DNA of 64,000 nt from contig NW_027362771.1 of NCBI RefSeq assembly GCF_046119375.1, forward strand, positions 623,720,001 to 623,784,000. Direction: 5' to 3'. Below the pieces are notes generated by a model that saw only the letters and a list, made by a program, of their open reading frames with translations, made no database searches and was not told where the DNA came from. The position numbers were made by a program, and so were the translations under genes. Below, piece by piece: positions 1 through 64,000 of this stretch (positions are counted from its first letter, which is position 1; the number at the start of each line of letters is the position of its first letter). The stretch is from Phyllobates terribilis. Lineage: Eukaryota.

Positions 1-2313
1 AACAGCTCAACCTGCTTTTCTGCTCAGCCACACTCAGGTGGCACAAATATCAGCTTCGTAGACTACTATTGCTAGAAAAATTTACACAACTGTGGGACCG
101 AGGGCTGGCTGCTGTGCTGAGAGAGGGTGGAGTAGGGTGAACACAACAAACTGCTGGACTGTGAGTGAGGTGCAGGTGGAGATGTTCTGGTGGACTGAGA
201 AAGATGTGGTGTGCTCGATGAAACAAAAACAGCAGGCATGTCCACTTCCGTAACAGCTGACGGGCTCTCACTCACCCCAACTGTAGAGGGTAAACAAGTA
301 GAGGTTCTGCGGCAAGAGACCTTTGTGAGAACACTTACCAACGTGATGGAGGAGGAAGAAGCAGCAGATGCGGTTGATGGGGCGGCTGATGGTTGTTGAG
401 GTCCGCTAGTCCGCATTTTAGCACAGTGAGATTCCCAGACTAACGCATGTTGTTTGAGCATGTGCTGGTTCATGCATGTAATAGTCAAATTATTGCATTT
501 TTTGCCTCTACTGAGTAGTTTTTTACCAAGGTGGCAGCTAATGTGAGTTGGGTCATCCTTTGCGGTCTCAAAAAAGGCCCAGGCTAGGCAACCCTTGCCA
601 TCGCTGCGAACTGCAGACCTGTGATCGTTGCTGGCCTCAGCCAGAGTTGTGGCTGAGGCTACAGTGCTCAGCGTGGTTGTATCACTCTGTGTCTGTGCGG
701 GAAGCCGCATCGTAACCTCCACCTCCTCTGCTGAGCTACTCAGCTACGTGCCTCTGGGTTCACACCAAGTGGGATCTACAACCTAATCGTCATCCTCTCT
801 GTTCTACCATTGCTTGCCCTGAAAGTCACGCTCCTCATCTTCCTGCCCTGACAGCACAGTATAGTCCGCATGCGCCTCAGGTATGTGAGTCTCATCAGGA
901 TCACCTCCACCCCCCGGGGGGTTAATGTTTGGTGACGAGGGTCAGGATGCTGCTTGGACCCTACTTTGTCCTGCCCCAGGTCCAACTGAAAAAAGTTTTG
1001 GGCATCAGTGCAGATACTTTCTTCCTCTTGAGTCTGTTAATCTTTGGAGCAGACTTCTGATGCCCATGGCATAGAATGTGTGAACAGCTCTGCAGACTCG
1101 CCCATCTGTGATTCCCTACAGTCAGTTGGCCAGTTGGAGAGTTGTGACCTCTGTGGACTGTACTGTATGTGATATTGAGGTGGAGGAAGAGAAGGAGAGG
1201 CCACTTGAAGCAGCGCTTTCCATCCGCTGGAGCACATGCTCTTTCTGGCCCTCATCTACAAGGCGTACCGCTGTTAAGCTGATAAAGAAAGGGAGTCGAG
1301 TAGCCCGTCCAGTAACAGAAGTTGTCAGTTGTCTTTGGATAGGAAGAGACGGTGTTTGTACAGTAGAGCTTTCAGTTTACCACCTACCCTACACCTTGAA
1401 CACCAAGCCTATTCCCCCTTCCACCATGACCTCGCATTTTCCTCACTCATGTTGGCTGTACTCGTGCCCTCTTTTAACCAGCTGTTTCACAACCCTAGGC
1501 CCAGACCTGACAGTCACCTGTCACTAAATTAATAATCAGTATTTATTTGATGTTATAGTGTGACTGGACCAAACAATTAACACAGAGGGATTTAGATTCT
1601 GAAATGTGGACTGGTGTCTGGACCACACAATTAGAACAAAAGAATTTTGATTCTAAAATGTGGGCTGGTGTCTGGACCACACTATTAGCACAAAAGGATT
1701 TAAATTCTGAAATGTGGACTCCTGGCTGGACCACACTATTAGTACAAAAAAAAATATATGCTGAAATGTGGCGTGGTGTCTGGACCACACAATTAACACA
1801 AAGGATTGATATGCTGGAAGGTCAATTTTACACAGGATCCTATCTATCTGAACTAGCTGACAATAAACTGCCTAGATAACAGTGAAACAGCCTCTCTACG
1901 CTGTTTCACTGACAAAATAGCGCCAAAACAACATGCCCACTTTTTATATTGAGAAGGTAATGTAACTTTGGCAGCCAGTGACACAAGACCTTGTGTCTGG
2001 ACATTGTGGATGGTTTCTGTGCCCTGATTGGCCGCCGGAATCTCCACACATTAAGTTAATAAAAAAAAATAACAGTCTGCCACTCCTCTGACCTCTCCCC
2101 AACCCCTCCCCTCATCAAACACGCCCCCCCACACATCATACAGCACCACTATCCTTACCAAAGTCCTAACAAAAGCATTAGCGCAAACTCGATCATTTAC
2201 CGAACTTTGGCTGAATCTTGCAAGTTTTGAGGAAAATGCTCAAATCCGAATGTACATTGTTCGTGCCGACTTTGAGATTGGCGAACATTTTCCGAACAAA
2301 TTCGCTCATCTCA
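1..2313 (-). mobile_element. Degenerate hAT-family DNA transposon, 5' part, running off the window start; lies in intron 1 of V2R gene A
   Basis: TIR-like end TTCGCTCATCTC at ~2301-2312, the same terminus family as the 15300-24489 element. ORF 72-722 carries a decayed BED zinc finger (AWAFF..AKDDPTHISCHLGKKLLSRG..CMNQHMLKQH), paralogous to the 17098 ORF. Confidence 0.8.
1563..1800. repeat. ~55-bp tandem repeat, 5 copies, inside the hAT remnant
   Basis: GTCTGGACCACAC(A/T)ATTA-like core recurs at ~1566, 1620, 1674, 1728 and 1782. Confidence 0.8.
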
Positions 2314-2555
2314 AATCACCTTCCTTTTTAAGAAAGGAGAATGTTACTCTGATCATCATGATTACACTAGTCCAGGTGATACCCTCAAATCAATACTTAT
2401 AGTGTCAGCCTAGGGTGTTTTAAAAAAGGAAGCAGGCATAGAAGATCTATAAGACCAGAGAGGGGGTTAAAGAGAAAAATACTACATGTTCTGCTACCTA
2501 GATAAAGATATATGCAAAAATAAAACCTTCAACTTTCTACATTTTACTCCATTAG

Positions 2556-2844
2556 ACTTGAAGTTCGATCCTACCAGGTCATGCAGGCTTTTATCTTTGC
2601 CGTGGAGGAGATCAATAAAAATCCAGATCTTCTTCCCAATATCACTCTGGGATTCCAGATTTATGAAACTTGTACTGTGCTGAGAAGAGCAGCAGAAGGC
2701 ACCTTATGGATGTTATCAGGAAGGGAACCAAGTGTCCCAAATTATCGTTGTAGTGAAGAAGGGTTTGCTGGGATTGTTGGTGATTCTGGATCTCCACGCT
2801 CAATCCTCATGGCCCAAATCTTGGGTCTATACAGATATCCACAG
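2556..2844 (+). CDS. Vomeronasal type-2 receptor (V2R) gene A, exon 2
   Basis: AG at 2554-55 and GT at 2845; 289 bp; encodes QAFIFAVEEINKNPDLLPNITLGFQIYETC...YPQ, a class C GPCR Venus-flytrap signature. Confidence 0.93.
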
Positions 2845-3263
2845 GTAAGGTGAACATTGTCCTCCTTGTTTGAGGAATACTTTATGCCTTGGAGCTGTTC
2901 TTCCTAGCCTAAATAAGTCTATGTGCACATATTCCTTTTCCTCACATGTTGTATCTACATTACTATAATCGTTACACCTCTATGTTTCTATCTGAAATTG
3001 CTTGAATTGGTTCATGCAAACAGCAAGGGCCACATGACAACCAACTCACATGTAATTCATATCAAGATTTGTCATGTCAGATTTTTACAGCGCTTCACTC
3101 CCTAGATTTGATTACCTAATGTGACCCATGTTACTATTTGCGTAGTCAATATGGCCACAATATTTATTCAAACCAGGACAAAAGAAAATACTGATGGTCC
3201 TCAGGTAGGAGAAGGCTACTTTATATTTGCTTCTAAAGTTATTTTTCTTTCATTTATCTACAG

Positions 3264-4085
3264 ATAAGTTACTTCTCCACCAGTCCATTCCTCAGCAATA
3301 GGAACTTGTTCCCCTCCTTTTTCCGCACAGTACCAAGTGACGCGTTTCAATATCGAGGTCTAGCTGAGCTAATTCTGTACTATGGTTGGACATGGGTTGG
3401 GTTACTGGCTTCCGATAATGATTATGGTCAACTTGGCATTCAGGTGGTAAAGCAACAAATAGTGCAAGCTGGAGCTTGTGTGGCCTTCATTGAGAATATC
3501 ATTACTGAACAATCAAACCGAGGTGCTCCATATATCGTTAATGTTATCAAAGACTCACCAGCCAAGGTGGTGCTAGTCTTGTCTTCAGAATATGATTTCA
3601 TGTTTGTGGTGGAAGAGTTGGCCAGACAAAACATAACTGGGAAAGTCTGGATAGCCAGTGAATCATGGTCAACTTCTATCCTTCTTAACAAGGAAAAGTT
3701 CCAACCAGTCTTGATGGGTACTATAGGTTTTGCTATTCGTGGGGGACAGATGGCTGGATTTGTAGAACATCTAAATAACTTACATCCATCAGAGTCTCAA
3801 AATGATCACTTTTTACTTGAGTTTTGGGAGGAGACATTTTCTTGCAAGTGGACCGACCTCCATGCTAGAGCTCATGGCATGTTGAACCAAACAGTCAATG
3901 AATGTATTGGTGATGAAAAATTAGGAAGTGCCATGGCTAACGTGGACCTTAGAATAACATTTAATGTCTACACAGCAGTTTATACATTTGCATGGGCCAT
4001 ACATAACTTGCTGAAATGTGAACAAGGAAAGAGTCCTTTCCTTAATGGTACTTGTGCAAACATCTCATCTTTACATCCTTGGCAG
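3264..4085 (+). CDS. V2R gene A, exon 3
   Basis: CAG/GT boundaries; 822 bp, open; ISYFSTSPFLSNRNLFPSFFRTVPSD...LHPWQ. Confidence 0.95.
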
Positions 4086-4789
4086 GTAAAGAAGTTGTCC
4101 ATTTATATTTGTGACTACTAAAAGCTTCTGGGCTCCAGCAGATGAACAGAGATGAGTTCTTGTAAGGACATAGAAGTCTCTAAAGGTTTTGAGTCCCCTA
4201 CATGCCATATGGTAGGCAGGAGTAATCTTTTAGTTGTCGTCCGAATGACTGTTCTACAAATATATCACCCAACTCTTCAATACCCAGGAGCGGTCGCTCA
4301 GCCAGGTGTTCCTGTGTCATCTATGAAAGAGATGTCTGACAACAGCAACTTTTCCTAAGAGAACATAAATATCTGGAGACCAATATCAGATATTCCAGAT
4401 ACACAACTCCCTCAACAATCATCGGTTAGGGGGCCCCATATGCATTATACTGTTGGCCAAACTTGTCGATATTGACAGTTTCTGCCAACATTTTGCTAAT
4501 GTGTATGGGGTCTTTTAGACATTTTGCATTGGAACCCAATAGCTTCAAGATGAGTCACCAGGTTATCCATAAACTTTAGAGACACCTGCAGAAACTCAGT
4601 GGGCTTGAGAACAGTTTTTGGTTTTCTCTCCTTCTGGGGAAAGCTTGCAGTAGACAACAGTTGAGTGAGCTTTGTGATACTTGGTTGAATAAAAGATGAT
4701 CTCAGGCTTTATAAATTTTACATTTGTGACTAATTATAATAAATATAAATAGTATAAAATAAATTAATGAATCATTTCTATTTCTTCAG

Positions 4790-5008
4790 CTCCTTCATTA
4801 TATTAAGACTGTAGATTTTGAGACTAAAGACAAAATGAACATATTTTTTGACAATAAAGGGGATCCTCCAGCCTTATATGACATTGTAAACTGGCAGCGG
4901 AGCGCCACTGGTTCCATGGAGCAGAAGATAGTGGGAAGTTATGATTCCAGATCCCCGGAAGGGAATCGAATGAAAATTAACAATGCAGCCATTATATGGA
5001 ACACCGAG
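4790..5008 (+). CDS. V2R gene A, exon 4
   Basis: 219 bp; LLHYIKTVDF...GDPPALYDIVNWQ; AG/GT boundaries; same size as gene B exon 4. Confidence 0.93.
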
Positions 5009-5880
5009 GTAGGATATTATATTCTGCCCAGATTTAATCCCACACGCAAGTATATTGGGGACTGGGTGTCGGAGATTTGGCAAGTGGAACTTTATGGTAC
5101 TTTCTTTTCGGTCAGAATTTTTTTGTTGCCATTTTGGCAGCAGTGGGACAACCTTGTTCTGGTTCCAGGGAATTCCAAATTGTTCCCCTCTACCTTCCCT
5201 AGATCCTTGTTGTAATGCTTGATAATCCCTACAATTCTTAGTTATAACACATACTCCACATTTGCCTTCACCACGTATCCCCTTCGCACATGTGCAATTC
5301 TCAATACATCGCTATATGTCCATCAAGCCATTACTTTGTAATCGATTCCACTAGCTCCTAAAGCTTCTTTCCTGGCAGCCGCCCTCGCCTCCATGCTTTG
5401 TATGTCTGAAGGTGGCAATACCCCTTTGATTATTGTCAGAAGATCATGTGTTTGAGGTGGTTTCAGACTTCACCGGTGGTAAATGCTGTGGGAAATAAGA
5501 ATTGGGCCTTTACATTTTAGCATGCCGAATTGTGAGGGAAAATAAGCTGCTACTAGAGTTGTCTGCTAGTTGTTTACTCCCTTTTCCTCATTCAGAACAC
5601 ATGTAAACTAAAGCAAACGAGTGTGCCTTTGTATTGTCGAATAGCTCTTAGGCGGACAGCTATCTGAGCTGTATGACCAATTTTAGAGTTTTTTCCAGCC
5701 ATATATTTGGTCTCCTAACTAAGCATCTACCTATTATGTTAGCTTGTTGCACAGCCACCCACTTCAAGCTTTGACAGAATACTTACAGGTGAAATATCAG
5801 GCTCTGCATTGTACCTATGTAATACCTTGTTCTCAAGCTTTCAATGTGTAAATGTCCATATTGTGAAATCTTATAATTAG

Positions 5881-6004
5881 ACTCCTCAATCAAAATGCAG
5901 TCCGAGCTGTCCTTTGGGATCTCGAAAGGCAACAATTCCAGGAAAGCCCACGTGTTGCTTCAAATGTGTCCAGTGTCCAATAGGAGAGATTGCAAATGAG
6001 ACAG
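5881..6004 (+). CDS. V2R gene A, exon 5 (cysteine-rich domain)
   Basis: 124 bp; TPQSKCSPSCPLGSRK...CCFKCVQCPIGEIANET; AG/GT boundaries. Confidence 0.93.
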
Positions 6005-6079
6005 GTACCTTTAAAACAATAGAAAGGTATTACGTAGCTTATATGTGGAATTTACAAATAATCTCATGTTCTTCTCTAG

Positions 6080-6999
6080 ATGCTGTGGAGTGCCAAAAAT
6101 GCTCTTGGGATACTTGGCCCAATACCCAGCAGAACATTTGTTTACGAAGAACCATTGAATTTCTCTCCTATGATGAAGCCATGGGCATCAACTTGGCAGC
6201 CCTGTCAATTGTTTCATCTCTCATCCCTATTGGAGCTCTAAGCATCTTTATTCGTTACAACAAAACACCGATAGTCCGAGCCAATAACTGGTCCCTTAGT
6301 TGTCTTCTCCTTGTTGCCTTATTTTTCTGCTTCCTTAGTTCATTAGCTTTCATTGGATATCCACATCCTGAGAAGTGTCTATTGCGTCAGGTGGCATTTG
6401 GTTTGGCTTTTACTCTCTGCATCTCTTGCGTCTTGGCCAAAACCATAACAGTGGTTATTGCTTTCAAAGCCACCAGGCCTAGGACTAGATTACGACGATG
6501 GACTGGTGGAAAGTTGTCCTTCTCTGTTATTGTGATTTGTGTTCTGGTCCAGATATCAGTCTGTGTAACTTGGCTTTCTTACTCTCCTCCATTCCCTGAG
6601 CATGACATCCATACTCCATCCAGGGTCATCATTCTTAGCTGTAATGACGGGTCTCCTTTTGCATTTTGGGTTATGTTGGGGTATTTGGGTCTTCTGGCCA
6701 CTATCAGCTTCATTGTGGCCTTCTTGGCTAGGAGACTTCCTGACAGTTTCAATGAAGCCAAGTACATTACATTTAGCATGCTGGCCTTCCTTTGTGTCTG
6801 GATTTCCTTCATCCCAGCAACTCTCAGCTCCCGTGGGAAGTACACAGTGGCCATGGAGATCTTCGCCATACTTTCCTCCAGTTGGGCCGTTGTCGTTTGT
6901 ATATTCTTACCCAAATGTTTCATCATATTGTTTCAACCTCATTTGAATGTAAGGCAAAATCTAATGAGAAAAGGTTTTGGCCAAAGTAGGACATCCTAG
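6080..6999 (+). CDS. V2R gene A, exon 6 (7TM domain and C-tail)
   Basis: 920 bp to TAG; motifs TPIVRANN, CLLRQ, LPDSFNEAKYITFSML and AMEIFAILSS. Confidence 0.96.
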
Positions 7000-7241
7000 T
7001 TCTATCCTTGACCTTCATATTGATTACTTCACCCCTACCCACCAACCCTACTAGATATTGCTTAAGAAGAGTCAAAATATTATGTAAAACTGAACATTTC
7101 AACTGTAAATATATGTCTAAAAGTGTAGTTATCTCATATATTATATACACTGTGAATACAAATGGACACAGCGTGCCCATGACAATTCTTCATATTCTAT
7201 GTTTTGCAGTTTAACTTGCTCATATCAACATTGTGCAGATC

Positions 7242-9106
7242 ATAGAATCATAGAATCATAGAATCATAGAATGGTAGAGTTGGAAGGGACCTCCTGGGTC
7301 ATCTGGTCCAACCCCCTGCTCAAAGCAGGATTCACTAAATCATCTCAGACAGATGTCTGTCCAGCCTCTGTTTGAAGACGTCCATTGAAGGGGAACTCAC
7401 CACCTCTCGTGGCAGCCTGTTCCACTCATTAATCACCCTAACTGTCAAAAAGTTTTTTCTAATATCTAATCTGTGTCTCCTCCCATTTAGTTTCATCCCA
7501 TTGCTTCTAGTCTTTCCTTGTGCAAATGAGAATAAAGATGATCCTTCTACAATGTGACAGCCCTTGACATATTTGTAGACAGCTATTAAGTCTCCTCTCA
7601 GTCTTCTTTTTTGCAAGCTAAACATTCCCAAATCCTGCAACCGTTCCTCATAGGACATGGTTTGCAGACCAGTCACCATTCTGGTCGCTCTTCTCTGAAC
7701 TTGCTCCAGTTTGTCTATGTCTTTTTTAAAATGTGGTGCCCAAAACTGTACACAGTATTCCAGATGAGGTCTGACCAAAGAGGAGTAAAGACCAATAATG
7801 ACTTCACGTGATCTAGACTGTATGCTTCTGTTAATACATCCCAGAATTGTATTTGCCTTTTTTGCTGCTGCATCACACTGTTGACTCATGTTCAGTCTAT
7901 GATCTATTAGTATACCTAAGTCTTTTTCACATGTACTGTTGCTTAGCTCTATTCCTCCCATTCTGTATATGCTTTTTTCATTTTTATTGCCCAGATGTAG
8001 TACTTTGCATTTTTCCCTGTTAAAAACCATTCTGTTGGTTGCTGCCCACTGCTCCAGTTTATTTAGGTCTTTTTGAATCCTCTCTCTCTCTTCTCTAGTA
8101 TTAGCTATCCCTCCTAGCTTTGTGTCATCAGCAAATTTAATCAGTTTACCCTCAATTCCTTCATCTAAATCATTGATAAAGATGTTGAACAATACAGGTC
8201 CCAGGACGGAGCCCTGTGGTACCCCACTTGAGACATTCATCCAGCTGGATGTGAAGCCATTTACAATCACCCTTTGAGTCCGATCACTAAGCCAGTTATG
8301 AATCCACCTAACAGTTGCCTGGTCCATTGCATACTTGGTCATTTTTTCAATAAGGATGGTGTGAGATACTTTGTCAAATGCTTTGCTGAAGTCAAGATAT
8401 ACTATATCTACAGCATTTCCCTGATCCACCCAGTCAGTGATTCTGTCATAGAAGGAAATTAAGTTAGTCTGACATGACTTGTTAGTTATAAACCCATGCT
8501 GACTCTGGTTAATCACTTCATTCTTATCCAGGTACTTACATACATGTTGTTTAATAATTTGTTCAAAGATCTTTCCTGGTATAGAAGTCAGACTCACCGG
8601 CCTATAGTTCCCTGGGTCCACCTTCTTCCCCTTTTTGAAGATAGGAACAACATTTGCTCTTCTCCAGTCTTCTGGGACTTCTCCTGTTCTCCAAGAATTT
8701 TCAAAGATTATGGAGAGTGGTTCTAAAATTTCTTCTACGATCTCCTTCAGTACTCTGGGGTGTAATTCATCTGGACCTGGAGACTTGAACTCATTTATGT
8801 TAGCTAAATATTCCCTCACAATCTTTCTGTTTACAGATAACTTGGATTCTTCTATTCCTTTAAAAGGACAGTGAAGATCAGTTGATGTTACATTTTCTTT
8901 CTGAGAGAAAACAGATGCAAAATAGGAATTAAAAAGTTTGGCCTTCTCAACATCCTCTCTTACCATTTCTCCATTTTCATCCTGTAAAAATCCTATAGCA
9001 TCTTTGACTTTTCTTTTACTTTTGACATACCCCCAAAATCCTTTTTTATTGCTTTTGACATCTCTTGCAAGCCTTAATTCATTGTCAGCTTTAGCTAACC
9101 TGATAC
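7242..9106 (-). mobile_element. 5'-truncated CR1 LINE with an uninterrupted RT reading frame
   Basis: ORF 7335-9149 with [27 protein letters not shown] and KFADD; 3' tail (ATTCTATG)x4 at 7241-7272, the typical CR1 8-bp tail. Confidence 0.95.
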
Positions 9107-9119
9107 ATTCTATGATTCT

Positions 9120-9302
9120 AATTCCAGGAAAGCCCACGTGTTGCTTCAAATGTGTCCAGTGTCCAATAGGAGAGATTGCAAATGAGACAGGTACCTTTAA
9201 AACAATAGAAAGGTATTACGTAGCTTATATGTGGAATTTACAAATAATCTCATGTTCTTCTCTAGATGCTGTGGAGTGCCAAAAATGCTCTTGGGATACT
9301 TG
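9120..9302 (+). pseudogene. 183-bp duplicate of V2R gene A exon 5 (3' half), intron 5 and the start of exon 6
   Basis: By-eye identical to 5934-6116, including the 75-bp intron; abuts the CR1 5' end. Confidence 0.92.
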
Positions 9303-10734
9303 AGATCCAAGTCAACTGCATCATAAATTTTCACACCATATAGAGATTTAATTAGCATTAAATAAGATGTGGACATTGATGTGGGCAGTGATGTGGATCC
9401 ACACAATGTAACTGTCAATGAATTACCAGAGCGCAGAAGAAAAAATGTTCTACTAAGCCCGCATATATATTAGACTTAGGTCAGTGATCTCGCCTATGTA
9501 TTGGGATCAGCCAACAGTCTGATTAATATTGGGTCCTCCCGACCCTCACTTAACAGATTATGATCAGAGAGAGAAAGATGCGGCTGCTGGATTTCAGAGG
9601 CCGATACTTTTTGTTTCGCCATGCAGAAAAGCTGCTGCCAGAGGAAATTTTCCCGTGGTTTTCTCAGAGAACACAGGAGAGTTCGGTCGAGCAGAATGTC
9701 GGGATATATAGTTATTGACTGAACAATAAGGTGGATGGCAGATATCTAATGTGTATGAGTGGCTTTTAGAGATCTGGTGCCATCTTTCGTTTTACCATCC
9801 CCGATTCCAATTTTATTGAATGCCTCAGTCATAAATAAGACTAATAAATACATGCAACATAAAACTAATTGTATTCTACTTTTTTGTTTCCTACATCAAA
9901 AAACTCATCAGATTTTGGATGGCACCAATTAATGGCAGCCATTATTGCGCCTATAAGAAAGGGGCAATTGGTAGCAGTTGAATCTGGACCCTGGTGCTTG
10001 AAGAAGCCCAAATGTTCACTTTGCCACTTAAGACACCATGATTATATATGACACTTGATAGGGAGGTGGTGTTTTAGATATTGCTTTGGCACCCAGGAGC
10101 TTCACATTACACCTCTGCTCATAGGGTGGTCATCCAGTTTTCCACAGATCATGAATTCCCACTTGCTGTCCTCTCCTGTCTACTGCTGTTACATCCAGAA
10201 AAGAAAGGGTTACGAATGAAGGGAAGGCAGATAACCTATATCTTTATCAACGACCAGACTAAATATTTGGTACCATGTCATCCAAAACTAAATGTGGACA
10301 ATGTATACGTCTAGTAAGAATGGCAGATTCTTCGTAATCTACTAGATCTGGAAGCCATGATTAATATCTATGGTAAAATTCATGTTGGTAGCATAGTTGG
10401 CATCGCCTAGCATGGAGCAAGAACACCAAGGTCAGGAAAGGAGGAAATGTTGAACCTTTCTATCAACTATCATGGATCTGAACCATCACTTGTGGAATAC
10501 TTAGGGAACTGCTTGATTTCAATTGTACAAGTCTCTCAATGTTAACCGACTCCGGTGATCAACTGTGATCTTTGGTGGAATCCACCAGCAAAAATTCCTT
10601 ACAGCACCACCACACGAGAAATAAAGCATTACATGTTCCCCATTAAAATCAATGTGATGTGCAGAGGTGTAGTCCTCTGAGAGACGTTCTCACCAGGATT
10701 TTCTTGCTCTTGTATTAGACTTTTTATAAAATAA

Positions 10735-13700
10735 CTAGATGGTGGCCCGATTCAAACGCATCGGGTATTCTAGAATATGTATGCTGCCGACGGGGCGCAA
10801 TTAGCAGAGCGGAGTTTAAATTTGGCGCCCAAATCGCTGATTGGTCTCGTTAGGCAACCGCGACCAATCAGCAAAGCGGTGTTTAAATTTGGCAGCAATA
10901 TCGGTGATTGGTCGCGGGCGGCGGCCGCGACCAATCTGCGAACCGTGTTAGTGAGGACTGGAGAGCGTGTTTAAATTTGGCACCAAAATCGCTGATTAGT
11001 CGCAACCAATCAGCAGAGCGGTGTTTAAATTTGGCGTCAATACCGCTGATTGGTCGCGGCCGCTGACCGCGACCAATCAGCAGAGCGATACAGAGCGGGA
11101 TTTAAATTTGGCACCAAAATCGCTGATTGGTCGCCGGCCGCGACCAATCAGCAGAGCGGTGTTTAAATTTGGCGCCAAAATCACTGATTGGTCGAGGCCG
11201 CCGGCTGCGACCAATCAGCGATTTTGGCGCAAAATTTAAACAACGCTCTGCTGATTGGTCGCGGCCGTCAGACGCGACTAATCAGCGACTTTGGGGCCAA
11301 ATTTAAACCTCGCTCTGCATCGCTCTGCTGATTGGTCAAGGCCGGCGACCGCGACCAATCAGCAGAGTGTTGTTTAAATTTGGCGCCAATCTCGCTGATT
11401 GGTCGCGGGCGGCGGCCGCGACCAATCAGCGAACTGTGTTAGTGAGGAATGGAGAGAGTGTTTAAATTTGGCACCAAAATCGCTGATTAGTCGCGACCGC
11501 GACCAATCAGCAAAGAGGTGTTTAAACTTGGCGACAATACTGCTGATTGGTCGCGGCTGGCGACCGCGACCAATCAGCAGAGCGATGCAGAGCGGGGTTT
11601 AAATTTGGCGCCAAAATCACTGATTGGTCACCGGCCGCGACCAATCAGCAGAGCGGTGTTTAAATTTGGCGCGAAAATCGCTGATTAGTCGCGGCTAACG
11701 GCCGCGACCAATCAGCAGAGCGTTGTTTAAATTTTGCGCCAATACTGCTGATTGATCTCGGCCAGCGACCGCGATCAATCAGCAGAGCGTTGTTTAAATT
11801 TGGCGCCAATCTCGCTGATTGGACGCGTCTGGCGTCCACGACCAATCAGCAGAGCGTTGTTTAAATTTGGCGCCAAGCTCGCTGATTGCTCGCGGCTGGC
11901 GTCCGCGACCAATTAGCACAGCAGTGTTTAAATGTGGCGGCAAGATCGGTGATTGGTCGCGGCCGCTATTTAAATGTGGCGCCCAAATTGGTGATTGGTC
12001 GCGGGCAGCGGCCGCGACCAAACAGCAGAGCAGTGTTTAACTTTAGTGCCAAGATCACTGATTGGTCGCGTGCGGAGAGCACGACCAATCAGCGAATCAT
12101 ATTGGTGAGGAGCGGGGAGCGGAATCGTATTAGTGAGGACCGGGGAGCGGCGCTGCCTGTGCGGCTACTTCCGCTGCGAGAACCCGGGACATGAGTGGGC
12201 GCTCGCAGCAGAAGTATCCCGACCCGCAGCGCCGCTCCCCGTTCTTCCCTTCACACCCTAGCCGCTGATGTCCCCACAGTATCAGCATGGTGTTACAAAG
12301 GTCCGGACATTTGTGTTAAAAATCGCTGATTGGTCGCTGGCGCTGCCCGCAACCAATCACCGATTTGGGCGCCAAATTTAAATATCGGCCGCGACCAATC
12401 ACCGATCTTGGCTCCACATTTAATCACCGCTGTGCTGATTGGTCGCCGACGCTGGGCGCGACCAATCACCGATTTTGGCGCCACATTTAAATAGCGTCCG
12501 CGACCAATCAGTACAGCGGTGTTTAAATGTGGAGCCAAGATCGGTGATTGGTCGCGGCCGATATTTAAATTTGGCGCCCAAATCGGTGATTGGTCGCGGG
12601 CAGCGCCAGCGACCAATCAGCGATTTTTAACACAAATGTCCGGACCTTAGTAACACCATGCGGATACTGTGGGGACATCAGCGGCTAGGGTGTGAAGGGA
12701 AGAACGGGGAGCGGCTCTGCGGGTCGGGATACTTCTGCTACGAGCGCCCGCTCATGTCCCTGGTTCTCGCAGCAGAAGTATCCGCACAGGCAGCGCCGCT
12801 CCCCGGTCCTCCCTTCACACCCTAGCCGCTGATGTCCCCACAGTATCCGCATGGTGTTACAAAGGTCCGGACATTTGTGTTAAAAATCGCTGATTGGTCG
12901 CTGGCTCTGCCCGCGACCAATCACCAATTTGGGCGCCAAATTTAAATATCGGATGCGACCAATCACCGATCTTGGCTCCAGATTTAAACACTGTTGTGCT
13001 GATTGGTCGCGGCCAATATTTAAATTTGGCGCCCAAATCGGTGATTGGTCGCGGGCAGCGCCAGCGACCAATCAGCGATTTTTAACACAAATGTCCGGAC
13101 CTTTGTAACACCATGCGGATACTGTGGGGAGATCAGCGGCTAGGGTGTGAAGGGAGGACCGGGGAGCGGCGCTGCGGGTCGGGATACTTCTGCTGCGAGC
13201 AGTCGCTCATCTCCAGGCTTCTCGCAGCGGAAGTATCCACACAGGCAGCACCGCTCCCCAGTCTTCACTAATACGATTCCGCTCCCCGCTCCTCACCAAT
13301 ACGATTCGCTGATTGGTTGCGCTCTCCACACGCGACCAATCAGTGATCTTGGCGCTAAAGTTAAACACCGCTCTGCTGATTGGTCGCGGCCGCTGCCCGC
13401 GACCAATCACCGATTTGGGCGCAACATTTAAATAACGGTCGCGACCAATCAGTACAGCGGTGTTTAAATGTGGAGCCAAGATCGGTGATTGGTCGCGGCC
13501 GATATTTAAATTTGGCGCCCAAATCGGTGATTGGTCGCGGGCATCGCCAGCGACCAATCAGCGATTTTTAACACAAATGTCCGGATCTTTGTAACACCAT
13601 GCGGATACTATGGGGTCATCAGCGGCTAGGGTGTGAAGGGAGGACCGGGGAGCGGCGCTGCGGGTCGGGATACTTCTGCTGCGAGCGCCCGCTCATGTCC

Positions 13701-14536
13701 CGGGTTCTCGGAGCGGAAGTATCCGCACAGGCAGCGCCGCTGACATCTATGCGGCTAGGGTGTGAAGGGAGGACCGGGGAGAGGCGCTGACATCCAATTG
13801 GTCGCGGCCGCTATTTAAATGTGCCTCACAAGTCGGTGATTGGTCGCGGTCTTGGCCCACGACCAATCACTGATCTTGCGGCTAAAGTTAACCACTACTG
13901 TGCTGATTGGTCGCGGCCTATATTTAAATTTGGCGCCCAAATCGGTGATTGGTCGCGTTCAGCATCCGCGACCAATCAGCACAGAGGTATTTAACTTTTG
14001 CGCTAAGATCAGTGATTGGTCGGGTCCGAAGACCGCGACCAATCATCGAATCGTCTTGGTGAGGACCGGGGAGCGGCGCTGCCTGTGCGGCTACTTCCGC
14101 TGCGAGAACCCGGGACATGAGCGGGCGCTCGCAGCAGAAGTATCCCGACCCGCAGCGCCGCTCCCCGGTCCTCCCTTCCGCATGGATGTCAGCGACGCCG
14201 GCGGTCCTTCCGCAGCTACCGGCCGGGACATGAGCGCCTCGCGCCGCTCATCTCCCAGCTGCATCTCCGTCCCGCAGATGGGTCCAGAGGTCGAGGTCCT
14301 TCTGCTGGTACCGGCCGAGAGATGAGCGCCTCGTGGCGCTCATCTCCCGGCTTCAACGCCGCTGAGCTCCGTCCTGCAGATGAGCCGCTAACGGCCGCCA
14401 TCTTTTTTCTGAAATCCCGCGGCGCTGATTGGCCGCTGCCAGACCAATGAGCGACGCGGCATTTCCTGGACAGACAGACAGACAGACAGACAGATAGACA
14501 GACAGACAGACGGGATAAGACAATTATATATATAGA
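10735..14536 (-). mobile_element. Non-autonomous Helitron filled with palindromic CCAAT/GGCGCC tandem repeats
   Basis: On the minus strand it starts A|TCTATATATA and ends with a hairpin (CCCGAT...ATCGGG, 10746-10765) then CTAG|T. (GACA)n at ~14468-14510. No Rep/helicase ORF. Confidence 0.85.
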
Positions 14537-16220
14537 TAAGCCCCAGGGATGTAAAAAAGTCTTCTTATAGTCTTATATCAAGATATGTGAAGAAACTCAC
14601 CTTGAACCTGACAGTAGAGAACTTGTCCAAAACAAACACAAAAATGTATAAATTCCACAAACAGTAGACTACACATGTACCATATACAGTACATATACCT
14701 ATATACTCATTTGTACATGCCGAAACCACATTTTCAAATCATGTCTCAATGTTCCTTTATAGACGACGTCATGCCCTAAAGTAAAATGACTGTTCTGCTT
14801 ATCCTGCGTCATGTGTCCATAGGATTATAGACAACAGAAAAATACACCAATTTTGCAAGCACCTGCATCAAATGTGACCAAACCCATTAAGCAGTGGCCT
14901 CCTAAGTGACCCTATGTCCCTTTTTCATCTCTGAAGTTCCTGAACTTGCAGGTGTCTCTGAGATTAACTGATCAAAAAGGGTCCCCAATCAAGTTGAGAC
15001 CTGGATATGTTTGTCACCACATGGGGTGCAGAGGGTACAGTTACACCTGGGCCTGGTTCAGTATTCCTAACAATGTCAAACAGTTCAGGGGCCCTGTTTA
15101 AAATTTTATATTTTAGGCCCAGGTGTGTATGTAACGAATTGCATGGTGTCCATAAGAATCAAAGACCATCCATTGACTTCTATGGACACTGGTGGATCTG
15201 GTGCCATTTTTTAATGGACTCCTTATGTTGATTCAAATTACCATGAACATCAATGTCTACTTTGATTCTCATGTGTCACATAGGCTGAGATGTTATATAT
15301 AGAGATGAGCGTTGTTCTACTCGAACTGTTCGCCAATCTCAAATTCGAGCTGTTTTGGGCGGTGTTCGAGCCGGTCGGCGAACACGAACAATTTGAGAAA
15401 AATTCGGCTGTTCGAGGTTATGTTCGATAACTGTTCGTGCACCAAAATCATAACTGGATTTTTTCTCAGTAATGATGAAAATTAATGTTAATACGCAGTT
15501 TGAGTGTACAGCGGGGCGGGGGGAGGGGCAGGGGATGGATCTCTGCAGGAACAATGAAGATCTCCATTTTTTTTTCTCTTTCCCGCATTTGCAGTGGGGA
15601 GGTGCAATCTGTCAGCCTATCAGCAGCGCACACACGGAGCGAAGTGCTTTTTTTCACACAAGCAAGGGCATGTGTGATTGGCAGTGTATGTCACATGTCC
15701 TTGCCCTATAAGACCAAGCCATTTTCCCCGTTGCCACCATTTTCTCACTGCTGCAGCTGCGTGTTAGACGGCACCGCTGTTGCTGTGTGCGCTATACCTT
15801 GTTAATTTCAAGCCAATTTTCGCACAAATCTACAGATAGCTTGGGAGTAGGGAATAGTTGTGATTGCAGTCCTTTTAAGGACTAGGTTACAGCATTTCCT
15901 ACGACTTTTATCAGGCAGGTCTGTGCTCTTAAATAGATAGATTGTGGGAGTAAAGACTAATTGTAATTGCAGTCCTTTTCAGGACTAGGTTACATCAGTT
16001 CCTATCAGTTTTTGCCAGGCAGGTCTGTGCCTGTGCTGTGCAAGTTTTTTTCACAGCATTTGGCTGAATCTAGCAAAGCTAATCCTTTTTGGCCTATTGC
16101 AGAGTGTGTTAGTCAGTGGAGTAGCCTATCTGTGTTGCAAGGTATACCACCTGTGTATAGAATACCAATTTTTTTACTGCACCTAGTGAAGTAAAATCTT
16201 TTGGGCATAGCATCATTCCA

Positions 16221-16835
16221 TTAGTCCATCTATACTGACCTCCATCAGGTTGCAAATTAAAACTAATTTTTATCTGCATCTACAGTACCTCTGAAAAAAT
16301 ATTTGGGCTCCTACCTGTGTGTGGGACTTGTTGTATTAGTCCATCTATACTGACCTCCATCAGGTTGCAAACTGAATATATTTTTTTCTGCATCTACCTC
16401 TGAAAAAATATTTGGCCTTCTAGTAGTGTGTCGGACTTTCTCTATTAGTCCATATATACTGACCTCCATCAGGTTGCAAATTAAAACTAATTTTTATCTG
16501 CATCTACAGTACCTCTGAAAAAATATTTGGGCTTCTAGCTGTGTGTGGGACTTGTTGTATTAGTCCATCTATACTGACCTCCATCAGGTTGCAAACTGAA
16601 TATATTTTTTTCTGCATCTACCTCTGAAAAAATATTGGGCTTCTAGCTGTGTGTGGGACTTGTTGTATTAGTCCATCTATACTGACCTCCATCAGGTTGC
16701 AAACTGAATATATTTTTTTCTGCATCTACCTCTGAAAAAATATTGGGCTTCTAGCTGTGTGTGGGTCTTGTTCTATTAATCCATCTATACTGACCTCCAT
16801 CAGGTTGCAAATTCAAAATAATTTTTTTCTGCATC
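16221..16835. repeat. 108-115-bp tandem repeat, 6 copies, in the hAT 5' region
   Basis: GACCTCCATCAGGTTGCAAA at 16237, 16352, 16461, 16576, 16684 and 16792. Confidence 0.9.
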
Positions 16836-17097
16836 TAACCCAGCCAATAGTTTTGGCCTAATACCACAGTTTGGCCACTCAGCTCTGCTCGGTTACCATC
16901 CATTGTTTTTTTGTGCAAACAACTCCAGAGTTGTGAATTAAGCGACAACTTTAGTTTTTTGTCAGGGCAGGAACAGGTTGGCTCTGAGGACGACGGGTGT
17001 GATAACGCACAGGGTGATGATGATGAGGTCGGAGATCCCACTTACTGTCAACCCACAGTCAGCCAAGAGATGAGGTCAGCAGAGGAGGTGGAGGAAG

Positions 17098-20010
17098 ATG
17101 CTAGTGACGACGAGGTCAGGTTGCGCCTTCCTGGACAGAGACGTAGTACTGGAAGCACGTCAACAACTGCATCCTCAAACAACTCTGCCTCTCACCACAA
17201 GTCGTGGTGGCTCTTCAGGTCGCATGGGTGCTAAGCCTTGCATAGCCTGGGCATTTTTTCAGATCGATAAAGATGACCCAACTCGTGTTATCTGTAACAT
17301 TTGTCAGCAAAAGCTAAGTAGAGGCCAAAAAATACATAGTTTGAGTACTTCATGCATGAACCGGCACATGGACATGAAGCATAAGTTGCAGTGGGAAGCT
17401 CAGTGTGCTACAATGCGGCCTAGCCGGCCGGGCCAACCACCGTCTGCCATATCTTGTGCATCCGCGGCCTCTTCATCCTCTGTGACTGGGGGGACAGCAG
17501 TCACACCTGTTTTGGGGCGCAGACCTGCCACCTCTTTACCCGCAACAGCCAGCGTGATTGGCAGGTCATCATTTTCTTTGGAGGTGGTAACACCAGCTGG
17601 TGTTGAGCGCTGTCCGACATCGATAGCACCACCTTTGGATCAAGGCAACCTAACATGTCCGCCTGCATCTTCCTCACAGACCGGCAGTTTGCCGGGGACA
17701 CCCTTATCAACCCCGTCTAAGCACAATAGCCAGCCCTCGGTCCCTCAGATGTGGACAAGTAAAAGACCATTTCCTCCTAGCCATGAGAAAGCTAAGAGGT
17801 TGAATTTCACCATCTGCAAGCTCTTGGCTACAGAAATGCTGCCTTTCCGCCTGGTGGACACAGAGGATTTTCGAGACCTTATGTCCGTCGCAGTGCCCCA
17901 GTACCAGATGCCCAGTCAGCACTACTTCTCAAAGAAAGGTGTGCCTGCGCTCCACCAGCATGTCGCACATAACATCACCGCTTCTTTGAGAAACTCTGTG
18001 TGTGACAGGGTGCATTTCACCACAGACACTTGGACGAGTAGGCATGGACAGGGGCGTTACATGTCGCTGACTGGGCACTGGGTAACTATGGTGACAGCAG
18101 GACAAGGGGCTGCTGTCCAAGTCTTGCCGTCCCCACGAGTTGTGCGTCAATCCTCTTTATGTCAAAGTTCCTCCACTGCTTCTGCCTCCTCAACCTCCTC
18201 TCGGTCTTCCACCTGCACCCAAAGCCTGTCTGGTCATGCCACAAGCTTTCTAACTGCGCAGAAGGGATCCTGCACACCTCCTTACTATGCTGACAGTAGG
18301 GCTCAACGTCATCAGGCGGTTTTTACATTGAAATGTCTGGGAAATGTGAGTCACACAGCTAAGGAGTTGTGGTCAGCTCTGGAGAACCAATTTCATGAAT
18401 GGTTGTCTCCACTGGACCTGAAACCAGGGAAGGCCGTGAGCGACAATGCTGCAAACCTGGGTGCGGCCCTTCGCCGGGGCAATGTCACACACGTGCCTTG
18501 TATGGCTCACGTGTTGAACCTGGTTGTCCAGCAATTTTTAGCCCACTATCCCAGACTAGATGGCCTTCTGCAGAGGGCACGGTCGCTGTGTGCTCACTTC
18601 CGCCGTTCGCATCCCGCAGCTCAGCGACTTACATCTCTACAGAAGTCGTTGGGCCTGCCACTTCACCAGCTAAAATGCGATGTGCCTACCCGGTGGAATT
18701 CAACTCTGCACATGTTGCAGCGACTGTGGCAGCACCGACAAGCCCTGGTGCAATACGTTCTGACGTATAGCCTGGGCCAACGAGATTCAGAGGTGGGGCA
18801 AATCACGCTGGAGGAGTGGTCTCAGATCAGGGACCTATGCACCCTTCTGCACAGTTTTGAAATGGCGACGAAGATGTTTAGTGCTGACGATGCCATTATC
18901 AGCATGACTATTCCGGTGATTTACATGCTGGAGCACATGTTAAACAGAATTCGGAGTCAGGTGGTGGCACAAGAGGAGGTGGAGGAAGTAGAGGAGGAGG
19001 AGTTGTATGCGGAAGGGCTAACATCTGCAAGGTCCAGACGGTCGGCAGCACCAAGGCGGCAGGCATGTGAGGGTGGGGGAGATGGTTTTACCAGGGCGCA
19101 TGGTAGCAGCCAAACTAGTGAGGAAGGTGCAGGAGCCCAGGAAGAAGTGGAGGACGAACTGATGGAAGACTCATCAGATGAGGGAGACCTTGATCACATT
19201 TCTGTTGTGCGAGGTTGGGGGGAGAGGACAGAGGAAGGAAGCATGATTGTTACCTCGCCACCAACACAACAGGGACTTGGTGCTCCTGGATGCGCAACAC
19301 ACATGAGTGCCTTCTTGCTGCACTACCTGCAACATGACCCTCGAATTGTGAGAATTAGAAATAATCCTGACTACTGGGTTGCCACACTGTTAGATCCCCG
19401 GTACAAAAGTAAATTTGCAGAAATTATTCCTGCCATAGAAAGGGATGCACGCATGCAGGAGTATCAGTAGAGACTGTTGCAGAATCTTACATGTGCTTTT
19501 CCACAAAATACCAGTGGTGCACGTAGTGAATCTCACAGTTCCAACTTGCCAACCGTGGGACCGTCAAGTGTTCAGCACTCAAACCGTAACAGAACCACAG
19601 TATCTGCTGGTAACATCAATTTTGCGGAATCATTTCACCACTTTTTTAGCCCATCCTTTGCAAGGCCACAGGAGACAAGAAGTCTGACACATAGTCAACG
19701 CCTAGAGACGATGGTACAGGGGTATCTCCAAGTAAACATTGAAGCCACGACTGTGTCACTGGACCCTTGCTCTTTTTGGGCTTCCAATCTGGATAAATGG
19801 CCGGAGCTAGCCACTTACGCCTTGGAGATCTTGTCATGCCCCGCAGCCAGCGTTCTGTCTGAACGTGTGTTCAGCGCTGCTGGTGGTGTGCTGACAGATA
19901 AGCGCACGCGGCTCTCCACTGATAATGTAGACAGACTCACGTTCATAAAGATGAACAAATCATGGATCCGAAACGACTTTTCTACCCCTGTGTCATCCTG
20001 GGGAGAGTAA
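17098..20010 (+). pseudogene. hAT transposase (BED finger, DDE core, C-terminal dimerisation domain) with one in-frame stop
   Basis: ORFs 17098-19470 and 19477-20010 are in the same frame, separated by TAG at 19468-70. Motifs CNICQQKLSRG..H....H, FTTDTWTS, SDNAAN, CMAHVLNL, CDVPTRWNST and SERVFSAAG. Confidence 0.92.
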
Positions 20011-20335
20011 AAGCTTGATGATTGGTTAAAATCACCCTACCAACCGTTTTAAGCTTTCAAATTACTAATCATGTTTATCTGTATCTTGACTGGAAAATAA
20101 TTTGGGCTTTGTAGCAGTGTGCAGCACTGATCCTATTAGGCCATCTATACTAAAGCTTCACCAGATTTAAAATTAAAAATAATTTTTAGCTGCATCTAGC
20201 CCGGAAAATAATTTTGGGGCTCCGAGATGCGCAAGGCACATAAGTGCCTTCTTGCTGCACTACCTGCAGCATGACCCTCATATTGTCAGAATTCGAAGTA
20301 ATCATGACTACTGGGTTGCCACACTCTTAGATCCC

Positions 20336-21710
20336 CCAAACTTTTCGATCAACCTTTTCATTTTAATAAAGACCAAAAAAATGGTCATTTTTGAAATTAT
20401 AAGCATTAGCAGGTTGTTAGAAACTGAAATCAAACAGTTTTCAACTCAAAACTTTATTCTAGGTGATGTTACATTTTCACATAGGACCCCTTGTTCGAAA
20501 GGAGCTTCTGAACTCTCTCGTCCATTGAATTTGTCAGGTTTTGGATGGTTTCTGCTTCAATTGTTTTGCATGAGGACAGAATACCCTCCCAGAGCTGTTG
20601 CTTAGATGTGAACTGCCTCCCGCCATCATAGACACTCCTTTTAATGATGCTCCAAAGGTTCTGAATGGGGTAGAGGTCAGGGGAGCATGGGGGTCACACC
20701 ATAAGTTTGTCCCCTTTTATGCCCATATCAGCCAGAGATGCAGATGTTTTATGTGCAGCATGAGATGGTGCATTATCATGCAGAAAAATGATCTTGCTGT
20801 GAAATACACGGTTCTTCTTCTTGAACCATGGCAGGAAGTGCTGTTTGAGAAAATCCACATACATTATGGAGTTCATCTTTAGCGCCTTCAGGGATCCTAA
20901 AGGGGCCGACAATCTCTCTCCCCATGATTCCAGCCCAAAACATTACTCCACCTCCTCCTTGATGGCGCTGTAGCCGTGTTTGCGTGGGGTGTCCATCAAC
21001 CAGCCATCCTCCACTCCATCCATCTGGACCATCGAGCGCTGCACGGCACTCATCCGTGAACAAAACAGTTTTGAAATCAGTCTTCATGTAATGTTTGGCC
21101 CACTGGAGCCGTTTCTGCTTGTGTGAAGTGGATAGAGGAGGTCGACAGGATGGCGCATGCACAGCTGCAAACCTCTGAAGGACCCTGCATCTTGTTGTTC
21201 GGGGGACGTTGGAGGCACAAGCAGCTTCAAAAACTTGTCTGCTGCTATGACAAGGCTTTTTTGCCGCTGCTCTTTCAACCTGACGTAATTGCCTGTAGGA
21301 AAGAGTCCTCAATTTGCCCTTATCAGCACGCACACGTGTGTACTGTGAATCAGCTACATACTTCTTGATTGCCAAGACACTTCATCCTGATCATCGCACA
21401 ATGTTGATTGTAGTCATGCCTTGACCTAAACACTCCACAATTTGTTGCTTCTCAGCAGCCGACACATCCTTTTTCTTTCCCATTTTGGCAGAAAATGTAG
21501 GCTGCTTAATAATGTGAGAGAGCCTTCTTAAGTAGTCTTGCCTTTCATTGGACACACCTGCCAAACTAATTAGCACAGGTGTCTGCAATTGCTTACAGTG
21601 ATATAAAGAGCCCTGACACACATCACCATCAATGAGTTTAACTGACAAACAAACAAATTCTTCCCTTATCACTCCTAAACACTTTTTGCATAATAATTTG
21701 GAACGCAGTG
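20336..21710 (-). mobile_element. Tc1-family transposon, frameshifted, one end truncated, nested in the hAT
   Basis: Terminus CACTGCGTTCCAAATTATTATGCA next to TA at 21711. Fragments MGKKKDVS (ATG 21483), VLFTDECRA, GGGGVMFWAGI and FLHDNAPSHAA. Confidence 0.88.
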
Positions 21711-21789
21711 TACATGTGCTTTTCCAAAAAACGCCAGTGGTTCACGTAGTGAATCTTACAGTTCTAACTTGCCAACCGTGGTCTGTATG

Positions 21790-23595
21790 GAGTTGTTCAA
21801 TAAAGGGCCCAAAATTAAGATAACATAGATGGGAGAGGTCTCTATGAATAGGAATTCCTAAGTATTTGATACCCTGTGAGGGCCAGGCAAAGGGAAAGTT
21901 GGACTGGATGGAATCCTATATGGATTTGGGGAGGGAGACATCGAGGGCCTCAGACTTCGCTGCATTGATTTTAAAATTTTACCATGTAACAAAGTGATCT
22001 ATTTCAGCCATAACAGCATGGATGGATATATGTGATTGAGTGATATATACTAGGACATCATCAGCAAATAGAGAGCACTTGTACTCGGTGCCTCCCACCT
22101 CAATCCACCTAATATTGGGGTTATGGCGAATTGATGAGAGCAGGTGCTCCATCACTAGGATGTATAAGAGAGGGGACAGAGGACATCACTGCCTTGTCCC
22201 ATTGGTGATTGTGAAAGGTGATGAAAATGTTCTGACGCACCCCCTGGGCCTTGGGACACCCGGAGCCGGACCCTTTTTGGTGGATGCTGGTGGTTGTAGT
22301 CTTCGTGGCGGCGACCCGGTTCCGTGGCTCAGGGCGGTCAAACCAGTGGCGGAACTATTTATGTGGTTTTGATGTTTAAATGTCCGACTACGCCACCCAT
22401 GGATTGCGGTCAGAGTGAACCGCCGCTACAGGGCAGACCGCTGAGGCTGGTGTTGTGGGTGCAGCAGAGCGTAGCATAACTCCCCACGGGAGGAGTATAG
22501 CCTCAGGGCAGTGTATGCGGAGGATGGGGGTGATGGTGCAGGGCAGCAGCAGTAATGACACAGAGTCAGTGATGCAGTTCAGGGCCTTTACTCACAGTTC
22601 TTATTATCCAGACCACGTCTGCAGGTAACGGCTGCCCACGTCGTACTGTGCTCACCAGGTGAGGGGCTCAGACAACTCCCAGATAACTTTGGAGCACTTC
22701 ACAGGACCCCCTTTGTGTGTCCTTTGTCTGGCCTTTCTTACCAACACTTCTGTCCGGCTGCCTCGGGCCTCCTCTTGGTAAACTTGGTGCCAGTTTCCCT
22801 GACCCTATGTGGTGCCTTCCTAGCGGGTGTAGCGAGGGGCTGCGCCACATAAAATGTCAGAGCCTCCGGTTTCTAGCTGAGGGTCGTTTCCTGCCTCCAC
22901 TAGTTCGGGGACCGGTCTCCCCCTTTGGCCTGACCCCTCCACGCAGGTGGATTCGGGCGTGCGGTGGCGACTCGCCCGTCCGCACCCCTGGGATCCCTTC
23001 ATTCCTCGTTCCTGGAGCCTTCTCCGCTCCTCTTCCTTCCTTCTCCCTCTTCCAGGCCTGGGCCTCTGTTACTAGGCCCGCCTCCGGAGCAGAGCTCATG
23101 CAGAGCCCCTGCTTCCTGCCACTTCTGCTCAGACTTCTCTGCACTGAACTAAGATGGTGCCCACCTTTTATACTCCCTTCTCAATGCACCCAGGAACTGC
23201 TTCCTCCCTGCTCCTGCACTACAGGGTTCCCCTTCCTCAGTGTTCCCTCCCCCCACTCCAGCCAGGGACAGGGACTGTCGTGCCCATCTCAGGGGCATAT
23301 TGGTCGCCCTGCCCCACGGCAATGTGGTGTAATGCATGCAGGTGTCGGGTCCTGATCCACACTCCATCCTTACCTGAGAGTGAGATATCACACCTCTGGG
23401 TGAGGTGCAATACGTCTGTAGCAACCGAGCACTCAGGGTGCTACAGTTCCATTTATCTTCAGCCTAGGTGACGTATTGCGATACAGGGCCGTGATTTTGG
23501 CTATAAAAGGGTCCCCTAGACCCCTACCCCAAGCTTTTTAAGAGAATCATATATGGCGTGCCAGGAGACTCTATGGAATGCTTTCTCAGCATCCA
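21790..23595 (-). mobile_element. Decayed L1/Tx1-clade RT fragment, split by a solo LTR
   Basis: Minus-strand translations DAEKAFHRVSW (~23560-23592), GTRQ*CPLSPLLYILVMEHL (~22140-22200) and SLFADDVLVYIT (~22040-22078). Confidence 0.8.
22233..23445 (-). mobile_element. Solo LTR (1213 bp) related to the LTRs of the 43374-48205 element
   Basis: TG...CA termini (minus strand TGTAGCACCC...GGGGGTGCGTCA); 4-bp TSD GTTC; shared terminal hairpins, TATA and AGTAAA. Confidence 0.9.
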
Positions 23596-23859
23596 ACGAG
23601 AGTATCTAATTACAAATTTTTAACTGCATCTAGCCCAGGAAATACTTTGTGCCTAGTAGCAGTGTCTGCTAGTCAGCGGATTATCTCGGCTGTTAAGCAA
23701 GCTGCACCACCTGTAGTTTAGACACTTAATTTTTTCAAAGGAAATGCTTCGGGACCATGGGATACTTAGTGAAGAGCATCAGGAGGCACCCCAAGGCATA
23801 GGGGCTGGGACTGGCAGTAGGATGCCTTGCGGTGGACAGCCGAGCTCGATCCTTATAAA

Positions 23860-23982
23860 AGCTTTTTAACTGCAGCAGCTTTAGTGGACGCTACTGGAGC
23901 TGGAATTACCGCGGCTGCTGGCATGAGACTTGCCCTCCAATAGATCCTTGTAAATGGATTTAAAGTGTATTCATTCAAATTA
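23860..23982 (-). pseudogene. ~123-bp 18S rRNA-derived fragment inside the hAT 3' region
   Basis: Reverse complement reads ...CACTTTAAATCC..AAGGATCTATTGGAGGGCAAGTCT..TGCCAGCAGCCGCGGTAATTCCAGCTCC..TAGCGT...GCTGCAGTTAAAAAGCT, the conserved SSU 530-loop region with several substitutions. Confidence 0.92.
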
Positions 23983-24559
23983 GAGAGACAATTTAAATTA
24001 AAAAGCTTAGAGCTGCCTCCACCACAGGGGGGCTCGCTCGACCCACCAGCGGACAGGCACCAGTATTAGGAGAGGGGGGCTGGCCGTCAGGGTTCACCGC
24101 GGCTCTGGCACAAACCCGGCGACACGGAGGTGGCACGGGCAGGAGCGGACTGGCCGTGTCGGCTTCTCACTTTTTGGATTTTAGAAGGGCATGACATGCC
24201 TATATCTGTGTCTCCCCCTCCTTTTACTCCTCCACCTCTTTTATTTTCGCATGACTATATGTACTTGTCACTTTTCCATGTGTTAGTTATGTCTTCTGAG
24301 CAGTTTGTCAGCTTTTGGACACCTTTGAAGGTGTTTTCTATGTGTTTCTATGTGTTTTTGTTTGCCTGCCATTGGTTTTAACGGTGTTCGAAGGTGTTCG
24401 ACGAACAGTTCGACGAACAGTTCGGCGAACACACGGGTGTTCGACGAACCGAACCGAACTCGAACACTACGGGGGGTGGCTCAACACTAGTTATATATCC
24501 TGGGGTTGTGCTGCTGAGGTATTCTGATGGCCTCATATTCCCTTGTGATTACACCGTTG

Positions 24560-25440
24560 TTATAGAGACTAAGAGGGGGTCTAATTCCCCACATTACACC
24601 ACAATGTGAGTTTTGGAATCCTGTTGCTGACAAGACCATCTATACTATTAAAATGTGTCAGAGGAGGGTGGCAATGACCTGGAGCTGGAGGATGGAGGAA
24701 CATAAAAGAAAATGTACTGATCATTTCGATTAATACACTCCTCAACAATGAAGTTGCAACACAAACAAGGAAAAGTCGTGGAATGATGGAAATCACAGGA
24801 TGGAGACGTTACTGATCTGCAAATGGAGAAAAAAAAGGGAAACAATATTTTCAAAACATCTGGATTTATTCAGTCTGGAGTATGAGCCACTTGCAGAAAT
24901 TTTGGCACTTCCAGCCTTGGCTGCTATCAATGAGGTCATTAATGGTCATCTGTGGAAGGTTCTGCCACTGAATGCACTTGGGCAAATCATCAATATCCTC
25001 TGCTAACAGCTCCTGTGTAATCACCGACCAATGATGTTCAGAAGTTCTCAATGGGAGACAAGTCCGGAAATGCAGCGGCCATGGGAACACGTTTAGTCCA
25101 TGCAGGCTGCTCACAGTATCACAAGCAACATGCGGCCTGAGGTTCTTAAGTGGAAAAACGTCTCATGGGACACTGTGGAGAAATGGCCGTACCACTGGTG
25201 CCATCACCAAATCAATGTAACACTGAGCAGTTAGTGTACCTGAAATGAAGACCAGAGGGGTCCAGCTATCGTAGATTATGGCACATCACAAAATAATCCC
25301 AGGAATAGGACCAATGTGATGTTCCGCCATGAAGGCCTCTTTATGGTGAGAAGTACAGACCGTCTGGTTCTGCACTATGATAGCATTTGAAAACGGTGGT
25401 GTGAGACCAGTGGAGCAACTTCACGAGGGAATGTCACACC
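24560..25440 (-). mobile_element. Highly degenerate Tc1/mariner transposase fragment
   Basis: Minus-strand remnants resembling NLRPHVA..LNVFPWP..PDLSPIEN and YDSWTPLVFISGTL; boundaries approximate. Confidence 0.65.
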
Positions 25441-26443
25441 TCCCACAAAAAATATGAGTATTTAAAAATTAAGCAAAATGTTGTATGTTCCCCAAAATGG
25501 TGTCAATATCAATTACATCTCAACAGGCAGAAAACAAGCCCTCATGTAGTTCCATCAATTGAAAATAATAAAAACATCATGTGTCCCGAAAACGAGCAAA
25601 AGTGTCTTTTTTTCTTCCTAGAATCCTTCGAGAACGACTCTCGGACACTGTAGAGTTGAGATTTTGATTCTGGCTCAGGGTAAGGGCATGTGCATACAAC
25701 GTCTTTTTCAGGTGGATTCTGCCTAAAAAAGTGCTGACTAAACGCTCAAAAAAATGAACACATGCATTTCTACATAAAAAAAAACTCTTTGTCCACATGT
25801 TGAGCCTTTTGAGCAACTTAAAAAACCGCTTCAGGTTTCCAAAGATGACAAATGGTTAAAAGAAGTGAGTGGATAAGTCTTCAGGCATCTTCCACTCTGA
25901 AGACACCCTACAATTTAAAATGGAAGTCAATGGAAAGGCTCAAATGATGTCCATAAGGCACAAACCTCTTTGTGATCATTTTTTCCAGCGTTTCTGCTTG
26001 AAAAACGCTAGTGGTTCCTGCATTGATATATGGAGTTAAAAAATTGACCGAACAACTCCTCTAAAAACATGCCACAAAAATGCTTCAAAAAAGCAAAAAA
26101 AAAAAAAACACGGGCGGTCAAAAAGGTTGAAAAAGAAATCCCAAGAGATATAGAAGGCGGAAATACCAAAAGCCACTGAGATGCTCTGATGGATTTGGCC
26201 AAGGCTGTGATGTGATGTTGGACGCAAGAAACAACAGTTCTTAGAAAGTCTGGCAGATCAAATGATGGAAGAAGGGGCATAACTATAGTATGTACAAGGG
26301 TTGCAAATTTAACCTGGAGGGGGCTAAAAGAACCCCTTGGCCCATATGAAAAGACTATTAGTATTAATGACCTGTGATAGTTTGGGGGGGGGGACCCTGT
26401 TGGAGATTTTGCACCGGGACTATGGGCTTGAAGCTACGCCACT

Positions 26444-26760
26444 GTGCGTATGGTTTCCCACTGGCTATTAACAGTTGATATGAATCTGACAGGGGAATGT
26501 TTATCAGGTTTCTTTTGGGGAGTAGACAACAATGGGTTACGAGATGTAGTTTTGTCATGATCGTAGCCCTTTTTGATGCCTCTATTGCTGTAGCGGCGTG
26601 CATGGAATCCATCTCTGAGGTCCTGAGCCTGAACTTCAAAACCGTTATCTGTTGAATAGATATGTTTCATCCTCAAAAACTGTCCCACTGGGACAGCTCA
26701 AATAATAGAGGACATATGGGCAGATGTGGCTTGTAATAGGGAATTTATTGATGCTTCCTC
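26444..26760 (-). mobile_element. Penelope-like retroelement fragment (region C-terminal to the RT core)
   Basis: SINSLLQATSAH and PSGQFLRMKHI...IRFISTVNSQWETIR resemble the PLE post-RT region from recalled family knowledge. Confidence 0.65.
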
Positions 26761-28740
26761 ACGGTTGCCACACGTATGCCACACAGGTGTACACGGACAT
26801 CTCCGGTACTGTTTTTTCCGGTAGCGGAAATATCAGTTCATATTTTGCTGCCCTGGTTTGACGGTGCAATGTCACATTGGCAGAGCCCTTAAGGTGCCAG
26901 AACAGCATAACCCCCCATAAGAGACCCCATTTTACAAACTACACCTCTCAATGAATTCATCTAGGGGTGCAGTGAGCATGTTGACACCACATGTGCCTCA
27001 CAGAATTTTACACCATTGGGCGGTGAAGAAAGAATAATTCAATTTTTACCACCAAAATTTTGTTTTAGACCCAGATTTTACATTTTACACCAAAATGGCA
27101 CCAAAATTTGTCACACATTTTTGCTGAATGTAGAAATACCCCATATGTTGCTGTACAGTACTGCTCAGCCACACGGTGAGACTCGGGAGGGACAGAGCAT
27201 TATCTGCCTCTTGGAGCGCAGATTTACCTAGGATAGTATCCAGACTCCATATACACAGCTGCTACGTACGGTAATTCAGATGAACTCCCAAGGGATCCAT
27301 TCACTATAATGAAGCAGCAGAGTCAGGCCTCTTTCACACATCAGTGAGTCCGGTACGTGTGGTGACAGTTTCCACACATACCGGAGACACATACACACGC
27401 AGACCCATTCAAATGAATAGGTCAGTGCTCGTCAGTGTGTTTCCACGGACACATGTCCGTGGGCAAAACAAGTTGACATGTCCATTTTTTCACACTGCAC
27501 GGGCTGCAAAACGTGCCACACTGATGACACATGCATGACATCCATGTGTCATCAGTGTGACACGTACTGGCTGAACGCTGCCCTCATCATTGTCCCCTGC
27601 TTGCGCTGCGACCAGTGCAAGCAGGGGACCATGATGAGAGCAGTATTCGCTCACACAGAGGAGCCAGGGAGAATGATTCGGTCCAGTGAGCAAGCCCCGG
27701 AGCTGCACTGAGCTCAGTGAGTGACAGGACACCGCTGGCCCGTTCGCTGGAGCGAGTCATTCTCACCGGCTCCTTGGCATGAGCAGTCAGATGTGTCACA
27801 GCAGGGGACATCTTCAGACAGGTGAGTATAAGGATTTTTTATTTTATTCTTATTTTTACACCAGGACACAGTGGGAGCAGAATACTACTCTCAACATTGT
27901 CCTTTGCTCGCGCTGATTGCAGCCATAGCAGGGGACAATGATTAGAGCAATGTTCAGCACCCGGTGCTTGGGAACGGTGCTAACTGTACAGCTGATTCCC
28001 AGGCACCGGTACGTGTGCTCCTGATGCGGCTCACGGTTGCCACACTTATGCCACACAGGTAGCTGCACATGGATGCGGATATCTCCAGTACTGTTTTTTC
28101 TGGTACCAGAAATATCTGGAGGTGTAAATCTGGCCTTACACTGGACTCCATCTGACCTCTGTGTAGCAGTGTCCTTTTTTTCAGAGGTTCAAAAAACTGG
28201 CCGACAGCACTTTTATGCTTGTCTAAAAAGACAGACACCGTGGGATCACAGGCCAGATGGCATCCATGGTGCTTCCATCTGCCTCATTACATGGAATCTT
28301 CCGCTGGGGAATCACGTATTGCAGAGATTTACACTGAAACCCTGGTGTAAGCGCTCAGCGCAGAGCGCAGGATAAATGTGAGCCAAGACTCACTGCGATC
28401 TTTGGGAGGCAGAACAAACAAATCAGCAGCAGGTGAATAATTGGTTTTATTTATTTTTTACGCCGTTCATCATGCAGGATAAGTGATTAGATAAATTTAT
28501 TACTGGGGTCGGTGCAATCACAGCGATACCAGATTTATATCGGGTTTTTATGTTTTGCAGCTGTCATACACTAAAAATATGTTGTTGTTTTTTTGCAAAG
28601 ACTAGTTTTTGCATCACAATATTTTGAGAGCTATAAATTTTTCCATATTTCGGCTGACAGAATCGTGTAAGGGCTTGTTTTCTGTGGGACAAGTTGACGT
28701 TTTTATTGATAACATTTTCAGGCACGTGACAAGGAATTTG
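26740..28740 (+). repeat. Fragmented copy of an unclassified interspersed repeat also present at 41128-52080
   Basis: 26880-27250 matches 49255-49625, and 28240-28740 matches ~50800-51320 by eye. Confidence 0.7.
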
Positions 28741-29344
28741 GTAAAAGTATGATTTACTTTAAGACAAAAAGACAGAAGTACATTTTTATAAGACTTACTG
28801 TAACTACGATCATCTCAATCTAAAATGACTCAATGATTCCAATTTTCTTTTTGGAAGATATTGCCTAATATCTCCTAACAGGGCATTATTTTTAATATTT
28901 TTATTTTTACTTTGGTTGGATAAGCTGACAAGTCACTTGGGATGTTTAGTTGTATTAACATCATCCTTTCTATTTCCAGCCGGTAACAATAATTATCCTC
29001 TAGTCCCCCAGGACGAATCCATCTTATAAGTATATAAACTCCTATTCCCACTAACCATCTCGCTATCTGTAAGACAGGAGTTGTGTGTGTGTTGTGCACG
29101 TGGAATAGTTTTTCAAATGTGACCGAGACTAAGCTAGACAAGAAGCCTGGGAGTGGCTGTGTTCTAGACCTGTTATAGACTGAAATATCTTTTTTGAGAG
29201 GGATTTGGTTTTGGTGGAATATATGATTTTCGGCCAGTAATAATAATAAAAACCAGTAGGATTATTGACTTTTCCCGGAACTAAAAGGACATTTTGTGAG
29301 TAACCGGACACAGAGAATCTCATTGTTTAAGTGGATCTAAGTTT

Positions 29345-30012
29345 TCCAAAAGAGGAAAAAAGCAAAAGGAAGGGAGGAAAAGGGAAAGGAAAAGAGAAAA
29401 GGAATGAAAAGGGAAGGGAAATAGAAAAGGAAGGAAAAGGTAAGGTAGAATAAGATAAGGGAGATAGAAAAGGGAATAAAGGGAAGATAGGAAAAGGTTA
29501 AGGGTATAGAAAAGGGAGGAAAAAGAGAAGGTAGTCAAAAATAAGGGGTGATAGGAAAGGGAGGAAAGGAGAAGAGAGGGGAATGTAAGGGTGTTTGGGA
29601 AAAGGAAGCGGAAGAAGGAAATAAGCTAAAAGGGCAAAGGGAGTGAGGGAAGGTAGAAGAAGGGCAGAGTAGAATAAAAGGAGAATAGGGGAAAGGAAGT
29701 GAGGGGAAGAGAAAGAGAGAGAAAAGAATTGGGATATAGGAAAGGAAATCAGAGTAAGTGAAAGAAGGGGAAGGAAGCGAAGAGAGTACAAAAGGAAGAG
29801 GACAAGCGTGAAAAGTATAAAGTAAAAAAGGGAAGCGGAATCCTGGGAAGAGAAAGAGAAGAAGGAGTGGAAAGAACAAGAATTAAAAGGTTAAGAGGAG
29901 AGTATTGAAGGGAGGAAAGAGAAAAAAAAGAAAGAGGAAAGAAGTATAAAATAAAGGAGAGGGAAAGAAAGGCAAAGAGAAGATAAAATAAAGAGGGATA
30001 AAGAAGGGGAAT
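29345..30012 (+). repeat. ~670-bp polypurine (GA-rich) low-complexity tract upstream of V2R gene B
   Basis: Almost exclusively A/G on the plus strand; ends ~320 bp before the gene B ATG. Confidence 0.9.
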
Positions 30013-30335
30013 CACAGGAGAATGAGGTCTCTAAACACTTTACTTGAATGTGCCCCATTCTCTCTAAGGTAGGTCTCTAATTATCTATGGAAGACTAAGG
30101 GAAATCCTCTACAGGCTCCTTCCTTGTGAAATAACTGAGGCGTATAATATATGAAGACAACATTCTCTTATTTGAAGATTTTCTACAATTTTAGTAGAGG
30201 ATAGAAGTTACTGTGGCTCTTCGGGTGGTCTTTATCACCTTATCAACTTTCTAGTCTCATATCTCCATGTGAAACCCGACCATGATATATTATCTGACTT
30301 TTAATCTGCTAGATCTGAATGTAACCTTACGGCAT

Positions 30336-30580
30336 ATGCGGTGGCTATATAATATCACATACTTGTTGCTTTGTGAGGTTTGGCTTTTGTATATCTGTGC
30401 TATGCAAGGGTGTGATGGTGTGACGTCCACTGCAGGCTGCCATATACCTGGTGGCAATATCAGTGGGTATCTAAGTCAGTTTGGAGACCTGGTCATAGGA
30501 GGAACTTTCCACATTCATGTGAAAAGGATCTATTCAGAAACTCATTTTACAAGCAAACCAGAAGATCTTAAATGCGAACA
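30336..30580 (+). CDS. V2R gene B, exon 1 (signal peptide and GDLVIGGTF motif)
   Basis: ATG at 30336 (the start choice is inferred); MRWLYNITYLLLCEVWLLYICA..CHIPG..GDLVIGGTFHIH; donor GTAAG at 30581 in a phase compatible with exon 2. Confidence 0.85.
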
Positions 30581-31710
30581 GTAAGTCTATAAAAACTCTA
30601 CAAGGGTTATATGTGTTTTGATTTGGTAATAGGTAGATATCAAGTCCGGCACTGGTGGAGAGGGCTCATCATACCAAATATCCGATACTAGGATGTTGTA
30701 TGATGGCAATTAGTATAGCAAAACCAGGACACAAGGACCAGGTATCGTTATTCAAAGTAGATATATATGGAAAACACAATGGCCTATGCCAATGCTCAGG
30801 ATGTGGACTTTCTATGGGAGAAGAGCAAATTAGGTCTTTGAAGAATGAGGATATATGGACCTCTATACAATATGGGTAATCCATATGTGATCACTTTAGA
30901 TTGTATGCATGAATTCCTTATATAGTAAGTTTCATTGACCAACCACTAATCAGTGAATATCGTGACATGGAAGTAATGTATCACTATTACTGTAAATTGG
31001 ATCTCTCGGTTAACCCTGCACTGCAAACAATGATACTGAAGGCTTAACATTCTTGGAGACCAAGTCATTACTTGCTTTAGACAGAAACCCAAAAATAATA
31101 TTTTTGTGGAAAAGAAACCTTCTTATTTATTCCAGTCCTACTGTTGATAAGGAGCTTACTTGTTACGGTAGCAAAAAGCAAATACCACTTCTGTGCCTTC
31201 TTTTTCTCAGTTCAGAAGTAAGCTAGTGAAAAATAGCCATCACCTTCATTGTTAGAGAAGGAAAATGTTTGTTAATTGAGAAGGTCCTCCTGCTAGAGAA
31301 GGTCTAGAGAGAGTTGCTTAAAGGGATGAATCTAACTAGTTTGGGGTTAAATTAGGTTAATGTTACATTTCCCAAATTTGTACTGGAAAATTGATTTGGC
31401 AGAGCATGCCCAAGCAAGGATTTTCTGATAAACTCCTAATTTGCTGCTCTGGTCACCATATCTAAATGAGTCCCTCAAAACATTACTTATTGTGCCAGTA
31501 ATGGGTGTTCTAGAAAAGAAAGAGGACATCTTACTAGATCTACAAGACTGGAGAGGAAACTTAAAGTATCAACATGCCTCAAGTATGACTTATCCTTGAA
31601 AGAAAAGGACATGGTTGCAATTTATTTCAGAGATGAGTCCAACATGTTCTACTACATAGATACAGATATTTTAAAAAACACTTCAACCATCTATGTTTTT
31701 ACTTTATTAG

Positions 31711-32002
31711 AGTTGAAGTTCAATCTTACCAGATCATGCAGGCCCTAATATTCGCAGTGGAGGAGATCAATACAAATCCAGATATTCTTCCCAATATCAC
31801 TCTGGGATTCCAGATTTATGACACTTGTACTATCTTGAGAAGAGCAGCAGAAGGCACCTTGTGGATGTTATCTGGAGGGGAACCAAGTGTCCCAAATTAT
31901 CGTTGTGGTGAAGAAGGAACACTTGTTGGGATTGTAGGTGATTCTGCGTCTACACGCTCAATCCTCATGGCTCAGATCTTGGGTCTATACAGATATCCGC
32001 AG
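31711..32002 (+). CDS. V2R gene B, exon 2
   Basis: 292 bp; AG/GT; QALIFAVEEINTNPDILPNITLGFQIYDTC. Confidence 0.94.
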
Positions 32003-32431
32003 GTAAGGTGACCATTGTCCCCCTTGTTGGAGGAGCAAATTGTGCAATGGAGTTGTTCTTCTTAATCTAAATAGATCCTTGTCTACATATGCCCTTTACT
32101 CACCACATGTTTATGTACACAACTACAATCTTTACACCTCTGTGTTATTATTTCAGCCCGCTTGAATTGGTTCATTCATACAGCAAGGGCCACATAAAAG
32201 CCCATATGTAGCACAAATCAAGATTTGCCAGGTTGGATTATTCCAGTGCTTGACTGTCAAGATTTGATTAGTTGACATGACCAATGTCACTGCTTACCAT
32301 TTATGTATTCATGGTCAACATGGCCACCATATTGATCCACACAGGACAAAACAAAATCCTGATTGTCCACAGGTATCAGAAGGCTACATTGTATTTCTTA
32401 ATAAAGTTATTCTTCTTTCATTTGTCTACAG

Positions 32432-33253
32432 ATAAGTTATTTTTCCACCAGTCCATTCCTCAGCAATAGGAACTTGTTCCCCTCCTTTTTCCGCACAGTA
32501 CCAAGTGACGCGTTTCAATATCGAGGTCTAGCTGAGCTAATTCTGTACTTTGGTTGGACATGGGTTGGGTTACTGGCTTCCGATAATGATTATGGTCAAC
32601 CTGGCATCCAGGTAGTAAAGCAAAAAATAGTCAAAGCTGGAGCTTGTGTGGCCTTCATTGAGAATATCATGACTGGACAACCCAACAGAGGTGCTCCACG
32701 TATCGTTAATGTTATCAAAGATTCATCAGCCAAGGTGGTGCTAGTTTTGTCTTCAGTTTTTGATTTCTTGCCTGTGGTGGAAGAGCTGGTCAAACAAAAC
32801 ATAACTGGGAAAATTTGGATAGCCAGTGAATCATGGTCAACCTCTCCCCTTCTTAACAAAGAAAAGTTCAAACCAGTCTTGGTGGGTACTATAGGTTTTG
32901 CTATTCATGGGGGACAGATGGCTGGATTTGTAGAGCATCTAAACAACTTACACCCCTCAACATCTCCTAATGATCACTTTTTACTTAAACTTTGGGAGGA
33001 GACATTTTCTTGCAAGTGGACCAACCTCCATACTAGAGCTGATGGCGTGCTCAACCAAACCATCAATGAATGTATTAGGGAAGAAAAATTAGAAAGTGTC
33101 ATGGGTAACGTGGACCTTAGAATAAAATTTAATGTCTACACAGCAGTTTATGCCTTTGCGTGGGCCATACAAAACTTGCTGCAATGTGAACCAGGAAAAG
33201 GACCTTTCCTTAATGGTACTTGTGCCAACATCTCATCCTTACATCCTTGGCAG
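32432..33253 (+). CDS. V2R gene B, exon 3
   Basis: 822 bp, open; CAG/GT boundaries. Confidence 0.95.
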
Positions 33254-34009
33254 GTAAGGAAGTTGCACACTTATATTTGTGAATACTAAAGGCATCTGGG
33301 CTCCAACACGTGAGCAGAGATGAGTTCTCGCAAGGGCGTACTGCGACTACAGAAGGTTGAGAGTTAACACCCAAGCCCTGGTGTCTGAGAAGACCTAAAG
33401 GGCTTTTCATCAATTTAGAAGGCACCAGTAATTTACATGCCACATGGTAGGTAGATGCCCTTACAAACTCCCAATTACAACAAAGATAGCTGTCGTCCAA
33501 ATAATAGTTAGGTTGATCGCTCATATGCCAGCTATCTTGCCCGACTCTCCCAAACACGGGTGCAGTTGATTTGCCAAGTGCTCCTGTGTTCTCTAGGAGG
33601 CACCTCCAGCTCAAGATTCAAAGATCAGCAGTTCAAAATCAGATATTCCGTATGTCTGTCAGGTGGCCCCCATGCACATTAGACTGTCAGCCAAACCCGT
33701 CAATATCTGCAGGTTCAGTTGACATTACTCTAATGTGTACAGGGGTTTTTAGACATTTTGCATTGGAGCCCAGTAGGTTCAAGTTACACCTCCAGGTTAT
33801 GCCATAAGCTTTAAAGACTCCAGTAGAGACTTTTGACTCACAGGGTTGGAAAATAGGTTGCAGATTCCTCTACTTCTGAAGAGAGATAGCAGTAGACATT
33901 TCAGTGAGTTTGTGGTGCTTGAGTGAAGAGATGATGATCTCAGGCTTTAAAAATGTTTGTGACTTAATGGATTAGAAAATAAATTAATGAATCATTTCTA
34001 TTTCTTCAG

Positions 34010-34228
34010 CTCCTTCATTATATTAAGACTGTAGATTTTGAGACTAAAGACAAAGCTCACATATTTTTTAACAATAAAGGGGATCCTCCAGCCCTCTACG
34101 ACATTGTAAATTGGCAGCTAAACTCCACTGGTTCCATGGAGCAGAAGATAGTTGGAAGTTTTGATTCCAGTTCTCCAGAAGGGATTCGAATGAAAATTAA
34201 CAATGCAGATATTATATGGAGATCTGAG
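34010..34228 (+). CDS. V2R gene B, exon 4
   Basis: 219 bp, open by manual translation; LLHYIKTVDFETKDKAHIFFNNKGDPPALYDIVNWQ. Confidence 0.93.
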
Positions 34229-34379
34229 GTAGGACATTATATTCTGCAAGCATTTAATCTCACACATAACTAGTTTTGGGTCAGAGTGTGAGAGATTTGG
34301 TACTTTACTTTCTGGCAAACTGAAATATGAGGTTTTGTTTAGCCAAGTCTTTATACAGTGGGTCATTTTACTTACTATA

Positions 34380-34380
34380 G

Positions 34381-34431
<51 letters not shown>

Positions 34432-37400
34432 GTGCACATGGCACTTTACATGTGAAAAAGGGGTATTCATACAAGAACAATTACAATAATCTTGAACACA
34501 ATGTGATAGCGACTGGTACAGGAGGAGCGAGGACCCTGCCCACGAGGGCTCACAATCTACAAGGGATGGGTGAGGATACAGTAGGTGAGGGTAGAGCTGG
34601 TCGTGCAGCGGTGGTTACTGCAGGTTGTAGGCTTGTCAGAAGAGGTGGGTCTTCAGGCTCCTTTTGAAGGTTTCCACGGTCGACGAGAGTCTGATGTGTT
34701 GGGGTAGAGAGTTCCAGAGTAGGGGGGGAAGCACGGGAGAAATCTTGTATGCGATTGTAGGGGGAGGAGATAAGAGGGGAGTAGAGAAAGAGATCTTGTG
34801 AGGATCGGAGGTTGCGTGCGGGTATCTAATGGGAGACTAGGTCAGAGATATATGGAAGAGATAGGTTGTGAATGGCTTTGTATGTCATGGTTAGGGTTTT
34901 GATCTGGAGTCTCTGAGCGATGGGGAGCCAGTGAAGAGATTGACAGAGAGGAGAGGCCGGGGAATAGCGGGGGGGACAGGTGGATTAGTCGGGCAGCAGA
35001 GTTTAGGATGGATTGGAGGGTTGCGAGAGTGTTGGAAGGGAGGCCACAGAGCAGGAGGTTGCAGTAGTCAAGGCGGGAGATGATGAGGGCGTGCACTAGT
35101 GTTTTTGCAGATTCATGGTTGAGGAATATGCGGATCCGGGAGATATTTTTGAGTTGGAGTCGGCAGGAAGTGGAAAGGGCTTGGATATGTGGTTTGAAGG
35201 AGAGTTCAGAGTCCAGGGTTACCCCAAGGCAGCGAGCTTGAGGGACTGGGGAGAGTGGGCAGCCATTGACATTGATAGATAGGTTAGTTGGGGGGGTTGA
35301 ATGAGATGGCGGAAAGATGATGAATTCTGTTTTGTCCATGTTAAGTTTTAGAAATCTAGCAGAGAAGAAGGATGAAATAGCAGACAGACATTGTGGGATT
35401 TTGATTAGTAAGGATGTGATATTGGGTCCAGAGAGGTAGATCTGTGTATCATCAGCATAGAGGTGACAATGAAAGCCATGAGACTCTATGAGCTGTCCCA
35501 GGCCTAAGGTGTAGAAGGAGAAGAGCAGAGGTCCTAGAACTGAACCTTGGGGGACACCGACAGATAGGGGGCGAGATTAGGAGGTGGTGTGTGAGTGGGA
35601 GACACTGAATGTCCTGTCTGTTAGGTATGAAGATATCCAGGATAGGGCCAAGTCTGTGATGCCAAGAGATGAGAGGGTTTGTAGTAAGAGGGAATGGTCC
35701 ACTGTGTCGAAGGCAGATGACAGGTCTAGGAGGAGGAGGACAGAGTAGTGTCGCTTAGATTTGGCGGTTAGTAGGTCGTTGGTGACTTTAGTCAGTATAG
35801 TTTCAGTAGAATGGTGCAGTCGGAAACCAGATTATAGGCGGTCGAAGAGGGAGCAGGAGGAGAGGTGGGAGGACAACTCAGAATGGACGTGTTGTTCCAG
35901 TAGTTTTGAGGCATAGGGGAGAAGTGATATGGGGCTATAGCTAGACAGAGAGGATGGGTCAAGGGAGGGCTTTTTGAGGATGGGTGTGATTGAGGCATGT
36001 TCGAAGCATGAGGGGAAGGCACCAGTTGTTAGTGACAGGTTGAAGAGGTGGTCTAGGGGTGGGATGAAGACAGTGGTAAGGTTTGGGATGAGGTGGGACG
36101 GGATTGGGTCAAGTTTACAGGTGGTGAGGTGTGATTTGGAGAGTAAAGAGGAAAGTTGATCTTCTGTAATGGTGGAGAAGGTGGTTTTGGAGGAAGAGGG
36201 TTGCGTAGGTGTGGGGAGGGGCTGTGGGGGCTTTAGGCAAAAGCTTTGTCTGATGGTGTCAATCTTCTGCTTGAAGAATGAGGCAAAGTCTTCGGCTGAA
36301 ATAAGAGGAGAGGGAGGAGGCACTGGGGGACGGAGGAGAGAATTGAAGGTGTTGAATAGTTGTTTGGGGTTGTGAGACAGGGAGGATATGAGAGATGCGA
36401 AGAATGTTTGTTTTACTGCAGTGAGTGTGGACTTGAAGGTAGTGAGGGACTGTTTGAAGTGCTCATTGGAGTGGGACCTTTTCCATCTACGCTCAGCAAC
36501 CCTGGAGGCCCCTCGCAGTTCTTTAGTTAGGCTGGTGTGCCAGGGTTGTCTGTTGATTGTGCGAGCCTTGGAATGTGTGAGGGGGACGACCGAATCGAGA
36601 GCTGCAGCTGTTGTGGTGTTGTATAAAGTGGCAGTAACATCTGCATCATGTAAGGAACTAATGTCTGTAAGGGGGAGGAGGGATTCAGAGAGTGAGTGTA
36701 GGTCAAGGTGTTTGAGATTTCTGCGAGGGTGTGCAAGTTTGTGGAGTGGGGATTGTTGCCCTGGAGAGGAGAGGGTAGAGAATGTAAGTAGTTTGTGGTC
36801 AGAGAGAGGGAGAGGTGAGTTAGAGAGGTTAGATAGGGAGCAGAGACGGGTGAAGATTAGGTCCAGTGTGTGGCCGTCTTTGTGGGTGGGTGTGGAAGAC
36901 CACTGGGTAAGACCAAAGGATGAAGTGAGGGATAGAAGCTTAGAGGCAGCTGAGAGGGAAGTGTCAATGGGGATCTAAAAGTCGCCCATGAGGATAGTGG
37001 GGATGTCAACGGAGAGGAAATGAAGTAGCCAAGTGGTGAAGTGGTCAAAGAAAGTGGTGGTTGATCCTGGGGGGCGGTAGATGACAGCCAGTTGGAGGTT
37101 GGAGGGGGAGTAGATGCGCACGCAGTGCACTTCAAAAGAGGGGAGAGTAATTGAGGGCGGCAGTGGGATATGGGTGAAGGAGCAGTTATCTGAGAGGAGG
37201 AATCCTATTCCTCCACCGTGCTTGCCGGTGGGGCAGGGGATATGGGAGAGGTGGAATTCGCCATACGAAAGTGCAGCAGGAGAGGCCGTGTCAGAGGGGG
37301 TAAGCCAGGTTTCAGTGATGCCGAGGAAGGAAAGCTTGTTAGTGATGAAGAGGTCGTGAATGTAGGAAAGTTTGTTGCAGACGGAACAAGCGTTCCATAG

Positions 37401-37460
37401 AGCTCCTGTTAGAGGGACTGGGGAAGCGGGGGATGGGCGGATGGGTATGAGGTTAGAAGG
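34380..37460 (-). mobile_element. L2-clade LINE, near-complete but frameshifted ORF2, in intron 4 of gene B
   Basis: (AAT)n tail at 34380-34429; APE endonuclease remnant (LWNACSVCNKL..GITETWL); PISLLPYASKLLE; [26 protein letters not shown]. Confidence 0.9.
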
Positions 37461-38635
37461 GTTACGAGAGTTTCATTACGAGATGGTTCATTTGTATTCT
37501 TAGCTAATACAATAATGGCCCATTGAGCCTTAATTTTTTAAAGTAATGAGGTGTAACCATAGGGAATAAAGACATTGTGGTCAATCTGGTCCTTGAAGTC
37601 TAGAAGATTTCTACCATATATGAAGAGTCTGGTGCTATAAATGGTACATGATGATTGGATAAAGAAGCCTAATAATAATTTTCAGTTGGAGCCCAGGAGC
37701 TCTATGTTACGCCTCTTAGAAAAAAGAACTTTTGTCCAAGATTTACACAACGGGAGGACAAATAGACTTAAATTTTGCATCAGAATTTTTTGTTGTCATT
37801 TTGTTTTTATGCAGCAGCGAGACAAGGTTTCCTGGTTTTGCGGGAATTTATAATTAATCTCCTCTACCATTGCTTGATCCTTATTGTAGAGCTAGATAGC
37901 TCACTTGAGGGACATCGATAGCCCCCTGTCTCCCATTACTTTCTCTACATATCTTTATAATTCTTATTTATAACACATACAGGGAATTCAGGGTGGAGGG
38001 AAATGTGGAGTGTTTGCAGTTCCCAATGCAGGGCCACATGTCCATTACATTTTTAGAGTGTCCTATGGCTCCTGAAGCTTTTCTCCTGGCAGCTTCCATC
38101 ACTCCATGCTTCACATGTCTGAAGATGGTCATGCACATTTGATTATTGTAAGAAGACCATGTGTTTGAAGGTGTTTCAACCTTCACTGATGGCAGATGCC
38201 ATGGAAAATAAGAATCGCTGTTGGATTTTAGCATGTTGAATCGTCAAGGAATATAAACTGCTGTTAGAGTTGTCTTCTAGTGATTTACTCCCTTTTCGTG
38301 ATTCAGAATATCACGAAAACTAAACCAAACAAGAGTGCGTTTGTATTGCAGAGTAGGGAAGAACAGCTGTTAGGTGGACGGTTATGTGAACTGTATGGCC
38401 AATTTCAGAGTTTCTTTCATCCATAAATTTGGTCTCCCAAATTAAATGGAGCCCTAAGCACCTGCCTATACTATCTGCCTGTTACACCCCCATCCCCATA
38501 GTTAAAGGTCAATACTCTAAAAGATTTGCCAGAAAACTTACAGGTGAAATTTCAAGCTCTACCATTTATGTCTCTAGTACCTTGTTCTTTAGTTTTCAGT
38601 GTGTAATTGTCTATATGGTGAATTCATATATTTAG

Positions 38636-38759
38636 ACTCCTCAATCAAAATGCAGTCCAAGTTGTCCTTTGGGATCCCGAAAGGCAACAATTCCAGGAAA
38701 GCCCATGTGCTGCTTCGAGTGTGTCCAGTGCCCAAAAGGAGAGATTGCAAATATGACAG
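38636..38759 (+). CDS. V2R gene B, exon 5
   Basis: 124 bp; TPQSKCSPSCPLGSRK..CCFECVQCPKGEIANMT. Confidence 0.93.
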
Positions 38760-38842
38760 GTACCATAAACACACAGTCAGAAAGTGTCATGTATCTTATG
38801 TGTGTAATTTACAAACAATTTGATTCCCATGTTCTTCTCTAG

Positions 38843-39762
38843 ATGCTGTAGACTGCCAAAAATGCTCTTGGGATACTTGGCCCAATACCCAGCAGGACAT
38901 GTGCTTACGAAGAGCCATTGAATTTCTCTCCTATGATGAAGCTATGGGTATCAACTTGGCAGCCCTGTCTATTATTTCATCTCTCATCCCCATTGGAGTT
39001 CTAAGAATCTTCATTTGTTACAACACAACACCGATAGTTCGAGCCAATAACTGGTCCCTTAGCTGTCTTCTCCTCGTTGCTTTATTTTTCTGTTTCCTTA
39101 GTTCATTAGCTTTCATTGGATATCCACATCCTGAGAAGTGCCTGTTGCGTCAGGTGGCATTTGGCTTGGCTTTTACTCTCTGCATCTCTTGCGTCTTGGC
39201 CAAAACCATAACAGTGGTTATTGCTTTCACGGCCACCAAGCCTGGGACTAGTTTGCGACGATGGACTGGGGGAAAGTTGTCCTACTCTGTTGCTGTGACT
39301 TGTGTTCTCATCCAGATATCAGTCTGTGTGACTTGGCTTTCTTACTCTCCTCCATTTCCCGAGTATGACACACAGACTCCTTCTAGTGTCATAATTCTTA
39401 ACTGTAATGAGGGGTCTCCTTTTGCATTTTGGGTTATGTTGGGGTATTTGGGTCTTCTGGCCACTGTCAGCTTCATCGTGGCCTTCTTGGCAAGGAGACT
39501 TCCTGACAGTTTCAATGAGGCCAAGTACATTACATTTAGCATGTTGGCCTTCCTTTGTGTCTGGATTTCCTTTATCCCAGCAACTCTGAGCTCCCGTGGG
39601 AAGTACACAGTGGCCATGGAGATCTTCGCCATCCTTTCTTCCAGTTGGGCCATTGTTGTTTGTATATTCTTACCCAAATGCTTCGTGATATTGTTTAGAC
39701 CTGACTTGAATGTAAGGCAAAATCTAATGAGAAAAGAGTTTGGCCAAACTAGAACATCCTAG
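38843..39762 (+). CDS. V2R gene B, exon 6 (7TM); the six exons sum to 2622 bp = 873 aa plus stop
   Basis: 920 bp to TAG; all exon phases are compatible. Confidence 0.96.
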
Positions 39763-39771
39763 TTCTAGTCT

Positions 39772-39930
39772 TAATAATAATAATAATAATAATTTTTATA
39801 GCGCCAACATATTTCACAGCACTTTACAATTTTAGGGGGGACTTATACAGACAATACAGACTAAGCATATCTCATATCGAAAGGAGTGCGGGCCTTGCTC
39901 GCAAGCTTACAGTCTATGAGGAAATGGGGG
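39772..39930 (-). mobile_element. Short L2 3'-end fragment immediately after the gene B stop codon
   Basis: (TAA)n followed by TTTTTATAGCGCCAAC..AGCACTTTAC, similar to the L2 3' end at ~34430-34570. Confidence 0.65.
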
Positions 39931-41982
39931 ATCTCAACAACATGTGATCACTTCACCTCTACCAGCAAACGCTACTAGACATGGCATAAGAAGAGGTAAA
40001 ATATGAAGTAAATCTGAGTGTTTAACATATAAATACTGTATATGTGTAAAAGTATACTTATCTGATATATTCTATACACTGTGAACAGGGTCATATTTGA
40101 TGTACATACTACCGTGCACACTTTAAATGGTCATGCCTCCTTCAAAGTTCCCATACACTTTAGATAGTTCAATGTGTTTGGGGTTCTTTACTACTATTAG
40201 ATGAACGAGCCAATATTAATGGGTTAGGCTGACAGACTAATGTGTATGGGGGCCCCAGATAGATGAGTGTCTTCGAATGAGATAAATATCCAGACAGATA
40301 AGGATCAGACAACAAGTCTTTTTGTTTTCTAAGAGAGAAGTTGCTACTAAAAAAGTCTGACAGTGGCTCTCATAGAGAACACAGAGGCACTCAGCATATT
40401 GAACGCTTCTGTGTATGAGAGAATTGAGCAAGATAGTTGCCAGTCAAATAATTGGTAGAAACACTGGTCAGCCGACAGCTATCAAAGGTGTTTTGGGTGC
40501 TTCAGTGAAGTACTTGTTCAGCTGACAACATATGACTTTGTTCAGATGGCTGTATGTTCAGTCTTTGGGTTGTCCATCTGTGCAATGGAAAGCACACTAA
40601 CACCATTAGTACGGGAATACAGCTCTAGAACCACCATCAATACAGGAATACAGAGCCAGAACCATCATCAGTTCATGAATACATCTCCAGATCCACCATC
40701 AGTACATAAATATAGTACTAAAACTACTATCAGTACAGGAATGCAGCAACAGAACCACCATCAGTAAAGGAATAGAGCACCAGAACCACCAGATGTACCT
40801 GAATACTTCACCAGAACTACAATCAGTACAAGAATACCGCACTAGAAACAGGGTCGTAGCGTTCGAGATGGGGGCTTGTCGACACCAGCGCCTATTTCAA
40901 CCAGATGTCCATCTTCGGATGCACATTCAGTGGAAATATGTTGCGCACAGAGACACACCAGCACCCTGTACCACAATACACGGCACCAGGCAATCAAAAG
41001 CCAGCAGCTGACGTTGGAGTGCCAGTTATGGGCGACACATGGCTGTGACATTGTGTGCTACCCATGATGGCAGCGCCAGCATCATCTGCTGGCCTCTGCA
41101 CCAGTGAAGTAAGAGAATTTCTTTTGAACCCTTTTGGCTTGAGCCTGTTTTCGCCTTCGCGACCAGGCCAATTTTTTCAATTCTGACCACTGTCACTTTA
41201 TGAGGTAATAACTCTGGAATGCATCAGCGAAATCAGACTCATTCTGAAACTTTTTTCGTTACACATTGTGCTTCATGATGGTGGTAAAATTTGTTGAATA
41301 CAACTAATATTTATTTCTGAAAATATCAAAAATTTGGTGAAAATTTTGCAATTTTCAAATTTTCAAATATTATGCTCTTAAAGCAGAGAGTTATGTCACA
41401 CAAAATAGTTAATAAATAACATTTCCCACATGTCTACTTTACATCAGCAGAACTTTTGAAACATTTTTTTTTTTTTAGAAAGTTATAATGGTTAAAAATT
41501 GATCAGCAATTTCTCATTTTACCAACAAAATTTACAACACCATTTTTTTTTGGACCACATCACATTTGAAGTGACATTGAGGGGCCTATATGACAGAACA
41601 TAAACAAAAAAAACACCATTCTAAAAACTTAACCCCTCAAAGTGCTCAAAACCACGTTAAAAAAGTTTATTAACCCTTCAAGTGCTTTACAGGAATTAGC
41701 GGAACATGGAAGGAAAAAAATGAAAGTTTTACCTTTTCCCACAAAAATGTTACTTTAGCCCCAAATTTTTTATTTTCACAAGGGTAACAGAAGAAAATGC
41801 ACCACAAAATTTGTTGCGCAATTTCTCCTGAGTACACCGATACCCTATACGTGGTGGAAAACTACTGTTTAGGCCAGGGGTGGGCAATTAATTTTCCCGA
41901 GGGGCCACATGAGAGACCGTGACTGTTGGGGAGGGCCGAACCAATAGGCTGAAATTAATTCTGCTCAATATTAATATTAACA

Positions 41983-43225
41983 TGAGCATGAGCCCCACAC
42001 AGCCTCCCCATGTCCAGCATGAGCCCCACAAAGCCCCCCATGTCCAGCATGAGCCCCACACAGCCCCCCCATGTCCAGCATGAGCCCCACACAGCCCCCC
42101 ATGTCCAGCATGAGCCTCACACAGCCCCCAAGTCCAGCAAGAGCCCCACACAGCCCCCCCCATGTCCAGTATGAGCCACACACAGTCCTCCCGTGTCCAG
42201 CATGAGCACCACACAGCTCTCCTGTGTCCACCATGAGCTCCACACAGCCCCCCATGTCCAGCATGAGCCCCACACAGCCCTCCGGTGTCCAGCATGAGCC
42301 ATACACAGCCCCCCATGTCTAGCATCAGCCCCACACAGCCTCCCATGTCCAGCATGAGCCCCACACAGCCCTCCCATGTCCAGTATGTGCCCCACAGAGT
42401 CCTCCCGTGTCCAGCATGAGCACCACACAGCTCTCCTGTGTCCACCATGAGCCCCACACAGCCCCCTATGTCCAGCATGAGCCCCACACAGCCCTCCCGT
42501 GTCCAGCATGAGCCATACACAGTCCCCCATGTCCAGCATGAGTCCCACACAGCCCTCCCAAGTCCAGCATGTGCACCACCCACCCCCCATGTCCAGTATG
42601 AGAGCTCGAGAGGCTCCTCATGTCCAGCATGACAGCCCTTCCAAGTGTCCAGCATGACAGCCCCCCAGTGTCCAGCATTAAAGCCCCCCAGTGTCTAGCA
42701 TTGAAGCCCCCCATGTCCAGCATGAGAGCCCCCCCTGTGTCCAGCCTGACAGCCCTCCCTAGTGTCCAGCATGAGAGCCCCCCCTGTGTCCAGCATGAGA
42801 GCCCCTCTGTGTCCAGCATGACAACCCTCCCTAGTGTCCAGCATGAGAGCCCCCCTATGTCCAGAATGAGAGCCCCCATGTGTCCAGCATGACAGCCCTC
42901 CCTAGTATCCAGCATGAGAGCCCCCCCTGTGTCCAGCATGAGAGCCCCCCTGCGTCCAGCATGAGAGCCCCCCCTGTGTCCAGCATGAGACCCCCCTGTG
43001 TCCAGCATGACAGCCCTCCCTGTGTCCAGCATGAGAGCCCCCCACTATGTCCAGCATGAGAGCCCCACTATGTACAGCATGAGAGCCCCCCTGTGTCCAG
43101 CATGAGAGCCCCCACTGTGTCCAGCATTAAAGCATCTCTTGTGTCCAGCATTAAAGCCCCCCTGTGTCCAGCATCAAAGCAAAGCCGTCCCTGTGTCCAG
43201 CATTAAAGCCCCCCCTGTGTCCAGC
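41983..43225. repeat. GTCCAGCATGAG-core minisatellite; ~30-bp units grading into ~20-25-bp units
   Basis: The repeated AGCATGAGCCCCACACAGCCCCCCATGTCC unit shifts to AGCATGAGAGCCCCCCTGTGTCC after ~42610. Confidence 0.92.
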
Positions 43226-43373
43226 ATATACTTACTTCACTCCCCGTTTCCCTACGCTCCTGTCTCTGATGCACTGACTCTCCACAGTGTGCAGGCTGAT
43301 GCCATTGTGTCAGCTGTTTCTAACGCTGATTGGTGGAAGAGGGAAGTGGCGGCCCCTCCTCCACCAATGCATT

Positions 43374-44612
43374 TGATGCGCCCCTGGGCCTGTGCTGAGT
43401 AGCGTTGCGCACGTGGGGGCCTACCCGGAGCCGGATCTGAGAGGGGTAGTAGTTTCGTGGCGGTGACCCGGTCCGTGCCCAGGGAGTCAAACTGAGCGGC
43501 AGTATTTAGCAGTAGATGTTAGAATGTTCGACTACGCCACCCGTTGAATGCGGTCATGAGACCGCCGCTGCAGGACAGTCCACTGAGGCCGGTGGTACGG
43601 ATGTGCAGCGTGGATGGTATAACCCCCAACGGGAGGGGTATGGCCTCAGGGCAGCAGATGTGGATGATAGTGGTAGTGATGGTGCAGCAAAGAAGCTCAG
43701 AGACGTGTGGTGCAGTTTCAAGGCTTTTACTCACAGGTGTTGCTCCGGTCACTTCGGCCAAGAGTGACCACCCGAGCCGTGCTGCGTCCACCAGGTGCGG
43801 GACTCGGCCAACTCCCAGGCAGTTCCAGAGCGTGGTCCTGAGCTCCCCTCTCTTCCTTTCTACTGGCCGTCCTCACCAGGGACCCACCTATGTCCGGCTT
43901 CCTCGGGCCTTATGGGGCAAAACCTCTCTCCGGTTTTCCTGACCCTATGTGGCGTGCCTTCCTGGTGGATGTGGCGAGGGGTCGTGCCAAAGCTTGACCA
44001 CGACCTCCGGTTCCTGGCTAAGGATGATTTGCCTCCACCAGCTTGGGATCCGGTACCCTTCTCTGCCAACCCTTCACCCGTTTTAGTTCACTCGTGGGAT
44101 CTCAGGGTTCCTTCTGCTTGCGTCTCTGGGCCTTTCCTAGTGTTCCTCTTCTTCCTTCCCTCTCTTTGCTTCAGGCCTGGCTCTGGAGCTGGGCCCAGAT
44201 GGAGCCACAGCTCCCCCTCAGCCCTCTCTGGCTGAGTTCCTCTCTCCACTCCTCCAGGCTGAACAGACCCTGTCTTAAGATGGTGCCCACCTTATATACT
44301 CCCTCTGACACCCGAGCCCAGGTCACAATGTAACCATGGGCTCCTCCTATGCCCAGAGTCCCTCCCCTGACTGCTCCTACACTACTGGGATGTTCCTCCC
44401 CCCCTCCCACTCCAGCCAGGGACAGACGCTGTCGTACCTGCACATCTATCTGGTGGGAGTACCGTTGTTCTGTCCCCCGGAAATGGGATGAGTGTAGTGC
44501 ATGCAACTAGCTGAGCTCAGTCCCACCCTCCATCCTTACACGGGAGTGGAATACCACACCTCTGGATCGAGGTGCAATACCCCTGTAGCAGCCGAGCCCT
44601 CGGGGTGCTACA
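43374..44612 (-). repeat. 3' LTR
   Basis: Direct repeat of 46967-48205 (offset 3593); AGTAAA poly(A)-like signal at 43726-43731. Confidence 0.95.
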
Positions 44613-44621
44613 TTCCCCCCT
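44613..44621 (-). other. Polypurine tract
   Basis: AGGGGGGAA directly abuts the TG of the 3' LTR on the minus strand. Confidence 0.85.
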
Positions 44622-45102
44622 GGTAAATCACAGCACGTCCTCGGGCTGTAAAAGAATAAAACAAAACATACAAAATTTTTTTTTTTTTTTTTTAAAGTGC
44701 ACTTACATATAAAATATATCAACTTTTTTTTTTTTTAGCATAATATAAAACCTTTTCATATAAAACATTCTTGACTAATACGTCCGTGATCCCTGGCCAC
44801 CGTGCAACTTGTGACCAGGTAAGTGCAACAGTCACTAGAGAAAAACAGTTCTTTATAAAACCAGAAGGGGGCGCTTTAGGAAGCGCAACTATTTACAGGG
44901 TATGGCCGCTCTCAGTCCTCGGCCAGTGGGGATAGGGGAATGGCTGCTCACAGTCCTCAGCCTGGTAATGGATAGGGGCACACAGGAAACAGTTCTTTAA
45001 CAGTCCCACACTAGTCCCAACGGGGACCACACTCCATTTAGCAACATGTCAAATACCCTTACGGGTAACTTATCTACAGTACTTTGCTTATGCTACTCCC
45101 CT

Positions 45103-46611
45103 TTAGTAGCGATGTCCTCTCCTTGTCTCCTCCTGAGGGTAGTCTTCAGAACCGTCCGGGTCCTCTTGATCTTCCTCATACTGCAACTCCTCCTCCGTCA
45201 ACCGGTGCACGTGAAGGGCGTATGGTCCTTTGGCACACTGGTGCCGGGTGAAGGTGACCTCATCACCCGGGTAGAGGTCACGTCCTCGGTGTCCCTCCGG
45301 CAGGTGGCTCTCAACATCCCTGCGGGTAACAAAGACATCGCCGGGGGTTCTGTGATCCCGGATAAAGCCCCAGCCGTGCTCCATTTGAAACTTTATTACA
45401 GTCCCGGTGGCGCGGGGACCGTGGGCCGCACGGCGGCTTCGTCGGGTCCGGCTTTTCTGCTCCGCGCTTTGGACCTGCAGCCGCTCCTCGCGGACCCGCC
45501 TCTCTCGCCGTTCCCTCTGAAAGACTTCCAGTTGTTGTCGGCAACACTCCTCACGTTGGGCTGCGGCCGCCCGGGTCTCTTGGGTGAACCCCATGAGGTC
45601 TTCGCCGGTGGGGTCCCATACAAATTGGGCCTCCTCCAGCGGGAGCGGAACAATTTTGGCGGGTGCCGGAGCCGGGATCAGAGGCTCACACAGAGGCCAT
45701 TCCTTTCGGAGTCGGGGGTTGACGTACTCCGGTGGCCAAACGAAAGGCAGCCCATCCGGGCTAGTATGCTGCGCAAACAGATCTTCGCCCAGGGGCAGCA
45801 CTGTGGAGGTTGAGGGCGCGGTGGGGGCAGCGGCGCCCGGATTCACCAGGCCTTGCGACCAGGCCGGTGGCACTCTGAAGGTGAAGGGTACTGTGGAGAC
45901 GGCGGCGCCCTGGGGTACTCGGCCCTGCGACCAGGCCGGGGGCACTTCCTCTTTTGCCGCGCTCAGGGTCAAGGGGCGTGGCGTAACAGAGGGTGCGACC
46001 GCGGCTCCTGCCGCTTGAGGCCTAGTTGGAAGCAGCGGCGGTGCGGCAACGGGTGCGGTGAGTGGAACTTCGGGCTCTGCGACGGGGAGCTGGGGCAGGC
46101 TTACGGCTACGGGGCTCGGGGTGATGACGTCCCCATTACCTGCTTCCATCTCTGCGGCTCCCTCCGCGGCGTCGTCTCCGGCCTCCGTTCCTCCTGCACC
46201 ATCCTCAGGGGCAGACACGCTCCACGTTGCGGGTGGCATCCTCTGCTGGCGGGTTCCAGCCTGCTGGACCATCTCTCTCCTCCACTCGGCCAGTGCTTCT
46301 TGCTGCACTCGGGCCATCTTCCGGGCCAAGGCCTCCAGCGCGGTCTGTGCACGCTCCCGATTTCTGGGGAGCTGTGCCAGGATCTCCACCAGGCCTTCTG
46401 GGGTGGCAGCCTGCAACAGGTTCCGGACCACAGGTTCGGTGCTGATTGACTCTTCCTCCATCTCCGGGTGCGATCTGTCCAGACTCCTCCAGGCCGCACC
46501 CATCTTCTCTGTTTTGTTCTGTATCCGCCCCCATTGAGGGTGGTCCCGTGGCAACTTAGTGATTGTCAGTTCCAGGGGCAGCCCTCTCACGCTCATGGAC
46601 ATTTCTATCAT
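45103..46611 (-). CDS. 502-aa protein (from the first ATG; the frame is open to 46941) with coiled-coil, Pro/Ala-rich linker, basic helix, C-terminal cold-shock domain and acidic tail
   Basis: CSD at ~45199-45408: TGTVIKFQMEHGWGFIRDHRTPGDVFVTRRDV...LYPGDEVTFTRHQCAKGPYALHV, with RNP1-like GWGFI and RNP2-like VFV. No CCHC, protease, RT or integrase motifs seen. Confidence 0.85.
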   Translation of the reverse strand: MIEMSMSVRGLPLELTITKLPRDHPQWGRIQNKTEKMGAAWRSLDRSHPEMEEESISTEPVVRNLLQAATPEGLVEILAQLPRNRERAQTALEALARKMARVQQEALAEWRREMVQQAGTRQQRMPPATWSVSAPEDGAGGTEAGDDAAEGAAEMEAGNGDVITPSPVAVSLPQLPVAEPEVPLTAPVAAPPLLPTRPQAAGAAVAPSVTPRPLTLSAAKEEVPPAWSQGRVPQGAAVSTVPFTFRVPPAWSQGLVNPGAAAPTAPSTSTVLPLGEDLFAQHTSPDGLPFVWPPEYVNPRLRKEWPLCEPLIPAPAPAKIVPLPLEEAQFVWDPTGEDLMGFTQETRAAAAQREECCRQQLEVFQRERRERRVREERLQVQSAEQKSRTRRSRRAAHGPRATGTVIKFQMEHGWGFIRDHRTPGDVFVTRRDVESHLPEGHRGRDLYPGDEVTFTRHQCAKGPYALHVHRLTEEELQYEEDQEDPDGSEDYPQEETRRGHRY

Positions 46612-46943
46612 TGCAGTCTCTGCTGGTGGGGGCGGTTTCCGCTTTTGGCGCCATTCCTGGACCTGGCCCACGATGGGAGGTGGCCTCTTGCCACCCTCTG
46701 GCACGCCCACAATGGAGTCCGCTCTGCCAGGGCGGGAAATCGTCTCAGATGGCGGGAATCGTCTCCTTATGGCGGGAAACTCCGTGGATGGCGGGAAAAG
46801 GCTGCAGATGGCGGGCAAACGGCGGGAAACGACCCGAGATGGCGTCCGATGGCGGGAACCCTCTGGAATTGGCGGGAGACTCCTTTTTACGGTAAATGTG
46901 AACTTTTCTTCAGGCACGCAGTACCCGTCGGTTGCGGGCACGT

Positions 46944-46962
46944 AATCCTGCCGACTACGCCA
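46944..46962 (-). promoter_or_regulatory. Primer-binding site for tRNA-Ser
   Basis: TGGCGTAGTCGGCAGGATT is complementary to the 3' 19 nt (AATCCTGCCGACTACG-CCA) of vertebrate tRNA-Ser(AGA/TGA type); it lies 4 nt from the 5' LTR. Confidence 0.9.
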
Positions 46963-46966
46963 AAGT

Positions 46967-48205
46967 TGACGCGCCCCTGGGCCTGTGCTGAGTAGCGTTG
47001 CGCACGCGGGGGCCTACCCGGAGCCGGATCTGAGAGGGGTAGTAGTTTCGTGGCGGTGACCCGGTCCGTGCCCAGGGAGTCAAACTGAGCGGCAGTATTT
47101 AGCAGTAGATGTTAGAATGTTTGACTACGCCACCCGTTGAATGCGGTCATGAGACCGCCGCTGCAGGACAGTCCACTGAGGCCGGTGGTACGGATGTGCA
47201 GCGTGGATGGTATAACCCCCAATGGGAGGGGTATGGCCTCAGGGCAGCAGATGTGGATGATAGTGGTAGTGATGGTGCAGCAAGGAAGCTCAGAGACGTG
47301 TGGTGCAGTTTCAAGGCTTTTACTCACAGGTGTTGCTCCGGTCACTTCGGCCAAGAGTGACCACCCGAGCCGTGCTGCGTCCACCAGGTGCGGGACTCGG
47401 CCAACTCCCAGGCAGTTCCAGAGCGTGGTCCTGAGCTCCCCTCTCTTCCTTCCTACTGGCCGTCCTCACCAGGGACCCACCTATGTCCGGCTTCCTCGGG
47501 CCTTATGGGGCAAAACCTCTCTCCGGTTTTCCTGACCCTATGTGGCGTGCCTTCCTGGTGGATGTGGCGAGGGGTCGTGCCAAAGCTTGACCACGACCTC
47601 CGGTTCCTGGCTAAGGATGATTTGCCTCCACCAGCTTGGGATCCGGTACCCTTCTCTGCCAACCCTTCACCCGTTTTAGTTCACTCGTGGGATCTCAGGG
47701 TTCCTTCTGCTTGCGTCTCTGGGCCTTTCCTAGTGTTCCTCTTCTTCCTTCCCTCTCTTTGCTTCAGGCCTGGCTCTGGAGCTGGGCCCAGACGGAGCCA
47801 CAGCTCCCCCTCAGCCCTCTCTGGCTGAGTTCCTCTCTCCACTCCTCCAGGCTGAACAGACCCTGTCTTAAGATGGTGCCCACCTTATATACTCCCTCTG
47901 ACACCCGAGCCCAGGTCACAATGCAACCATGGGCTCCTCCTATGCCCAGAGTCCCTCCCCTGACTGCTCCTACACTACTGGGATGTTCCTCCCCCCCTCC
48001 CACTCCAGCCAGGGACAGACGCTGTCGTACCTGCACATCTATCTGGTGGGAGTACCGTTGTTCTGTCCCCCGGAAATGGGATGAGTGTAGTGCATGCAAC
48101 TAGCTGAGCTCAGTCCCACCCTCCATCCTTACCCGGGAGTGGAATACCACACCTCTGGATCGAGGTGCAATACCCCTGTAGCAGCCGAGCCCTCGGGGTG
48201 CTACA
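46967..48205 (-). repeat. 5' LTR
   Basis: TGTAGCACCCC...GGGGCGCGTCA; TATATAAG box at 47884-47891. Confidence 0.95.
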
Positions 48206-51200
48206 CATTCACCGTGGATTGAGACCACGGATTGAGACAGCGGTGACGGTGTGCAGGCGGGCAGTGACGGCGAGCGGTGACGGCGTGCGGTGCAGTGCGG
48301 CCCGTGGGCCACTGTTATCAGCCCTTCGGCTGTCTCGGTCCGCGGGCCGGACTGGAACAGCCAGAGGGCCAGATGTGGCCCGCGGGCCGCACGTTGCCCA
48401 GCTCTGGTTTAGGCGCATGGCAGGACTCAGAAAGAAAGGAGCACCATTTGACTTTTGGAATGCATAATTGGCTGGAATCGATAGACACCATGTTGCATTT
48501 GGAGGGCCCCTGCAGTGCCTAAATAGTGGAAATCCCCCACAAGTGACCCTATTTTGAAAACTAGACCCCTCAAGGAAGTTATCTAGATGTATGATGAGCA
48601 CCTTGAACCCTCAGGGGCTTCACAGAATTTTATCGTGTTGAGCAGTGAAAATAAAAAATCGCATTTTTTCCCACAAAAATGTTGTTTCAGCCCCAATTTT
48701 TTTTATTTTCACAAGGGTAATAGGAAGACATGGAACCCACAATTTGTTGCGCAATTTCTCCTGAGTACGACGATACCCCATATGTGGTGGAAAAGTACTG
48801 CTTGGGCGCACGGCAGGGCTCGGAAGGGAAGGAGCGCTATTTTGGCTGGAATAGGTTGCGGACATCATGTCACATTTGAAGAGCCCCTGACATGTCAAAA
48901 CAGCAAAAATAAACAAAAGTGTCCCCATTTTGTAAACTACATCTCAAGAAATTCATCTAGGGGAGTAATGAGTACTTTTAACCCTCAGGTGATTCGCAAA
49001 CTTGAATAACATTGAGCTAAGTAAATGAAATATTACTATTTTTTCCTCTAAAATGTTGCTTTGACCTCAATTTGCAAGTTGCAATTTTCAAAAAGGGTAA
49101 TAAGAGAAAACTAACTACAATTTCTCCTTAGTACATCAATACCCCATAAGTAGAAAACTGCTTTTGATTCATAGTGCAAAGCTCAGAAGGGAAGGAGCGC
49201 AATATTGGAGTTCAGATTTTGCTGGAATGGTTTCAGGGTGTCACCAGAGGTCCCAGAACAGCAGAAACCCCCCATAAGTGACACCATTTTACAAACTACA
49301 CATCTCAATGAATTCAAATAGGGGTGCAGTGATCATATTGACACCACATGTGACTCACAAAAATTTATACCATTGGGCAGTGAAGAAAAAATAATTACAT
49401 TTTTAACACAAAAAAATTGTTTTAGCCCCAGCTTTTACATTTTCACAAGGGGTAATGGGTAAAAATGGTGCCAAAATGTGTCACACAATTTCTGATGAGT
49501 GTGGCAATACTCCATATGTGGCTGTACAGTATTGCTTAGCCACACAGAGAGACTCGGGAGGGATAGAGATCTATTTGCCTCCTAGCACGCAGATTTTCCT
49601 AGAATAGTTTGCAGACTCCATATACAGTTCCCCTACATGCAATAAGAGCAGAATCCACCCTCAAGTGACCCCATTTTGGAAATTATACCCCTTTGGGAAT
49701 TTATCTACAGGTGTAGTGACGATTTTGACTCAATGAGTGATTTCCAGAAACAAGCAGCAGTGGATGTTGCCGAGTGAAAACTCCAAACTTCCGTTGTAGT
49801 GACCAGTACGTTGTAGTTACCAGTACATTATAGTGACCTGTAAGTTATACTGACCAGTACGTTATGCCCAGTTCATGCTTATGGAGACATGCACCCATAA
49901 ATTAAGAGGGCTCTCATCGCTACAGGAATGCCAAACATGTGTACGCTAAGTGTGGTTTAGACACACTGGGGCTCAGAAAGGAGGGGCGGCATTTGGATTT
50001 GGGAGTGCAGAAATTTGTTGGATTTCTTTTTGGGGGCAAGGAGCCATAGCGCTTTTCCAGAGTCTTTGTACTACCAGTAACATGGAAGCCCCCTATATTT
50101 CCGAGTTTTTTTGTGGATTGAGTTGAAGTTTTTGTTAGAAATATTTTACATAACATTTTGGATCACATTTATCCTGCGTTCTACGTCTACACTGAGCTCT
50201 TACATCGGGGTTTCCATCTAAATCTCAGAGTGACTTGATTCAGATGAAACCCCTGAGGGATCCATTGATTATTGTTATGATCTGCTACAAGAACTAAGGA
50301 AAGATAGGAAAACTGTCCCTACAATAGGACTAAGCTGATTCCCTACGATGCAGCGGGCAACCTGTTCCTTGTGAACAGACCCGCCTTCGTCCTCAGCTAG
50401 TCTGAACGCAGACCTATAGATATAAGGGAGGGGTCCCTAAAAGTACTAAGGCCTGGGACAAAATTGGACACCTCCTTGCAGAAGTTGTAGCGGAGCAAAA
50501 AGACAAACAGACAAAAATACTTAGAGGTCCAAGGACCACGCAAACTATAGAGATAGGTACAAAGCACCTGGCTAGATTAAGAGTCAAAGTAACACTGAAG
50601 TCCAACAAAGCCAGAAGGGCGGAGCTGGAATAAATAGGCAGCAGGTCACGTGACCACAAAATAGAAAAAAAACTAACAGGAGGGTTCTAACAATTATAAT
50701 GAGGCAGCAAAGTTACTCTGGACTCAGTCTTCCCTCTGTTCAGCGGTATCCTTCCTATCAGAAGTGCACAAAACTGTGGGAGACGGCACTTTTATGCAAG
50801 CCTAAAAAGATGGACACTGCCAGATCACAGGTCAGAAGGCATCCACAGTGCCTCCATCTGCCTCATTATAGGGAATCTTCCGCCGGTTGTTCTGTCTGAA
50901 TCACATATTTCAGAAGTTTACATGGAGACCCCGATGTATGCGCTGAGCGCAGAGAAAATTTGCGCCAAGACTTACTGTGATCTTTGGGAGGCAGAATGAA
51001 CAAATCAACAGCAGGTGAAGAATTGGTTTTATTTATTTTTTTACACCTTTCTTAATGTGGTATAAGTGATTAGACAACTTTATTCTTAGAGTCGCTGCAA
51101 TTACAGCAATACAAGATTTATATTGTTTTTATGTTTGGTAGCTGTCAAACACTAATAGACGCTTTTTTTTTTACTAAAACAATTTTTTGCGTCTCCATAT

Positions 51201-52109
51201 TTTGAGAGTTATACTTTTTCCATATTTCGGCCGATAGAGTCATATGAGGGCTTGTTTTTTGCGGGACGGGTTGACGGTTTTATTAGTGCCATTTTAGGTC
51301 ACATGACAGTTTTTGATCGCTTTCTATTCAGATTCTTGGGCGGCAGAATGAACAAAAAACAGAAATTGAGGAATTTATTTTTTATTTTTTATGCCGTTCC
51401 GTGTGTGTGATCAAATTGATAAGGCAGCTTTAGTCTTTGGGTCAGTACGATTACAGTGATACCACATTTATATAATTTTTTTATGTTTTGTCGCTTTTAC
51501 AGAATAAAAAAATATTTTATAGAAAAAAGAATTGTTTTTGCATCGCTTTGTTCTGAGAGCTATAAAACTTTTTTACTTTTCTACTGACGGAGCTATATGG
51601 ATGGGTTTTTTTTACGGGGCAAGATGACATTTTCAGCAATATAATTTTTATTTCCATTTGACTTTTTGATTGCATTTTATTCTACTTTTTGTATGGTGGT
51701 ATGATGAAAAAGCATTTTTTGCTCCGTTTTTAATTTATTTTTTTACAGTGTGCACAGAAGGGGTTTAACTAGTGTGAAAGTTTTATAGATCGGGTTTTTC
51801 TGGATGCAGTGATACCAAATATGTGTACTTTTTGTTTTTATATAAATATAAGTATTTATTGGTTTAATATTTTCTCTTTTTTTATTTTGTGATTTTTTTT
51901 TGCTTTAAAACATTTTAACTTTTTTTTTTACTTTTTTTTTTTTACTTAGTCCCTGTATGAGATTTCAGTTTTTATTTTTCTGATCACTGGTCTCATGCAA
52001 TGCAATACGCAAGTATTGCATTGCATGAGACCTGTCGGTTTTACACTGCAAGATCTCCTATTAGACTAAGCTGCTGGCTGCCACCGTAGCTGGCAGACCC
52101 GGAAATCAT

Positions 52110-54885
52110 CATCCGCTCAACCTGGAGCCAGGGAAGGTCGTGTGCGATAATGGTGCGAACCTGTTGGCGGCCCTACACCGAGGTGAACTCACACACGTGC
52201 CTTGCATGGCTCACGTCCTCAACCTGGTGGTACAGTGATTTCTCCGCCACTATCCCAGCCTGGGTGAGCTGCTTCAGAAAGCACGGAAACTGTGTGTTCA
52301 CTTCCGTCGTTCGCATCCCTCAGGTCATCGACTTGCATCGATACAGAGGTCTTTCTCCATGCCAGTTAACAGGTTGATATGCGATGTGCCAACGCGGTGG
52401 AATTTCACTCTGCACATGTTGCAGTGACTGTGGCAGCAGCAAAGAGCTCTGACGCAGTATGTCAAGTTGTATAGCCAAAGCCAATGCAGTATGGACATGA
52501 GGCATATCATGTTTACGGAGTGGGAACAGATTAAGGACCTCTGCACCCTTCTGCACAGTTTTGAAATGGCTAATAAACTAGTTAGCGCTGACAATGCCGT
52601 CATCAGCATCACTATTCCGGTCATCTACATGCAGGAGAAGACTTTGAATAACGTGCGGCAGGAGGTGGTTGTCCCAGAAGAAGAGGAGGATGCGGAAGGG
52701 ATAAGAATGTCTCAAAGTTGCAGACTGTCATCACACAGGCGGATGCCAAGTGACGGTGGCTTCCTGCGATCGAGGGGGTTTGGTGATACCAGACATACTG
52801 TTCATGAAGGTGCAAGAGCCGAGGAACAAATGGAGGAGGAAGAGGGGATGGGCTAGCAATAGTCAGAAGACGCAGAGGATAATCCCCTCTCTGTTGAACG
52901 TGGTTGGCAGGAGGGGACGGAGGAAACATGCATCAGTGTTACGCGGCCAACAATAGAGTCTGGCTTTAGACCACCTGGAAGAGCCCAACATATGAGTGCC
53001 TTCTTGCTGCAATTTCTGCAACATGATCCCCATATAGTTAGGATTTGAAATAATGCTGACTACTGGGTTGCCACTCTGTTAGATCCACGTTACATGAGTA
53101 AATTTTGCCAGATGCTTCCCGCTTATGTTGGAGTATCGAAACAAGCTATTAAGCAACCTCAATAGAGATTTTCCCCAAGATAGGAGTGAGGCACACAGTG
53201 TGCCTCACAGCTGTAGTCTTTCAACCTCCGGCACATCAGTTAGTCAACGCCAAAACATTAGCAGCAGCAGCAAAGTAAGTGGCAGAAGCAATTTCTGTGA
53301 GTCCTTTAACACATTTTTAGACCAGCTTGTGCACCAGCACAACAGAGTACAAGTCTGACATGTGGAGAACGACTGGAGAGGATGGTGGAGGACTATCTAG
53401 AGCTCAATACGAATACAATCAGTGAGGATTTTGACCCTTTTACATATTGGTCTTCAAAAATGGATGAATGGCCTGAGCTCGCCTGTCACGCCTTGGAGGT
53501 TTTATCATGCCCGGCAGCCAGCGTTCTCTCAGAACGTGTGTTCAGTGCTGCTGGTGGTGTTGTGGCGCCCCTGAGGGTTCAGTCGCCACAGAGGTACTGC
53601 ACCTCACCCAGAGGTGTGGTGCCTCCTTCTCTCAGGTAAGGAGGGAGTGCTGCCCAGAACCCCAACACCTGCATCCAACACTACACTGCCCCAGGCCGGC
53701 TGGAAGGGCAAGATGCACTGTGTTCTGCTGAGCCCTGTCCCTGGCTGGAGTGGGGAGAACCAAAGAGAGGGGGAACCAGTAGTGGGTGTGGGTGGAAGAT
53801 GTAGAGTAGGGGAGCACCATAATAGGAGGTATATAAAGGGAAGCCATCTTACGGTGGCAGTACAGAAGAGTAGAACAGTCAGTGAGTAGTAAGGAGAGGA
53901 GGGGAGCAGAGTCTCGTCAGGAACTCTGCTCCACAAGTGGGGCCTAGTGATAGAGGCCCAGGAGGGGAGCAGAGAAGAAAGGCTCCATTTTACAGAAGGG
54001 ATCCCAGGGGTTACGGTGAGTGCAGGATGGCACCCGTACTCCCCGAATCTGCCAGGTGTCAGAGGGATCAGGCCGCAAGATGGGACCGGTCCCTGGCCCA
54101 GCTGTGTTACTCCAGGTCTCGGCTGGAAAAACCGGAGGCTTCTGCACTTCCATGGTGCAGTCGCCACAGTCTCATCCTAGTCACCGTAAGGGCCAAATAG
54201 GTCCGGGAACTCCAGGTTGCCCAGAGGGACTTCAGAGCACCCGATCGGTACTGAGTGTGGGGAAGCGCAGGGCAGGAGGGAGAAGACCCAGAGTGAGAAG
54301 TCGGTCTAGTAAGGAACATAAAGAACGCGGGGTTCCGTCAAGCACTCCTGATATGTCTGAGAAAGTGCTGAACCCCTGGTCTGGTACAGTGTACCTGAGA
54401 ACCTTGAACAAGAACTGTGAGTAAAACTCGGATGACTGCACTCCACTGCCTCCGTCAGTTATTTCAGTAGCGCCATCCCGACTTCACTACAAGCCCCAGC
54501 ATCACCACCCACCATCAAACTCTACACTGCCCTGAGGACCGCTCCACCTGTGGGGAGCTGTTCCATCCTAGCTGCCCTATCAACTGCCTCAGAGGTCTGC
54601 AGCTGTGCTGGTACAAATTACCAGAAACCACAGGTGGCTTCACGATCAAACTACAAATCCCATATAAACTATCCCCTTTTTGTTGACCGCCCTGGGCCAC
54701 GGACCGGGCCAGCCACTGTGACATATTCCCCACCCAGCATCCATAGGCCCGGACACCGAGTACCCCACTGCCCTGGGGGGGTGTCAGTGTCCTGACGGAT
54801 AAACGCATCCAGCTGTCCCATGAAAGTGTTGACAGCCTAACTTTCATCAAGATGAACAAGTCATGGATCTCAAAGGACTTTTGCA
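52110..54885 (+). pseudogene. 5'-truncated, frameshifted hAT transposase split by a solo LTR
   Basis: CMAHVLNL, CDVPTRWN and WPELACHALEVLSCPAASVLSERVFSAAGGV|LTDKRI..LTFIKMNKSW; the frame is restored by removing 53561-54786 plus one TSD copy. Confidence 0.9.
53561..54786 (+). mobile_element. Solo LTR (1226 bp), a more distant relative of the CSD-element LTR
   Basis: TGTGGCGCCCC...GGGGGGTGTCA; 4-bp TSD GTGT; TATAAA at ~53832; GTGAGTAAAA at ~54417. Confidence 0.9.
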
Positions 54886-55226
54886 CCCCAATTGCACACT
54901 GTACAGAGTAGGCGGTGTTGTAGTTTTTAGTGTGCTGCATTGATCTTGCAGAATTGCAGTCTGTGATATGGCTTCTGTGCCTACTCTTGCAGCTGCTGCA
55001 GGTTTTAGGCCCTAATTTTTGGAAATGTGGGGAATCCTGATTGGGTCTCCATCTATTGGTCTGGCTGTAGTGGAAAAGGTGTCGGTCCCCATTATACTAC
55101 TTATACTCTAGTGAAATTGCTGCCACTTTGGTGGCTATATGTGAGGGTATATATGGGGGTGCAATCTATATATGGGTGCACATATGGGGATGCAGCCTGT
55201 ATCTGGAGGTACATAAAAAAAAAAAC

Positions 55227-56160
55227 ATCTTCAGTACCCCATATAGCTGCCAATTTCAGGAAATAAAAAATATTGTAAACAGATATGTCCCTGTATTATT
55301 TCAAGATCGAGACTTAAACAAAATCCTGGAAAATGGATTAGTATATGTGCCGAGAAAAGGGAGATCGATAGGTGCTACTCTTTCCCCAAGTCTATACATG
55401 CCACACAAAAAAGTGATAAAAAAATCTGGCTCAGTTGTAAAGGTTTTTTTAAATGTGCATGTCCCAAATGAACGATGTGCCAGTATACATTGCAAACTCA
55501 GAAAATTGATGCAGCCAATGATATAAAAAGATTTATTAATTGCAATACTAATTATGTTGTGTATGGCATATTTTGCAAAGAATGTAAAATTAAATACATT
55601 GGCTGCACAATACGCAAATTAAAGAAAAGGATGGCAGAACACGTCACCAACATCAAAAATAAAAGCGCCTCCTATTCAGGAGCATGCGAGCATTTTGTAG
55701 AGAGACATAAAGGGGAATTAAATAATTTTTCATTCTATGGGTTAGAAAAGGTGGATATTCCTATTAGAGGAGGGGATTGGAGGAAAAAACTCCTCCTAAG
55801 AGAGTTATTTTGGATTATCAAACTGGATACAAAATACCCCAATGGCATGAATTATAGGAATGATACCCTTTATCTATATTATTCTCAGAGAATTGAATGT
55901 TGTTGTTTTTTTTCTCTCTTTCTTTTTCTCTGGCTTTCTTGGATTTAGCCTTGTGATTATGCTGATTATTCTCAATTGTGATTGATTGGTACCATATGTG
56001 TTTATTGATCAACGGTTGGTCACCATTTGTTTTTATACCATGTATCATAAGGAATCTGTATCTCAGAGAATAAGGGCTTTTGCCAGAAACGCGTTGAGAT
56101 GTGTCCCCAACCTGTATGATCATTTAATTATTTTTCAATAAATTGAGGATTTTAATTATT
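55227..56160 (+). mobile_element. Penelope-like element 3' fragment with GIY-YIG endonuclease
   Basis: NCNTNYVVYGIFCKECKIKYIGCTIRKLKKRMAEH..RELFWIIKLDTKYPNGMN; upstream FSTPYS..IKNIVNRY; GAAACGCGT motif at ~56086. Confidence 0.85.
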
Positions 56161-56279
56161 CTTGGGACTCACCATAATTATTTTTCTTATGTGAAGCCTT
56201 TAGTCACGGCTATTGGTTGGAGACCCACAGCATTGCAAAACGGACGGAGTCACACAAATAGGACACGGTGAGGCTGCTT

Positions 56280-57290
56280 TTTTTGTTTATTTATCTGGAG
56301 GTACATATGGGGATGCAGGCTATATGTGGGGGTACAGGCTATATGTGGGGGTACATGTGGGGGTACATGTGGGGGTACATGACGGGGTGCAGACTATATG
56401 TGAGAGTGCAGGCTATATGTGGGGGTACATATGGGGATGCAGGCTGTATCTGGAGGTACATGTGGGGGGTGCAGGCTATATGTGGGAGTGCAGGCTATAT
56501 GTGAGAGTGCAGGCTATATGGGGGTGTACATATGGGGATGCAGGCTGTATCTGGAGGTACATGTGGGGGGTGCAGGCTATATGTGGGAGTGCAGGCTATA
56601 TGTGAGAGTGCAGGCTATATGGGGGTGTACATATGGGGATGCAGGCTGTATCTAGAGGTACATGTGGGGGTGCAGGCTATATGTGGGGGTACATATGGGG
56701 AAAGGCTTTATGTAGGGGTACATATGGAGGTGTGCAGGCTACATGTATTGGTACATATGGGGGGTGCAGGCTACATGTGGTGGTACATATGGGGGTGTGC
56801 AAGCTATATGTTGGGGTACATATAGAGGTGCAGGCTATATATGGGGGTACATATGGGGGTGCAGGCTATATGTGGGGGTACATATGGGGAAAGGCTTTAT
56901 GTAGGGGTACATACGGGGTTGTGCAGGCTACATGTATTGGTACATATGGGGGTGCAGGCTACATGTGGTGGTACATATGGGGGTGTGCAAGCTATATGTT
57001 GGGTTACATACTGTATAGAGGTGCAGGCTATATGTGGGAGTACATATGGGGGTTGTACAGACTATATGTGGGGGTACATATGGGGGTGCAGGCAGTATAT
57101 GTGAGGGTTACATGGGGGTGCAAGCAGTATATGGGGGTGCTTAGCCATGCAGGTTGTATGTGCATGGCATGAGGTGCGGACTGTATATGGGGTTGCAGGC
57201 TGTATGTGTGCGGTACATGATGTGCGGACTGTATATGGGGGTGCATGCTGTATGTGTGCGGTACATGGGGTGCAGACTGTATGTGATAGA
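56280..57290. repeat. GT-rich minisatellite (GCAGGCTATATGTGGGGGTACAT variants)
   Basis: Irregular 18-30-bp units; related sequence at 55130-55215. Confidence 0.88.
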
Positions 57291-57398
57291 ACGGCACAAA
57301 GGAGGGGAAGGTAAGCAATCCTTAGTGGAGCTGAAGATACAAGGAATATTTACTGTAGACAGCAAGAGGCAGTGGTATTTATTGCCACAGTATGGAGG

Positions 57399-59280
57399 GA
57401 CAGGATCAGTACTTTTTCTAATGCAGCCGGTACTAAAATTTATGATATAAAATGTCGTATTACATGTACCTCACGTTTTGTTATCTACTACGCCACCTGC
57501 CCTTGTGGGCTCATTTATGTTGGCCTAACAACGCGCCAACTTAAAGTTAGAATAAGAGAACATATATTGGGGATCGTGGCGGCAATCGACTGCATGGATC
57601 CCTCCACACTCAGGACCATACCCAAACATTTTAAATTGCATCATGACTGTGACAGTTCCCTCCTGAGGGTTCGGGGGATAGACGCGTTGAGAATGGGTAT
57701 TCGTGGAGGTAGACAGAGCCAACGCTTGGCTCAGCTCGAATCTAGATGGATTTGGCGACTAAATACCGTACATCCCAATGGACTTAATGAGAATCTCAGC
57801 TTCGCTCCTTTTCTTTAGATTCCTCCCCTGTCACATATCTCTGTTGTGGTTTTTATGATTTTAATCTATTTTTTTATTTTCAGTGTGTTTCACCATCCGT
57901 TTGCACCTTACTTCCTCCGACGAGTTATATGTATATTATGGCTGATACCATATGGACCAATATGTGAATATGAATACATTGAATAATCCATCTCATCTGG
58001 GAACAACTACTGCGGTGTATATATATATACTGTGGATTTTTTTGTCTTGTGCTATATGATCTTTATATACCCTGTTGTTTTGATAGAATCTGGATCAGGG
58101 AAGTTCGCTAAGCCCACACTATACATGATTCTTTGTGAACTTGGGATGATATATGTGATGTTATCTCTATTTTTTAAAATCTCACTTAGTATATATTACT
58201 GGTGTGACAATATGGCCCCTACACATTTACTTATATACTTATGGGATTGCAAATGATCTATACTAGCCCTCTGTATGATGGGATATATATAATTGATGTA
58301 ATGATGTATTATTTGATTGTCATAATGTTAAGTTGCTGGACTGTGACATAGTGTTACTATATGATACATCCATATACTGAAGTGGTGGCAGTGGGAAAGA
58401 AAAAATATACTATATTGCGCAAGAATAGTATATATCTTCCGGTATGTTCCCCAATTATGTGAATCTAATAGGACCTGACGCGCGAGCGTCGCCGCTTTCT
58501 GAGTGCCCCGTGCCACCTGGCGTCTTTATGCAAGGACCTGCATCACATGGGTCCATGTGACCATCATGTGATTCCTTGCATGACGCCCGCGTCACTGGTT
58601 GCTTAGCAGCGGGGACGCTACGCGCGTCACTACGGGTCCACCCCCTCCATCTGATTGGCCAGCATGGTATTTAAGTCCATACTCCTCCGGAGGAAGTTGA
58701 CGCCCCCTGAAGAAGGCAAACGCCGAAACGTGCGTTGGGGTGGGCGAGCGGTCCACGTGGGGGAGCCCCGACATTACAGCTTGTAGCCCAGGTAACCTTT
58801 TTGATATTATGCAGTATTTGCCTTTATTCAACTCTACACCTACCTATTTTCATACTGTGCATCTGATATGATGAAAAGCACAGTCTAGTAGTCCACATAT
58901 GGCATTCAGATAGTACTGATTATGAGTCCCTCCTGAGGAAATCTTCAAGTACTCTAATACTGCTTGTGACATGCATTACTATATGGATATTATTATGGGT
59001 ATTTCTCTGTGGCTATCCGATAGTCCTCCTTATTGACATTACAAATGAAGGACTAGATATATATATGTTTTTGCTGTGGTGCTGAGGCCCCCCCTTCGTT
59101 ATTTGTGGACCACATCGTCCCTTCAGTGAGACGGTTTTTTCCACATGTTATATGTCTTTTCGTATTTCTATACTGTGCCCTATATTGACTATGTAGTAAC
59201 TTTTTATACTATTTATGAATAAAAGTTAATTTTTATTACAACTTTGGGTTGATATGGTCGTATTCTTTCTCTTCAAGTAT
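57399..59280 (+). mobile_element. Second Penelope-like 3' fragment (GIY-YIG plus pseudo-LTR)
   Basis: TCTSRFVIYYATCPCGLIYVGLTTRQLKVRIREH..LESRWIWRLNTVHPNGLNE; downstream hammerhead-like motif; 3' boundary approximate. Confidence 0.82.
58703..58740 (+). ncRNA. Minimal type-I hammerhead ribozyme-like motif
   Basis: CCCC-CTGAAGA-A-GGC(AAAC)GCC-GAAA-CG(TG)CG-TT-GGGG: core boxes, stems I-III and a GUU cleavage triplet. Confidence 0.7.
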
Positions 59281-59483
59281 TTAACAGTATGGAGGGAGCA
59301 TAGTGTGGGAGGGATACTGAAGATTGGACAGTTTGAAGGCTGTAGTTTATAACGCAGGTACAGTGTGGAGGGCAGACAGTGTATCGGCCATAGTTGTTAA
59401 GGGACAATGGTTTGACAGTTATTGTTCATAAGGAAGGACAGTGTGGCGGCCATAGTTCATGGGGGAGGGATGGGGTGGAATTA

Positions 59484-62400
59484 TCTATAATATAACCGGA
59501 GATGCGTCCCTCTGTCTGAAGCCTTTATAGACTGCGCATGGGGGATGAGGGGTACCACACATACCAGGATTGGGGGGTGAGGGGACCATGCATACCAGGA
59601 TTGGGGGTGAGGGGACCAAGCATACCAGGATTGGGGGGTGAGGGGACCATGCATACCAGGATTGGGGGGTGAGGGGTACCACGCATACCAGGATTGGGGA
59701 TGAGGGGTATCATGCATACCAGGATTGGGGATGAGAGAGCCATGCATACCAGGATTGGGGATGAGGGGTGCCATGCATACAAGGATTGGGGATGAGGGGT
59801 ATCATGCATACCAGGATTGGGGATGAGGGAGCCATGCAGACCAGGATTGGGGATGAGAGAGCCATTCATACCAGGATTGGGGATGAGGGGTGCCATGCAT
59901 ATCAGGATTGGGGATGAGTGGGCCATGCATGCCAGGATTGGGGATGAGTGAGCCATGCATACCAGGATTGGTGATGAGGGGCATCATGCATACCAGGATT
60001 GGGGATAAGGGAGCCATGCATACCAGGATTGGGGATGAGGGGTGCCATGCATACAAGGATTGGGGATGAGGGGTATCATGCATACCAGGATTGGGGATGA
60101 GGGAGCCATGCAGACCAGGATTGGGGATGAGAGAGCCATTCATACCAGGATTGGGGATGAGGGGTGCCATGCATATCAGGATTGGGGATGAGTGGGCCAT
60201 GCATGCCAGGATTGGGGATGAGTGAGCCATGCATACCAGGATTGGTGATGAGGGGCATCATGCATACCAGGATTGGGGATAAGGGAGCCATGCATACCAG
60301 GATTGGGGATGAGGGGTTCCATGCATACCAGGATTGGGGATGAGGGAGCCATGCATACCAGGATTGGGGATGAGGGGTGCCATGCATATGAGGATTGGGG
60401 ATGAGGGAGCCATGCATACCAGGATTGGGGATGAGGGGTATCATGCATACCAGGATTGGGAATGAGGAAGCCATGCATACCAGGATTGGGGATGAGGGGT
60501 GCCATACATACCAGGATTGGGGATGAGGGGTATCATGCATACCAAGATTGGGGATGAGGGAGCCATGCATACCAGGACAGGGGATGAGGGGTGCCATGCA
60601 TACCAGGAATGAGGATGAGGGATGCCATGCATACCAGGATTAGGGATGAGGGGTGCCATGCATACCAGGATTGGGGATGAGGGGTGCCATGCATACCAGG
60701 ATTGGGGATAAGGGGAGCCATACATACAAGGATTGGGGATGAGGGGTGCCATGCATACCAGGATTGGGGATGAGGGGTGCCATGCATACCAGGATTGGGG
60801 ATGAGGGGTGCCATGCATACAGGGATTGGGGATGAGGGGGGCCATGCATACCGGGATTGGGGATGAGGGGTGCCATGCATACCGGGATTGGGGATGAGGG
60901 GTGACATGTATACCGGGATTGGGGATGAGGGGTGCCATGCATACTGGGATTGGGGATGATGGGTGCCATGCATACCACGATTGGGGGATGAGGGGTACCA
61001 CACATACCAGGATTGGGGGGTGAGGGGACCATGCATACCAGGATTGGGGGGTGAGGGAACCATGCATACCAGGATTGGGGGGTGAGGGGTACCATGCATA
61101 CCAGGATTGGGGGGTGAGGGGTACCTCACATACCAGGATTGGGGGGTGAGGGGTACCACACATACCAGGATGGGGGGGTGAGGGGACCATGCATACCAGG
61201 ATAGGGGAATGAGGGGTACCATGCATACCAGGATATGGGGATGAGGGGTTCCATGCATACCACGATTGGGGGATGAGGGGTACCACACATTCCAGGATTG
61301 GGGGGTGAGGGGACCATGCATACCAGGATAGGGGGGTGAGGGGTACCACACATACCAGGATTGGGGGGTGAGGGGTACCACACATACCAGGATTGGGGGG
61401 TGAGGGGTACCACACATAGCAGGATTGGGGGGTGACTGGTAAAACACATAACAGGATTGGGGGGTGAGGGGTACCACACATACAAGGTTTGGGGGGTGAG
61501 GGGTACCAAACATACCAGGATAGGGGGGTGAGGGGACCATGCATACCAGGATAGGGGGGTGAGGGGACCATGCATACCAGGATTGGTGGGTGAGGGGACC
61601 ATGCATACCAGGATTGGTGGGTGAGGGGACCATGCATACCAGGATTGGGGGGTGAGGGGACCATGCATACCAGGATTGGGGGGTGAGGGGTACCACCCAT
61701 ACCAGGATTGGGGGATGAGGGGACCATGCATACCAGGATTGGGGGATGAGAGGACCATGCATACCAGGAATGGGGGGTGAGGGGTATCACGCATACCAGG
61801 ATTGGGGAAGAGGGGTGCCATGCATATCAGGATTGGGGATGAGGGAGCCATGCATACCAGGATTAGGGATGAGGGGTGCCATGCATACCAGGATTGGGGA
61901 TGAGGGGTATCATGCATACCAGGATTGGGGATGAGAGAGCCATGCATACCAGGATTTGGGATGAGTAGCCATGCATACCAGGATGGGGATGAGGGATGGG
62001 GTACCATGCATACCAGGATGAGGAATACCATACATACCAGGATAGGGATGAGGGATGGGGTACCATGCATACTAGGATAGGGATGAGGGGTGCCGTTCAT
62101 ACCAGGATTGGGGATGAGGGGTGCCACGCATACCAGGATTGGGGATGAGGGGTGCCATGCATATCAGGATTGGGGATGAGGGGTGCCATGCATACCAGGA
62201 TTGGGGGTGAGGGGTGCCATGCATACAAGGATTGGGGCTGAGGGGTGCCATGCATACAAGGATTGGGGCTGAGGGGTGCCATGCATACAAGGATTGGGGC
62301 TGAGGGGTGCCATGCATATCAGGATAGGGATGAGGGGTGCCATGCATACCAGGATTGGGGATGAGGGGTGCCATGCGTACCAGGATAGGATGGTGGGGAC

Positions 62401-62510
62401 AGGATGGGGGCAGCACAAATACCAGGAGGGGGGCAGCACACACCAGCATGGGAGACCATATACCAATAAAAATGCTCACCACCCGGGCGTAGAACGGGTT
62501 CAATAGCTAG
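59484..62510 (+). mobile_element. Non-autonomous Helitron consisting mostly of a G-rich minisatellite
   Basis: A|TCTATAATATA start; ACCCG...CGGGT hairpin then CTAG|T end at 62507-62511. Confidence 0.85.
59545..62390. repeat. 30-32-bp minisatellite (GGGGATGAGGGGTGCCATGCATACCAGGATT), roughly 90 units
   Basis: Period of 31 seen directly (CATACCAGG at 60661 and 60692). Confidence 0.95.
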
Positions 62511-63574
62511 TAATATATAAGGGGGGACGGTGTGAAGGTAATATTTTGTAGGAGAGGAGGTCATATATCGTAAGAAGGACAGTGTGGGGTCACTTTTTGG
62601 GGCAGAGAGCGCAGTGAGGAGCAATTATTTATTAGGGCACAGCAGGGGCATCTATATTTGTTTAGGTGGCATTATAATGATACTTTTCATGTTTAAAGGC
62701 TCCGTGTCCGGATGTGCTGCAGAAGATTGGAGAAGAGGGACGTCTGCGGAGACGAGCTATAGCGTCGGGACCAGATGAAGAAGAAAAGGATGAGAAGAAC
62801 CTCAGAGGAGATGTCACCTAGAAGATACCTGGATCTGAGGCTGCATTTACACTGGTCAATCGCGATGCTTAAAAGACCACTGACCGGTTTTATGAAGCCG
62901 ATCGGCAGTCGTTTATTAGTAGGTCTAGACAGGACAACAGCGCTTTCATGTGCACAAAGCCATCCTTAATATGATCGCTCTGTGCACAGAGAATAAAAAT
63001 GTTCTCGGCAGCACATGTTTACACAGGATGATCTGCTGCCAAGAACAAAGATATTTAAGTAAGCTTAAAGGCAATCTGTCACCACATTTGACCTATCTAA
63101 ATAATTGATATGGGCATATCGCTTATAGACTGCTGCAAATACCGGCTTCAGAGAAAGGTGCCGGCGATATTCATTACTACTTGTAAAGGCTTTATCAAGA
63201 GCAGTACTACTTCCTCTCTGGAGCTTGAGGACGTATGCACATTTGTCTGGAGTTTGTCTACAGCTAAGCAATTTCCCCCTGTTTGTCCACCCCTGTTGTC
63301 TATAGTGTTTAGTGGAGATCGACTAGTGCTCATATCCTCCCTTCCCTAGCCTTAGCCATACGCCAGGGAAAGACAGACAGGGTGAGGCACGCGTGCGGCG
63401 ATTGGTGAAGGACGTTAGGGGAGACAGAGTGACGCTAGATCAACCTAGGAGGTCTCCACTCCCCCTTTTCCCTAGTGTCTGGGCTCCCTTTCCCTCTTCC
63501 CTTTGTGTTGCACTAAGTCTTTCCCACACCTTGCGTGACACCATGATTGTGGAGCCTATTGAAACAGACTAAGG

Positions 63575-64000
63575 GAATTTTTTAGACACTTAATAAGCCT
63601 TTTGCAGGTGTTTTTTGTTAATTATTCTAATTTACTGAGATAATAACTTTTGTGTTTTCATTGGCTGTAATCCATAATCATCAAGATTAATAGAAATAAA
63701 CACGTGAAATAGATCCCTCTGTGTGTAATGACTCTATATAATAGATCCCTCTGCGTGTAATGACTCTATATAATAGATCCCTCTGCGTGTAATGACTCTA
63801 TATAATAGATCACTCTGTGTGTAATGACTCTATAATAGATCCCTCTGTGTGTAATGACTATATAATAGATCCCTCTGTGTGTAATGACTCTATATAATAG
63901 ATCTCTCTGTGTGTAATGACTCTATATAATAGATCCCTCTGCGTGTAATGACTCTATATAATAGATCCCTCTGTGTGTAATGACTCTATATTATAGATCC
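63575..64000 (+). repeat. Tc1-type subterminal sequence with a 32-bp tandem expansion running off the window end
   Basis: AGATCCCTCTG(T/C)GTGTAATGACTCTATATAAT at 63711, 63743, 63775 and onward (~9 copies); the Tc1 assignment comes from recalled resemblance only. Confidence 0.7.

Follow-up and report, generated by a model that had tools for sequence, protein, structure and literature searches.

Nonautonomous long terminal repeat (LTR) elements are normally noncoding or limited to gag. LARD, TRIM and VL30 elements are noncoding, the open reading frame (ORF) of MaLR is gag derived, and transduced oncogenes are short-lived. Together with maize Bs1 and the oncogene-transducing retroviruses, these systems resemble the element described here in having cis signals, no pol and a helper, some of them with captured host sequence; to our knowledge, none is a long-lived family with an RNA-binding gene under purifying selection. 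Hepatitis delta-type satellites offer an analogy, that of a helper-dependent genome with its own helical RNA-binding protein, but their sequences and replication chemistry are unrelated and no homology is claimed.

Frog LTR elements of the 1a11 type likewise have an ORF without pol homology. However, in their published description 1a11 is Gag-like, copy numbers are tens to hundreds and the elements are presumed immobile, whereas young copies of our element number in the tens of thousands, its selected ORF is unlike gag and a candidate helper exists. That paper contains no occurrence of "cold shock" or "CSD". In birds, 46 endogenous retroviruses of the ERV-A/B and ERV-G groups carry a captured cold-shock domain (CSD), and the authors suggest that this repeated capture is adaptive (PMC12287698). 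In two supplementary rows of that paper the CSD scores are near host (E ~1e-24 to 1e-25), whereas the CSD of our element is far diverged, and its passages report no selection test or pol-less CSD-based family. Our element also differs from the bird viruses in that the CSD protein is its only gene and its putative partner is Ty3/Gypsy.

We found no paper describing a CSD satellite family, although transposable element libraries in frog genome supplements could hold it unnamed. In the portions available, bioRxiv 10.1101/2023.11.06.565769 has no occurrence of "cold shock" or "non-autonomous", PMC6278860 none of "cold" or "non-autonomous", and passages of PMC4585706 and PMC3337140 do not describe such a family. 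Within this literature, we thus found no report of a pol-less satellite with a strongly conserved CSD gene.

Layout and cis signals of the element

The window, a 64,000-nucleotide stretch of the Phyllobates terribilis genome, contains a minus-strand LTR retroelement whose LTRs (43374-44612 and 46967-48205) enclose 2354 bp. The two 1239-bp LTRs have TG..CA termini and differ by 9 mismatches and no gaps (99.27% identity). A preliminary description made from the sequence had listed these twin LTRs, a CATT duplication, a tRNA-Ser primer site, a polypurine tract and a TATA box, all of which we found. "Helper" below denotes a candidate, a gag-pol family of the same genome.

43370..43373, no strand: target-site duplication CATT, left
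43374..44612, minus strand: 3' LTR, 1239 bp, differing from its 5' partner by 9 mismatches
43726..43731, minus strand: AGTAAA, putative polyadenylation signal of the 3' LTR
44613..44621, minus strand: polypurine tract AGGGGGGAA, adjoining the 3' LTR; an identical run precedes helper LTRs
46612..46962, minus strand: ATG-poor leader without stop codons in the ORF frame, omega 0.945
46769..47324, minus strand: cis module (R end, U5, primer site, leader start), homologous to the gag-pol family
46944..46962, minus strand: tRNA-Ser primer-binding site, beginning 4 nt past the 5' LTR
46967..48205, minus strand: 5' LTR, 1239 bp, with putative U3 of ~345 nt, long R and U5 of ~330 nt
47122..47132, minus strand: partial second primer-site-like motif inside U5, ~170 nt ahead of the true primer site
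47885..47891, minus strand: TATA box of the 5' LTR (putative promoter), ~315 nt into the LTR
48206..48209, no strand: target-site duplication CATT, right
22233..23445, minus strand: solo LTR, diverged relative, 66% identity, own 4-bp duplication (GTTC on the plus strand)

The LTRs were subdivided into U3, R and U5 from the positions of TATA and AGTAAA. A TATA-like motif is present in 64 of 70 element copies, and AGTAAA occupies the equivalent LTR site in 71 of 71 copies as well as in all three helper LTRs examined. The primer site is the complement of the 3' ends of tRNA-Ser genes from the same genome, where ARAGORN called Ser(AGA) and Ser(TGA) at two of eight loci; five other loci with the primer motif gave one Ala and four no-calls. 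The partial second motif recurs in 66/71 element copies and, with a strict pattern, in 7/14 helpers. The leader (46612..46962) is probably the packaging region. Rfam gave no match.

A divergent cold-shock domain in the only ORF

The interior was proposed in the preliminary description to hold a single ORF without gag or pol domains and with a C-terminal CSD, and both parts of this proposal held: Pfam recognized only a CSD (PF00313) in the 502-residue product, at residues 402-469 (E 2.2e-8; score 34.3 bits, above the 27-bit cut-off).

45103..46611, minus strand: single ATG ORF, 502 aa, omega 0.264 over residues 1-472
46240..46437, minus strand: N-terminal helices, residues 59-124, last helix of 44 residues (AlphaFold2 pLDDT ~70-91; omega 0.22)
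45418..45651, minus strand: residues 321-398, comprising a conserved F-x-W-D motif and a long charged helix (helix 344-391; omega 0.155)
45205..45408, minus strand: CSD, residues 402-469 (Pfam, fold, omega 0.051)

The predicted CSD matched the barrel fold of CspA in Foldseek (E 7e-7, rmsd 1.4 A). A profile of the family CSD scored 51 bits on YBX1, 42 on CspA, 25 on LIN28 and 18 on CSDE1, with YBX1/YBX2 highest, and the element CSD is ~30% identical to that of YBX1/2. These sequence comparisons suggest that the domain is likely of Y-box ancestry and diverged, and the cold-shock protein probably originates from the host. Y-box proteins (YBX1-3) have a near-invariant CSD followed by a long basic/acidic C-terminal tail; the element protein shows neither of these features and ends in a 30-residue acidic tail. 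The F-x-W portion of the F-x-W-D motif is present in Ranitomeya proteins. Other searches yielded little: in the ESM Atlas, residues 320-480 gave leads only below 0.9 and residues 1-130 none, a viral structure library returned nothing beyond generic CSD/OB folds, and word-index protein searches, which are shallow, gave 2, 3 and 1 hits.

The aromatic residues of RNP-1 and the Phe of RNP-2 are conserved in 42-43 of 43 copies, and in alignments of the element CSD both the Trp ahead of RNP-1 and the His of RNP-2 are replaced. As the latter two are conserved RNA-contact residues in Y-box and Csp domains, nucleic acid binding by the element CSD may be weak or altered. On balance we lean, by a narrow measure, toward putative binding of single-stranded RNA through the CSD, with a preference for the element's own RNA.

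Purifying selection on the ORF

Across 43 copies, all chosen for an open frame, omega was 0.051 in the CSD and 0.155-0.48 in the rest of the ORF, compared with 0.945 for the leader and values exceeding 1 when the frame was shifted. The 502-aa ORF is thus under purifying selection, which is strongest in the CSD. One might argue that the ORF stems from a host mRNA transduced not long ago, is carried as a neutral passenger and is still intact only because its copies are young. The copies are indeed young, and 32 of the 73 sampled have A-runs in the 3' untranslated part, but the CSD value departs from neutrality with 2dL of 577, identity between the CSDs of most subfamilies is 82-100%, against 54-95% for their whole proteins, and the layout is maintained in an older family at 39% identity. 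We therefore regard this explanation as scarcely credible, provided that the codon alignment is right. Most copies have an intact ORF, and the overall omega of 0.264 also leads us to reject assignment to the LARD/TRIM/VL30 class, which has no maintained coding gene. A further comparison, of indel lengths divisible by three (36% in the ORF, 26-28% outside), was set aside because nucleotide alignments between the diverged subfamilies, made pairwise, are too noisy.

The open frame spans 636 codons, extending from U5 across the primer site. A protein of 632-636 codons was nevertheless rejected, as omega ahead of the first ATG is 0.80-1.03; the 117 codons preceding that ATG, at omega 0.95, are under no protein constraint, so the 502-aa call holds. 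Its first Met is retained in 44/44 open copies. Of 44 copies, 41 also have an in-frame ATG 33 codons upstream of the ORF start, which may serve in initiation. Upstream ATGs are scarce, with 2 in 1248 nt against 12 expected and 25 on the antisense strand.

Relation to a candidate helper

The preliminary description regarded the element as nonautonomous, which is borne out by the lack of any pol match in 73 of 73 sampled copies and by a candidate autonomous partner with shared cis signals. The first 30 primer-site loci comprised 14 of the CSD type and 14 of a gag-pol type. Two gag-pol copies were scanned and encode a PNMA-like/CCHC gag (Pfam PNMA) and a pol ordered PR-RT-RH-IN. LTRs of this type are ~1 kb long and 98.2-99.9% identical in 13/14 copies, and their end and purine tract are common to the CSD element. 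This Ty3/Gypsy family also shares with it U5, primer site, leader and 4-bp duplications, and the cis module is 67-87% identical to that of five helper copies. From these sequence similarities, the autonomous family is likely the helper of the CSD element. Passages of PMC3406341 describe a Gypsy12_DR/PNMA-related group of Ty3/Gypsy gags, which resembles the helper rather than the satellite; the likeness is one of gag, drawn from the Pfam PNMA match.

In a U5 tree drawn with midpoint rooting, the CSD-element sequences fall within the diversity of the helpers, together with one of their subgroups. Their monophyly was not rejected (p-AU 0.064), and the tree thus does not prove repeated U5 exchange. 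Junctions between the cassette and helper-type leaders lie at three distinct positions, a pattern that copackaged RNAs would yield through template switching. In some lineages the cassette substitutes for gag from the gag start or close to it, and one lineage retains the first few gag codons.

These surviving codons, and the derivation of U5, primer site and leader from the helper, would fit an interior that is a decayed gag or what deletion has left of an ordinary Gypsy element. Yet a hidden gag in the N terminus, which the preliminary description had singled out for checking, was seen neither by BLASTP against helper gag (best E 2.5) nor by profile-profile comparison (probability 0.3%), and neither the predicted structure nor the fold matches listed for it showed a capsid fold; with pol unmatched throughout the sample as well, we find such an origin very improbable. 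The gag-only class (MaLR, 1a11 type) was rejected for the element on the same ground, an ORF without gag homology.

The shared cis module and the gag-replacing cassette are also what one might see if the protein were an interference factor that, by binding helper RNA or Gag, steers particles to the satellite, or that damps the helper, in the style of defective interfering genomes; the modeled helices might bind a partner. However, the helper outnumbers the satellite, with 40,184 junctions of its type genome-wide, and has young LTRs, and no gag-like segment was found. Interference therefore seems improbable to us.

Abundance, age and recurrent loss of the CSD

The element belongs to a family rather than being a one-off, as a solo LTR relative in the window (22233-23445) had suggested. 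Genome-wide, polypurine-tract/LTR junctions of the element type number 26,583, which, added to the helper junctions, approximates the total of 69,769 exact 18-nt primer-site copies. Among 73 copies sampled by position (the first 28 Mb of one chromosome), an automated parser recovered an LTR pair in 66 and matching 4-bp duplications in 55, and the median LTR-LTR identity was 99.75%. The family is very abundant and recently active. An older family retains the layout at ~39% identity, and the annotations of Ranitomeya, Anomaloglossus and Bufo contain related proteins, known there as gene models. We left P0002, P0003 and P0010 out of the comparison across species, since the P. terribilis genome itself encodes a stretch of P0003 exactly.

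The CSD is kept in 65/73 sampled copies. A small lineage lacks it and propagates: its members L105 and L152 share 84% identity, yet both have young LTRs, indicating that the CSD is not strictly required in cis. CSD-deleted copies (6 among 67) need six separate origins, and their monophyly was rejected (p-AU 7e-5); four of the six deletions occurred at one short direct repeat, and none founded a clade within the sample. Such recurrent deletion without spread hints at a benefit in cis.

These observations bear on a variant in which the same satellite makes a protein that acts in trans, countering host silencing or competing on germline RNAs with the Y-box proteins of the host. All tRNA-Ser elements, the helper included, would then benefit, and the protein would be selected via bursts in cells that express a master copy. 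Persistence of the CSD-less lineage, the simultaneous abundance and youth of satellite and helper, and the altered canonical binding face of the CSD all accord with this, as does the high level of Gypsy RNA in poison-frog ova reported in a passage of PMC6278860. On the other hand, pure trans action should favor cheaters, and the CSD deletions that recur founded no clade in the sample, most copies having kept the domain. We consider action in trans rather unlikely.

Proposed mechanism and genomic contribution

We favor, with fair though far from full confidence, a helper-dependent satellite LTR retrotransposon whose Y-box-type domain protects its own RNA or helps package it. Very probably, helper Gag and Pol mobilize the element RNA and the ORF is translated by scanning of the full-length RNA, through the long ATG-poor leader; the helper proteins would package the RNA, carry out its reverse transcription from tRNA-Ser and integrate the DNA copy. 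The protein is predicted to contact single-stranded RNA via the CSD and to act preferentially on the RNA that encoded it. It would stabilize that RNA, mask it in germline RNPs like Y-box proteins, or deliver it to helper capsids, with the conserved helices providing oligomerization or partner binding. Acting on its own RNA would offset the cis advantage that the helper gains by encoding Gag itself.

Strong selection on a probably host-derived RNA-binding gene in a pol-less family implies a function in competition with the helper or in evasion of germline control, and makes testable how nonautonomous elements beat the cis advantage of their helpers. More tentatively, and as rather less likely than not, one may picture a hyloid-frog clade, from poison frogs to true toads, of long-lived satellites defined by a captured Y-box-derived gene, which capture capsids in cis or hide in germline granules, whose cassette is recoupled to new helper leaders by recombination, and which with their helper add measurably to genome gigantism.

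By simple arithmetic that leaves solo LTRs uncounted, ~26,600 copies of ~4.9 kb amount to ~130 Mb, or 1.2% of the assembly; together with its ~40,000-copy helper, the satellite is a real contributor to the 10.6-Gb genome. Several frog gene models named "uncharacterized," "CSD domain-containing" or "Y-box-like" are probably copies of the element.

Structure of the element and its family

The LTR element on the minus strand (43374-48205), here called the satellite together with its family, bears every cis-signal for which it had been called intact:

Features of the window copy (window positions)
43374-44612 and 46967-48205, minus strand: LTR pair, 1239 bp each, with 9 mismatches between them
Both flanks: target-site duplication CATT; the LTRs enclose 2354 bp
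4 nt past the 5' LTR, minus strand: primer site, 18-19 nt
Directly adjoining the 3' LTR, minus strand: purine tract
46611-45103, minus strand: sole long ORF, 502 aa

The primer site is complementary to tRNA-Ser genes of the same genome (Ser-AGA and Ser-TGA, 2/8 loci); none of five other loci with the primer-site motif was called Ser. The cold-shock domain (CSD) recognized in the preliminary description was the only Pfam match of the ORF (PF00313, residues 402-469, above the curated cut-off), and the reported solo-LTR relative was recovered at 22233-23445, diverged and with its own duplication. Within U5, part of the primer-binding sequence recurs (47122-47132 and 43529-43539, minus strand); this motif is conserved in 66/71 satellites and 7/14 of the gag-pol elements described below and could be a second tRNA contact. 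A splice-acceptor-like pyrimidine tract with a terminal CAG (~44645-44680, minus strand) immediately precedes the purine tract in 67/73 copies.

The element had been proposed to be young and to belong to a family, and both proposals held. All 40 full-length interiors scored in the 10.57-Gb genome, drawn from 10,315 candidates, were at 96-100%, and a pattern joining purine tract and LTR start matched 26,583 times (reversed control, 0). We then chose loci by their position, irrespective of similarity to the window copy: 74 were taken within the first 28 Mb of contig 1, and one without the pattern was dropped. Among the remaining 73, the primer site was present in 71, an LTR pair in 66 (median identity 99.75%, range 98.4-100), a matching 4-bp duplication in 55 (automated parser), a full CSD in 65, and a frame that includes the CSD and has 480 codons or more in 57. 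A pol match was found in 0/73, which rules out an autonomous Gypsy element. Identity to the window copy was ~54-95% over the whole protein and mostly 82-100% over the CSD; with the near-identical LTR pairs, this divergence indicates that many diverged subfamilies were active recently. If substitutions are assumed to accumulate at 1-3e-9 per site per year, an uncalibrated rate, the window copy dates to about 1-4 million years ago.

Selection on the ORF and leader

The dN/dS analysis suggested earlier was run on 43 open-frame copies (42 plus the window copy, one broken-CSD copy having been removed) and revealed purifying selection on the ORF. Omega was 0.42 for residues 1-60, 0.22 for 61-125, 0.48 for 126-320, 0.155 for 321-398, and 0.051 for the CSD (2dL of 577 versus neutrality), and exceeded 1 for shifted and reverse frames across the ORF. 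The frame stays open upstream of the first Met, through the primer site, with an omega of 0.945, indicating that this part of the leader is constrained as RNA, not as protein. The first Met is retained in 44/44 copies. Between the inferred transcription start and this codon (1248 nt), the window copy has 2 ATGs versus 12 expected and 25 antisense; the mean over 43 copies is 4.2 versus 12.2 expected, and leaders of the gag-pol elements are likewise depleted. Such depletion would fit scanning translation of the full-length RNA.

A candidate helper shares the cis module

A search for autonomous partners, as previously advised, identified in the same genome a gag-pol family with the primer site, U5, leader, and purine tract of the satellite, which we regard as its candidate helper. 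Exact primer-site copies number 69,769 genome-wide; the first 30 loci comprised 14 CSD-type, 14 gag-pol-type, 1 CSD-less, and 1 unassigned element. The gag-pol-type copies have ~1-kb LTRs (98.2-99.9% identical in 13/14), interiors of 5.3-6.0 kb, 4-bp duplications, and the LTR end and purine tract of the satellite; no trace of the CSD protein was found at these 14 loci. Two scanned copies encode a PNMA-like, CCHC gag and a PR-RT-RH-IN pol, which identifies the helper as Ty3/Gypsy. Its junction pattern matched 40,184 times, so that helper and satellite junctions cover most of the primer sites. With ~40,000 copies, young LTRs, and pol frames of up to 1446 codons, the helper family is among the major components of the genome.

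Satellite and helper are homologous (67-87%) from the AGTAAA signal through U5 and primer site into up to ~190 nt of leader; the rest of the LTR does not match apart from its terminus. In a midpoint-rooted tree built from the U5 of 43 satellites and 13 helpers, satellites clustered with one helper subgroup, and their monophyly was not rejected (p-AU 0.064). The junction between the segment carrying the CSD ORF and the helper-type leader falls in three different places, one lineage having it just past the gag start, as would be expected from recombination between co-packaged RNAs.

The element is a real non-autonomous LTR retrotransposon and appears to behave as the satellite of a Ty3/Gypsy family. 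Very probably, helper Gag would package its RNA via the common leader, helper RT would prime on tRNA-Ser, and helper integrase would produce the 4-bp duplication.

Fold, probable origin, and possible role of the CSD protein

AlphaFold2, given a 14-row alignment, predicted helices at residues 59-124, followed by a Pro/Ala linker modelled as disordered, then one helix of 48 residues (344-391) and, with confidence, a barrel spanning 400-470; the Foldseek matches listed were CSD proteins. Neither sequence nor profile-profile comparison found similarity to helper gag, which agrees with the original reading of the ORF as devoid of gag and rules out a gag-only element. A profile of ten family proteins scored highest on YBX1/YBX2 (51 bits), followed by CspA (42), LIN28 (25), and CSDE1 (18), and the loop following RNP-2 has about Y-box length; a Y-box origin of the CSD is therefore likely. 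The RNP-1 aromatics and RNP-2 Phe are retained, and the canonical-face Trp and His are substituted. The element itself is not a Y-box gene.

Copies that were chimeric or rearranged (4) or had no primer site (2) were left out of a tree of 67 copies, in which the six CSD-deleted copies required six origins (p-AU 7e-5 against a single clade); 4/6 deletions occurred via one short direct repeat. The CSD is lost easily, yet none of these losses spread, a pattern in favour of a benefit in cis. We lean modestly towards the CSD protein coating, through its CSD, the RNA from which it is made and stabilizing, masking, or delivering it. A derivative lineage without the CSD, made up of the young-LTR loci L105 and L152 (84% mutual identity), counts against such a benefit; the CSD would be an advantage for the satellite, not a requirement. 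The interiors of these two loci (1587 and 1551 bp) retain a full helper-type leader and a frame of 195-212 codons with only the CSD end and C-terminal tail. That the protein instead acts in trans against silencing seems unlikely to us, and that it interferes with the helper quite improbable.

Relatives and known systems

A second, more decayed family has the same feature order and ~39% identity over the ORF; its best 12 loci showed a primer site in 8, a U5-region match in 11, and a downstream purine-tract/LTR-region match in 7. When 1.84 billion representatives were searched with a family profile, 142 matched. Names were looked up for 29, and family-like annotated proteins came from Ranitomeya variabilis, R. 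imitator, Anomaloglossus baeobatrachus, and Bufo bufo; one, listed with Bufo bufo, is annotated 'Y-box-binding protein 2-A-like'. Others came from sequencing-run contigs and from Phyllobates terribilis, whose matches can probably not be counted as independent of the window. The bulk of the remainder appear to be ordinary CSD proteins. Three gene models (P0003, P0010, P0123) join pieces of the family protein to a Harbinger-type transposase, a zinc-finger array, and a serine protease, and are probably annotation chimeras or exonised insertions.

Pol-less one-ORF LTR elements are already known from Xenopus (PMC4585706) and CSD capture from bird retroviruses (PMC12287698); neither is described as a family that lacks pol, rests on a selected CSD gene, and has an identified helper. 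Our search of published papers found no report of such a family.

Genomic surroundings

The window contains exons from a pair of class C GPCR genes arranged in tandem (3237-6996 and 32405-39759, plus strand; ANF_receptor, NCD3G, 7tm_3), presumably vomeronasal type 2 receptor-like, and the satellite lies ~3.6 kb beyond the transmembrane exon of the second. Its insertion site is flanked by a 23-31-bp minisatellite on one side and a short GC-rich inverted-repeat-like end on the other (41900-43200, 48200-48400), possibly placing it inside a MITE. An open frame of 798 codons that carries a BED zinc finger (17074-19467, plus strand) is probably a hAT-type transposase. A 626-codon frame with RT (RVT_1; 7338-9215, minus strand) belongs to a LINE-like element; another LINE-like fragment (35835-36974, minus strand) gave no Pfam match. 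At 10780-14180 and 59500-64000 there are nested inverted repeats together with long tandem arrays (30-32 bp).
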